DNA of 24,000 bases from Promethearchaeati archaeon (GTDB lineage: Archaea > Asgardarchaeota > Heimdallarchaeia > JABLTI01): NCBI GenBank assembly GCA_013166835.1, contig JABLTI010000029.1, forward strand, positions 5,579 to 29,578, read 5' to 3'. Positions within the stretch are counted from its first letter, which is position 1, and each line of letters starts with the position of its first letter. Positions 1 through 24,000 of the stretch are shown here, in pieces. A model generated the notes under the pieces. That model was not told the origin of the DNA and did not search any database. It saw only the letters and a list, made by a program, of their open reading frames with translations. Both the position numbers and the translations under genes were made by a program.

Positions 1-1379
1 ACGTTGGACCGAATGTTCCAATGCTATCTAGTTTCTCTTATCTTACACTCTTCTGGTTTATGATTACATGTAGCATAGCATTCATGCTTACATTCCTCTT
101 CTTAATTGTCGCCAGAGTAATTACCTTACTTTGGACATTACTCAATAATCGTTTATGGCGTAATCGCTTGAATATTTTTTCATTATCAATAAAACACTTG
201 TCAGATAATCGGGGAATCTATCAAACGACAATTTTGGCAGCATTAATATTTGGACTAGTAATAATACCTGGATTGGCTATGGAGAGCTCCATACCATCAC
301 ATATACAAAATGAAGCAAAACTCTCAATGGGAAATACCAATTTGATTGTAACTGATTGGTTTGATGAACATGATACAATTTTACCGGTAATTGATAGTAT
401 CTCAGGTGTGAAAAACGCCACGGAGGTAAGAGCTTATACAATTATCAATGACAATCAAGGAAGCAGTTATCCCAGACCATTTCATATTAATGTGTTGGGA
501 ATCGAGGAACCAACTGAATTCATAGAAACGATAGATTTTGATCTGTTTGATGAATCAGTATCTACAGAAGACCTTTCATTGTTGAATAACCTATCATTTG
601 CATTATTTGACTCCGAAATTGCTAAGAAATACAATATTGATCCAGGAGAGATATTTAGAACTACATATTACACACGATATGTTTATGAGTTTACAAGTTT
701 GGGATCATTTGATTTCTTTCCATTATCACCTCTACCAAAGAAACAAATTTTCCACAATGATGACGTTCTCTCCATTGTCACAAGTCTTGCTACAGCAAAA
801 GAGCTTATCTATTCTTTAGATTTCTCGACAGACATATATGGAGAATCAATTTTACTAATAAATGTAGAAAATCAGAGTTCAGTACAATATGTCAAAACTC
901 AATTAGAGAATATGACTCTTGACACCATGAATATGGAAGATTACTATAACGAATATTATTCCAAAATTGAATTATTTCCAAAGAATAATCTATTCTTCTT
1001 TTCTTTCGTATCAGCATTCACTTTACTCTTTATAGGCTACTTTACAGGAATGAAAATATTTGATGATAGAATTAGAATAATAGAATCATTTTACCGCATT
1101 GGAGCTGAAAGAGGAAGAATACTAGGATTATTTACAATGGAACTTTTCTTTGTAAACATTCTCCCAATAACCATAGCTATGCTATCTTCAATACCGCTTG
1201 TTAGGTTTTTAGCGGTTTATTATTTGAGTGTCCAAGAATACTATTTCCCATTTACACTCAGTTTGCCTGCATGGCTATTTATCGTAATAATACTGGGTGG
1301 AATAGCATTATCATCAATAGGCTGGTTCTTAGCGATCATACCTGCGCTTTATAAATACAGACCAGTTAAACAGGAGTAG
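1..1379 (+). CDS. ABC transporter permease, FtsX/MacB-like (type VII); possibly 5'-truncated by the window edge
   Basis: The tracked ORF starts at ATG 21, but the same frame is open back to nt 3 (VGPNVP-M) with no stop, so the gene may continue upstream. 'LSIKHLSDNRGIYQTTILAALIFGLVII' looks like the conserved arm plus TM1 of FtsX-type permeases. A hydrophilic loop of about 230 aa follows, then three C-terminal TM helices (FFFSFVSAFTLLFIGYF, ILGLFTMELFFVNILPITIAML, WLFIVIILGGIALSSIGWFLAIIPAL). An extra hydrophobic stretch precedes the arm motif, which hints at a preceding membrane module. The ABC ATPase gene follows after a 5-nt gap. Confidence 0.8.
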   Translation, partial: VGPNVPMLSSFSYLTLFWFMITCSIAFMLTFLFLIVARVITLLWTLLNNRLWRNRLNIFSLSIKHLSDNRGIYQTTILAALIFGLVIIPGLAMESSIPSHIQNEAKLSMGNTNLIVTDWFDEHDTILPVIDSISGVKNATEVRAYTIINDNQGSSYPRPFHINVLGIEEPTEFIETIDFDLFDESVSTEDLSLLNNLSFALFDSEIAKKYNIDPGEIFRTTYYTRYVYEFTSLGSFDFFPLSPLPKKQIFHNDDVLSIVTSLATAKELIYSLDFSTDIYGESILLINVENQSSVQYVKTQLENMTLDTMNMEDYYNEYYSKIELFPKNNLFFFSFVSAFTLLFIGYFTGMKIFDDRIRIIESFYRIGAERGRILGLFTMELFFVNILPITIAMLSSIPLVRFLAVYYLSVQEYYFPFTLSLPAWLFIVIILGGIALSSIGWFLAIIPALYKYRPVKQE

Positions 1380-1384
1380 ATGAA

Positions 1385-3043
1385 ATGATTGACTGTGAAG
1401 ACGTAATAAAAATCTATTCAGATCCGGAAACAAATATTAGAATTGCAGCACTAAGAGGTATTGATTTAAAAATCAATAAAGGTGAAATTATTTCCATAGT
1501 TGGCCCAAGTGGTTCCGGTAAATCTACTTTGATAAAGATACTAGCAGGTATAGAAGCCATTTCAAGTGGGGAAGCAAGAGTAGGGGAATTTGAACTTGAA
1601 AAAATGGGTTTAAAAGATCTACTAAATTATAGACTAAAGTCTGTAGGGTTAGTACATCAATTCCCAGAAAGAACACTATTTCTTACCGGTTCAGTTTGGG
1701 ATAATATGTCTTTCTCCTCAAGCCTATCCTCGAAAAACTTGACACAAAACAAGCAAGAAAACAATGAAATACTAAAAACACTAGGAATTGACCACCTCAG
1801 AAATAGACGAGTGAGTTTGTTATCAGGAGGAGAAATGATAAGAACAGCTATAGCCTGTATGCTAGCTAAAAAAGCTAAACTACTTTTATGTGACGAACCG
1901 ACTGGTCAATTAGATAGTGTGAACACTGAGATTGTTAAAGATACACTTCGACAAATTTCTCAAGATTATGACACCACTGTACTTGTAGTTACCCACGATC
2001 CAAGATTCTTGACAGGGGTAGATAGAACTTGTGAAATCTATAGTGGAAGAGTCAGTTCACTCTATAATGCTGAAGAAAGTGCTCTTGTTAGTGCAGATGA
2101 ATTCCCACTAGAATTTATTGGGCAATTAGATTCATCTCAGAACGTTAGGGTCCCTCGAGAAGTCTACAGTTTATTACAACTACACACAAAAGTAAAGTTC
2201 TCAATTTCTAAAGATTCTGTTGTTGAAATAAAACATCCAGAAGGATTACTGCCGAAAAAACCTGAATTAAAAGAATTAAGAAAACAGAAAAAGCTCATAA
2301 TAGAAGATTTGCCGAAGGACTATTTTGCTAGCAAAGATGTTATCATTAAAGCTTCTAACATCTCAAAAATATATACTTACAAATCTCTTAAAATCCCCGC
2401 AGTTACAAATGTGGATATGCAAATTTGCGATGGTGAGTTAGTGTTTATTATTGGTCCTTCAGGATCAGGTAAAACTACTTTAATCAAAGTAATTACTGGC
2501 ATGGAATCAAGTAGTAGTGGAGAAATTCAGGTTCTTGATGAGGAGTTGCACAAATTAAATGATGCTCATAGAGCGAAGTTTCGCAGGAAAAACCTTGGAA
2601 TAGTTTCTCAATTAGGAGATTTGCATCCAAATATCACTGTCAGAAAGAATCTTTTCCTAAAGAAATTACTATCTGGTGATTTTGTATTTCTAAAGAAGTA
2701 TCCACAAACAGAAATCGATGATATACTAGAAATGTTCCAAATTACTCATAGACAAGAATCATATCCATTAGAGATTTCCGGTGGAGAATTACAAAGAGCA
2801 TCCTTAGCTATAGCAAAATATGGAGAACCAGGAATACTCCTACTAGATGAACCAACAGCAAACATGGATGGCGAACTAGCAGAAATCGTAATGGAACAAT
2901 TATACCAAATTCATCAGCAGCTTGGATCGACTTTGATAATAACTACTCATGACATCAATTTAGTTAGGGATGGCACTAGAGTAATTGAACTAAAAGACGG
3001 GAAAATCAGTAGAGATGGACTCGCTACCTCTGTGGAAGAATGA
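1385..3043 (+). CDS. ABC transporter ATP-binding protein with two fused LolD/MacB-type nucleotide-binding domains
   Basis: NBD1: Walker A GPSGSGKST (aa 40-48), Q-loop VGLVHQ, signature LSGGE (146-150), Walker B LLLCDEP (166-172), H-loop VVTHD. NBD2: Walker A GPSGSGKTT (357-365), Q-loop IVSQ, signature ISGGE (464-468), Walker B LLLDEP (485-490), H-loop ITTHD. AGGAG at 1372-1376 lies 8 nt upstream of the ATG. Confidence 0.9.
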   Translation: MIDCEDVIKIYSDPETNIRIAALRGIDLKINKGEIISIVGPSGSGKSTLIKILAGIEAISSGEARVGEFELEKMGLKDLLNYRLKSVGLVHQFPERTLFLTGSVWDNMSFSSSLSSKNLTQNKQENNEILKTLGIDHLRNRRVSLLSGGEMIRTAIACMLAKKAKLLLCDEPTGQLDSVNTEIVKDTLRQISQDYDTTVLVVTHDPRFLTGVDRTCEIYSGRVSSLYNAEESALVSADEFPLEFIGQLDSSQNVRVPREVYSLLQLHTKVKFSISKDSVVEIKHPEGLLPKKPELKELRKQKKLIIEDLPKDYFASKDVIIKASNISKIYTYKSLKIPAVTNVDMQICDGELVFIIGPSGSGKTTLIKVITGMESSSSGEIQVLDEELHKLNDAHRAKFRRKNLGIVSQLGDLHPNITVRKNLFLKKLLSGDFVFLKKYPQTEIDDILEMFQITHRQESYPLEISGGELQRASLAIAKYGEPGILLLDEPTANMDGELAEIVMEQLYQIHQQLGSTLIITTHDINLVRDGTRVIELKDGKISRDGLATSVEE

Positions 3044-3061
3044 TTAGAAAATAAAAGAAGA

Positions 3062-3095
3062 AATTAGCTCAAAAGAGCTAATTATTGTATTTTTT
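3062..3095. terminator. Perfect 9-bp stem hairpin flanked by T-rich tracts on both strands (bidirectional terminator candidate between convergent genes)
   Basis: AATTAGCTC (3062-3070), loop AAAA, GAGCTAATT (3075-3083), then ATTGTATTTTTT on the + strand. The complement of the upstream flank (agaaaataaaagaagaa) is also T-rich on the - strand. Confidence 0.6.
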
Positions 3096-3222
3096 CTAGA
3101 ATAGAAGTATAGGTAATATTAGTCCTAGTATTGCCAAGATAAATGCAACAAATATTAGAATCATTGGCCATTTCTTGGATTTTGTAATAATCATTGATTC
3201 ATTATTTGTTAAGAATATAATA

Positions 3223-6200
3223 TTACTTTTCTTTCAATAAATCGCTAAGATTACTAACTCCAAAAGGTCCAATCTGTTCTAATTGCGTTGCGAGAATAAA
3301 GAGAGTGTTGAGTGTTATCGTTTCTCTTGGTTTTACTTTGATTTCTCGAGTATTTTTTGTCAAAGAAATATGAGTTAGATTTGGTGAATACGGATAAACG
3401 CTGCTAATAAATTGACCTCTTGAACAAGCAACACCAAAGTAATATTTGTTATCTGCTTTCTTAAATGCAGACCATAAGTTTCCATATAACTTTTCATAAC
3501 CAACTTCAGATTCATGATTCTGCAGTTTGTAAGTCATAGTTTTTCCTTGTTTATCTTGAATGAAATAACGGTCTCTTTCAGAATTTGATGTTTTCAAATC
3601 GGCAGTAGTATGAGCATAGAGATTCCTCGTGGATCCCGACAGATTTGTAAATACTTGTTGACCTAAGACAATAGGAGAATCAGGGAGTGTTAGGAATCGA
3701 TTTTCCACTTGTATGCCCTTTATTGCCGGATGAAATGTTAACACGTTTGATTTGAATCCAATACCTTTCCAATTACCTTCTTCTATTTCATAAGAATCAA
3801 AGGTGATATTGTCAAAGTACTTCTCATCACCAATCCAGAAGTGTTTTGGTTTTACTATGGGTCCGAGTCCACCATAAAAGTGATTAAACCATAAGAATGG
3901 TTTGCTTTCTGGGAAGTTTGTAAGCAAGTAATTATGATCATCATCTGCTGGTGATAAGAAGAAAACATAGCCCTTGAAATCCTTACTTCCTTTGAATTTC
4001 AAGTATCCATTGTTGACTTCTAAAACTTCTTTATTATCAACTAATGATTTTGTTATTGTGACATCCTCTTTCTTATCAAAGAATGCAAAAGCTATAGGTG
4101 TATCATACTTTTTGGTTTTACAATCAAAGGTGATTTTACCACCCACAACATAGCTTTTTGGTGCTTTTATTTTGATTTCTTCTTGCCAAAATCTTCCTTT
4201 GTGAGATTTAATTTTGAAGCTACTCGGTTCTGTTATTTTTTCTTTGAGAGAGATATCGACTTTTCCTTTTAATGTTGTAGTTCCTGAAGCATCAAAAGCC
4301 ACATCTATTGTTTTCTGATTCTTATCAAGAATTACTCCTTGAGCTAGTGTTTCACCTTCAATTTTATTGATGAATCCAAATTGTTTCATATTTTCCGGGA
4401 AATGATAAAATTGCAATTCATTTTCAGGGGAGTAATGAAACTTGTCTTGCCACATTTTCCTAACTGCTTGCCAGGAATCTGTAAAATAGTAATAAGTAAA
4501 TGGTGTTTCATAACTAGTTTTGCCTTTCAACTCAGCTATTTTATAATCGACACTTGGAAATCTTCTGGGTCGGATTTTATCAATTTTATTTAAATCATGG
4601 AGAAATCCAATTGTTCCACTTACGTACTCGGTTGCTCTCCAACCCTCAGAAAAATCTGATGGATCATCTTCGAAAATAGTTGGAACTTCATACATGTTTC
4701 CAGTTTTTATTCCATCCTTTGTTGGAATAATTATATTCTTAACATCAGTTTGTCCAGGCCACCAATAGGAACCTAGTTGTATACCTAGGTCACCGATTGG
4801 TTTATCAGTGAGATTTTCTACCAAATATTTGAAACCGATTGGCTCATTGCTTGTTGGGATAAAGGCCTTTCTTGTTACTTTAATTCCTTTTTTATCCTCT
4901 GATAGTCCAGTACTATGTATCCAAACACCATTAGATTCTTCTTTAATTTCATGTTCCAATTGTAGATTAAAGAATTCACTTCCATCATCATCAAAAGGAT
5001 AGCCTAGAATTATAGCATTACCATTTATACACAATCTTCTAAGTTTGTCAGTGATATAGATTTCATTTGACCAAGGTTGTGGTTTTCTATTGAATTTCAC
5101 TAAGTAATGTTTGTTTTCTATGTAAACAAGCTCCTCAAATTCATATACCACAGATTTGTTTTCGTTGAAGATGACAACAGGTAAGAGTCTCTCTTGTAAT
5201 AATTCATTATCCTTTGTTGTAGCTCTAACCTTAACAAAATCAACAACTGTATCTGTGCTTCCAGTCTCAGCAGCAACCTCAAGTATTGTATCATATTTTG
5301 AAATTTTCACTTCGTGTTGCTTTTTCTTAAAAGTAATGAAATTTGTATCTGTTAATTCAATTTTAATTGCTTTTTCTTCATCAAAGCAATTTATAATTTC
5401 AAGAGGTAATGTAAATTGATGATTTGGAATGGTATTATAATTTACTGGAGCTGTCAAGATCTTAATTGCATGTAATGGTGCTTTCCCTATTCTTATTGGA
5501 AAACTTACTCCATCGCTTTCAATATTAAATGTAATTTGATGTTCACTGTAGTTTTGATGATGTATTTTCATATCAAATTCATTAGTATCATAAGCAAAAC
5601 TAGCTGTAAATTGGAGAATTTTCTCCTCTTTTGGCTTTACAATTATTTCTTGTTTTTCAACTTTTAATTTGATTTTATCAGAAATTTGAGTATTAATTTG
5701 AAACTTCTTTTCAGTAGAGCCATTATTTCTGATTGTCAATGTTATTGGAAATTCCTCAAAACCAATGAATGCTTCAGTATTTGGTACAGTTGCTTTCACA
5801 AATAAATCATCATTCTCAGTTTTCTTATGGAACCCACTAATGCAGCCAATGCTTCTATCTATCCAAACTTCTAGAGAATTTTTCTCATCCATTACAAAAT
5901 CGTATTTGTAGATTGCCATTTTCTCTTCGAATTCTTCATCCGGAATTTGATTAATTACTGGTTTAAAGGAATTATACCATGAATACTTCTCAAACATCTC
6001 TTGGAGAAGTGGATAAACCAGTATTTGAGGAAGATAATTCTCAAGATAACAAGAAGTATTAGGTCGCCACTTGTAACCTTGCTTCTTGTAAAGAGGCATC
6101 GCCTTAAGATTTCCACCCCACGTATGGAGAGAAATTAATGGAGCTTTATGTTTTAGTGCGTGTCTAGTGGATTCTAAGAGAAGAGCTTTTCCAAATTTCT

Positions 6201-6573
6201 GTCCTTGATATGCAGGATCAACCCCTATCAACTGAACATACCAAGCATCAGATAGATTCCATGATCTACTACAGATACTTACTCCCACTATTTTATTCTC
6301 ATCATCAGGGGCATTAATAATGAAACGGCTTGAATGATCAAGACCTTTGAATCTCTTTTCTAAATATTCACCAGTAAATTCGAAATTCCCACCAAAACCA
6401 CCTGGCCAGCTATCGGTATCATTGAAAGTCTTATAGCAACTCGCTAATGCATCGTAGTCTTTTCTTTCCTCACGTAATGTTCTAATCAATTCTGTTTTTT
6501 CATCTTGTAGGAAGATTATTTCTCTGATGTCCATACTGGTCTTATCAGTGCTTTTTTTAGGGTTCATTTCCAT
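3223..6573 (-). CDS. Large GNAT-family N-acetyltransferase fusion protein: N-terminal GNAT domain plus about 930 aa of uncharacterised beta-rich region
   Basis: 1116-aa ORF. Residues about 85-175 carry GNAT motif A, 'WYVQLIGVDPAYQGQKFGKALLLES' (Q-x-x-G-x-G/A acetyl-CoA loop), and 'AMPLYKKQGYKW' (motif B). No N-terminal signal or TM segment. The remainder has no motif I recognise. GGTGG lies directly before the first ATG and 6 nt before the in-frame ATG at 6567, so the start may be 6567. Confidence 0.8.
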   Translation of the reverse strand: MEMNPKKSTDKTSMDIREIIFLQDEKTELIRTLREERKDYDALASCYKTFNDTDSWPGGFGGNFEFTGEYLEKRFKGLDHSSRFIINAPDDENKIVGVSICSRSWNLSDAWYVQLIGVDPAYQGQKFGKALLLESTRHALKHKAPLISLHTWGGNLKAMPLYKKQGYKWRPNTSCYLENYLPQILVYPLLQEMFEKYSWYNSFKPVINQIPDEEFEEKMAIYKYDFVMDEKNSLEVWIDRSIGCISGFHKKTENDDLFVKATVPNTEAFIGFEEFPITLTIRNNGSTEKKFQINTQISDKIKLKVEKQEIIVKPKEEKILQFTASFAYDTNEFDMKIHHQNYSEHQITFNIESDGVSFPIRIGKAPLHAIKILTAPVNYNTIPNHQFTLPLEIINCFDEEKAIKIELTDTNFITFKKKQHEVKISKYDTILEVAAETGSTDTVVDFVKVRATTKDNELLQERLLPVVIFNENKSVVYEFEELVYIENKHYLVKFNRKPQPWSNEIYITDKLRRLCINGNAIILGYPFDDDGSEFFNLQLEHEIKEESNGVWIHSTGLSEDKKGIKVTRKAFIPTSNEPIGFKYLVENLTDKPIGDLGIQLGSYWWPGQTDVKNIIIPTKDGIKTGNMYEVPTIFEDDPSDFSEGWRATEYVSGTIGFLHDLNKIDKIRPRRFPSVDYKIAELKGKTSYETPFTYYYFTDSWQAVRKMWQDKFHYSPENELQFYHFPENMKQFGFINKIEGETLAQGVILDKNQKTIDVAFDASGTTTLKGKVDISLKEKITEPSSFKIKSHKGRFWQEEIKIKAPKSYVVGGKITFDCKTKKYDTPIAFAFFDKKEDVTITKSLVDNKEVLEVNNGYLKFKGSKDFKGYVFFLSPADDDHNYLLTNFPESKPFLWFNHFYGGLGPIVKPKHFWIGDEKYFDNITFDSYEIEEGNWKGIGFKSNVLTFHPAIKGIQVENRFLTLPDSPIVLGQQVFTNLSGSTRNLYAHTTADLKTSNSERDRYFIQDKQGKTMTYKLQNHESEVGYEKLYGNLWSAFKKADNKYYFGVACSRGQFISSVYPYSPNLTHISLTKNTREIKVKPRETITLNTLFILATQLEQIGPFGVSNLSDLLKEK

Positions 6574-6652
6574 CCACCAAAGCGTGATTCTCTCTCAAAA
6601 TTCCCAATGGAAGTTTAGCGAGAACTCATCTTATTTTAGCTTTGGGTTTACT

Positions 6653-7357
6653 CTAGGAAGTTTCTTGTTCTTTTTCAGCGAATATTTTTGGTTCTTGAGC
6701 TATCTCAACGCTTCTATATGCTAGTCTATTAACAAGTATAAGCAACGAGCCTAACATTAGAAAAACAACAACTAAAACTCCTAACGCAAGGAAATAATAA
6801 CCTAAACCTATTGCATCAATATCCAAGAAAGGATAAAGATAACTACCAAAGAATTTCCCATTAATAACTGACCATATTATATAGAGAATCGGATAGATAA
6901 TCCAGAAAGCAAAATAAAGAAATTTGTACTTTACTTTTTTCAAAGAAAAAATCCAATCAATAAGAAAAGCTATTGGGACAAGATAATGAATTACAAGATT
7001 AGTGAAAATACCATATGGTGTTGTTGGATTGTAAAGTGAGCTAAGCATTATTGCATATCCTAAGAATGTAATTGTGATATAGATTGTTATTCCGCCTTTT
7101 AGTGCACCCTCAACTTTCTTTAGCCTATCAGAGTTAAAATGAAAAATGACTGCAAGTGTTAACCATATCGCAACTAACAAATTAGTTTGCATTGTATAAT
7201 ACCTATAGCTTCTGATACCAGCAAGAAAACCTGATAAAGCATCTACTTGAGTTTGCGCTGTTCTCACAAACATCAAAATTAGTACCGACCAAGTAAATAA
7301 TCCAAGTATTAACCTGTAACTAAAGACTAGATTTCTAAAGTATTTCCAATTAAACAT
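6653..7357 (-). CDS. Polytopic membrane protein, possibly Pr6Pr / FAR-17a/AIG1-like family
   Basis: 234 aa with about 6 hydrophobic helices. 'YRYYTMQTNLLVAIW' resembles the YFT-x-QSN signature I remember for Pr6Pr-type membrane proteins. The family call is from memory only. Confidence 0.6.
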   Translation of the reverse strand: MFNWKYFRNLVFSYRLILGLFTWSVLILMFVRTAQTQVDALSGFLAGIRSYRYYTMQTNLLVAIWLTLAVIFHFNSDRLKKVEGALKGGITIYITITFLGYAIMLSSLYNPTTPYGIFTNLVIHYLVPIAFLIDWIFSLKKVKYKFLYFAFWIIYPILYIIWSVINGKFFGSYLYPFLDIDAIGLGYYFLALGVLVVVFLMLGSLLILVNRLAYRSVEIAQEPKIFAEKEQETS

Positions 7358-7479
7358 AGATTCTTCCAGCTATAAATTGCAATGTTCTATTGTTATGATA
7401 TTGTAAATTAAAAAGTATTTTTAGATGGAAAGGATGTTTGACCAGAGTATTAAAATGATAAAAACAAGAAAGATAACTT

Positions 7480-7935
7480 ATGAGTGAAAAGAAATCTATT
7501 AATTGGAAATTAATAATTATACGTGTGACTTATTGGGTTGGAGTAATACTTGATTTTCTCTCAGCTTTAGTGACAACTATCTATATGCTTTCACCAGGAG
7601 ACACGTTTATCAACGATATTTTTGATTACACATCATTAACAGATATTACTTACTCAATACTAGTTTTTGAGACAGCTTTAATGTGGGGTTGGACTGCTTT
7701 ACTCATTTGGGCGGATAGGAAACCGATTGAACGTAGAGGAGTATTACTTCTTACAATAGTTCCAGTTGTAGGAATGATGTTAATATTTAATACAGTAGGA
7801 TTTGTCGGAGGTAATCCGTTCGTTTCTGTATTTATGCTTGTTATACAATCAGTAATTGTAGCTCTTTATATTGCTAGCTTTATATTAGCATCAAAACTTG
7901 CAAAGAAAAATGAGAGTTTCTCTGAAAACTCTTAA
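7480..7935 (+). CDS. Small integral membrane protein (about 4 TM), unknown function
   Basis: 151-aa ORF with four long hydrophobic segments and a charged C-terminal tail (KLAKKNESFSENS). Divergent from 6653-7357. Confidence 0.6.
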   Translation: MSEKKSINWKLIIIRVTYWVGVILDFLSALVTTIYMLSPGDTFINDIFDYTSLTDITYSILVFETALMWGWTALLIWADRKPIERRGVLLLTIVPVVGMMLIFNTVGFVGGNPFVSVFMLVIQSVIVALYIASFILASKLAKKNESFSENS

Positions 7936-7994
7936 TACTTTTTTTCATTTGGAAAATTATTTATTTTAGTGATTCAATAAAAACTTGAGTTATA

Positions 7995-8372
7995 ATGATA
8001 AATGAAGTTCTCATCTATATTGGGTCAGCTATAATAATTGTCTGGGGAATTGCTCATGAAATAGCTACAAAAAGTGTAGTAAAAGGATTCGGAGAAATAT
8101 CAGAAGATAATAAGAAAATAATTACCCTTGAATGGATTGCAGAAGGTATTGCTCTTTGTTTTATAGGCGTTCTAGCTATTTTCGTAACTGCATTTGGTGA
8201 CTATTCAACGCTAACGAACCAACTTGTTTATTGGATTAGTTCTGCTACTATGTTTGGTTTAGGTATACTCACTTTACTTACAGGTGCAAGAACTAAAGAA
8301 ATTCCCTTTAAAATTTGTCCTGCTGTTTTAGCTGTTGTTATTACTTTATTTATGCTTGGTAGTTTGTTGTAA
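7995..8372 (+). CDS. Small integral membrane protein (about 4 TM), unknown function
   Basis: 125-aa ORF that is hydrophobic throughout. Same strand as 7480-7935 and 59 nt downstream of it. A T7 run follows. Confidence 0.55.
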   Translation: MINEVLIYIGSAIIIVWGIAHEIATKSVVKGFGEISEDNKKIITLEWIAEGIALCFIGVLAIFVTAFGDYSTLTNQLVYWISSATMFGLGILTLLTGARTKEIPFKICPAVLAVVITLFMLGSLL

Positions 8373-8386
8373 CAACATCTATTCTA

Positions 8387-8393
8387 TTTTTTT
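8387..8393 (+). terminator. Oligo-T tract (T7) downstream of 7995-8372; archaeal-style terminator candidate
   Basis: TTTTTTT lies 15 nt after the stop codon, and a second T5 run follows. No convincing hairpin. Confidence 0.3.
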
Positions 8394-8397
8394 ATTT

Positions 8398-9444
8398 TTA
8401 GAATCTCCTAGGAGCTCTAGGATAGGATTTATACTTCGTTCGAGGTTCTGTGCTAATCCAATCACCAGATTCATCTAGATGTGAGAGTGATCTCAAGATA
8501 TCAAAGGTTACCCACCTAGTTGCTTGGGGATTTGGAATATAGTCCCACAACCCATATGTTCCTTGTACCTCTTGTAAGTATTTCACCATATTTGCTACTC
8601 TTGGATCTTCTGTTGTCGCACCTATTCTCCAACATAGATTTAGAATTAATGCTAAATCATAGCGTCCATGGAAGGTTAGGAAGCCATGTGCTGGCTCTAT
8701 ACCAATTATCCTTGCTACTTCGAATCCTAGATAGTTTCTATCTTTAGTTTCTCTAGAGAGTAATAAATCAAGCACTCTTTTTGGTACATCTGTGTTTCTT
8801 CTTTTTGGATGATAGGCAAATGCATTCAGAGCACTGGTACTATTTGTTCTACAACCAAATCGCGAATTTGGAAGTTGACGGTAACCAACAGGTTGATAAC
8901 CTATTTTCCCATCTGGAGAGAAAATTGTAGGCCAAGAACCATCCTCTGCTCGATGTTCTATCAGCCACTCATAAGCCTTCTCTGCTCGAGAGTCTTCGGC
9001 AAAACCACTTATAGCTAAGGCAAATAATGGATCAGCTGTTTGTTTTGGTGTTATTGCTGGACCATGGGTGGGATGTATAAAATGTAAAACTCTGCCTGGT
9101 TGTCTTGGCCAGGCTCCATCATCGAATTGATGAGTGAAGAGGTATTCTGCGGCTTTTTGTATTGCTGGATGATCGTTTTGTAACCCCAAATAACCTAATC
9201 TAATCATTGCAAGGGAAGTATTCCTAATTGGACTATCTAGTAATAATCCTAATGATTCACTTGTTGACCATGAACCATCTTTTTGTTGAATAGCTAGTAG
9301 AGCAGTTATCAAAGGATCTTTTTGTTGTTGTCTAATCAATTCCTTGATTTCTTTATCATCAACGTCTTTATGCAAAAGCTCTTTCAAAACCAATAATCGA
9401 AGAGAAGGAGAAGCATCACCTAGTAATAATGGTAACCAAGTCAT
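8398..9444 (-). CDS. QW-repeat alpha/alpha-toroid protein (terpene cyclase / prenyltransferase / squalene-oxidase-repeat fold), function unknown
   Basis: Four matches to the QW motif [KR][AG]xx[FYW][LIV]xxxQxxxGxW: KAAEYLFTHQFDDGAW (aa 97-112), KAYEWLIEHRAEDGSW (156-171, R in place of Q), NMVKYLQEVQGTYGLW (285-300), and a looser LLAIQQKDGSW (49-59). No signal peptide. The start ATG overlaps the upstream gene's stop (ATGA at 9441-9444). GGAGGG lies 6 nt upstream. Confidence 0.75.
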   Translation of the reverse strand: MTWLPLLLGDASPSLRLLVLKELLHKDVDDKEIKELIRQQQKDPLITALLAIQQKDGSWSTSESLGLLLDSPIRNTSLAMIRLGYLGLQNDHPAIQKAAEYLFTHQFDDGAWPRQPGRVLHFIHPTHGPAITPKQTADPLFALAISGFAEDSRAEKAYEWLIEHRAEDGSWPTIFSPDGKIGYQPVGYRQLPNSRFGCRTNSTSALNAFAYHPKRRNTDVPKRVLDLLLSRETKDRNYLGFEVARIIGIEPAHGFLTFHGRYDLALILNLCWRIGATTEDPRVANMVKYLQEVQGTYGLWDYIPNPQATRWVTFDILRSLSHLDESGDWISTEPRTKYKSYPRAPRRF

Positions 9445-12400
9445 AAGTTACCCTCCAAGACTTTTTTGATGTATACTGCTGATGGAGTTTTTCCAAGAGA
9501 TACTTTCTCCGGAGTCTCTGAGGCAACAATTAACCCACCTTCTGGTCCTCCAACTGGACCAAGCTCAATTAACCAATCGCACGCAGCTAAAACATTCGGA
9601 TGATGTTCAACTACTATTACTGTGTTTCCAGCATCGACAAGTCGCTGAAGTATTCCTATTAAGCGTTCAACATCTTCTAAGTGTTGTCCAACTGTAGGCT
9701 CATCGAGGATATATAATGTATGATCTTTCGTTTTCTTACATAGCTCTTTCGCTATCTTCATTCTCTGAGCTTCTCCACCAGACAAGGTGTATCTTGGTTG
9801 TTGCAATACAAGATAACCTAGACCAACGTCAATTGCTGCTTTCAAGTGCCGAGCTATAGTTTCATTCTCATCCTTGAAGAGTCTATAAACTTGGTTGATA
9901 GTTAATTTCAGAAGATCTGGCAAAGAAAATTCTTTTACTTTGACTTCCCACGCCTCTGGTATAAAACCGGTTCCTTTACAGATATCACAACTTGAGTAAA
10001 CAGTAGGTAGGAAACCCATTTCCATTCTTATTCGACCGGTACCCTTGCAAGCGGAGCAACCTCGTTTGTAATGTTTATCCGTAATTCCAAGAATATCAGC
10101 CTCTGCTGTTTCTGTATAGATTTTGATTAGAGGATTTAGTAATCCAAAGAATCTTAGGGGACTGTAGATGTTTCTCTTCGATTGATCAACTAGTAAAGCA
10201 TTCTTTGGTGAACCTTCTATTGATTCATGTTCTCCAGGTTTCATTCGTTCACTATGTATAGAAGTAGTCAATTTCTTTGGAGCAACAACATTTCCAAGAG
10301 TATCTATAATTAATGTGCTTTTTCCACTTCCTGATACGCCACAAACTCCAACTAAAACTCCAAGAGGAATTTTAACATCTATGTTTTGTAGATTATGTTC
10401 CTTAGCACCTTTTATTGTCATCCATTTAGTGGCTTTTCTTCTTGGTTCGGAAATTAGTTTTAGTTGTTCATCTTGATTTGTGTGGTATGGATTTGTTTTC
10501 TTTTTCCCTGATAACCAATTAGATGTTGTAGTATTCATTTTCATAATTTCTTCAATTGAACCTTGTGCAATAATCTCTCCACCAGCAACTCCTGAACCAG
10601 GACCAAGGTCAATTATATGATCTGCTCCGGTTATTATCTCTGGATCATGTTCCACAACAACAACCGAATTGCCATCATTTCGAAGTTCTAGTAGGACATC
10701 TAGAAGATCATTTACTTCTGAGGGATGCAATCCTCGAGTAGGTTCATCAAGGAGAATAGTAAGGGAGGTTAAACCACTTCCAAGAATAGAAGCTAATCGT
10801 AATCGTTCGTATTCACCAGCAGATAAATTATATGTCGGACGATCGGGATTAATATACCCAAGACCAACTTTTATCAGATAATTCAATCTCTTGGTTAACT
10901 TCTCAAGATTTTGCTGCAGTAATTCTACCCCTATAAAATCTGAGGGTTCAATTTTCTTAATTACCTTTGCTAGATTTTTAATGGTCATTTGTCGCAATTG
11001 ATGAATGTTGAAACCTTTTAATTTGAAAGCTAAATATTCTTCTTTTAATTTCTGCCCATTACAAACATCACAAGTGAATTTGTCGCTATAAGTTTCAAAT
11101 AAGTCACCATAACTAAACCAGCTAAATCCACCCCACGCCTGAAAAACTCCCCAAACTCGCTGGTCTCGAACATATTTGATTATTTTTCCTTTGCTTCTTC
11201 CCTCTACTTCGAACTCCCACTTCTCATCTGAGCCATAAAGGAAGATCTGTTTCGCTTCCTCCGGAATTTCATTCCAAGGAGTTTTTTGAGGATCGAAATT
11301 ATATCTCATTGCAATTTCTTTTAACAAGTAATAAGCTGAATTTAGTGGTTTGCAGTAGTAACCATAAGGCCAAAAACCAGGCGAGTACATTGCACCATCA
11401 CAAATCGGTTTCTCAGGATGAATGATTAATTTATCAATATTAGGTGTCCCAATAAATCCTAAGCCTTTACATTTTTCACAACTGGAAATCAAGCTTACTG
11501 GCGAGAAATGAGTTGGTCTCACAAAACTAGCTGTGGATTTGCATTTCGGACAAATCCAATGTTCTTCTCCTCTTCTCATCATGGTTCTACATTCTAGACA
11601 TTCTCGCTCTCCTATGTGAGTCATAAATGTATAAAGATGATCAGCTATCTCACTTACATTTCCAACCGTATACCTCGGATCAATACGCCAAGCACTCCTA
11701 AAAGATCTAAGAATAGCTGTAACTCCTAATCCTGTGATAGAATCTACTGGTGCTTCTGGACCTTCATTCATACTTTGACGTTCATAAATCGATAAACTCT
11801 CGAGAAATCTTCGTCTGGCTTCTAATTCTAAAACATCATTAACTAAACTCGATTTACCTGAACCCGATATACCCGTAACAACTGCAAGTTTGCCTTTCGG
11901 GATATCCACACTGATATTTTTTAGATTGTTTGCTCTTGCTCCTTTAACAGAAATTACATCAGAGTGTTGGAATTTCTTCTCACTCGTAAGAGTTCTAGGA
12001 GTGTATTCTTCTTCTTCCAGAAGTGCTTTACTTGTTAGAGATTTTTTACACTTTAGTAGATCATTTACAGTCCCACTAAAGATTAATTCACCACCAAATG
12101 GTCCTGCTCCCGGGCCAAGATCGATAATCCAATCCGCAGCTCGAATTATATCCGTATTATGTTCGACAATAACTATTGTTGCTCCTGCTCTTACAAGTCT
12201 ATCAAATACAACTAACAAGCCAGAAATATCACTTGGATGTAAACCAGTACTTGGTTCATCTAAAACAATAAGATTTTCAGTAAGATTTCTTCTTCCAAGA
12301 TATTTCGCTAATTTTACTCTTTGAGCTTCTCCCCCACTCAGAGTTGGTGATGCTTGTCCTAGATGTAAATAACCCAGTCCAATATCTATTAGTGCTTTCA

Positions 12401-14435
12401 AAATTGATTCCGCACTTTTTCGATTCTTTTCCGAGAGATATTCACTCTCGAGTATATAGGGAGTAGCCTCTCTAATACTAAGATTATAAAAATCCCCTAT
12501 AGATAATACATCACCATTGAATTCTACATTTGCATCTAGTATTTCTTGTTTAAACCTTAAACCACGACATTTCTCACATGGAAGCCAAATTGGAGCAATG
12601 TAGGGCATTTTTACTTCCATGGCTCCTAAACCTTCACACTCTTCACACTGACCATCTTTCCTATTAAATGTAAAATGAGATTTCGTAAAATTAGTTGCCG
12701 CAGCAAAAATATCTCGAATAATATCTGAGAGCTTTGTATAGGTAGCTGGATTTGATCTTGGATTCCTACCAATTGGACTCTGATCGACTAATACTGGTTT
12801 CTTCTTTCTACCAATAACCTCTTCACAACCTTGAGGTTCCTTTTTCAATAAACTTGCAACTAAGACATCTTTAACTAGAGTGCTTTTTCCAGAACCAGAA
12901 ACTCCAGTTACTGCAGAAATTCTTTGAAGTGGTAATTGAATATCTATCCCCTTCAAATTTCTGAAGATTGCATTTTTTATAGTAAGAAACTTATCGGGTT
13001 GTGGTCGTAATTCAGGTATGACTACTTTATCCCGGAAACTAAAATAACGACCAGTTGGACTATCTTCAGACCACAGATTCTTAGCTGTTCCATGGAAAAC
13101 GATCTCTCCTCCTTCTCTCCCTGCTCCTGGTCCGATATCAATCGCTTGATCTGCTACTGCTGCAGCCATTCGGTCATGTTCAACATACACTACTGGACCT
13201 GCTAATTCCCGGAAAGCTGGTAGAAATTTCATGACATCATTTGGGTGTTGACCAATTGTTGGTTCATCAAGTATGTGAAGCATGTCTTCAAGTCTACTAG
13301 TAAGAATTATTGCAAGTCTTACTCTTTGAGCTTCTCCTCTCGAGAGAGTAGGAGATGACCTATTTAATGAAATATAACCCAAACCAACTCTGTGGAGTGC
13401 ATTTATTCTTCTTGTAATTTCATCCTTTAATCTATCAGCTGTTTTTGGCAGAAAAACAGTCTCAAATAATTTCTTAATTTCACTCACAGATAGTTTCAGA
13501 AGATCAGGTAGCATTAAGCCATTCCATCTCACTGCGACAGCTTCAGGATGAAGCCCTGTAGAATGACATAACTCACAACCTTTTCCCTTACACGCTTCAC
13601 AAGGCATATGGAAATACTTGGGTTCAAGTTCTGTGAACCAGTAATTACAATTAGTGCAAATTCTTGTTTTCGCTAATTTTGTTTCTTCATCTTTTGCGCG
13701 AACAATTATGTAGGAGGATCCTAATTCAAAAACTTGCTGTATAATCTCTCTTATCTGCTTTGTATTCGCTTTCTTTGTGAGTACAGCCAATTTTATTTCG
13801 ATATTATGCTCTTTATTTGGATCTAAAGACTTACCATCCCAATTTTTCTTGTCAATTATTATCGATTCATTATCGAATTTTTCCTCTAACATACTTAGGA
13901 GAGTTTTATGACTTCCTAATGATTGCTGATTAACAGGTGCTAGAATCTCAATTGTATCCGTACTCACTTTATTTCTAACAATGTCTATTATTGCATCCTC
14001 TGAATGAACAGCTAAACCAGAACTGCACTCTGGACAGAAACGAATGCCAAAATTTGCAAATAAAATTCTAAAGAAAGGATGTAAACCTGAAGAAGTTGCT
14101 AACGTTGAGAGTGGATTACGATTTAAGACATTTTGATCTACAGCAACAGCAGGACTAATTCCTGTAATGGTATTTACATTTGCTTTTGGGAGTCTTAATC
14201 GAGTAGAGCGAGGAGTAAAAATATCAAGAAATCTTCTGCGAGCTTCATGATATAAGGTGTCATACACAAGTGAACTTTTTCCAGAACCGGAAATTCCAGT
14301 AACAACCGTTAAACCATCTTGTATTTCTACATCCACGTTTTTCAGATTGTTTTCTTTCGCACCCTCGATTTTGATTTTCATCGAAATCTCTCGACTTTTC
14401 GCATCTCTGAAGTGTTTACCCTTTTTCCTTCTCAC
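9441..14435 (-). CDS. Tandemly duplicated UvrA-like ABC ATPase (excinuclease ABC subunit A paralogue) with four nucleotide-binding domains
   Basis: Walker A motifs: GISGSGKS (aa 47-54), GVSGSGKS (511-518), GISGSGKS (855-862), GVSGSGKS (1366-1373). Signature motifs: LSRGE 364, LSGGE 699, LSAGE 1204, LSGGE 1551. Walker B motifs: ILDEP 388, VLDEP 724, LLDEP 1228, ILDEP 1576. There are multiple CxxC zinc modules. Both halves begin with the UvrA hallmark I-x-[GV]-[AK]-x-x-x-NLKN. The tracked ORF starts at GTG 14435. By homology the likelier start is ATG 14381 (MKIKIEGAKENNLKN). Confidence 0.92.
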   Translation of the reverse strand: MRRKKGKHFRDAKSREISMKIKIEGAKENNLKNVDVEIQDGLTVVTGISGSGKSSLVYDTLYHEARRRFLDIFTPRSTRLRLPKANVNTITGISPAVAVDQNVLNRNPLSTLATSSGLHPFFRILFANFGIRFCPECSSGLAVHSEDAIIDIVRNKVSTDTIEILAPVNQQSLGSHKTLLSMLEEKFDNESIIIDKKNWDGKSLDPNKEHNIEIKLAVLTKKANTKQIREIIQQVFELGSSYIIVRAKDEETKLAKTRICTNCNYWFTELEPKYFHMPCEACKGKGCELCHSTGLHPEAVAVRWNGLMLPDLLKLSVSEIKKLFETVFLPKTADRLKDEITRRINALHRVGLGYISLNRSSPTLSRGEAQRVRLAIILTSRLEDMLHILDEPTIGQHPNDVMKFLPAFRELAGPVVYVEHDRMAAAVADQAIDIGPGAGREGGEIVFHGTAKNLWSEDSPTGRYFSFRDKVVIPELRPQPDKFLTIKNAIFRNLKGIDIQLPLQRISAVTGVSGSGKSTLVKDVLVASLLKKEPQGCEEVIGRKKKPVLVDQSPIGRNPRSNPATYTKLSDIIRDIFAAATNFTKSHFTFNRKDGQCEECEGLGAMEVKMPYIAPIWLPCEKCRGLRFKQEILDANVEFNGDVLSIGDFYNLSIREATPYILESEYLSEKNRKSAESILKALIDIGLGYLHLGQASPTLSGGEAQRVKLAKYLGRRNLTENLIVLDEPSTGLHPSDISGLLVVFDRLVRAGATIVIVEHNTDIIRAADWIIDLGPGAGPFGGELIFSGTVNDLLKCKKSLTSKALLEEEEYTPRTLTSEKKFQHSDVISVKGARANNLKNISVDIPKGKLAVVTGISGSGKSSLVNDVLELEARRRFLESLSIYERQSMNEGPEAPVDSITGLGVTAILRSFRSAWRIDPRYTVGNVSEIADHLYTFMTHIGERECLECRTMMRRGEEHWICPKCKSTASFVRPTHFSPVSLISSCEKCKGLGFIGTPNIDKLIIHPEKPICDGAMYSPGFWPYGYYCKPLNSAYYLLKEIAMRYNFDPQKTPWNEIPEEAKQIFLYGSDEKWEFEVEGRSKGKIIKYVRDQRVWGVFQAWGGFSWFSYGDLFETYSDKFTCDVCNGQKLKEEYLAFKLKGFNIHQLRQMTIKNLAKVIKKIEPSDFIGVELLQQNLEKLTKRLNYLIKVGLGYINPDRPTYNLSAGEYERLRLASILGSGLTSLTILLDEPTRGLHPSEVNDLLDVLLELRNDGNSVVVVEHDPEIITGADHIIDLGPGSGVAGGEIIAQGSIEEIMKMNTTTSNWLSGKKKTNPYHTNQDEQLKLISEPRRKATKWMTIKGAKEHNLQNIDVKIPLGVLVGVCGVSGSGKSTLIIDTLGNVVAPKKLTTSIHSERMKPGEHESIEGSPKNALLVDQSKRNIYSPLRFFGLLNPLIKIYTETAEADILGITDKHYKRGCSACKGTGRIRMEMGFLPTVYSSCDICKGTGFIPEAWEVKVKEFSLPDLLKLTINQVYRLFKDENETIARHLKAAIDVGLGYLVLQQPRYTLSGGEAQRMKIAKELCKKTKDHTLYILDEPTVGQHLEDVERLIGILQRLVDAGNTVIVVEHHPNVLAACDWLIELGPVGGPEGGLIVASETPEKVSLGKTPSAVYIKKVLEGNL
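9451..9456 (-). promoter_or_regulatory. Shine-Dalgarno-like GGAGGG embedded in the 3' end of the UvrA-like gene, serving the downstream toroid gene
   Basis: The minus strand reads GGAGGG-TAACTT-ATGA. The spacing to the ATG at 9444 is 6 nt, and the TGA of the upstream ORF overlaps that ATG. Confidence 0.5.
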
Positions 14436-14566
14436 TATTAATTTATTTTGTAAGCAATGGTTACTTTTATCGTTTTAGTAATCTTGATGATAGGAGATTA
14501 CCGAAAGTAAAGGAAATTTGTAGGAAGAATCTGTTTATCACTTAGAATTTTTTTTAATTGAATAAC

Positions 14567-14574
14567 TTTTAAAA
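14567..14574 (+). promoter_or_regulatory. TATA-like A/T box (TTTTAAAA) for the oligopeptidase B gene
   Basis: It is centred about 27 nt upstream of ATG 14597, and there is no SD sequence in between. This geometry fits an archaeal TATA box driving a leaderless or near-leaderless mRNA. The region is AT-rich, so a chance match is plausible. Confidence 0.3.
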
Positions 14575-14596
14575 GAACCACGTTTGCTATTATTTT

Positions 14597-16642
14597 ATGA
14601 ACGAAAAAATTATTCCTCCAATAGCTAAAAAAGAATCGAAGATTACAGAGATTTTTGATCAAAAATTTGAAGACAATTATTTTTGGCTTAGAAATAAAGA
14701 GAATCAAGAAGTTATTGATTATTTAACTTCTGAAAATGAATATACCGCGGAAATAACCAAACATCTTAACACTTTCAATGAAAATCTCTTTGAAGAAATG
14801 AAGAATAGAATCAAAGAAGATGACGAAAGTGTACCATACAAACACAATGATTACTATTATTATACTAAAAACGAGAAGGGTAAGGAGTACAAGATTTATT
14901 TCAGGAAGCATTTGAATTTAGATGCTGAAGAAGAAAAAATTCTAGATCTTAACGATTTATCTGAAGGTTTAGATTATTTTTGGCTTCAAAGATACAAGAT
15001 AAGCCCCAATCAAAAGAAGCTAGCCTATTCATTTGATAATACTGGTTACGAGAAATTCATTATTCAAATTAAGGATCTTGAAACTGGAGAGACAAGTACT
15101 CCGGGCATGGAAAATGTTGGTTGGAATCTTGAGTGGGCTGATAATACAACTATTTATTATACTCTCAGAGACGAAGCTCAAAGAGCTTATGCGGTAAAGA
15201 GACATATTCTTGGCACTTCTGCTGAGGATGATGTATGTATTTTTGAAGAAGATGATATTACTCGACGAGTATCAATCTGGAAAAGTAAAGATAAAAAATA
15301 CATTTTCGTTAATTCAGAGTCAACATTAAGCTCAGAGGTTCGATTTTTAGATCTTTCCAATCCTTTAGGTGAGTTTGTTGTTTTCTATCCTCGAGAAAAA
15401 GAGCATGAATACAATATTACCTATAAGGATGGTTATTTCTACATTGTAACAAATTCCGATGATTCAACTAATTTTAAGTTGCTACGAACCCCAGTAGATA
15501 ATATTGGCAAGGAGTTTTGGGAGGAAATTATTCCTCATAATGAGGATGTTCGTCTCTTATGGACTGAAGCATTTGAGAATTTTCTAGTCATTCATAAAAG
15601 ATATAAAGGTTTGAAACAAGTAGAAATCTTTTATGGAAAAGATGATAAGAGAAATCATGATGTAACATTCCCTGAACCTATCTATGGTGTCTGGAGTGGA
15701 GATAATTTTGTTTACGATTCAGATATTGTTCGATTAGAATATACTTCACTTATTACTCCAAATTCAGTATTTGATTATCATGTTAATGATAAACAGCTTG
15801 AATTATTAAAAGAGGAAGAAGTGAAAAACTACGACAAAGAAGATTATGTAACTACTAGAAAATTTGTTAAGGCACGTGATGGGGCAAATGTTCCAATTTC
15901 AATTGTTCATAAAAAAGGACTTTCTCTACCTGCTCCTACAATGCTCTATGCTTATGGCTCTTATGGTTATCCAATTGACACTAATTTCTCCCCTACAATA
16001 GTTAGTTTAATAGAACGTGGCATGATTTATATCATTGCACATGTCAGAGGTGGTGGTGAGCTTGGTCGGAAATGGTATAATGATGGCAAGATGCTTAATA
16101 AAATGAATACCTTTACTGATTTCATTGATTGTGCAGAATATCTCATTAAGAATAAGATTACAACTAAAGAGCAATTAGTCGTTCATGGAGGAAGTGCCGG
16201 TGGTCTTTTAATGGGTGTAATAATGAATATGCGACCTGAATTGTTTCATTTAATTATTGCTCGAGTTCCATTCATTGATGTCATTAATACTATGCTAGAT
16301 GAAAGTATACCTTTGACTGCTCTGGAATGGGATGAATGGGGCAATCCAAAAATAAAGGAACAGTTTGAGTATATGTTACAATATTCACCCTATGAGAACA
16401 TTGTAGCAAAAGATTACCCACATATACTAGTAACAACTGGATTAAATGACCCAAGAGTTGCTTACTGGGAACCGGCAAAAATGGTTGCTAAACTACGAGC
16501 ACTAAAAACCGATGAGAACACTTTGATCTTAAAAACCAATATGGGCGCAGGGCATGGTGGAGCTTCAGGTAGATATGAGAAAATGAAAGAAACAGCGTTC
16601 ATTTATGGTTTTGCTCTTGATAAAGTAGGTTTAGTAAAGTAA
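14597..16642 (+). CDS. ptrB: Oligopeptidase B (protease II), S9A prolyl-oligopeptidase family serine peptidase
   Basis: The 681-aa protein appears collinear with E. coli PtrB as I remember it. N-terminus PPIAKKE...FEDNYFWLR; catalytic Ser in HGGSAGGLLMG; 'VPFIDVINTMLDESIPLT..EWDEWGNP'; 'TTGLNDPRVAYWEPAKMVAKLR'; catalytic His in NMGAGHGGASGRY. Confidence 0.9.
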   Translation: MNEKIIPPIAKKESKITEIFDQKFEDNYFWLRNKENQEVIDYLTSENEYTAEITKHLNTFNENLFEEMKNRIKEDDESVPYKHNDYYYYTKNEKGKEYKIYFRKHLNLDAEEEKILDLNDLSEGLDYFWLQRYKISPNQKKLAYSFDNTGYEKFIIQIKDLETGETSTPGMENVGWNLEWADNTTIYYTLRDEAQRAYAVKRHILGTSAEDDVCIFEEDDITRRVSIWKSKDKKYIFVNSESTLSSEVRFLDLSNPLGEFVVFYPREKEHEYNITYKDGYFYIVTNSDDSTNFKLLRTPVDNIGKEFWEEIIPHNEDVRLLWTEAFENFLVIHKRYKGLKQVEIFYGKDDKRNHDVTFPEPIYGVWSGDNFVYDSDIVRLEYTSLITPNSVFDYHVNDKQLELLKEEEVKNYDKEDYVTTRKFVKARDGANVPISIVHKKGLSLPAPTMLYAYGSYGYPIDTNFSPTIVSLIERGMIYIIAHVRGGGELGRKWYNDGKMLNKMNTFTDFIDCAEYLIKNKITTKEQLVVHGGSAGGLLMGVIMNMRPELFHLIIARVPFIDVINTMLDESIPLTALEWDEWGNPKIKEQFEYMLQYSPYENIVAKDYPHILVTTGLNDPRVAYWEPAKMVAKLRALKTDENTLILKTNMGAGHGGASGRYEKMKETAFIYGFALDKVGLVK

Positions 16643-16658
16643 CTGAACCTATCAGCTA

Positions 16659-16665
16659 TTTTTTT
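16659..16665 (+). terminator. Oligo-T tract (T7) after the oligopeptidase B gene
   Basis: TTTTTTT lies 17 nt after the stop codon, and CTTTTTC follows 10 nt later. No strong hairpin. Confidence 0.3.
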
Positions 16666-16713
16666 CTCGCAACCTTTTTCTTAAATAAATTTTAATCCAT
16701 ACTTGGTGGTTAT

Positions 16714-17109
16714 TTGGCTCTATATGTTTTGGTTTATGTTTGCAGTCTATTTATGATTGGCAGAAATGTCATTTCTTTAGCTTTTAAGATAAAAGACTTG
16801 TTAACTAAAGAAAAGAGAATGGAATTTAATGAATCGAAATCGCAATATTTTGTTTATACAGCATTAATCCTCACAGCTGTTTTAGGGATTATTTGTGGGA
16901 TTGGATTACTATTTGAAAATCAGATATTTGGTTACTATCTTTTCATAATAGTCTCTGGAATGATGATTTATTCTTACATAACTTACGCTGGAAAAACATA
17001 TGAGAGTAAGAATTGGATTATGTTTGTAGTCTCAATCATTGTGATCATTCTAATTATGATACTAGTCTCATTGTTGATTTTCTACATGGCTACTGGGATA
17101 ATTGATTAA
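16714..17109 (+). CDS. Small integral membrane protein (3-4 TM), unknown function
   Basis: 131-aa ORF with a TTG start. GGTGG at 16705-16709 lies 4 nt upstream. It has long hydrophobic helices (YFVYTALILTAVLGIICGIGLLF, YYLFIIVSGMMIYSYI, IMFVVSIIVIILIMILVSLLIFYM). An internal ATG (aa 14) is an alternative start. Confidence 0.5.
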   Translation: MALYVLVYVCSLFMIGRNVISLAFKIKDLLTKEKRMEFNESKSQYFVYTALILTAVLGIICGIGLLFENQIFGYYLFIIVSGMMIYSYITYAGKTYESKNWIMFVVSIIVIILIMILVSLLIFYMATGIID

Positions 17110-17153
17110 TCTTGACAAAAGTGTTTATTAGCTTAATACACATCAATTGAATT

Positions 17154-17522
17154 ATGCTTGGAACGACTAAGAAAGAGATTGAGCAAATTCTCAAAGCTTT
17201 CTTCAAGAAGAAATTTCGAGGAGCTACTAAATACAGAATAAGCTCAATTCTTCCAGTTATTACAAAAGCAGATTATGTAATCTATTCATTTAATTTTAAA
17301 TGTGAACACAAGAGAGAACCATACTCTCTCGATTATTTGATAAAATTCTTTCTAAGTATTGATGGTGAACAACAAGCAAGAAATGAACACGAAATTATAC
17401 AGAAAGAAGTAAGTGACAAATCCTTTAAACCAAAAGATTTCTTTCTTGATGTTTCTAAAACTTATTTTGATGAACCATTTCTTATTGTTAACAAAGATGA
17501 AGCAGCATTAATGATAATATGA
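17154..17522 (+). CDS. Hypothetical soluble protein (122 aa)
   Basis: Intact ORF in an otherwise non-coding gap. No recognisable catalytic motif. See the finding on a weak resemblance to a kinase-fold N-lobe. Confidence 0.45.
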   Translation: MLGTTKKEIEQILKAFFKKKFRGATKYRISSILPVITKADYVIYSFNFKCEHKREPYSLDYLIKFFLSIDGEQQARNEHEIIQKEVSDKSFKPKDFFLDVSKTYFDEPFLIVNKDEAALMII

Positions 17523-17601
17523 GTAATTACTGTAGAAGTAAACCAAACTAATTTTCTATCGCCCAAAAATTTATTATCCCTTACTTATCGGTACAATAAT
17601 T

Positions 17602-19512
17602 ATGAAATCTGTTGAGCTTATTTGCGAGAAATACGCAATTCAAAATGCATTAGAGCATGGAGAAGCACAAGTTGGTTCTATTATGAAAATTATTATGAAA
17701 GATAATCCTGAATTACGAAAAGAAGCCAACAAAGTGAAAGATATACTCGAGAAAAAAGTAGAGTATGTTAATGCCTTGAAAATAGAAGAAATACAACAAA
17801 TAGCTCAACAAAAGTATCCTGAACTCTTCAAGGAAGAAGAAGTTGCAGACACAGAGGAAGACGTTGATTTCATTAGAAAGATCATCAATGAGGATATGAA
17901 AACAGGGAAATTCGGTGGCCGAGTTCACACTCGATTTCCTCCAGAACCAAATGGCTATTTGCACATAGGTCACTCAATGTCAATTAATCTAAATTATGGC
18001 ATAGCTAAGGAATACAATGGGAAATTTAACCTACGATTCGATGACACAAATCCGGTTAAAGAAGAAGAGGAGTATGTCCAAGCAATTGTTGAAGATGCAA
18101 AATGGCTTGGAGCCAATTTCAGAGATGAAGTATTGTTTGCATCTGATTATTTTGATCAATTCTATGAATATGCTGTTCAATTAGTTAAGAAGGGATTAGC
18201 ATTTGTTGATGATCTAAGTGTAGAAGAGATTCGAGAACAAAGAGGATCTTTAACAGAACTTGGAAAGGAAAGCCCATACAGAACTAGAACAATAGAAGAG
18301 AATCTAGATCTTTTTACACGCATGAAAGATGGAGAGTTTCCAGAAGGCTCGAGAGTTCTTCGAGCTAAAATTGATATGGAGCATCCAAATCTCATGATGA
18401 GAGATCCAATAATTTATAGAATTCTCCATAAATCACATCACAACACAGGCGATAAGTGGTGCATTTATCCAACATACGATTGGGCTCACGGTCTTGAGGA
18501 TTCTATCGAAGGAATTACTCATTCTATTTGTACTTTAGAATTTGAGGTTCATAGGCAATTATATGATTGGTATTTAGACCAACTAGATGATGAAAAAGGT
18601 AAACCAATTTATCATCCCCAGCAAATTGAATTCGCTCGCTTGAATCTATCTTACCTTGTTCTTAGTAAGAGAAGGCAATTACGACTTGTAAAAGAAGGCT
18701 ATGTTAAAGGCTGGAATGATCCTCGATTACTTACAATTTCTGGAATGAGACGAGGTGGAATAACCTCTGATGCTATTCGAAAATTCTGCAAACATATCGG
18801 TGTTACAAAACGAAAGAGAATTGTGGATAGGTCTGTATTCGATAAATTTGTCAGAGATGATTTAGACGAGAGATGCCCTCGAGTAATGGGTGTGCTTAGA
18901 CCACTGAAAGTCATTATTACTAATTATCCAGAGAGTAAGGAAGAAGAGATAGTTATTCAGAACCATCCCAGAGATAAGAAGATGGGAACTCGGAAAGTGA
19001 AGTTCACTAAAACACTTTACATAGAACAAGATGATTTCATAGAAGACCCTCCCAGCGATTATAAGAGACTCGCACCTAATAAAGAAGTTAGATTACGATA
19101 CGCTAGTGTCATCAAGTGTGATAAAGTGATTAAAGATAAGAAAACAGGGCAAGTTAAAGAAATCCATTGCAGTAACCAACCAGAAAGTGAAGCAACGAAA
19201 TCAATCGGAACCATTCATTGGCTTTCAGCTGATCATGTTGTACAAGCAGAAATACGATTATATGACAGACTTTGTATTAAGGAAAATCCAATGGATGTTG
19301 AAGAAGGAAAAGATTTCACAGATTACATCAATCCTAATTCTCTCGAGGTTGTAACAGGTTTTGTTGAACCATTTATCCAGAAAGCAGAAATAGGTTCACG
19401 ATACCAATTTGAGCGATTAGGTTACTTCAATATTGATCCCATTGATTCTAAGATAGATAGTTTAGTGCTAAATAGGATCATAACCCTTCGGGATTCATGG
19501 TCGAAGAAATAA
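17602..19512 (+). CDS. glnS: Glutaminyl-tRNA synthetase (class I GlxRS, GlnRS clade) with an N-terminal appended helical domain of about 87 aa
   Basis: Close collinearity with E. coli GlnRS as I remember it: HTRFPPEPNGYLHIGH (HIGH), NLRFDDTNPVKE, LRAKIDM, MRDPIIYRI, HHNTGDKWCIYPTYDW, EGITHSICTLEF, RLNLSYLVLSKRR (KMSKS equivalent), GWNDPRLLTISGMRRGG, CKHIGVTKRK. 'KWCIYP' and 'CTLEF' are GlnRS-like rather than eukaryotic or archaeal GluRS-like. Confidence 0.9.
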   Translation: MKSVELICEKYAIQNALEHGEAQVGSIMKIIMKDNPELRKEANKVKDILEKKVEYVNALKIEEIQQIAQQKYPELFKEEEVADTEEDVDFIRKIINEDMKTGKFGGRVHTRFPPEPNGYLHIGHSMSINLNYGIAKEYNGKFNLRFDDTNPVKEEEEYVQAIVEDAKWLGANFRDEVLFASDYFDQFYEYAVQLVKKGLAFVDDLSVEEIREQRGSLTELGKESPYRTRTIEENLDLFTRMKDGEFPEGSRVLRAKIDMEHPNLMMRDPIIYRILHKSHHNTGDKWCIYPTYDWAHGLEDSIEGITHSICTLEFEVHRQLYDWYLDQLDDEKGKPIYHPQQIEFARLNLSYLVLSKRRQLRLVKEGYVKGWNDPRLLTISGMRRGGITSDAIRKFCKHIGVTKRKRIVDRSVFDKFVRDDLDERCPRVMGVLRPLKVIITNYPESKEEEIVIQNHPRDKKMGTRKVKFTKTLYIEQDDFIEDPPSDYKRLAPNKEVRLRYASVIKCDKVIKDKKTGQVKEIHCSNQPESEATKSIGTIHWLSADHVVQAEIRLYDRLCIKENPMDVEEGKDFTDYINPNSLEVVTGFVEPFIQKAEIGSRYQFERLGYFNIDPIDSKIDSLVLNRIITLRDSWSKK

Positions 19513-20540
19513 GTACTCCAGTAGATATTTTCAGTGAAGTGGTTAATTTGGTTAAGAAAAATACTAAGCAATCTAAAGTTGAGGATTTATTCAATCAATC
19601 ACTAAAACATTATGAACTTGAGGAATTTGATGAAGCCGAAGAATGCTTAGAGCAGGCACTTGAATTAGAGCCAACAAATATGAATACACTGCTAGGCATT
19701 GCAAACTTCCATTATGATTTATACGAATATGATAAATCACTTGAATATTTACTAAAAGCAAACAAGCTTGAACCAACTAACGAGGTTGTAATTAGAAGCA
19801 TAGCTAACATCTATGTTTTACTCAAAGATTTGGAAAAGGGCATAGAGTATTGCAAGAAAGCACTATCACTAAATCCAGAAGATTTCAGAGCGTTTCTGAT
19901 AATGGGGAGTGCTTTTTTCCAACAACACAATATTGAGAAAGCTGAGAGCCTATTTAGAAAAGCAGCTGAGATTGAACCTGAATCTTCAGATGTATGGTTT
20001 AATCTTGGAGTATTGCACAGAACTCTACAAGAATTTGACAAAGCATTAGAGAGTTTTCAAAAAGCACTTTCTTTGGAACCAGAAGATTTAATGTTGTACT
20101 TTACAATTGCCGAAACATACGAAGACCTAGAAAACATAGATGAAGCGATTAAATTTTATTATAAGGTGTTAGAAAACGATCCTAAAGCTTACGCTGTATG
20201 GATTCGGCTTTTCGAATTACACGTTGATAGAGAAGAACACAAGAAAGCTGAAAAATGCATGTTGGAATTAATGAAACTGGATCCCAACAATCCTGTTATA
20301 CTAAATAATCTCGGTTACCTCTATCTTGAGATGGGAGAGCTGGAGAAAGCATTTACATTTCTAACTAAATCTATGGAAGCTAATTCTAGTTATCCTAATA
20401 TTTGGCACAGTTTCGGAGAGTATTATGAAAAAATAGGCGATAAAGAAAAAGCTCTCGACCACTATACAAAAGCAGTTGAATTAGATCCAGAGAACAAAGA
20501 ACACCAAGAAGCATTCAAAAAGATAAAGAAGAAGAAGTAA
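19497..20540 (+). CDS. Tetratricopeptide (TPR) repeat protein
   Basis: 347 aa built from about 9-10 tandem 34-aa repeats with the pattern A-x-x-x-[FY]-x-K-A-[LI]-E-L-[DE]-P-x-[ND] (for example ECLEQALELEPTN, EYLLKANKLEPTN, EYCKKALSLNPED, LFRKAAEIEPES, SFQKALSLEPED, HYTKAVELDPEN). The start overlaps the glnS 3' end by 16 nt. Confidence 0.85.
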   Translation: MVEEISTPVDIFSEVVNLVKKNTKQSKVEDLFNQSLKHYELEEFDEAEECLEQALELEPTNMNTLLGIANFHYDLYEYDKSLEYLLKANKLEPTNEVVIRSIANIYVLLKDLEKGIEYCKKALSLNPEDFRAFLIMGSAFFQQHNIEKAESLFRKAAEIEPESSDVWFNLGVLHRTLQEFDKALESFQKALSLEPEDLMLYFTIAETYEDLENIDEAIKFYYKVLENDPKAYAVWIRLFELHVDREEHKKAEKCMLELMKLDPNNPVILNNLGYLYLEMGELEKAFTFLTKSMEANSSYPNIWHSFGEYYEKIGDKEKALDHYTKAVELDPENKEHQEAFKKIKKKK

Positions 20541-20548
20541 AAATAATT

Positions 20549-21664
20549 CTAGTGCTGAAGAATTTTCGTTTTACGTTTTTTCAGCATTTTTTCTCTCTTA
20601 CTTTCAAGTAAATCTACAAATGCTTCTAATCTTGTTTGAAATCCCGCTTCTCCTGTATGTTCATCTACTACAAGAGATAAAACTGGCATGCCGCTTTCAC
20701 GACTCACTTGAGGGAAAATACTTCTTGATATGATTTCAGGCATACAAGTGAAAGGATAGAGGTGTATTAATCCGTCCCAGCCTTTCTTCTTATAGAGAAA
20801 AGCATCTCCAAGATTCTCTTGTGTTTCACCACCAACTCTATATGGAACATATTTAACACCATAGGCATTTGCTTTTTGGAAATCCATCTTTTTGAACGGA
20901 TTCAATCTCTGACCAATATCAACAAATCTCCTCAAAGTTACAGGAGTCTTCGTAATTACTCCCAACTCATTTAATCGTTTATAGATATCCAAATTCAGTG
21001 CAGGTTCTAAAACAACATAGATTTCACCATTCACCACAACTTTCAAAGGATTTGCTTTTTTATCCACTTCCACATTTTCAGCAAACATTTTTGTGATAAT
21101 TTTCGATAATTTTCTTATCTTACTCATTTTTCTTGTTGAGACGATTAGCTGGAATGCATCATTAGCGATCCTTTCAGCACTCCCCTTTTCGATTTCAATA
21201 GCTCGATATTTAAACAGTAATTGGTCTGTTAAATCCGTTAAACGATTTTTTACCCATGTTTTTTGTAAAACTCTAATTGTTTGCAATGTATTTAGACCCG
21301 TACTTACGTTCTTCAATACTTGCACAATATCTTTCGTACTTTCATAATCTATTCTTACCCATTTACAATCATAACCCAAATCTTCCAAAATAATCTTTTG
21401 AACTTGCCAATAAAAACGAAAGCGACAATAGCCATGCCCCCCACCCATTCCCAATTCATCAGCTCCACGTTCAAGACTTTCAATAAAAGTACCCAAAGTG
21501 AGTTTGAAAGGTGTACAGACAAATTCTGGAGAATATCTAGATCCAAGTTGAAATGTTTTCTTACTTGGTTTATTTGGAATAACTAAGTCGTATCTTCCTA
21601 AATCATGAAATAATGACACGAAGACATACTTAAGAGACCCGAAGTGTGGGAACGTGAACGGCAT
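20549..21664 (-). CDS. Acyl-CoA dehydratase activase-related protein, 2-hydroxyglutaryl-CoA dehydratase D-component-like domain (COG3581-like)
   Basis: The N-terminus 'LGSRYSPEFVCTPFKLTLGTFIESLERGADELGMGGGHGYCRFRFY' and C-terminus 'LIHLYPFTCMPEIISRS...LSLVVDEHTGEAGFQTRLEAFVDLL' match the family pattern I remember (SPEFACLP...; CGPD...DEHtgeAG..TRlEAFvDml). It overlaps the upstream gene by 35 nt. Confidence 0.75.
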   Translation of the reverse strand: MPFTFPHFGSLKYVFVSLFHDLGRYDLVIPNKPSKKTFQLGSRYSPEFVCTPFKLTLGTFIESLERGADELGMGGGHGYCRFRFYWQVQKIILEDLGYDCKWVRIDYESTKDIVQVLKNVSTGLNTLQTIRVLQKTWVKNRLTDLTDQLLFKYRAIEIEKGSAERIANDAFQLIVSTRKMSKIRKLSKIITKMFAENVEVDKKANPLKVVVNGEIYVVLEPALNLDIYKRLNELGVITKTPVTLRRFVDIGQRLNPFKKMDFQKANAYGVKYVPYRVGGETQENLGDAFLYKKKGWDGLIHLYPFTCMPEIISRSIFPQVSRESGMPVLSLVVDEHTGEAGFQTRLEAFVDLLESKREKMLKKRKTKILQH

Positions 21665-22310
21665 GTTTCTCCTTTCTCCATCTTAACATATCGACAAATG
21701 CTTCAATACGAGTTTTCATCCCTGCTTCTGCAGTTAAATCATCTAAAACTAACTGTAATAGAGGGATGTCTTGTTTTTCTAAAGCAAACCTATTAGCTAA
21801 TTCTCCTGCTAATGAATCAGGACCACAACTAAAGATCATTAAATGAATTATACCATCAACACTTTCATTTTCAAGGAAATACATGATTGTCCCTAAAATC
21901 TCTCGTTCAAATTCAAAGTATAATCGATTTTCCAATTTGTCTAATTGCTTATCAATTAGTTCTCTTGGCATTTGTTCAGAAGTGATGACGTCTGCACCAT
22001 ATGATTGTAATTTCTTTCGAATATCTAAGGAACAAAAACTATCATTTATTACGTAGGTATGACCGACAAGAGCAATTTTTAGCGTTTTCTCATCTTTTAT
22101 TTCATCTGGAGGATCGTTAAGAAGAATAACAGATCGTTCCCACAGATGAAGTGTCTCAAGATCAATGATTAATTTCTTCTTATATTCCTTATCTGCTTTC
22201 AAAGCTTTTCTCATGGCTTTTATAATTCGGAAGGGATTCTTTGTAAAAACAAAACCAACTTTGAGAACTTCCTTGAAAAAATCAAATTTCGTATGACCAT
22301 ACTTTGCCAT
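21630..22310 (-). CDS. Acyl-CoA dehydratase activase-related protein, DUF2229-like, C-terminal portion (frame-broken from 22366-22584)
   Basis: 'LKIALVGHTYVINDSFCSLDIRKKLQSYGADVIT' and 'IIHLMIFSCGPDSLAGEL...LQLVLDDLTAEAGMKTRIEAFVDML' fit the DUF2229/COG3580 pattern. The frame stays open upstream of the ATG to 22382 and encodes plausible protein (ADVLRSLYPDLPPLIAPHFN). Confidence 0.7.
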   Translation of the reverse strand: MAKYGHTKFDFFKEVLKVGFVFTKNPFRIIKAMRKALKADKEYKKKLIIDLETLHLWERSVILLNDPPDEIKDEKTLKIALVGHTYVINDSFCSLDIRKKLQSYGADVITSEQMPRELIDKQLDKLENRLYFEFEREILGTIMYFLENESVDGIIHLMIFSCGPDSLAGELANRFALEKQDIPLLQLVLDDLTAEAGMKTRIEAFVDMLRWRKEKHAVHVPTLRVS

Positions 22311-22365
22311 ATTGAAATGTGGTGCAATTAATGGAGGTAAATCTGGATACAGAGAACGTAAGACA

Positions 22366-22584
22366 TCAGCTAACTTTATCCTTTAGTTCCATAATATGTC
22401 CATGAAGGATTTTAGTTGAATAACAATCTTCATCCGGAGCTATTTCAATAGCTACCTCTCTGACATTCTTGGTTGTTTCCGGTGAAACTACCACTGTTGC
22501 TCCTAATTCTGTGAAAAACATTTCCCACATTGTGGCAAATTTGTAATAAATTAATGCTCTAGGTATCCCTACCCGTTTGGACAT
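22366..22584 (-). CDS. Acyl-CoA dehydratase activase-related protein, DUF2229-like, N-terminal fragment (72 aa)
   Basis: 'VGIPRALIYYKFATMWEMFFTELGATVVVSPETTK...DEDCYSTKILHGHI' matches the remembered N-terminal consensus (IGIPRAL.YYeyyplW..FF.eLG.evv.Sp.Tnk...DeaClPvK.fHGHv). The ORF stops after 72 aa while the next frame continues. Confidence 0.6.
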   Translation of the reverse strand: MSKRVGIPRALIYYKFATMWEMFFTELGATVVVSPETTKNVREVAIEIAPDEDCYSTKILHGHIMELKDKVS

Positions 22585-22669
22585 TGATTACCCATCCCGA
22601 CTGTTTCAAGTTTTTTTAACTGGTATTTTAGTATTTGTTTTGTATTATTTTAGTATTCTTGTGAAAAAA

Positions 22670-23209
22670 TCATTCACTTGGCAGAGATTTCTGAATAAGA
22701 ATCAACTGCCCTAAGTGATAGGAATTATGTTGAAGAAGAATCTGCATAATCTTATACTTTTGAACATTACTCCATGAAGGCGTTGGATGGGAGAAATCAA
22801 GAGTATCGATTAATTTAGCGACAGTTTCCAACCCAGCAAGAAATTGCTTTTTATGAGTATTGAACGTTTTCTCATCACTATCATTCTCCGGAAATGATTT
22901 CAGCTCAATATTCTCCTTGAATGATGTGTCATCATCTAGTAGTAACATGATAAGTAATTTCTGCCAAAAAATCATGTGATAAAAGATCTCCCAAATAGTG
23001 GAAACATTTGGAGCAATACACTGATTAACAATACTAAATGGAAGCTTCTCGATAGCTTCTTTGGTGTTGAGATGAGTGTCCCCACCAATAAGACCATCTT
23101 TCAAATGAAGCCTAAATTCTTTAAGAAATTCTTCAGAAGTCATTTTACTCGAGACCACTATAATGAAGATAACTAATAAAACCATTTTGTTGTTAAAAAC
23201 CAAGAGCAA
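22670..23209 (-). CDS. DinB-superfamily (DinB_2-like) four-helix-bundle protein
   Basis: The C-terminal 'LLQHNSYHLGQLILIQKSL' is the typical DinB-family histidine motif, and 'IFYHMIFWQ' supplies an earlier His. The first 22 codons are a hydrophobic, low-complexity extension. A likelier start is ATG 23143 (MTSEEFLKEF), which gives 157 aa. Confidence 0.7.
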   Translation of the reverse strand: MLLVFNNKMVLLVIFIIVVSSKMTSEEFLKEFRLHLKDGLIGGDTHLNTKEAIEKLPFSIVNQCIAPNVSTIWEIFYHMIFWQKLLIMLLLDDDTSFKENIELKSFPENDSDEKTFNTHKKQFLAGLETVAKLIDTLDFSHPTPSWSNVQKYKIMQILLQHNSYHLGQLILIQKSLPSE

Positions 23210-23262
23210 TAAGTAGAATTTTAACTATATATCGTTTTATGATAATATAAGGGTGAACTGTC

Positions 23263-24000
23263 TTGAAGAAAGAGAGATTTTTCACAGGAGTTATACTAAT
23301 ATTTCTTTTAGGATTTATAACTCAGCAATGGAATTTTGCTAGTGGTTTTGAAAGAGATGAAAACAGACAAACAAATCTAAAGAATTCAATTTTGAATCTT
23401 GTTGAACATGCACCAATTCTGATCGATTCAAATAATGATTTTGAGACTCTTAATTTCACAGGAGAAGGAACAGAACTAGAACCGTATTTAATTACTAATC
23501 TTTTTATAAATTCTTCAGGAGTAATTAATGGAATTGAAGTTCACAATACAAATGTTCATTTTGAAATAAAGAATTGCACGATTTTAACTGATTATATTGC
23601 CATTCTTTTGAGTGCTACAGCTGCAAGTACAGTGAAAATTATCAATAATACTTGCATATCAAAATTAGGGGATGGAGCAGGAGCTGGAGTAACTGGGACG
23701 TATGGTTGTACCATTACTGATAATGAATTTGCTTATTTTATGCAAGGGATTCACCTAAACCACGCACATAATAACATCATTGGAAATAATATCATTATAG
23801 CGAGTAATTATCAAGGGATAAACATACGGTATTCTAATTACAATGAAATAACTTACAATAGAATAGAGAACTCACAACAACACGGATTAGCATTTGTTGG
23901 ATCCTCACACACAAATGAAATACATCACAATACTTTCATCAATAATTCAAAAGCAGAATATTATACTATTGATGGTGAAAGAACAGGGACAATAATGAGT
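23263..24000 (+). CDS. Membrane-anchored or secreted right-handed parallel beta-helix (PbH1/NosD-like) repeat protein, 3'-truncated by the window
   Basis: Not in the ORF track. The frame is open from the TGA at 23254-23256 to the window end (246 codons). The only start codon is TTG 23263, preceded by GGGTGA (23251-23256) at 6-nt spacing. Translation: (M)KKERFFTGVILIFLLGFITQQW (signal or anchor), then repeats such as NTCISKLGDGAGAGVTGTYGCTITDNEF, GIHLNHAHNNIIGNNIIIASNYQGINIRYSNYNEITYNRIENSQQHGLAFVGSSHTNEIHHNTFINN. Confidence 0.7.
   Translation, partial: MKKERFFTGVILIFLLGFITQQWNFASGFERDENRQTNLKNSILNLVEHAPILIDSNNDFETLNFTGEGTELEPYLITNLFINSSGVINGIEVHNTNVHFEIKNCTILTDYIAILLSATAASTVKIINNTCISKLGDGAGAGVTGTYGCTITDNEFAYFMQGIHLNHAHNNIIGNNIIIASNYQGINIRYSNYNEITYNRIENSQQHGLAFVGSSHTNEIHHNTFINNSKAEYYTIDGERTGTIMS

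Follow-up and report, generated by a model that had tools for sequence, protein, structure and literature searches.

Why does the gene for a fused, double UvrA-family ATPase run directly into a gene for a QW-repeat α/α-toroid protein, and what would such a pair do? The two genes lie on the minus strand of the window, the whole 24,000-nt stretch of DNA that was analysed. The ATPase gene (9441–14435; longest ORF 1664 codons, GTG start) is followed by the toroid gene (8398–9444; a single-domain ORF of 348 aa with an ATG start). On the convergent side, a plus-strand ORF (7995–8372) stops 25 nt short of the toroid stop codon; on the divergent side, 161 nt separate the ATPase GTG from a prolyl-oligopeptidase ORF that begins at 14597. 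The sequence-only reading of the locus had described a self-contained, translationally coupled two-gene unit, and our analysis supports it: both ORFs are real, their coordinates and the shared ATGA were confirmed, and neither uvrB nor uvrC is present within the 24,000-nt window, as had been claimed. One boundary has to be revised. The 25 nt on the convergent side and the 161 nt to the GTG stand, but the divergent spacer is probably longer, at ~215 nt, since ATPase homologues begin to align only at residue 15–21 of the 1664-codon ORF and a TATA-like element, aaaataaattaata (14436–14449, minus strand), abuts the GTG. The true start is thus probably M19 (ATG at 14381), giving a protein of ~1646 aa. 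The element lies ~60 nt upstream of this ATG and, judged from sequence only, may be an archaeal promoter of the two genes.

The sequence around the boundary of the two genes includes tcttGGAGGGtaacttATGActt. The junction (9441–9456, minus strand) consists of GGAGGG (9451–9456), a 6-nt spacer and ATGA (9441–9444), the last being common to the ATPase stop and the toroid start. A single 4-nt overlap is frequent in operons and is weak proof alone. The overlap at this locus goes beyond chance because it is conserved: it is exact in 56 of the 76 species loci that could be tested, and archaea and bacteria alike fit the consensus GGAGG-N6-7-[AGT]TGAC at the junction.

The pairing itself is conserved even more widely. 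Among 80 species-level genomes with a toroid gene, an upstream partner could be looked for in 76, and 75 of these carry a UvrA-like gene upstream on the same strand, so that the adjacency holds in archaea and bacteria and is not due to chance. The main-clade loci are found in Asgard archaea, Bathyarchaeia, Theionarchaea, Chloroflexota and Zixibacteria, and a divergent clade (36–42% identity) in cultured Actinomycetota (Kribbella, Actinopolymorpha and Microlunatus) keeps the pair. In one genome no UvrA-like gene lies near the toroid, and one Bathyarchaeon has an intact toroid beside an ATPase reduced to its last 556 aa. The ATPase and the toroid are the sole genes conserved across the loci. UvrA-like genes are not neighbours of the closest sister family of toroids (1233 hits); the linkage is therefore specific to the UvrA-linked toroid clade. 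The two proteins co-evolve: their pairwise identities are strongly correlated (r = 0.93; in a Mantel test, 0 of 2000 permutations reached this value), and their evolutionary rates are equal (column identity 0.65 versus 0.67). Cross-domain identity, at 54–55%, is about equal to that within archaea, from which we conclude that the pair moved between domains as a unit. A literature search found no published description of a UvrA-family ATPase paired with a toroid, in agreement with the sequence-only reading, which knew of none.

We propose, with a probability of roughly 0.45, that the pair is a two-subunit DNA-surveillance module for bulky adducts or DNA-bound genotoxic small molecules, acting largely without the UvrB/UvrC route. 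The architecture of the ATPase bears on this. The large ORF matches NCBIfam uvra (1398 bits) and PRK00349 (1338 bits) across two tandem modules, which are 32% identical over about 790 aa. PDB UvrA chains match it at E about 1e-174, the value for the class I structure 3pih, ahead of the class II structures 2vf7 (1e-127) and Ecm16 7sh1 (1e-121). Four Walker A, four signature, four Walker B and four H-loop motifs leave all four ATP sites intact, and the protein reads as a single-chain pseudo-dimer, a UvrA dimer fused in one chain. Module 1 (residues 19–815; 11991–14381, minus strand) retains a UvrB-binding-like domain and has lost the insertion domain, its Zn-module-2 cysteines C279 and C287 being just 8 residues apart (CxxC spacing); it was aligned to T. 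maritima UvrA residues 68–269, and its architecture is identical in actinobacterial orthologues. Module 2 (residues 816–1664; 9444–11990, minus strand) shows the complementary loss: the UvrB-binding domain is deleted, with 16 residues separating C946 and C962, and the insertion domain is kept. The UvrB-binding-like domain (residues 134–262; 13650–14036, minus strand) is flanked by CPEC134 and CTNC260 and matched by Pfam UvrA_inter at residues 145–248 (26.8 bits, cut-off 23.3). The insertion, or DNA-binding, domain (residues 986–1125; 11061–11480, minus strand) lies between CEKC986 and CDVC1122 and is matched by Pfam UvrA_DNA-bind at residues 1001–1082 (31.9 bits, cut-off 23.2); its column identity is 0.64 and its start is highly conserved. 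Each domain is the sole copy in the ATPase, whereas Zn module 3 occurs in both modules. Because the modules lost complementary domains, the ATPase is asymmetric, and both this pattern and the NBD-I signature motifs LSRGE and LSAGE in two of the sites hold as far as Actinomycetota.

The retained UvrB-binding-like domain, predicted earlier and now placed in module 1 only, raises the alternative of a specialised front end for nucleotide excision repair (NER), in which UvrB would be recruited through the single domain, UvrC would cut and the toroid would tune lesion specificity. The domain is kept in all clades examined, the modules are closer in sequence to class I than to class II UvrA, and Asgard archaea generally carry UvrABC according to a review (PMC12993045). 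Nevertheless, we consider this alternative unlikely. No other folded part of the ATPase is as poorly conserved (column identity 0.49 for the domain versus 0.67 overall), which also weakens the earlier suggestion that it is the natural docking site, and one docking domain is incompatible with symmetric UvrA2–UvrB2 loading. Furthermore, neither uvrB nor uvrC adjoins the pair, either in the window or in any of the roughly 110 related loci inspected, and the additional UvrA of Loki loci is class-II-like, a type without the UvrB-binding domain.

For the surveillance module that we favour, the second subunit is the toroid, whose identity as a QW-repeat α/α-toroid was borne out. The small ORF matches Pfam SQHop_cyclase_C (42.3 bits, cut-off 26.1) and SQHop_cyclase_N (27.5 bits, cut-off 26.2), its family profile matches squalene–hopene cyclase (SHC) residues 496–594 (E = 6.8e-24), and the AF2 model is a helical-hairpin toroid (pLDDT 90.2, pTM 0.91). 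Foldseek matches to TED, SHC, drimenyl-PP synthase and MstE are generic (TM 0.3–0.46). No recognisable catalytic motif was found in the toroid: among 44 sequences, DxDD turns up sporadically in 6 and CGEQ in none. Three features characterize the UvrA-linked toroids in a three-clade alignment. The first is the motif Y188-R189...G197-C198-R199...T203 (8836–8883, minus strand) at the N-terminal mouth of an inner toroid helix, which is kept in the main and Actinomycetota clades but not in the sister family. The second is an inserted loop, residues 240–257 (8674–8727, minus strand; R245, G248, E250, G254 and T257), gapped in the sister family and modelled with a low local pLDDT of about 59. The third is the C-terminal tail, residues 325–348 (8401–8472, minus strand; D-W329...EPRT...Y-P...R-R347-F/Y-COOH), which is conserved in both UvrA-linked clades and missing from the sister family; its pLDDT of 60–78 suggests a flexible element that may serve in docking or DNA contact. 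The polar invariants Y188, R189, C198, R199, R245, D263, D280, R282 and D315 lie at helix N-termini and in post-QW loops, and from the helix order we infer that they share one barrel face. That face is the usual active-site side in the toroid fold.

Could the toroid instead be a structural, assembly or regulatory subunit, such as a chaperone or an ATPase brake, with neither ligand nor catalysis? The translational coupling and the equal evolutionary rates would fit an obligate partner, the conserved N-terminal 20 residues and C-terminal tail resemble protein–protein contacts, and a catalytic motif is not recognisable. However, invariant polar residues on the presumed active-site side and an intact Bathyarchaeon toroid beside a 556-aa ATPase remnant argue otherwise, and we hold this to be quite improbable.

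The neighbouring genes bear on what a surveillance module of this kind would handle. In Thorarchaeota and Anaerolineae the pair has a gene for an AlkZ-like glycosylase nearby; other lineage-specific neighbours are an AlkD-like DNA_alkylation enzyme, Fpg and DinB_2. A glyoxalase/bleomycin-resistance-fold gene directly follows the toroid in nine Loki/Hermod loci, an extra class-II-like UvrA directly precedes the pair in ten Loki/Hermod and unclassified-archaeon loci, and Actinomycetota loci have an APH-family kinase gene before the pair and an esterase gene after it. Each of these is confined to one or a few lineages (at most 11 loci), and together they are suggestive of the handling of genotoxins or bulky adducts. 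The proposal that the pair acts on a DNA-bound ligand or adduct thereby gains only indirect support, through AlkZ, the AlkD-like enzyme, glyoxalase, DinB_2, the kinase and the esterase.

A defence module had also been suggested. In an anti-phage or anti-plasmid system, the UvrA-like ABC ATPase would act as the sensor and the toroid would be the effector; a patchy distribution with archaea–bacteria transfer would be in keeping with this, as would the match that PADLOC gives between the ATPase and mad3, a model from the MADS system (8.5e-116). Yet the mad3 match reflects general UvrA homology, the other MADS genes are absent and PADLOC gives no match for the toroid. Viral contigs and plasmids hold no copies, no viral structural analogue was found, the neighbours are repair, detoxification and housekeeping genes rather than defence islands, and both proteins are unusually conserved for defence genes; a defence role is thus very doubtful. 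That the adjacency is meaningless, the toroid being an isoprenoid or terpenoid enzyme whose gene just happens to be co-transcribed with one for DNA repair, is scarcely credible: its sequence does belong to the squalene-cyclase/prenyltransferase repeat superfamily, but it is a single 348-aa domain without DxDD scoring 37.9 against a cyclase-family cut-off of 322.7, no isoprenoid genes lie close by, and the pair persists in 75 of 76 loci from two domains, down to 36% identity, co-evolving at r = 0.93.

A surveillance module might work as follows. By homology, the ATPase would bind duplex DNA, its four intact sites using ATP to probe for distortions; since its chain is asymmetric, with one UvrB-binding-like and one insertion domain, it would engage one partner. 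The toroid would be produced in step with the ATPase through the stop/start coupling and would probably sit on it via the clade-specific loop and the C-terminal tail. Its mouth is lined with invariant Tyr-Arg, Cys-Arg, Arg, Asp and Trp residues and may bind the adduct or ligand, or process it chemically, after the ATPase has found or released it. There is a precedent for independence from UvrB and UvrC: Ecm16, a class IIa UvrA, protects against a DNA bis-intercalator in a manner requiring its ATPase activity, and is active without UvrA, UvrB, UvrC or UvrD (PMC9328131). Its recurrence in archaea (Asgard and others), in Chloroflexi and in actinomycetes from soil gives the pair the appearance of a two-component machine, not described before, that deals with damaged or toxin-bound DNA.

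The pair resembles several known systems in part. The Chlamydia-type long UvrA (NCBIfam NF001885/PRK00635, about 1800 aa) is likewise internally duplicated and roughly double in length. It serves ordinary UvrABC repair and, to our knowledge, has no toroid partner. Membership of the ATPase in this family was rejected (877 bits against a cut-off of 3054), and its duplication is probably independent. With squalene–hopene cyclase, class II terpene cyclases and prenyltransferase β subunits the toroid shares QW-type repeats and the helical-hairpin toroid, SHC residues 496–594 being its best sequence match among solved structures. In contrast to these enzymes, it is a cytosolic, single-domain protein below the family cut-offs, in which DxDD is not conserved; it has invariant residues, a loop and a tail of its own, and its genomic partner is a putatively DNA-binding ATPase. 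The TED of complement C3/C4 and α-2-macroglobulins supplies the top Foldseek match (C4Adg), and a G-C-x-x-N at a helix N-terminus superficially recalls its G-C-G-E-Q. A TED mechanism was rejected, since CGEQ is absent, toroids of the Actinomycetota clade have Thr in place of the Asn and the TM-score is only about 0.3.

Two further comparisons concern the ATPase. With class I UvrA, the damage sensor of bacterial UvrABC, each module of the fused protein shares the tandem ABC cassette with UvrA-type zinc modules; the protein matches the uvra and PRK00349 models and has all ATPase motifs intact, and the whole fused chain adds up to one UvrB-binding-type and one insertion domain. However, class I UvrA is a homodimer of about 940-aa chains, whereas the fused protein is one asymmetric chain of about 1650 aa with complementary deletions and LSRGE/LSAGE signatures, always coupled to a toroid gene and never seen beside uvrB or uvrC. 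Class IIa proteins (Ecm16, DrrC and Deinococcus UvrA2) are likewise UvrA-family ATPases that stand apart from canonical NER; Ecm16 needs no other NER proteins to act on drug-bound DNA (PMC9328131), module 2 similarly lacks a UvrB-binding domain, and a class II-like gene adjoins the pair in Loki loci. Class II proteins are homodimers of about 810–920-aa chains with no dedicated partner gene, whereas the ATPase described here is fused, has an obligate toroid neighbour, keeps one UvrB-binding-like domain and stands nearer to class I in sequence.

We propose that the giant UvrA-like ATPase and the QW-repeat alpha/alpha-toroid protein encoded beside it form a two-subunit module acting on bulky adducts or DNA-bound genotoxins, a reading to which we give a probability of about 0.45. 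The ATPase would find or dislodge the lesion or ligand, as suggested by its UvrA homology and by analogy with Ecm16, whose action depends on ATPase activity but on none of the other nucleotide-excision-repair (NER) proteins (PMC9328131). The toroid, co-produced through stop/start coupling, would bind or process the target so found. That the two proteins form a physical complex, where they dock and what chemistry they perform are points that we infer. A more specific version is unlikely: here the toroid would be a new DNA-repair or detoxifying enzyme, a terpene-cyclase-fold barrel that the single-chain asymmetric UvrA brings to the lesion. It would itself bind bulky adducts or intercalated natural products and chemically remove or trap them, in a complete excision-independent process that replaces UvrB/UvrC and is common to Asgard archaea, Bathyarchaeia, Chloroflexota and Actinomycetota.

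In the window (G+C about 34%), the ATPase ORF (9441..14435, minus strand; 1664 codons from a GTG) ends in an ATGA (9441-9444) that also contains the start of the toroid ORF (8398..9444, minus strand; 348 codons), and a GGAGGG on the same strand (9451-9456) lies six bases ahead of the toroid ATG. Both junction features had been described in the sequence-only reading and were found as described, as were the boundaries of the pair: 25 nt separate the toroid stop from the end of the convergent ORF, and 161 nt, counted from the GTG, separate the ATPase from the start of the divergent prolyl-oligopeptidase gene. The 1664-aa length given there for the ATPase holds for the ORF; homologues align only from residues 15-21 onwards and a TATA-like aaaataaattaata adjoins the GTG, so the true start is probably the ATG at 14381 (M19), which would give a protein of about 1646 aa. 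A 7-bp stem-loop (GGTAAC-TTATGACTT-GGTTACC; 9431..9452, minus strand) encloses the toroid ATG. It was rejected as a conserved feature because across 66 loci the junctions show no excess of structure over other parts of the genes (mean z 0.05), and its presence in the window is probably incidental.

Elsewhere in the window, an FtsX-type permease gene followed 5 nt later by that of a 552-aa protein with two LolD/MacB-type ABC cassettes (21..3043, plus strand) is an unrelated transporter and no UvrA relative. A 1116-aa protein (3223..6573, minus strand) can be recognised only at its N-terminus, as a GNAT acetyltransferase domain (residues 75-168); neither its remaining 950 or so residues nor the small ORFs between its gene and the cassette (6653..7357, 7480..7935 and 7995..8372) gave a Pfam or PADLOC match. 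Two overlapping minus-strand ORFs of 371 and 226 aa (20549..22310), each matching HGD-D and DUF2229 (CoA-enzyme activase), may represent one gene that is split or carries a frameshift, and a DinB_2-superfamily protein is encoded about 8 kb from the cassette (22670..23209, minus strand).

The ATPase consists of two tandem UvrA modules, which are 32% identical to each other. Walker A, signature, Walker B and H-loop are intact in all four nucleotide-binding domains, giving four complete sets (signatures, in order, LSRGE, LSGGE, LSAGE and LSGGE), and the Walker A lysines are near-invariant across the family. As judged from CxxC spacing and Pfam matches, a UvrB-binding-like domain (C134...C260; UvrA_inter, residues 145-248) and Zn module 1 are retained in module 1 (residues 19-815), which has lost the insertion domain, C279 and C287 being only 8 residues apart. 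Module 2 (residues 816-1664) lacks the UvrB-binding domain, which is deleted between C946 and C962, and keeps the insertion domain (C986...C1122; UvrA_DNA-bind, residues 1001-1082). This complementary loss, conserved also in the Actinomycetota orthologues, makes the ATPase a single-chain asymmetric pseudo-dimer; orthologues measure 1551-1685 aa. The ATPase scores 1398 bits against the NCBIfam uvra model TIGR00630 (cut-off 729.8) and 1338 bits against PRK00349/NF001503 (cut-off 1147), but each score sums two modules and therefore indicates family-level homology, not equivalence. Solved UvrA structures match at E ~1e-174, and class II 2vf7 and Ecm16 7sh1 at 1e-127 and 1e-121.

Two loci depart from the full-length form. 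An apparently split ATPase in an actinomycetal locus (L093; 989 + 564 aa) was set aside as a frameshift, as the first piece runs out of frame within the insertion domain before it stops. On a Bathyarchaeota chromosome (CP070784; L001, 8334..11035), the ATPase gene is reduced to 556 codons, corresponding to window residues ~1100-1661 at 52% identity, yet the 4-nt overlap with an intact toroid gene persists. The gene upstream there encodes an unrelated ABC exporter on the opposite strand, and the ATPase is full-length in other Bathyarchaeia.

The UvrB-binding-like domain bears on the best surviving alternative, that the ATPase is an NER front end still using UvrB, with the domain in module 1 as its possible contact. 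This domain is the least conserved folded region of the ATPase (column identity 0.49), which argues against it as the conserved interface of the pair. The window contains no uvrB or uvrC, as had been noted from the sequence, and neither gene was found adjoining the pair in the related loci. We consider a UvrB-dependent front end rather unlikely.

The identity of the 348-aa protein as a QW-repeat toroid was borne out. It lies above the cut-offs of Pfam SQHop_cyclase_C (42.3 bits) and SQHop_cyclase_N (27.5 bits); its AlphaFold2 model, built from a 44-sequence family alignment, is a series of helical hairpins (pLDDT 90.2, pTM 0.91); and its Foldseek matches are all alpha/alpha toroids of a generic kind (C4Adg/TED, SHC, drimenyl-PP synthase, MstE and MmpH; TM 0.3-0.46). 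No viral analogue was found. The family profile matches squalene-hopene cyclase residues 496-594 (E=6.8e-24), and the protein falls far under the cyclase family cut-offs (TIGR01787, 37.9 versus 322.7; TIGR01507, 28.9 versus 431). DxDD occurs in six of the 44 family members and is absent from the consensus; terpene-cyclase catalysis was rejected for want of a conserved DxDD. A thioester, suggested by the likeness of G-C-x-x-N to G-C-G-E-Q, was likewise discarded, since none of the 44 sequences contains CGEQ and the Asn of G-C-R-[ST]-N becomes Thr in the Actinomycetota clade. The window toroid has no match to Pfam Prenyltrans (PF00432), and clustering of neighbouring ORFs yielded no conserved alpha-subunit gene near the pair.

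These missing motifs could be accommodated by a purely structural or regulatory role for the toroid, an alternative that must be weighed against its pattern of conserved residues. Cys198 and His212 are invariant and lie at opposite ends of one helix. In a three-clade alignment, Y188-R189, G197-C198-R199, T203, D263, D280, R282 and D315 are common to the UvrA-linked clades, namely the main clade (archaea, Chloroflexota and Zixibacterium) and a divergent Actinomycetota clade, and are missing in the sister family, the nearest toroid relatives outside them. The same distribution holds for an inserted loop (residues 240-257, with R245, G248, E250 and G254) and for a tail at the C-terminus (residues 325-348) whose last residues are R-R-[F/Y]. 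The order of helices in the predicted model leads us to infer that the conserved polar residues occupy the N-termini of inner helices as well as QW loops, all on one face of the barrel. That face is the usual active-site side of the alpha/alpha-toroid fold. We regard a partner without ligand-directed function as improbable.

The sister family comprises 1233 relatives of about 335 aa from the same phyla (Heimdallarchaeota, Anaerolineae and others). In the three loci examined (L090, 7001..8017; L091, 7001..8005; L092, 7001..7993), no UvrA-like gene lies beside the toroid, and a phosphatase-type gene adjoins it in each (His_Phos_1, 2-phosphosulfolactate phosphatase and LMW phosphatase). A Metallophos gene was dismissed as a link between the UvrA-linked and sister families, the two Metallophos proteins being unrelated.

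The lineage-specific neighbours of the pair share a common theme. They are hints rather than proof of function, as each association is confined to related genomes. Thorarchaeota and Anaerolineae have an AlkZ-like glycosylase nearby, and Thorarchaeota also an AlkD-like DNA_alkylation enzyme; neighbours in Asgard loci include Fpg and DinB_2, the latter for example in a thorarchaeote (L005, 1145..1723). In Loki/Promethearchaeota, Hermodarchaeota and unclassified archaea, the pair lies within a same-strand cluster, whose order in the Loki/Hermod loci is small methyltransferase, class-II-like UvrA (~835 aa, without the UvrB-binding domain), double UvrA, toroid and a glyoxalase/bleomycin-resistance-fold protein (~137 aa), so that three UvrA modules stand in a row. 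The class-II-like gene occurs in L008 (cluster at 499..9041), L039, L041, L042, L051, L055, L075, L080, L081 and L084, and the downstream glyoxalase-fold gene also in L069 and L079. In four actinomycetal loci the gene immediately ahead of the ATPase encodes an APH-family phosphotransferase (L088, 4258..5334; L093, 2687..4347; L108, 892..1959; L111, 3064..4275), in several the gene after the toroid encodes an esterase or HAD hydrolase (L089, 11070..11729; L110, 1124..1840; L113, 566..1222), and DinB_2 is inserted in one operon (L093). L087 carries a 45-codon APH remnant with the same C-terminal peptide; 50 conserved nucleotides upstream in L087 and L088 proved to be the 3' end of an APH-family gene. 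No SOS (LexA box) or PafBC (RecA-NDp) motif was found upstream of three actinobacterial operons.

A role in defence had been raised by the sequence-only reading. The ATPase matches the PADLOC models mad3 and mad8, and the mad3 match reflects general UvrA homology; membership of MADS was rejected because only the ATPase matches. PADLOC found nothing in the toroid or in four other scanned window ORFs, and no copy of the pair was found on viral contigs or plasmids. We consider a defence system very unlikely.

The proposed two-subunit module draws on the conservation of the pair, a point that had been suggested as a check. The toroid has 797 close relatives; in a scan of one genome per species, 239 genomes contained a relative and the best 80 of these loci were fetched, 76 with enough upstream DNA to be testable. 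A UvrA-like gene lies upstream on the same strand in 75 of the 76, and that the adjacency is without meaning is accordingly hardly credible. The exact 4-nt overlap occurs in 56 of the 76 (41/45 archaeal, 15/31 bacterial); six pairs abut, nine have gaps of 11-522 nt and three have gaps of 1-2.8 kb. For L037 a 61-nt overlap was computed; its toroid start is also ATGAC, and according to ORF calling the ATPase ends in the usual 4-nt overlap. The sole exception is a Chloroflexia contig (L032, CAVOYE010000005; toroid ~7998..9026), where the 8 kb to each side of the toroid contain no UvrA-like gene. The junction consensus, GGAGG-N6-7-[AGT]TGAC, is the same in archaea and bacteria. Hosts include Heimdall-, Loki/Prometh-, Thor-, Hermod- and Hodarchaeota, Bathyarchaeia and Theionarchaea, with Anaerolineae, other Chloroflexota and one Zixibacterium as the bacteria of the main clade. 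When neighbouring ORFs were clustered, only the two genes of the pair were common across loci (78 and 74 loci), any other gene reaching at most 11.

An exhaustive profile search extended the family to the divergent Actinomycetota clade, including the cultured Actinopolymorpha pittospori, A. cephalotaxi, Kribbella antiqua and Microlunatus speluncae. There, a UvrA-like gene of 1551-1583 aa with the same asymmetric architecture directly precedes the toroid, overlapping it by 4 nt in two of three loci and separated by 2 nt in the third; identities to the window proteins are 40-42% (ATPase) and 36% (toroid), and twenty more metagenomic loci of this clade agree. Across 47 loci and the window, pairwise identities of the ATPase and the toroid correlate with r=0.93, a value reached in none of 2000 Mantel permutations, and the two are equally conserved (column identity 0.67 and 0.65). 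Archaea-versus-bacteria identity averages 54-55% (maximum 67%), close to the 55-57% within archaea, which shows that the pair passed between domains as a unit. The profile search gave no reliable ATPase-toroid fusion: in one 378-aa metagenomic protein (P0122), toroid residue 70 follows directly on a fragment of the insertion domain, apparently through a deletion or misassembly, and another of 747 aa (P0255) is a mis-framed ORF across both genes from a high-GC genome.

To our knowledge, the mechanism and partner of the UvrA paralogues that act without UvrB (Ecm16, DrrC and UvrA2) are not known. The toroid would be the first dedicated partner for such paralogues, obligate, co-evolving and of unexpected fold, and would offer a handle on what they do after finding a lesion or drug on DNA. 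The ATPase, in effect a UvrA dimer built by nature as one asymmetric chain in which each accessory domain occurs once, would be useful for dissecting damage sensing. Toroid relatives occur in at least 239 species genomes from two domains. Among the hosts are archaea closely related to the eukaryotic ancestor and soil actinomycetes in culture, and the module is therefore genetically testable now. The pair is thus widespread, tightly conserved and present in cultured organisms, with a function that is predicted; it may also be a determinant of genotoxin resistance that has gone unrecognised, which would be of interest for resistance-guided genome mining.

The sequence-only reading knew of no pairing of a UvrA with a terpene-cyclase-fold protein, and we found no description of the pair in literature linking UvrA with the toroid, with its fold or with Asgard archaea, most subscription journals lying outside that scope. 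Class I UvrA is a homodimer of ~940-aa chains, with a UvrB-binding and an insertion domain in every protomer, and works with UvrB and UvrC. Like it, the window ATPase has two complete ABC nucleotide-binding domains per module; unlike it, the ATPase is one chain of 1646-1664 aa, with only the UvrB-binding-like domain in module 1 and only the insertion domain in module 2. Class IIa proteins (Ecm16/DrrC/UvrA2) lack Zn module 1 and the UvrB-binding domain and form homodimers of ~810-920 aa, whereas the ATPase is fused and keeps both elements, and class II PDB chains score below class I. It also differs from the Chlamydia-type long UvrA (NF001885), against which it reaches 877 bits versus a cut-off of 3054. 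The toroid resembles class II terpene cyclases of the squalene-hopene type in its QW repeats on an alpha/alpha toroid. Those enzymes have a catalytic DxDD and two domains in ~630 aa; the toroid, in contrast, is a single 348-aa domain without conserved DxDD and under the family score. Protein prenyltransferase beta subunits have a Prenyltrans match, a Zn site (Asp/Cys/His) and an alpha-subunit partner. From TED the toroid differs in having no CGEQ. Judged by motifs and scores, the toroid has the terpene-cyclase/prenyltransferase fold but neither the catalytic motif nor the scores of the cyclases, and the ATPase appears sensor-like by UvrA homology, yet stands apart from class I, class IIa and the chlamydial long UvrA in architecture or score.

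Follow-up and report, generated by a model that had tools for sequence, protein, structure and literature searches.

Class I UvrA proteins, such as those of E. coli, G. stearothermophilus (2R6F/3UWX), T. maritima (3PIH), and C. thermocellum (9GXK), are homodimers in which each protomer carries two ABC NBDs, signature domains, three zinc modules, a UvrB-binding domain, and an insertion domain. Cryo-EM structures of Ct-UvrA revealed that three sequence elements form the NBD-I:NBD-I dimer interface; in the current model two UvrB molecules, one per strand, are required to find the damaged strand, and the second UvrB contact surface is signature domain II of the other protomer (PMC12796330). Class II UvrAs (D. 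radiodurans UvrA2, 2VF7; DrrC; Ecm16, 7SH1) are also homodimers; they lack the UvrB-binding domain and keep the insertion domain, and characterised members, Ecm16 among them, need neither UvrB nor UvrC to act (PMC9328131). Two UvrA units per polypeptide are found in the Chlamydia-type long fused UvrAs (NF001885/PRK00635, a model of 1,809 positions). We take these to be the 'class III' of Goosen and Moolenaar 2008.

Here we describe a gene in a 24,000-nt window (the whole stretch of DNA that we analysed) from a Promethearchaeati archaeon whose product joins two UvrA units, probably anciently diverged, by a tether of ~21 residues. It shares with class I the NBDs, signature domains, and zinc modules of each unit; unlike class I, it has two units per chain, and its gene is coupled to one encoding a toroid protein.

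Layout of the fused UvrA

An uninterrupted ORF spans 9441..14435 on the minus strand (1,664 codons counted from GTG). All homologues start at MxIxIxGA, which makes the ATG at 14381 the most probable start. The whole protein scores 1,398 bits against TIGR00630 (uvra; cut-off 729.8) and 1,337 bits against NF001503 (cut-off 1,147), sums over both halves in 4-5 stretches; its identity as a UvrA is far above chance. The features are as follows, with residues numbered from the ATG:

9441..14381, minus strand: double-UvrA gene, 1,646 aa from the probable ATG at 14381; stop codon 9441-9443; gene callers' GTG start at 14435
12021..14381, minus strand: half 1 (aa 1-787), with canonical NBD-I and NBD-II motifs; UvrB-binding domain present, insertion domain absent
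14274..14297, minus strand: Walker A of ATP site 1, aa 29-36
13659..14024, minus strand: UvrB-binding-type domain of half 1, aa 120-241, between C116/C119 and C242/C245 (zinc module 1)
13566..13601, minus strand: zinc module 2 of half 1, C261/C264 and C269/C272, with a 4-residue loop instead of the canonical insertion domain of ~110 aa
12882-12905, 11850-11873, and 10317-10340, minus strand: Walker A of the other three ATP sites
11958..12020, minus strand: tether between the halves, aa 788-808, ~21 aa
9444..11957, minus strand: half 2 (aa 809-1646); UvrB-binding domain absent, insertion domain present, several motifs diverged
11661..11732, minus strand: degenerate Q-loop of half 2's NBD-I, aa 884-907, glutamine missing
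11541..11600, minus strand: zinc module 1 of half 2, C928/C931 and C944/C947, with a 12-residue loop in the UvrB-binding domain's place
11073..11468, minus strand: insertion (DNA-clamping) domain of half 2, aa 972-1103, between C968/C971 and C1104/C1107 (zinc module 2)
10122..10187, minus strand: diverged, shortened motif following the Q-loop of half 2's NBD-II, where the canonical DQSPIGRTPRSNPATY becomes DQS, a gap of three positions, and KRNIYSPLRFFGL

The 24 zinc-module cysteines form 12 CxxC pairs, each kept in at least 119 of 120 homologues, and make up six zinc modules, three per UvrA unit, as in the UvrA family. The units are not complete, as an earlier note on this DNA had called them; each has lost what the other retains. 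The best PDB match is 3PIH (E = 9e-157 for half 1, 3e-161 for half 2). Half 1 aligns to its residues 4-283 and then skips to 382-911 (HMM architecture WBW), and half 2 aligns to residues 4-127 and then skips to 247-904 (WIW). The UvrB-binding domain of half 1 scores 26.8 bits with Pfam PF17760 (cut-off 23.3) and 78 bits with a purpose-built HMM seeded on E. coli UvrA, so the protein is not of the class, mentioned in the earlier note, that is built from units lacking this domain; the insert is 118-133 aa long in 120/120 homologues. The loop that replaces the insertion domain in half 1 is 4 aa in 119/120, and the one that replaces the UvrB-binding domain in half 2 is 11-23 aa over the family. 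The insertion domain of half 2 (PF17755, 31.9 bits; purpose-built HMM, 83 bits) has extra conserved cysteines, C994, which is invariant, and C1010 (98%). This reciprocal loss is universal in the family.

The fused protein thus has one UvrB-binding domain and one insertion domain in total, not two of each as in the class I homodimer. Half 2 alone fits class II, with weaker scores than to class I (2VF7, E = 1e-121; 7SH1, E = 1e-108), but it is covalently tied to a half that bears the UvrB-binding domain. The protein also falls short of the Chlamydia type, scoring 875.5 bits with NF001885 against a curated cut-off of 3,054, and its architecture is WBW+WIW, not the WIW+WIW of two units without UvrB-binding domains that defines class III.

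The four Walker A motifs, four ABC signatures, and four Walker B motifs that had been read from the sequence are all found by motif search and on the translation. Counted from the GTG, GxSGSGKS lies at aa 47, 511, 855, and 1366, and the signatures are LSRGE (364), LSGGE (699), LSAGE (1204), and LSGGE (1551), so that both NBD-I signatures differ from the LSGGE of class I. An xLDEP Walker B follows each signature by ~24 residues; regular expressions match those at 722 and 1574, and the other two, HILDEP and LLLDEP, were identified directly on the translation. At all four sites the Walker A lysine, the Ser-x-Gly-Glu core of the signature, and the Walker B Asp-Glu are kept in at least 119 of 120 homologues, and the four H-loop His residues are invariant in a 39-sequence alignment; each unit therefore has the two full sets of ABC motifs typical of the UvrA family. 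Two copies of the motif I/V-x-G-A-x-x-NL-K/Q-N, previously described as N-terminal, are present at 23 and 830 (from the GTG), but a third lies at 1341 and a degenerate fourth opens half 1's NBD-II; rather than being a feature of the protein's N-terminus, the motif thus stands at the beginning of each NBD.

The Q-loop glutamine of NBD-I is absent in 13/14 second halves of this architecture (type A) and present in 68/70 other UvrA units in the comparison, among them every type-A first half and every canonical or class-II-like single UvrA; in an AF2 model of aa 1-1200 (part of the 1,646 aa; pTM 0.72), pLDDT is below 50 at aa 892-899 in this loop. The canonical NBD-II motif after the Q-loop, a DNA-contact motif diverged in half 2 relative to class I, is retained in half 1 and invariant across the family. 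Heterodimeric ABC proteins with one degenerate ATP site include TM287/288, TAP1/2, and CFTR. These are likewise pseudo-symmetric pairs with split roles and one site lacking a consensus catalytic-loop residue, but they are transporters, not DNA-binding proteins, and the fused UvrA keeps the Walker B Glu and H-loop His and loses the Q-loop Gln only.

The three class I dimer-interface elements are kept nearly invariant in both halves, with half-specific residues: RRF, G-L/I-G/S-P-A, and SRLEDM in half 1 and RRF, GLGV, and GSGLTSL in half 2. The tether between the halves is poorly conserved (24% identity to the window's own), and 22-24 residues separate the positions of window aa 787 and 812 in 106/120 homologues, its length being constrained and its sequence free. 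In the model of aa 1-1200 its pLDDT is ~70. An acidic, low-complexity linker had been proposed here; the text given for it does lie at nt 11970-12047 as claimed, but 'SLTSKAL' in this text is the C-terminal motif that UvrA units of the family conserve as S-x-T-G-x-A-L, and its EEEE run is not conserved.

The toroid partner and neighbouring genes

Two further features flank the fused gene:

8398..9444, minus strand: partner gene, 348 aa, a single-domain alpha/alpha-toroid with QW-type repeats
14382..14596, neither strand: intergenic region between the double-UvrA gene and a divergent prolyl-oligopeptidase gene, presumed to be the promoter region of a two-gene operon

The partner's ATG overlaps the uvrA stop codon (ATGA), with GGAGGG 7 nt upstream of the partner start. 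The partner lies directly downstream of the fused uvrA in 77/77 informative GTDB loci, with the 4-nt ATGA overlap in 51/59, and it is kept even beside a family member of only 43% identity. The other genes near the pair in the window are housekeeping genes.

The AF2 model of the partner is all-helical (pLDDT 91.9, pTM 0.91), and Foldseek matches it to alpha/alpha-toroid folds, terpene cyclases and TED domains, at TM 0.3-0.45. QW repeats are detected by PF13243 (42 bits), and the partner profile aligns with squalene-hopene cyclase across the repeat region (E = 7e-25). The closest proteins are the single-domain class II terpene cyclases (MstE, 6SBB; squalene-hopene-cyclase-like 8PAK/8PAJ), which are also alpha/alpha toroids of ~345 aa with QW-type repeats. 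In contrast to these enzymes, the partner has no conserved DxDD general-acid motif (its sole DxDD, at aa 27-30, is unconserved), scores 38 bits with TIGR01787 against a cut-off of 323, below the level of the terpene cyclase family, and is encoded beside a DNA-damage sensor, not a prenyl-pathway enzyme. We found no recognisable catalytic or DNA-binding motif in it. The partner is an unstudied ring-shaped helical protein.

The distance matrices of UvrA and partner correlate at r = 0.90, a value reached in 0/999 permutations, although for adjacent genes this partly reflects shared history alone. Partner divergence follows the insertion domain (partial r 0.53) more than the docking domain (0.23).

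Neither uvrB nor uvrC was found within 10 kb of the pair in 80 GTDB loci and the window; this says little, because uvr genes are usually scattered over genomes. One Thorarchaeota locus has a canonical full-length UvrA 2 kb upstream of the pair, and in 12 Asgard or unclassified-archaeal loci the upstream region holds a separate class-II-like UvrA. In Loki/Hermod loci the operon that contains the pair also encodes a PadR regulator, a methyltransferase, and a class-II-like UvrA; 18 loci have DrrA-like ABC ATPases nearby, and 8 have AlkZ-like glycosylases. Among the PADLOC anti-phage models, none matches the partner and only generic ABC models match the UvrA, mad3 covering one NBD; no single system's models match both genes.

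Origin and distribution of the fusion

The divergence of the halves that the earlier note had allowed for is borne out, with identity of ~32% over the full length and ~36% in core columns. When the halves were placed separately in a tree they were sisters in 0/100 bootstraps, and half 2 clustered with the single class-II-like UvrAs of the Asgard operons (81/100); because of this, the protein does not look like the product of a simple tandem duplication.

Family members occur in Asgard archaea, Bathyarchaeia, Chloroflexota, and other bacteria, and archaeal and bacterial copies of the pair are interspersed in the tree. The exact WBW+WIW architecture is present in 80/80 kept GTDB species loci. 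Among the best 150 cluster representatives at 50% identity, 150/150 are UvrA-UvrA fusions or fragments thereof, with at least five architectures, the others including full+full, full+(no insertion domain), and class II+class II. The earlier note had described tandem UvrAs as rare and noted in only a few bacteria; these counts indicate instead that fused UvrAs are common and varied. The WIW+WIW type exists separately in 26 clusters, plus 11 scored WIWIW that we read as WIW+WIW with one Walker A missed. In the tree the halves of other fused architectures do not fall with the type-A halves, which fits separate fusions, and none of the four UvrA fusions of other architectures that we examined had the toroid partner gene.

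A candidate lesion-handling module

Our preferred reading, to which we give a probability of about 0.5, is that the fused protein is a single-chain asymmetric UvrA pseudo-dimer that forms, with its toroid partner, a separate lesion-handling module; if so, the gene encodes a naturally occurring one-chain form of the UvrA dimer. The two NBD-I domains would pack together as in the canonical dimer, creating a single DNA-binding surface with four ATP sites. Half 1 would give an ATPase engine and an NBD-II DNA-contact motif, both canonical, as well as the sole UvrB-binding-type docking domain; half 2 would give the sole DNA-clamping insertion domain and the sole helix-probing Y..RQ element, together with one ATP site with a degenerate Q-loop. 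The protein would scan duplex DNA and recognise distortions using ATP, and, because there is only one docking domain, the site would be passed, on a defined side, to a single molecule of some downstream factor. Being translationally coupled and strictly co-inherited, the 348-aa toroid protein is most likely a stoichiometric partner, acting as effector or adaptor. The pair would be a self-contained, horizontally mobile module for lesions or DNA-bound toxins that runs beside canonical UvrABC, not in its place, and the fused protein probably works differently from textbook excision repair. We count the grouping of half 2 with class-II-like UvrAs in favour of this reading, given the Ecm16 precedent (PMC9328131). 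Also in its favour are the reciprocal domain loss, the conservation of the ATP sites, zinc-module cysteines, and interface elements, the length-constrained tether and the model of aa 1-1200, the fixed position and correlated divergence of the partner, the interspersed archaeal and bacterial pairs, the additional UvrA genes at some loci, and the failure to find uvrB or uvrC in the flanks. The partner's want of a recognisable motif and its closer tracking of the insertion domain weigh against it. The docking domain of half 1 may still bind UvrB, since it passes Pfam's UvrB-interaction model.

The UvrABC system reported for Asgard archaea in a review (PMC12993045) counts against a separate module and in favour of a second reading, which we consider doubtful: that the fused protein is the host's ordinary NER UvrA, engaging one UvrB through half 1 (A2B1-like) ahead of cutting by UvrC, with the toroid as an accessory or unrelated passenger. 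The scores above the TIGR00630 and NF001503 cut-offs, the retention of the UvrB-binding domain at conserved length, and the annotation of long fused UvrAs of reduced genomes as UvrA, such as a 1,809-aa Kinetoplastibacterium protein, all agree with it. However, a single docking domain breaks the two-UvrB logic (PMC12796330), and the second UvrB contact would sit in the diverged half 2. A canonical UvrA adjoins the fused gene in the Thorarchaeota locus, and the strict 4-nt coupling of the partner over two domains of life is hard to square with a passenger gene.

It is unlikely, to our mind, that the pair is instead a DrrC/Ecm16-like protection factor, in which the ATPase would pry intercalators or adducts off DNA without incision and a hydrophobic pocket in the toroid would capture or modify the compound. 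Ecm16 works without UvrA, UvrB, UvrC, or UvrD (PMC9328131), and the sister position of half 2 to class-II-like UvrAs, the Loki/Hermod operons, and the nearby DrrA-like ATPases and AlkZ-like glycosylases fit such a role. Terpene-cyclase-like cavities bind hydrophobic polycyclic compounds, which would suit the toroid. Against this, no biosynthetic cluster was found nearby, the window's neighbours being housekeeping genes, and the UvrB-type docking domain is kept though a protection factor would not need it.

The pseudo-dimer could also form between chains, half 1 of one molecule pairing with half 2 of another to give dimers or filaments. Reciprocal domain loss demands half 1:half 2 pairing but not pairing within one molecule; the tight hold on tether length (22-24 residues) and the modelled tether (pLDDT ~70, pTM 0.72) make the inter-chain arrangement improbable. 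Finally, that assembly or gene calling fused two adjacent uvrA-like genes is refuted for practical purposes: nothing was found to support it, and the stop or frameshift collapsed in the linker that the earlier note had raised did not appear, the same 4,995-nt gene being present, with 3-4 substitutions but without indels, in contigs from four separate sequencing runs. Indeed, full-length homologues from many assemblies form more than 120 clusters at 90% identity, the 80/80 kept GTDB loci span both halves, and the tether is in frame throughout, upholding a single polypeptide that joins two UvrA units.

A double UvrA with complementary halves

The double uvrA gene is a single ORF without interruption, 9441..14435 on the minus strand. 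Gene callers start it at an upstream GTG, giving 9441-14435 and a protein of 1,664 aa; because all homologues begin at MxIxIxGA, the true start is probably the ATG at 14381, giving 1,646 aa. Residues are numbered from this ATG unless stated otherwise, which is 18 lower than in the earlier note.

The double uvrA gene and its partner gene in the window
9441-14381, minus strand: double UvrA, with half 1 (aa 1-787), tether (aa 788-808) and half 2 (aa 809-1646)
8398-9444, minus strand: 348-aa ORF of the partner, its ATG overlapping the uvrA stop (ATGA), with GGAGGG 7 nt upstream

A motif scan recovered the four Walker A motifs that the earlier note had placed at aa 47, 511, 855, and 1366, and the four ABC signatures (364 LSRGE, 699 LSGGE, 1204 LSAGE, 1551 LSGGE; both in that note's numbering); the four Walker B motifs are likewise present, as xLDEP ~24 residues past every signature. 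The linker text lies where expected, at nt 11970-12047. The I-x-G-A-x-x-NLKN motif is indeed found at aa 23 and 830 of the same numbering, but it does not mark the N-terminus of a unit, as every NBD starts with one. The protein passes the NCBIfam UvrA models with 1,398 and 1,337 bits. The concern that the assembly had joined two adjacent genes can be set aside: four separate sequencing runs gave the same locus, with a gene of 4,995 nt in each, 3-4 substitutions and 0 indels. Over 120 clusters built at 90% identity hold full-length homologues of 1,610-1,680 aa, which share 53-93% identity with the window protein (93% for the best), and residues 1 to ~1644 are covered in 80/80 GTDB species loci kept by our scan. 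Inteins do not account for the 6.3-7.4-kb matches seen at 14 loci; in 11, the extra DNA is an upstream class-II-like uvrA (a single UvrA lacking the UvrB-binding domain) with a stop codon between, and in the remainder it consists of unrelated extensions. An antisense 144-aa ORF lies inside uvrA (11890-12324, plus strand) and similar ORFs run antisense in 55 loci; most simply, these are not genes but shadow ORFs that arise from conserved coding sequence.

The protein had been described as two complete UvrA units in a single polypeptide. Two units do share one chain, but each is incomplete, and the domain loss is reciprocal. Half 1 aligns with T. maritima UvrA over residues 4-283 and then 382-911, skipping the insertion domain; half 2 aligns over residues 4-127 and then 247-904, skipping the UvrB-binding domain. 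Pfam agrees, finding UvrA_inter in half 1 only and UvrA_DNA-bind in half 2 only, as do HMMs seeded on E. coli UvrA, which score half 1 as WBW and half 2 as WIW (B, UvrB-binding domain; I, insertion domain). The cysteines of the zinc modules bear this out.

Zinc modules of the double UvrA
Module 1, half 1: C116/119 + C242/245, framing the 122-aa UvrB-binding domain
Module 1, half 2: C928/931 + C944/947, with a 12-residue closing loop
Module 2, half 1: C261/264 + C269/272, with a 4-residue closing loop
Module 2, half 2: C968/971 + C1104/1107, framing the 132-aa insertion domain
Module 3: complete in half 1 and half 2

Each of the 24 zinc-module cysteines is kept in at least 119/120 homologues, as are the core residues at all four ATP sites. 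Insert lengths are constant across the family with this reciprocal architecture (type A); the 4-aa loop, for example, is found in 119/120. Hundreds of lineages share the reciprocal loss as a fixed trait, which means that the halves must cooperate as a single unit that has one docking domain and one DNA clamp.

Beyond the six zinc modules, the 120 homologues share five more cysteines that vary rarely or never: C519, C994, C1010, C1347, and C1601 (nt ~12823, 11398, 11350, 10339, and 9577). C994 and C1010 sit in the half-2 insertion domain beside a conserved His. These cysteines could form an additional metal site or a redox switch.

The asymmetry goes further. The NBD-I Q-loop Gln is absent from 13/14 sampled type-A second halves. 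Of the 70 other units compared, 68 have it, among them every type-A first half and every canonical or class-II-like single UvrA. Past the NBD-II Q-loop, the DQSPIGRTPRSNPATY motif is canonical in half 1, while in half 2 it is three residues shorter and diverged. Each half has its own fixed NBD-I signature, LSRGE in half 1 and LSAGE in half 2. When sites from Ct-UvrA are mapped on, all three dimer-interface elements prove near-invariant in both halves, with residues that differ by half: RRF, G-L/I-G/S-P-A, and SRLEDM in half 1; RRF, GLGV, and GSGLTSL in half 2. In Ct-UvrA the helix is probed by Y62, Q65, and F66 (PMC12796330). Only half 2 retains the helix-probing element, with Y866 in 102/120 homologues and E867-R868-Q869 in 120/120.

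The tether is poorly conserved in sequence (24% identity to the window) and constrained in length, with 22-24 residues between window aa 787 and 812 in 106/120 homologues. A structure prediction covering aa 1-1200 of 1,646 reached a mean pLDDT of 85.5 and a pTM of 0.72, with a tether pLDDT of ~70; its low-confidence parts are exactly the wedge loops and the degenerate Q-loop. The model agrees with the halves being fixed relative to each other and supports this only indirectly, without proving it; we infer that the double UvrA folds intramolecularly.

The toroid partner and the surroundings of the pair

The partner, an alpha/alpha-toroid protein, is encoded directly downstream in 77/80 GTDB loci, and the other three contigs stop at the uvrA 3' end. 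The two genes overlap by exactly 4 nt in 51/59 loci, and the partner adjoins even a double UvrA of only 43% identity. Clustering of all ORFs of the loci revealed no other broadly conserved neighbour of the pair. Distance matrices of UvrA and partner correlate at r = 0.90, a value reached in 0/999 permutations.

The partner family comprises ~800 clusters, labelled variously as terpene cyclase, prenyltransferase-repeat protein, or hypothetical. An AF2 model is confidently all-helical (pLDDT 91.9, pTM 0.91), and Foldseek returned only fold-level matches at TM 0.3-0.45, to class II terpene cyclases, complement TED domains, and glycoside hydrolases. The match of the family profile to squalene-hopene cyclase is confined to QW repeats; we reject a true terpene cyclase, as DxDD is not conserved and the scores for that family are low. 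Conserved residues include G187-Y188-R189, G197-C198-R199, N201, H212, D226, W300, W311, D315, and a basic C-terminal tail. Partial Mantel correlations, confounded by evolutionary rate, were 0.53 with the insertion domain and 0.23 with the docking domain, which weakly suggests that partner divergence follows the former more than the latter. Given this stronger insertion-domain signal, we dropped the idea that the partner docks specifically on the UvrB-binding domain, and favour no particular contact surface.

We rejected the pair as a known phage-defence system, as PADLOC has no match for the partner. Nor was it found on plasmids, where a search gave only distant squalene-hopene-cyclase-like matches and no partner counterpart. 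In the window, the adjoining genes are housekeeping genes and the DNA is chromosomal, from a Heimdall-like Asgard archaeon.

With E. coli proteins as tblastn queries, neither uvrB nor uvrC was found within 10 kb at any locus. Other UvrAs do occur nearby. In one Thorarchaeota locus a full canonical UvrA lies 2 kb upstream of the double uvrA, and a C-terminal UvrA fragment stands at the edge of a second such locus. A separate class-II-like uvrA of ~835 aa lies upstream in 12 Asgard or unclassified-archaeal loci, directly upstream of the fused gene in 11.

At Loki/Hermod-type Asgard loci the pair ends a longer same-strand cluster (L001 6411-17739; likewise L040, L052, L053, L057, L060, L064, L070, L072, L078, and L039, all kept loci). 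Its order is PadR regulator, BtrH_N/DUF4872, DUF3795, SAM methyltransferase, the ~835-aa class-II-like UvrA, double UvrA, and toroid protein. The cluster resembles a regulated operon for responding to xenobiotics or genotoxins, and contains three UvrA units.

In 8 loci, genes for AlkZ-like DNA glycosylases (crosslink repair) lie in the flanks of the double uvrA; the one in L010 (17977-19197) is downstream of it. DrrA-like ABC ATPases (PF13732) lie within 10 kb of the double uvrA in 18 loci, such as L001 (25558-26547). A DinB/DinB_2-family gene lies 8 kb from the operon in the window, and two copies stand beside the 43%-identical member at a further locus, L090 (11963-13061), maybe by coincidence. 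The overlapping 371- and 226-aa ORFs of the window each have partial matches to HGD-D and DUF2229, domains associated with CoA-enzyme-activase; they could be tandem paralogues or a single frameshifted gene.

Other genes of the window
3223-6573, minus strand: 1,116-aa protein with a GNAT acetyltransferase domain (aa 75-168) as its sole recognised domain and ~950 aa without a Pfam match
20549-22310, minus strand: overlapping ORFs of 371 and 226 aa
22670-23209, minus strand: DinB/DinB_2-family gene

Origin, possible transfer and possible role

The two halves are 32% identical overall and 36% on 608 core columns, less than the 41% that either shares with canonical UvrA. A neighbour-joining tree built from 84 units recovered each half as monophyletic in 100/100 replicates and the two halves as sisters in 0/100, and half 2 clustered with the single class-II-like UvrAs of Asgard operons in 81/100; the tree is distance-based only, with long branches as a caveat. 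On the question of ancient duplication or joined paralogues, raised in the earlier note, these results favour either of two origins: distinct paralogues that fused long ago, or a duplication of great age.

Kept loci by lineage (of 80)
Asgard: 27
Bathyarchaeia: 10
Other archaea: 5
Chloroflexota: 31
Desulfobacterota, KSB1, Clostridia, Spirochaetales, and unclassified, together: 7

Archaeal and bacterial copies are interleaved in the tree of these loci; Desulfobacterales L005, for example, lies beside Bathyarchaeota L007 and Chloroflexota L016. The pattern is in line with the two genes having moved together between domains, with MAG contamination or binning errors as a possible alternative source of the interleaving. 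Carriers of the pair include complete or near-complete genomes such as CP070828.1, CP070683.1, CP070831.1, and OW818693.1. Of all known prokaryotes, Asgard archaea are the nearest relatives of eukaryotes.

According to the current NER model, the damaged strand is found through a symmetric UvrA dimer that loads two UvrB, one onto each strand (PMC12796330); an A2B2 or A2B1 stoichiometry is debated (PMC7835731), and the class II UvrAs studied act without UvrB and UvrC (PMC9328131). With only one docking domain, the double UvrA cannot follow the two-UvrB scheme. Because of this single domain, the obligate coupling to the toroid, the canonical or class-II-like UvrAs coexisting in some genomes, and the closeness of half 2 to class II, we favour, with a probability of about 0.5, a separate two-component lesion- or ligand-handling module over plain NER; its substrate and the activity of the partner we infer. 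A bolder form of this proposal is tentative and less probable: the pair would be a self-sufficient UvrB/UvrC-free module for lesions or DNA-bound toxins, the toroid a new kind of UvrA effector, with built-in asymmetry replacing two-UvrB strand-finding, and the unit would move between Asgard/Bathyarchaeia and sediment bacteria. That the double UvrA is a plain NER UvrA strikes us as about half as likely as the separate module.

Because the UvrA homodimer is symmetric, it is hard to tell what each of its four ATP sites, two insertion domains, and two UvrB-docking domains does. The double UvrA, a natural single-chain UvrA, amounts to an asymmetric mutant made by evolution: docking domain, insertion domain, probing element, and degenerate site each occur once. 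Its sites can be mutated singly, and it offers a direct test of whether one loaded partner suffices. Its strictly coupled toroid protein points to an as yet unstudied branch of DNA surveillance built on UvrA and common to Asgard archaea and sediment bacteria.

Other fused UvrAs

We compared aa 267-1466 with 1.84 billion cluster representatives and examined the best 150. These were exclusively UvrA-UvrA fusions or their fragments, mostly of 1,560-2,340 aa, with at least five architectures.

Architectures of fused UvrAs among the best 150 representatives
Full + unit without insertion domain: 41 clusters
Class II + class II: 26 clusters, and another 11 with a WIWIW score, taken as this type with one missed Walker A
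Full + full: 22 clusters
Reciprocal type (type A): 10 clusters plus fragments
Full + class II: 4 clusters (6 counting two N-terminally truncated)

The halves of the other types lie away from the type-A halves in the tree, consistent with their having arisen by separate fusion events. Fused UvrAs thus form a large, varied, and largely undescribed group. The idea itself is known, as the long Chlamydia-type UvrA already has an NCBIfam model, whose cut-off was reached by neither the double UvrA nor five other fused UvrAs tested. A UvrA 'class III' reportedly appears in a 2008 review by Goosen and Moolenaar. In the literature searched we found no publication on fused or 'class III' UvrA, nor the combination of reciprocal loss, degenerate site, and obligate toroid partner.

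One other fused UvrA, P0266 (1,783 aa; L088 6001-15100), joins a full unit to one without the insertion domain, and its gene is translationally coupled, by a 4-nt overlap, to that of an XPB/ERCC3-like helicase (ERCC3_RAD25_C, ResIII, Helicase_C_3), after which a second Helicase_C_3 protein is encoded. This locus suggests that fused UvrAs can pair with effectors other than UvrB; no obvious partner was seen beside three other fused UvrAs. A 'Rosetta-stone' fusion of the toroid partner onto the long representatives (2,166-2,343 aa) was discarded, since BLAST found none and their C-terminal extensions are unrelated. Two full + full fusions, P0257 and P0260 (2,334 and 2,343 aa), carry a ~330-aa C-terminal extension, likewise unrelated to the toroid, with the internal repeat PWxxDGRRWHTQDR...

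Follow-up and report, generated by a model that had tools for sequence, protein, structure and literature searches.

Whether UvrA works with UvrB as A2B2 or as A2B1, and how a symmetric UvrA dimer loads one UvrB on the damaged strand, has long been debated. Canonical class I UvrA proteins, such as those of E. coli, G. stearothermophilus, T. maritima and M. tuberculosis, carry two ABC ATPase domains (NBDs) and three zinc modules per module, with a UvrB-binding domain (UBD) and an insertion domain (ID) inserted in signature domain I. In the M. tuberculosis UvrA2UvrB1-DNA complex, UvrB bound to the UBD of a protomer excludes DNA binding by the ID of the same protomer (PMC11985968): the UvrB-bound protomer releases its ID, and the lesion is held by the ID of the other one. 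In class II (D. radiodurans UvrA2, DrrC, Ecm16), proteins of about 840 aa form homodimers which have two IDs and lack a UBD altogether. Further UvrA classes are said to have been defined in a 2008 review.

Two UvrA modules may also be found within one polypeptide. Tandem UvrAs are numerous and feature many domain combinations, P-UBD-ID-P-P-UBD-P being the commonest type in our sample; in all of them, as in the Chlamydia type (NF001885/PRK00635, a profile of 1809 positions), the two modules carry unequal domain sets. The other types sampled contain two UBDs, two IDs or both. Only one clade, described here and indicated as the UBD/ID type, features one of each, located on different halves; open literature searches found no paper on this architecture.

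The DNA analyzed, referred to as the window, is a stretch of 24,000 nucleotides from an archaeal contig of the Heimdallarchaeia lineage. It contains a tandem UvrA gene, the features of which are listed in Table 1; the product carries four ABC ATPase domains, six zinc modules and twelve CxxC motifs. The mechanically defined ORF (9441..14435, minus strand) opens with a GTG at nt 14435 and encodes 1664 aa. The true start is probably M19, an ATG at nt 14381, because homologous proteins begin 18 residues later. Walker A motifs are located at residues 47, 511, 855 and 1366 (numbered, as in Table 1, from the GTG), while the signature I motif, canonically LSGGE, is LSRGE in the first half and LSAGE in the second. 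Solved UvrA structures are matched at E about 1e-157. The full-length protein exceeds the cut-offs of both NCBIfam TIGR00630 (uvra; 1398 bits, cut-off 729.8) and PRK00349 (1338 bits, cut-off 1147), but only because the scores of two modules sum: single halves stay below them, with 698 and 659 bits for the former and 683 and 656 bits for the latter. The score against the Chlamydia-type profile PRK00635 is 877 bits, versus a cut-off of 3054; the two types share no more than the tandem arrangement of unequal modules.

Table 1. Features of the tandem UvrA gene and of its downstream partner. Positions are those of the window.
Feature	Position	Strand	Basis or remark
Tandem (double) UvrA gene	9441..14381	-	1646 aa from likely start M19
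Half 1, ORF aa 19-829: NBD-I + NBD-II, UBD-like domain, no ID	11949..14381	-	phmmer, AlphaFold2, Foldseek
UvrB-binding-domain-like fold, aa 138-259	13659..14024	-	flanked by Zn module 1 (CPEC 134, CTNC 260)
Collapsed Zn module 2 of half 1, CEACKGKGCELC, aa 279-290	13566..13601	-	ID absent
Zn3 of half 1 (C-terminal zinc finger), CEEC 597 ... CEKC 620	12567..12647	-	motifs, E. coli alignment
Linker between UvrA modules, ~25 residues, poorly conserved	11937..12011	-	alignment column entropy
Half 2, ORF aa 830-1664: NBD-I + NBD-II, ID, no UBD	9444..11948	-	phmmer, AlphaFold2, Foldseek
Collapsed Zn module 1 of half 2, CLEC 946 ... CPKC 962, no UBD	11541..11600	-	motifs, E. coli alignment
Insertion (DNA-binding) domain, aa 990-1121	11073..11468	-	flanked by Zn module 2 (CEKC 986, CDVC 1122)
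Zn3 of half 2 (C-terminal zinc finger), CSAC 1460 ... CDIC 1483	9978..10058	-	motifs, E. coli alignment
Downstream partner gene, 348 aa, terpene-cyclase/prenyltransferase-like alpha/alpha-toroid repeat	8398..9444	-	Pfam SQHop_cyclase_C, SQHop_cyclase_N

A preliminary description of this DNA had proposed that the two halves lost complementary accessory domains, half 1 keeping a UBD and half 2 an ID. The CxxC motifs on which the proposal was based (those of Zn modules 1 and 2 in Table 1, plus CEAC 279 and CELC 287) are all found, in every coordinate and residue, where it had placed them; the nucleotide ranges it assigned to aa 138-259 (13659-14024) and aa 994-1121 (11073-11456) are also right, as is the E. 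coli insertion-domain sequence that it quoted.

In half 1, aa 138-259 match Pfam PF17760 (UvrA_inter; E 1.6e-6, 28.4 bits, gathering cut-off 23.3), which is found in this half only. The segment aligns residue-for-residue with the UBDs of the T. maritima, C. thermocellum and E. coli proteins (residues 118-256 in the latter), and AlphaFold2 models it with confidence (pLDDT about 88-94) as a domain of the alpha/beta type. CEAC directly precedes CELC: the four residues between the CxxC pairs of CEACKGKGCELC leave no room for an ID. Accordingly, in a phmmer comparison with T. maritima UvrA (3pih), half 1 covers residues 4-283 and then 382-911, skipping 284-381, which correspond to the ID; E. coli residues 281-405 likewise fall in an alignment gap. 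The AlphaFold2 models were built for each half separately; that of half 1 (pLDDT 88.5, pTM 0.83) drops below a pLDDT of 50 at its end, in the linker region, and its best Foldseek match is 3uwx_A (TM 0.78).

Half 2 features the complementary set. Residues 990-1121, which include the 994-1121 stretch regarded as ID-like in the preliminary description, match Pfam PF17755 (UvrA_DNA-bind; E 5.5e-8, 33.5 bits, cut-off 23.2), again in one half only, and align with the E. coli ID, residues 281-405. CLEC and CPKC are 12 residues apart, Zn module 1 being reduced to a loop of this length: here the phmmer alignment to 3pih covers residues 6-127 and then 247-904, skipping the UBD (128-246), and about 128-249 of the E. 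coli protein fall in a gap. The model (pLDDT 82.7) is best matched by 9ga5_A and 9gxw_A (TM 0.79-0.80), chains with an ordered ID and no UBD. Pfam, alignments, AlphaFold2 and Foldseek agree, for both halves: the UBD fold is present and the ID absent in half 1, while the ID is present and the UBD absent in half 2. The fused protein contains one UBD-fold domain and one ID, on different halves, as had been proposed. The possibility that another UBD or ID is present, but hidden or diverged, was considered and rejected, the corresponding loops being only 4 residues long in half 1 and 12 in half 2.

The same organization is found throughout a family of 119 full-length homologues (1611-1679 aa, 53-93% identity), from Asgard archaea, Bathyarchaeia and Chloroflexi. 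All 119, as well as 10 clusters at 50% identity, share the layout P-UBD-P-P-ID-P, so that the complementary domain pattern is fully conserved. The twelve CxxC motifs are present with like spacings and few exceptions: about 126 and 8 residues in half 1, the latter value kept in nearly all 119, and 15-27 and about 126-136 residues in half 2. One CxxC of the collapsed half-2 Zn1 is missing in two homologues only (P0030 and P0032), and four further ones have an additional CxxC each. Being kept across all full-length homologues, the CxxC pattern is, as judged by sequence conservation, not due to chance. A custom ID HMM matches the half-2 ID in every member; in all four NBDs, the family shows no variation at the catalytic Lys of Walker A, Asp-Glu of Walker B and His of the H-loop. 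Column entropy is highest, among all segments, in the inter-module linker (2.57). A scan of genome contigs gave a single match, a near-identical contig from Heimdallarchaeota with a length of 4.1 kb.

The family also bears on the possibility of an artefact, i.e. that an error of assembly or sequencing fused two adjacent UvrA-like genes, or that divergent domains were missed. Apart from the errors to which metagenome assemblies are generally prone, nothing speaks for it. The homologues come from independent sources, each as one uninterrupted ORF, a finding by which an assembly chimera was rejected; the collapsed loops are too short for a hidden domain, and AlphaFold2 models both collapsed modules with confidence. 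This explanation may be practically dismissed.

The complementary domain sets were initially attributed to asymmetric sub-functionalisation. The sets themselves are found as described; their derivation by loss after duplication does not follow, since each half is closer to E. coli UvrA than to its companion half, and fusion of already diverged modules appears equally possible. When 255 UvrA halves are compared by distance, the values beyond the family approach saturation and form a star-like pattern.

The tandem UvrA may be seen as a hard-wired asymmetric DNA sensor, recruiting a single effector which is possibly not UvrB; we assign this reading a probability of about one half. The protein would most likely fold as the intramolecular equivalent of the UvrA2 dimer, and use ATP in binding and probing DNA. 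The DNA would be clamped by one ID together with two Zn3 hairpins, while the only domain with the UBD fold would recruit exactly one effector, always on the same side of the complex. The disposition of domains matches that of the asymmetric UvrA2-UvrB1-DNA state seen by cryo-EM, in which the UBD is engaged on one protomer and the ID on the other.

Compared to class I proteins, with which it shares 37-40% sequence identity, the content of NBDs and zinc modules per module and the insertion points of the UBD and ID folds, the tandem UvrA differs in having its modules joined covalently, each permanently devoid of one accessory domain. It differs also at functional residues. The segment 138-259 had been described as a partner-binding domain: the UvrB-binding fold is there, but the E. 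coli residues contacting UvrB are not conserved. R216 and E222 of E. coli UvrA are named, second-hand, as UvrB/Mfd-contact residues in PMC3025350. In the 120 members, the R216 column is variable (E/K/Q/R/D/H), the E222 column is Q in 82, and D205 is replaced by A or G in 113; R216 and E222 are, in contrast, largely retained in the UBDs of other tandem UvrAs. UvrB is consequently only a possible ligand of the UBD-like domain; an invariant Arg, two residues past the R216 column, makes some UvrB-type contact possible. Moreover, signature domain II is devoid of several DNA-binding arginines: neither half has a counterpart of R722, R724 or R730 in the E. coli alignment. Of all folded parts of the protein, the UBD-like domain is the least conserved (column entropy 1.97), and could, for this reason, be under relaxed constraint rather than specialised; family-wide, it is constant in length and gap-free, with several invariant residues.

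These data have to be confronted with the view that the protein is an ordinary NER sensor standing in for the UvrA2 dimer, whose single UBD loads one host UvrB in a fixed, A2B1-like stoichiometry, UvrC then incising the DNA, while the neighbouring terpene-cyclase-like gene is functionally unrelated or accessory only. The strong UvrA homology throughout the protein fits such a role, as do the fixed length at which the UBD fold is kept in every member and the occurrence of the A2B1 state in canonical NER. UvrABC has been reported in Asgard archaea (PMC12993045), so that host UvrB may be available, which speaks for this view and against that of an asymmetric sensor with another effector. Lack of the R216 and E222 equivalents, kept in other tandem UvrAs, and of the three arginines in both halves argues against an ordinary NER role, as do the scores of the single halves, under the NCBIfam UvrA cut-offs, and the gene neighbourhood described below. 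On balance, we regard an ordinary NER role as rather unlikely.

The neighbourhood is characterized by the partner gene, which shares 4 nt with the UvrA gene at the stop codon of the latter. The same 4-nt overlap with a terpene-cyclase-fold gene of ~345 aa is found in 9 out of 9 contexts, the window and eight other loci; these span Asgard archaea, Bathyarchaeia and Chloroflexi, and their other flanking genes are unrelated. The tandem UvrA is paired, unlike class I proteins, with this gene and not with uvrB or uvrC: neither was found in the 24-kb window or in the flanks of the eight related loci (0.2-10 kb; 10 kb on both sides in three loci, shorter elsewhere), i.e. uvrB or uvrC is adjacent in none of the nine contexts.

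The partner protein, for which 797 homologues were found, matches Pfam PF13243 (42.3 bits, cut-off 26.1) and squalene-hopene cyclase 3sqc (E 1.3e-16 over the repeat segments). Its score against TIGR01787 is 37.9 bits, below the cut-off of 322.7; its length is 348 aa, versus about 630 aa for a cyclase, and a DxDD motif is absent among the residues conserved at a level of at least 95%. It is, accordingly, predicted to have an alpha/alpha-toroid fold, but not to be a full-length cyclase with the catalytic acid motif. The partner is not known to have a DNA-related function, which was counted against a role as effector. A search of the PADLOC defence library gave no match for the partner; the matches to mad3 and mad8 were rejected as indication of a known defence system, because they reflect generic ABC/UvrA-like NBD homology.

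Within the reading of an asymmetric sensor, the effector would most likely be the product of this translationally coupled gene, instead of or beside UvrB. Reasons for this are the overlap in all nine contexts, the similar divergence of the two proteins (identities of 48-60% for the partner and 53-64% for UvrA) and the lack of uvrB and uvrC in the flanks; the variable UvrB-contact residues and the genes downstream of other tandem UvrAs, described below, also speak for this reading. The two genes would then constitute a mobile module for DNA surveillance or DNA protection, not a plain NER subunit.

Half 2 resembles class II proteins, having an ID and no UBD, and superposes on UvrA2 of D. radiodurans (2vf7) with a TM of 0.78; both are probably accessory to core NER. 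Class II proteins have no counterpart of the UBD fold carried by half 1, and half 2 is nearer to class I (539 bits versus 3pih) than to UvrA2 (406 bits). The likeness raises the question whether the protein may act alone, as DrrC and Ecm16, recognising and clearing DNA-bound small molecules or distortions by means of ATP: only a remnant of structural nature would then be seen in the UBD-like domain, and the neighbour would have a separate role, e.g. in handling the released compound. Ecm16 functions without UvrB, UvrC or UvrD, the weak conservation of the UBD-like domain agrees with a remnant, and, of the eight distinct contexts other than the window, three have genes for MFS transporters at most two genes from the cassette. 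Such genes are common, however, and none is found near the cassette in the window; a domain of fixed length, gap-free and with invariant residues is unexpected for a remnant, and the strict 4-nt overlap of the two genes in all nine contexts favours a complex of fixed stoichiometry. Action without an effector seems distinctly improbable.

The asymmetric sensor reading makes the family of some general interest. With exactly one docking and one DNA-clamping domain, on different halves, this natural UvrA "dimer" is a ready-made test of whether one of each suffices, and of whether the asymmetric cryo-EM intermediate is the working state. The invariable pairing with a terpene-cyclase-fold gene suggests that partners different from UvrB have come to use the UvrA scaffold. 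If true, the known repertoire of prokaryotic DNA surveillance would be wider, also in Asgard archaea, the archaea closest to eukaryotes.

A still broader picture may be advanced only tentatively, and as a whole. The asymmetric UvrA pseudo-dimer and the terpene-cyclase-fold protein would form an undescribed two-gene system, moving horizontally between archaea and bacteria, which senses a lesion, an adduct or a foreign DNA feature and, through a re-surfaced UBD fold, recruits a non-helicase effector independently of UvrB and UvrC; tandem UvrAs in general would be DNA sensors of modular build, with a downstream effector specific to each type. In the one UBD-less tandem UvrA examined, no co-directional downstream gene is present. 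Two UBD-bearing tandem types have overlapping downstream partners of their own, which are XPB-like helicases and point likewise to a reuse of the scaffold.

The tandem UvrA gene is a single long ORF. By ORF and motif analysis, all CxxC motifs listed in the preliminary description were located at the residues given there: CPEC 134, CTNC 260, CEAC 279 and CELC 287 in half 1 (the first UvrA module), CLEC 946, CPKC 962, CEKC 986 and CDVC 1122 in half 2 (the second), numbering from the GTG codon. The nucleotide ranges there assigned to residues 138–259 and 994–1121 are also correct. Each half ends with a zinc finger (597/620 and 1460/1483); Walker A motifs are found at residues 47, 511, 855 and 1366, and between the halves runs a linker of some 25 residues, variable in sequence. 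The GTG of the mechanical ORF lies 18 codons upstream of an ATG common to all homologues. Because these begin 18 residues later, M19 is probably the real start, giving 1646 aa; the basic stretch that the GTG would add at the N-terminus (MRRKKGKHFRDAKSREIS) probably goes untranslated.

By homology the protein is a UvrA-family member. Its two halves had been proposed to have lost different accessory domains, half 1 keeping its UvrB-binding domain (UBD) and half 2 its DNA-clamping insertion domain (ID), and four independent lines agree with this domain content: Pfam, solved structures, alignment to E. coli UvrA, and predicted structures. PF17760 (UvrA interaction domain) matches half 1 only (residues 145–248, E 1.6e-6, above the gathering score), and PF17755 (UvrA DNA-binding, or insertion, domain) half 2 only (E 5.5e-8). 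Aligned to T. maritima UvrA (3pih), half 1 covers 4–283 and then 382–911, skipping the ID, and half 2 covers 6–127 and then 247–904, skipping the UBD. In a three-way MAFFT alignment of both halves with E. coli UvrA from NC_000913.3, residues 281–405 of the latter face a gap in half 1, and residues ~128–249 a gap in half 2. AlphaFold2 models, built from 47-sequence alignments, are confident (pLDDT 88.5, pTM 0.83 for half 1; 82.7 and 0.77 for half 2). The best structural match of half 1 is 3uwx_A, the UvrA of a UvrA-UvrB crystal complex (TM 0.78, E 8e-74); those of half 2 are 9ga5_A and 9gxw_A (TM 0.79–0.80), UvrA with an ordered ID and no visible UBD, the class II UvrA2 2vf7 also ranking among the best (TM 0.78). 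A hidden second ID in half 1 or UBD in half 2 is ruled out, since the CxxC pairs are just 4 residues apart in the second zinc module of half 1, and 12 in the first one of half 2. The proposed domain interpretation is thus supported, UvrB being only a putative partner.

A whole family shares this arrangement as a constant trait, so it is no accident of this gene. A search of 5.8 billion proteins retrieved more than 120 relatives (1611–1679 aa, 53–93% identity) from Asgard archaea (Heimdallarchaeota among them), Bathyarchaeia and Chloroflexi/Anaerolineae, plus a single bin that carries the label Desulfatiglandales; the nearest, at 93%, belongs to a Heimdallarchaeota MAG, which assigns the window to an Asgard archaeon. 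All 119 full-length members keep the twelve-CxxC pattern and, by our own HMMs for UBD and ID, the order P-UBD-P-P-ID-P, with P standing for Walker A (control: E. coli UvrA, P-UBD-ID-P).

Tandem UvrAs as such are already known to databases, since NCBIfam models one type, PRK00635, against which the window protein scores 877 bits versus a cut-off of 3054; it also lacks several of the traits by which class I UvrA, class II UvrA and the Chlamydia-type tandem are defined. When half 1 was scored against 1.84 billion cluster representatives, the best 150 matches were nearly all tandem UvrAs of about 1550–2340 aa. Among these, 45 representatives are P-UBD-ID-P-P-UBD-P, 25–30 are tandem class II (P-ID-P-P-ID-P), 19 are full duplications with UBD and ID in both halves, and 10, plus fragments, are of the complementary type, smaller layout classes making up the rest; as the ranking favours double-length proteins, these counts show diversity, not abundance. 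Three representatives, P0250 (2334 aa), P0256 (2343 aa) and P0348 (2166 aa), exceed 2100 aa and therefore carry some 300–500 residues on top of two full UvrA modules. Unequal domain sets are common among tandem UvrAs; the exactly complementary one is a single clade. In a comparison of UvrA halves, its first halves all cluster together, and so do its second halves. Their mutual distance (1.16–1.23) exceeds that of either from E. coli UvrA (0.97, 1.05), while the halves of full duplications are far closer (mean 0.72). Duplication followed by complementary loss may be a candidate route to this type. No description of the architecture or of its gene pair was found in the openly accessible literature, most subscription journals lying outside the reach of the search.

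In the M. tuberculosis UvrA2UvrB1-DNA cryo-EM structure, the protomer bound to UvrB through its UBD has its ID released, and the lesion is held by the "recognition ID" of the other; according to the authors, UBD-UvrB and ID-DNA binding are mutually exclusive within one protomer (PMC11985968). The tandem layout, with a lone UBD fold in one half and a lone ID in the other, matches this state. The two modules probably pair within a single chain like UvrA2 protomers. With the asymmetric state built in, the protein would be expected to grip DNA through its one ID and to engage just one effector, on a fixed side. In canonical complexes a second UvrB contact is contributed by the opposite protomer through its signature domain II (PMC12796330); here this contact would fall to half 2.

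In none of the four nucleotide-binding domains (NBDs) do the catalytic residues vary: Lys of Walker A, Asp-Glu of Walker B and His of the H-loop. The NBD-II motif DQSPIGRNPRSNPATYT is kept in half 1 (DQSPIGRxPRSNPATY), versus a degenerate DQSK..RNIYS.PLRF in half 2. Nothing in half 2 corresponds to the NBD-I Q-loop Gln, and the region concerned is of low pLDDT there. As NBD-I signature, half 1 has LSRGE and half 2 has LSAGE, each family-invariant, versus LSGGE. Given these deviations, the four ATP sites are probably not equivalent. The DNA-binding arginines R722, R724 and R730 of E. coli UvrA (PMC3025350) have no counterpart in either half. The motif and arginine changes thus amount to a remodelled DNA-contacting surface and at least one remodelled ATP site, which fits a specialised function rather than housekeeping.

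No folded part of the protein is less conserved than the UBD-like domain, yet this domain is constant in length and has invariant residues of its own; it varies without decaying. In E. coli UvrA, R216 and E222 define the UvrB/Mfd interaction surface (PMC3025350). The helix bearing them aligns to the family without gaps, anchored on the conserved E226 equivalent: the R216 column holds E/K/Q/R/D/H, E222 is replaced by Q in 82 of 120 members, and D205 by A or G in 113 of 120. The UBDs of other tandem UvrAs keep R216 in 73 of 102 cases and E222 in 50. Judged from these columns, the docking surface has changed with respect to E. coli UvrA; an invariant Arg two residues past the R216 column counts for the rival reading, that of classical nucleotide excision repair with host UvrB.

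The partner, encoded immediately downstream, contains squalene-hopene-cyclase-type alpha/alpha-toroid repeats, scores far under the cyclase family cut-offs and, among its conserved residues, has no DxDD cyclase motif; invariant residues are many (e.g. GYR 187–189, GCRxN 197–201, HP 212–213, RET 231–233), and about 800 family members are detectable. At each of the eight further loci analysed, which belong to Asgard archaea, Bathyarchaeia and two Chloroflexi and include a member only ~40% identical to half 1, this partner (~345 aa) again overlaps by 4 nt; the other flanking genes differ completely from locus to locus. Neither uvrB nor uvrC is present in any flank examined (up to 10 kb, much less on short contigs); the report of UvrABC in Asgard archaea (PMC12993045) favours the host UvrB reading. 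In two other tandem types that bear a UBD, a pair of downstream genes follows with 4-nt overlaps, first an XPB/ERCC3-like SF2 helicase (~575 aa) and then a Helicase_C_3 protein (~674 aa); no description of a UvrA-XPB operon was found in the openly accessible literature. Behind the single UBD-less tandem that was analysed, no downstream gene runs in the same direction. The altered surface, the constant partner, the lack of nearby uvrB/uvrC and the helicase-paired types together suggest that the UBD fold of tandem UvrAs would be a docking module for any effector encoded downstream, a departure from the preliminary description, which tacitly took UvrB as the partner; action with host UvrB is a serious rival, if a rather unlikely one.

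Positions of features (plain numbers, window; prefixed numbers, other loci with tandem UvrAs)
Feature	Position	Strand	Remarks
Tandem UvrA ORF	9441..14435	-	1664 aa counted from GTG
ATG of M19	14381	-	probable start
Extra N-terminal peptide	14381-14435	-	probably not translated
Half-2 NBD-I region, absent Q-loop Gln	11600-11948		aa ~883-925
Half-2 NBD-II motif	10180-10260		degenerate
Partner gene	8398..9444	-	348 aa; start overlaps tandem UvrA stop codon by 4 nt
Partner at other loci	L002:14920-16008, L004:14860-15894, L006:6750-7790, L007:6226-7257, L009:4915-5598, L010:14896-15933, L012:5219-5455		
P-UBD-ID-P-P-UBD-P tandem UvrA	L011:6001-15100		1783 aa; with two overlapping downstream genes
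Fully duplicated tandem UvrA	L013:2899-12457		1938 aa; with two overlapping downstream genes
MFS transporter genes	L002:16590-18173, L004:16283-17602, L010:8458-9813		
GNAT-domain ORF	3223-6573	-	1116 aa

In three of the eight distinct other contexts, MFS transporter genes are at most two genes away from the cassette, and none is so placed in the window. They recall class II UvrA drug-resistance loci, but may be there by chance, MFS genes being common. Elsewhere in the window, a long ORF with about 950 unannotated residues has, as its sole Pfam match, a GNAT acetyltransferase domain at residues ~75–168.
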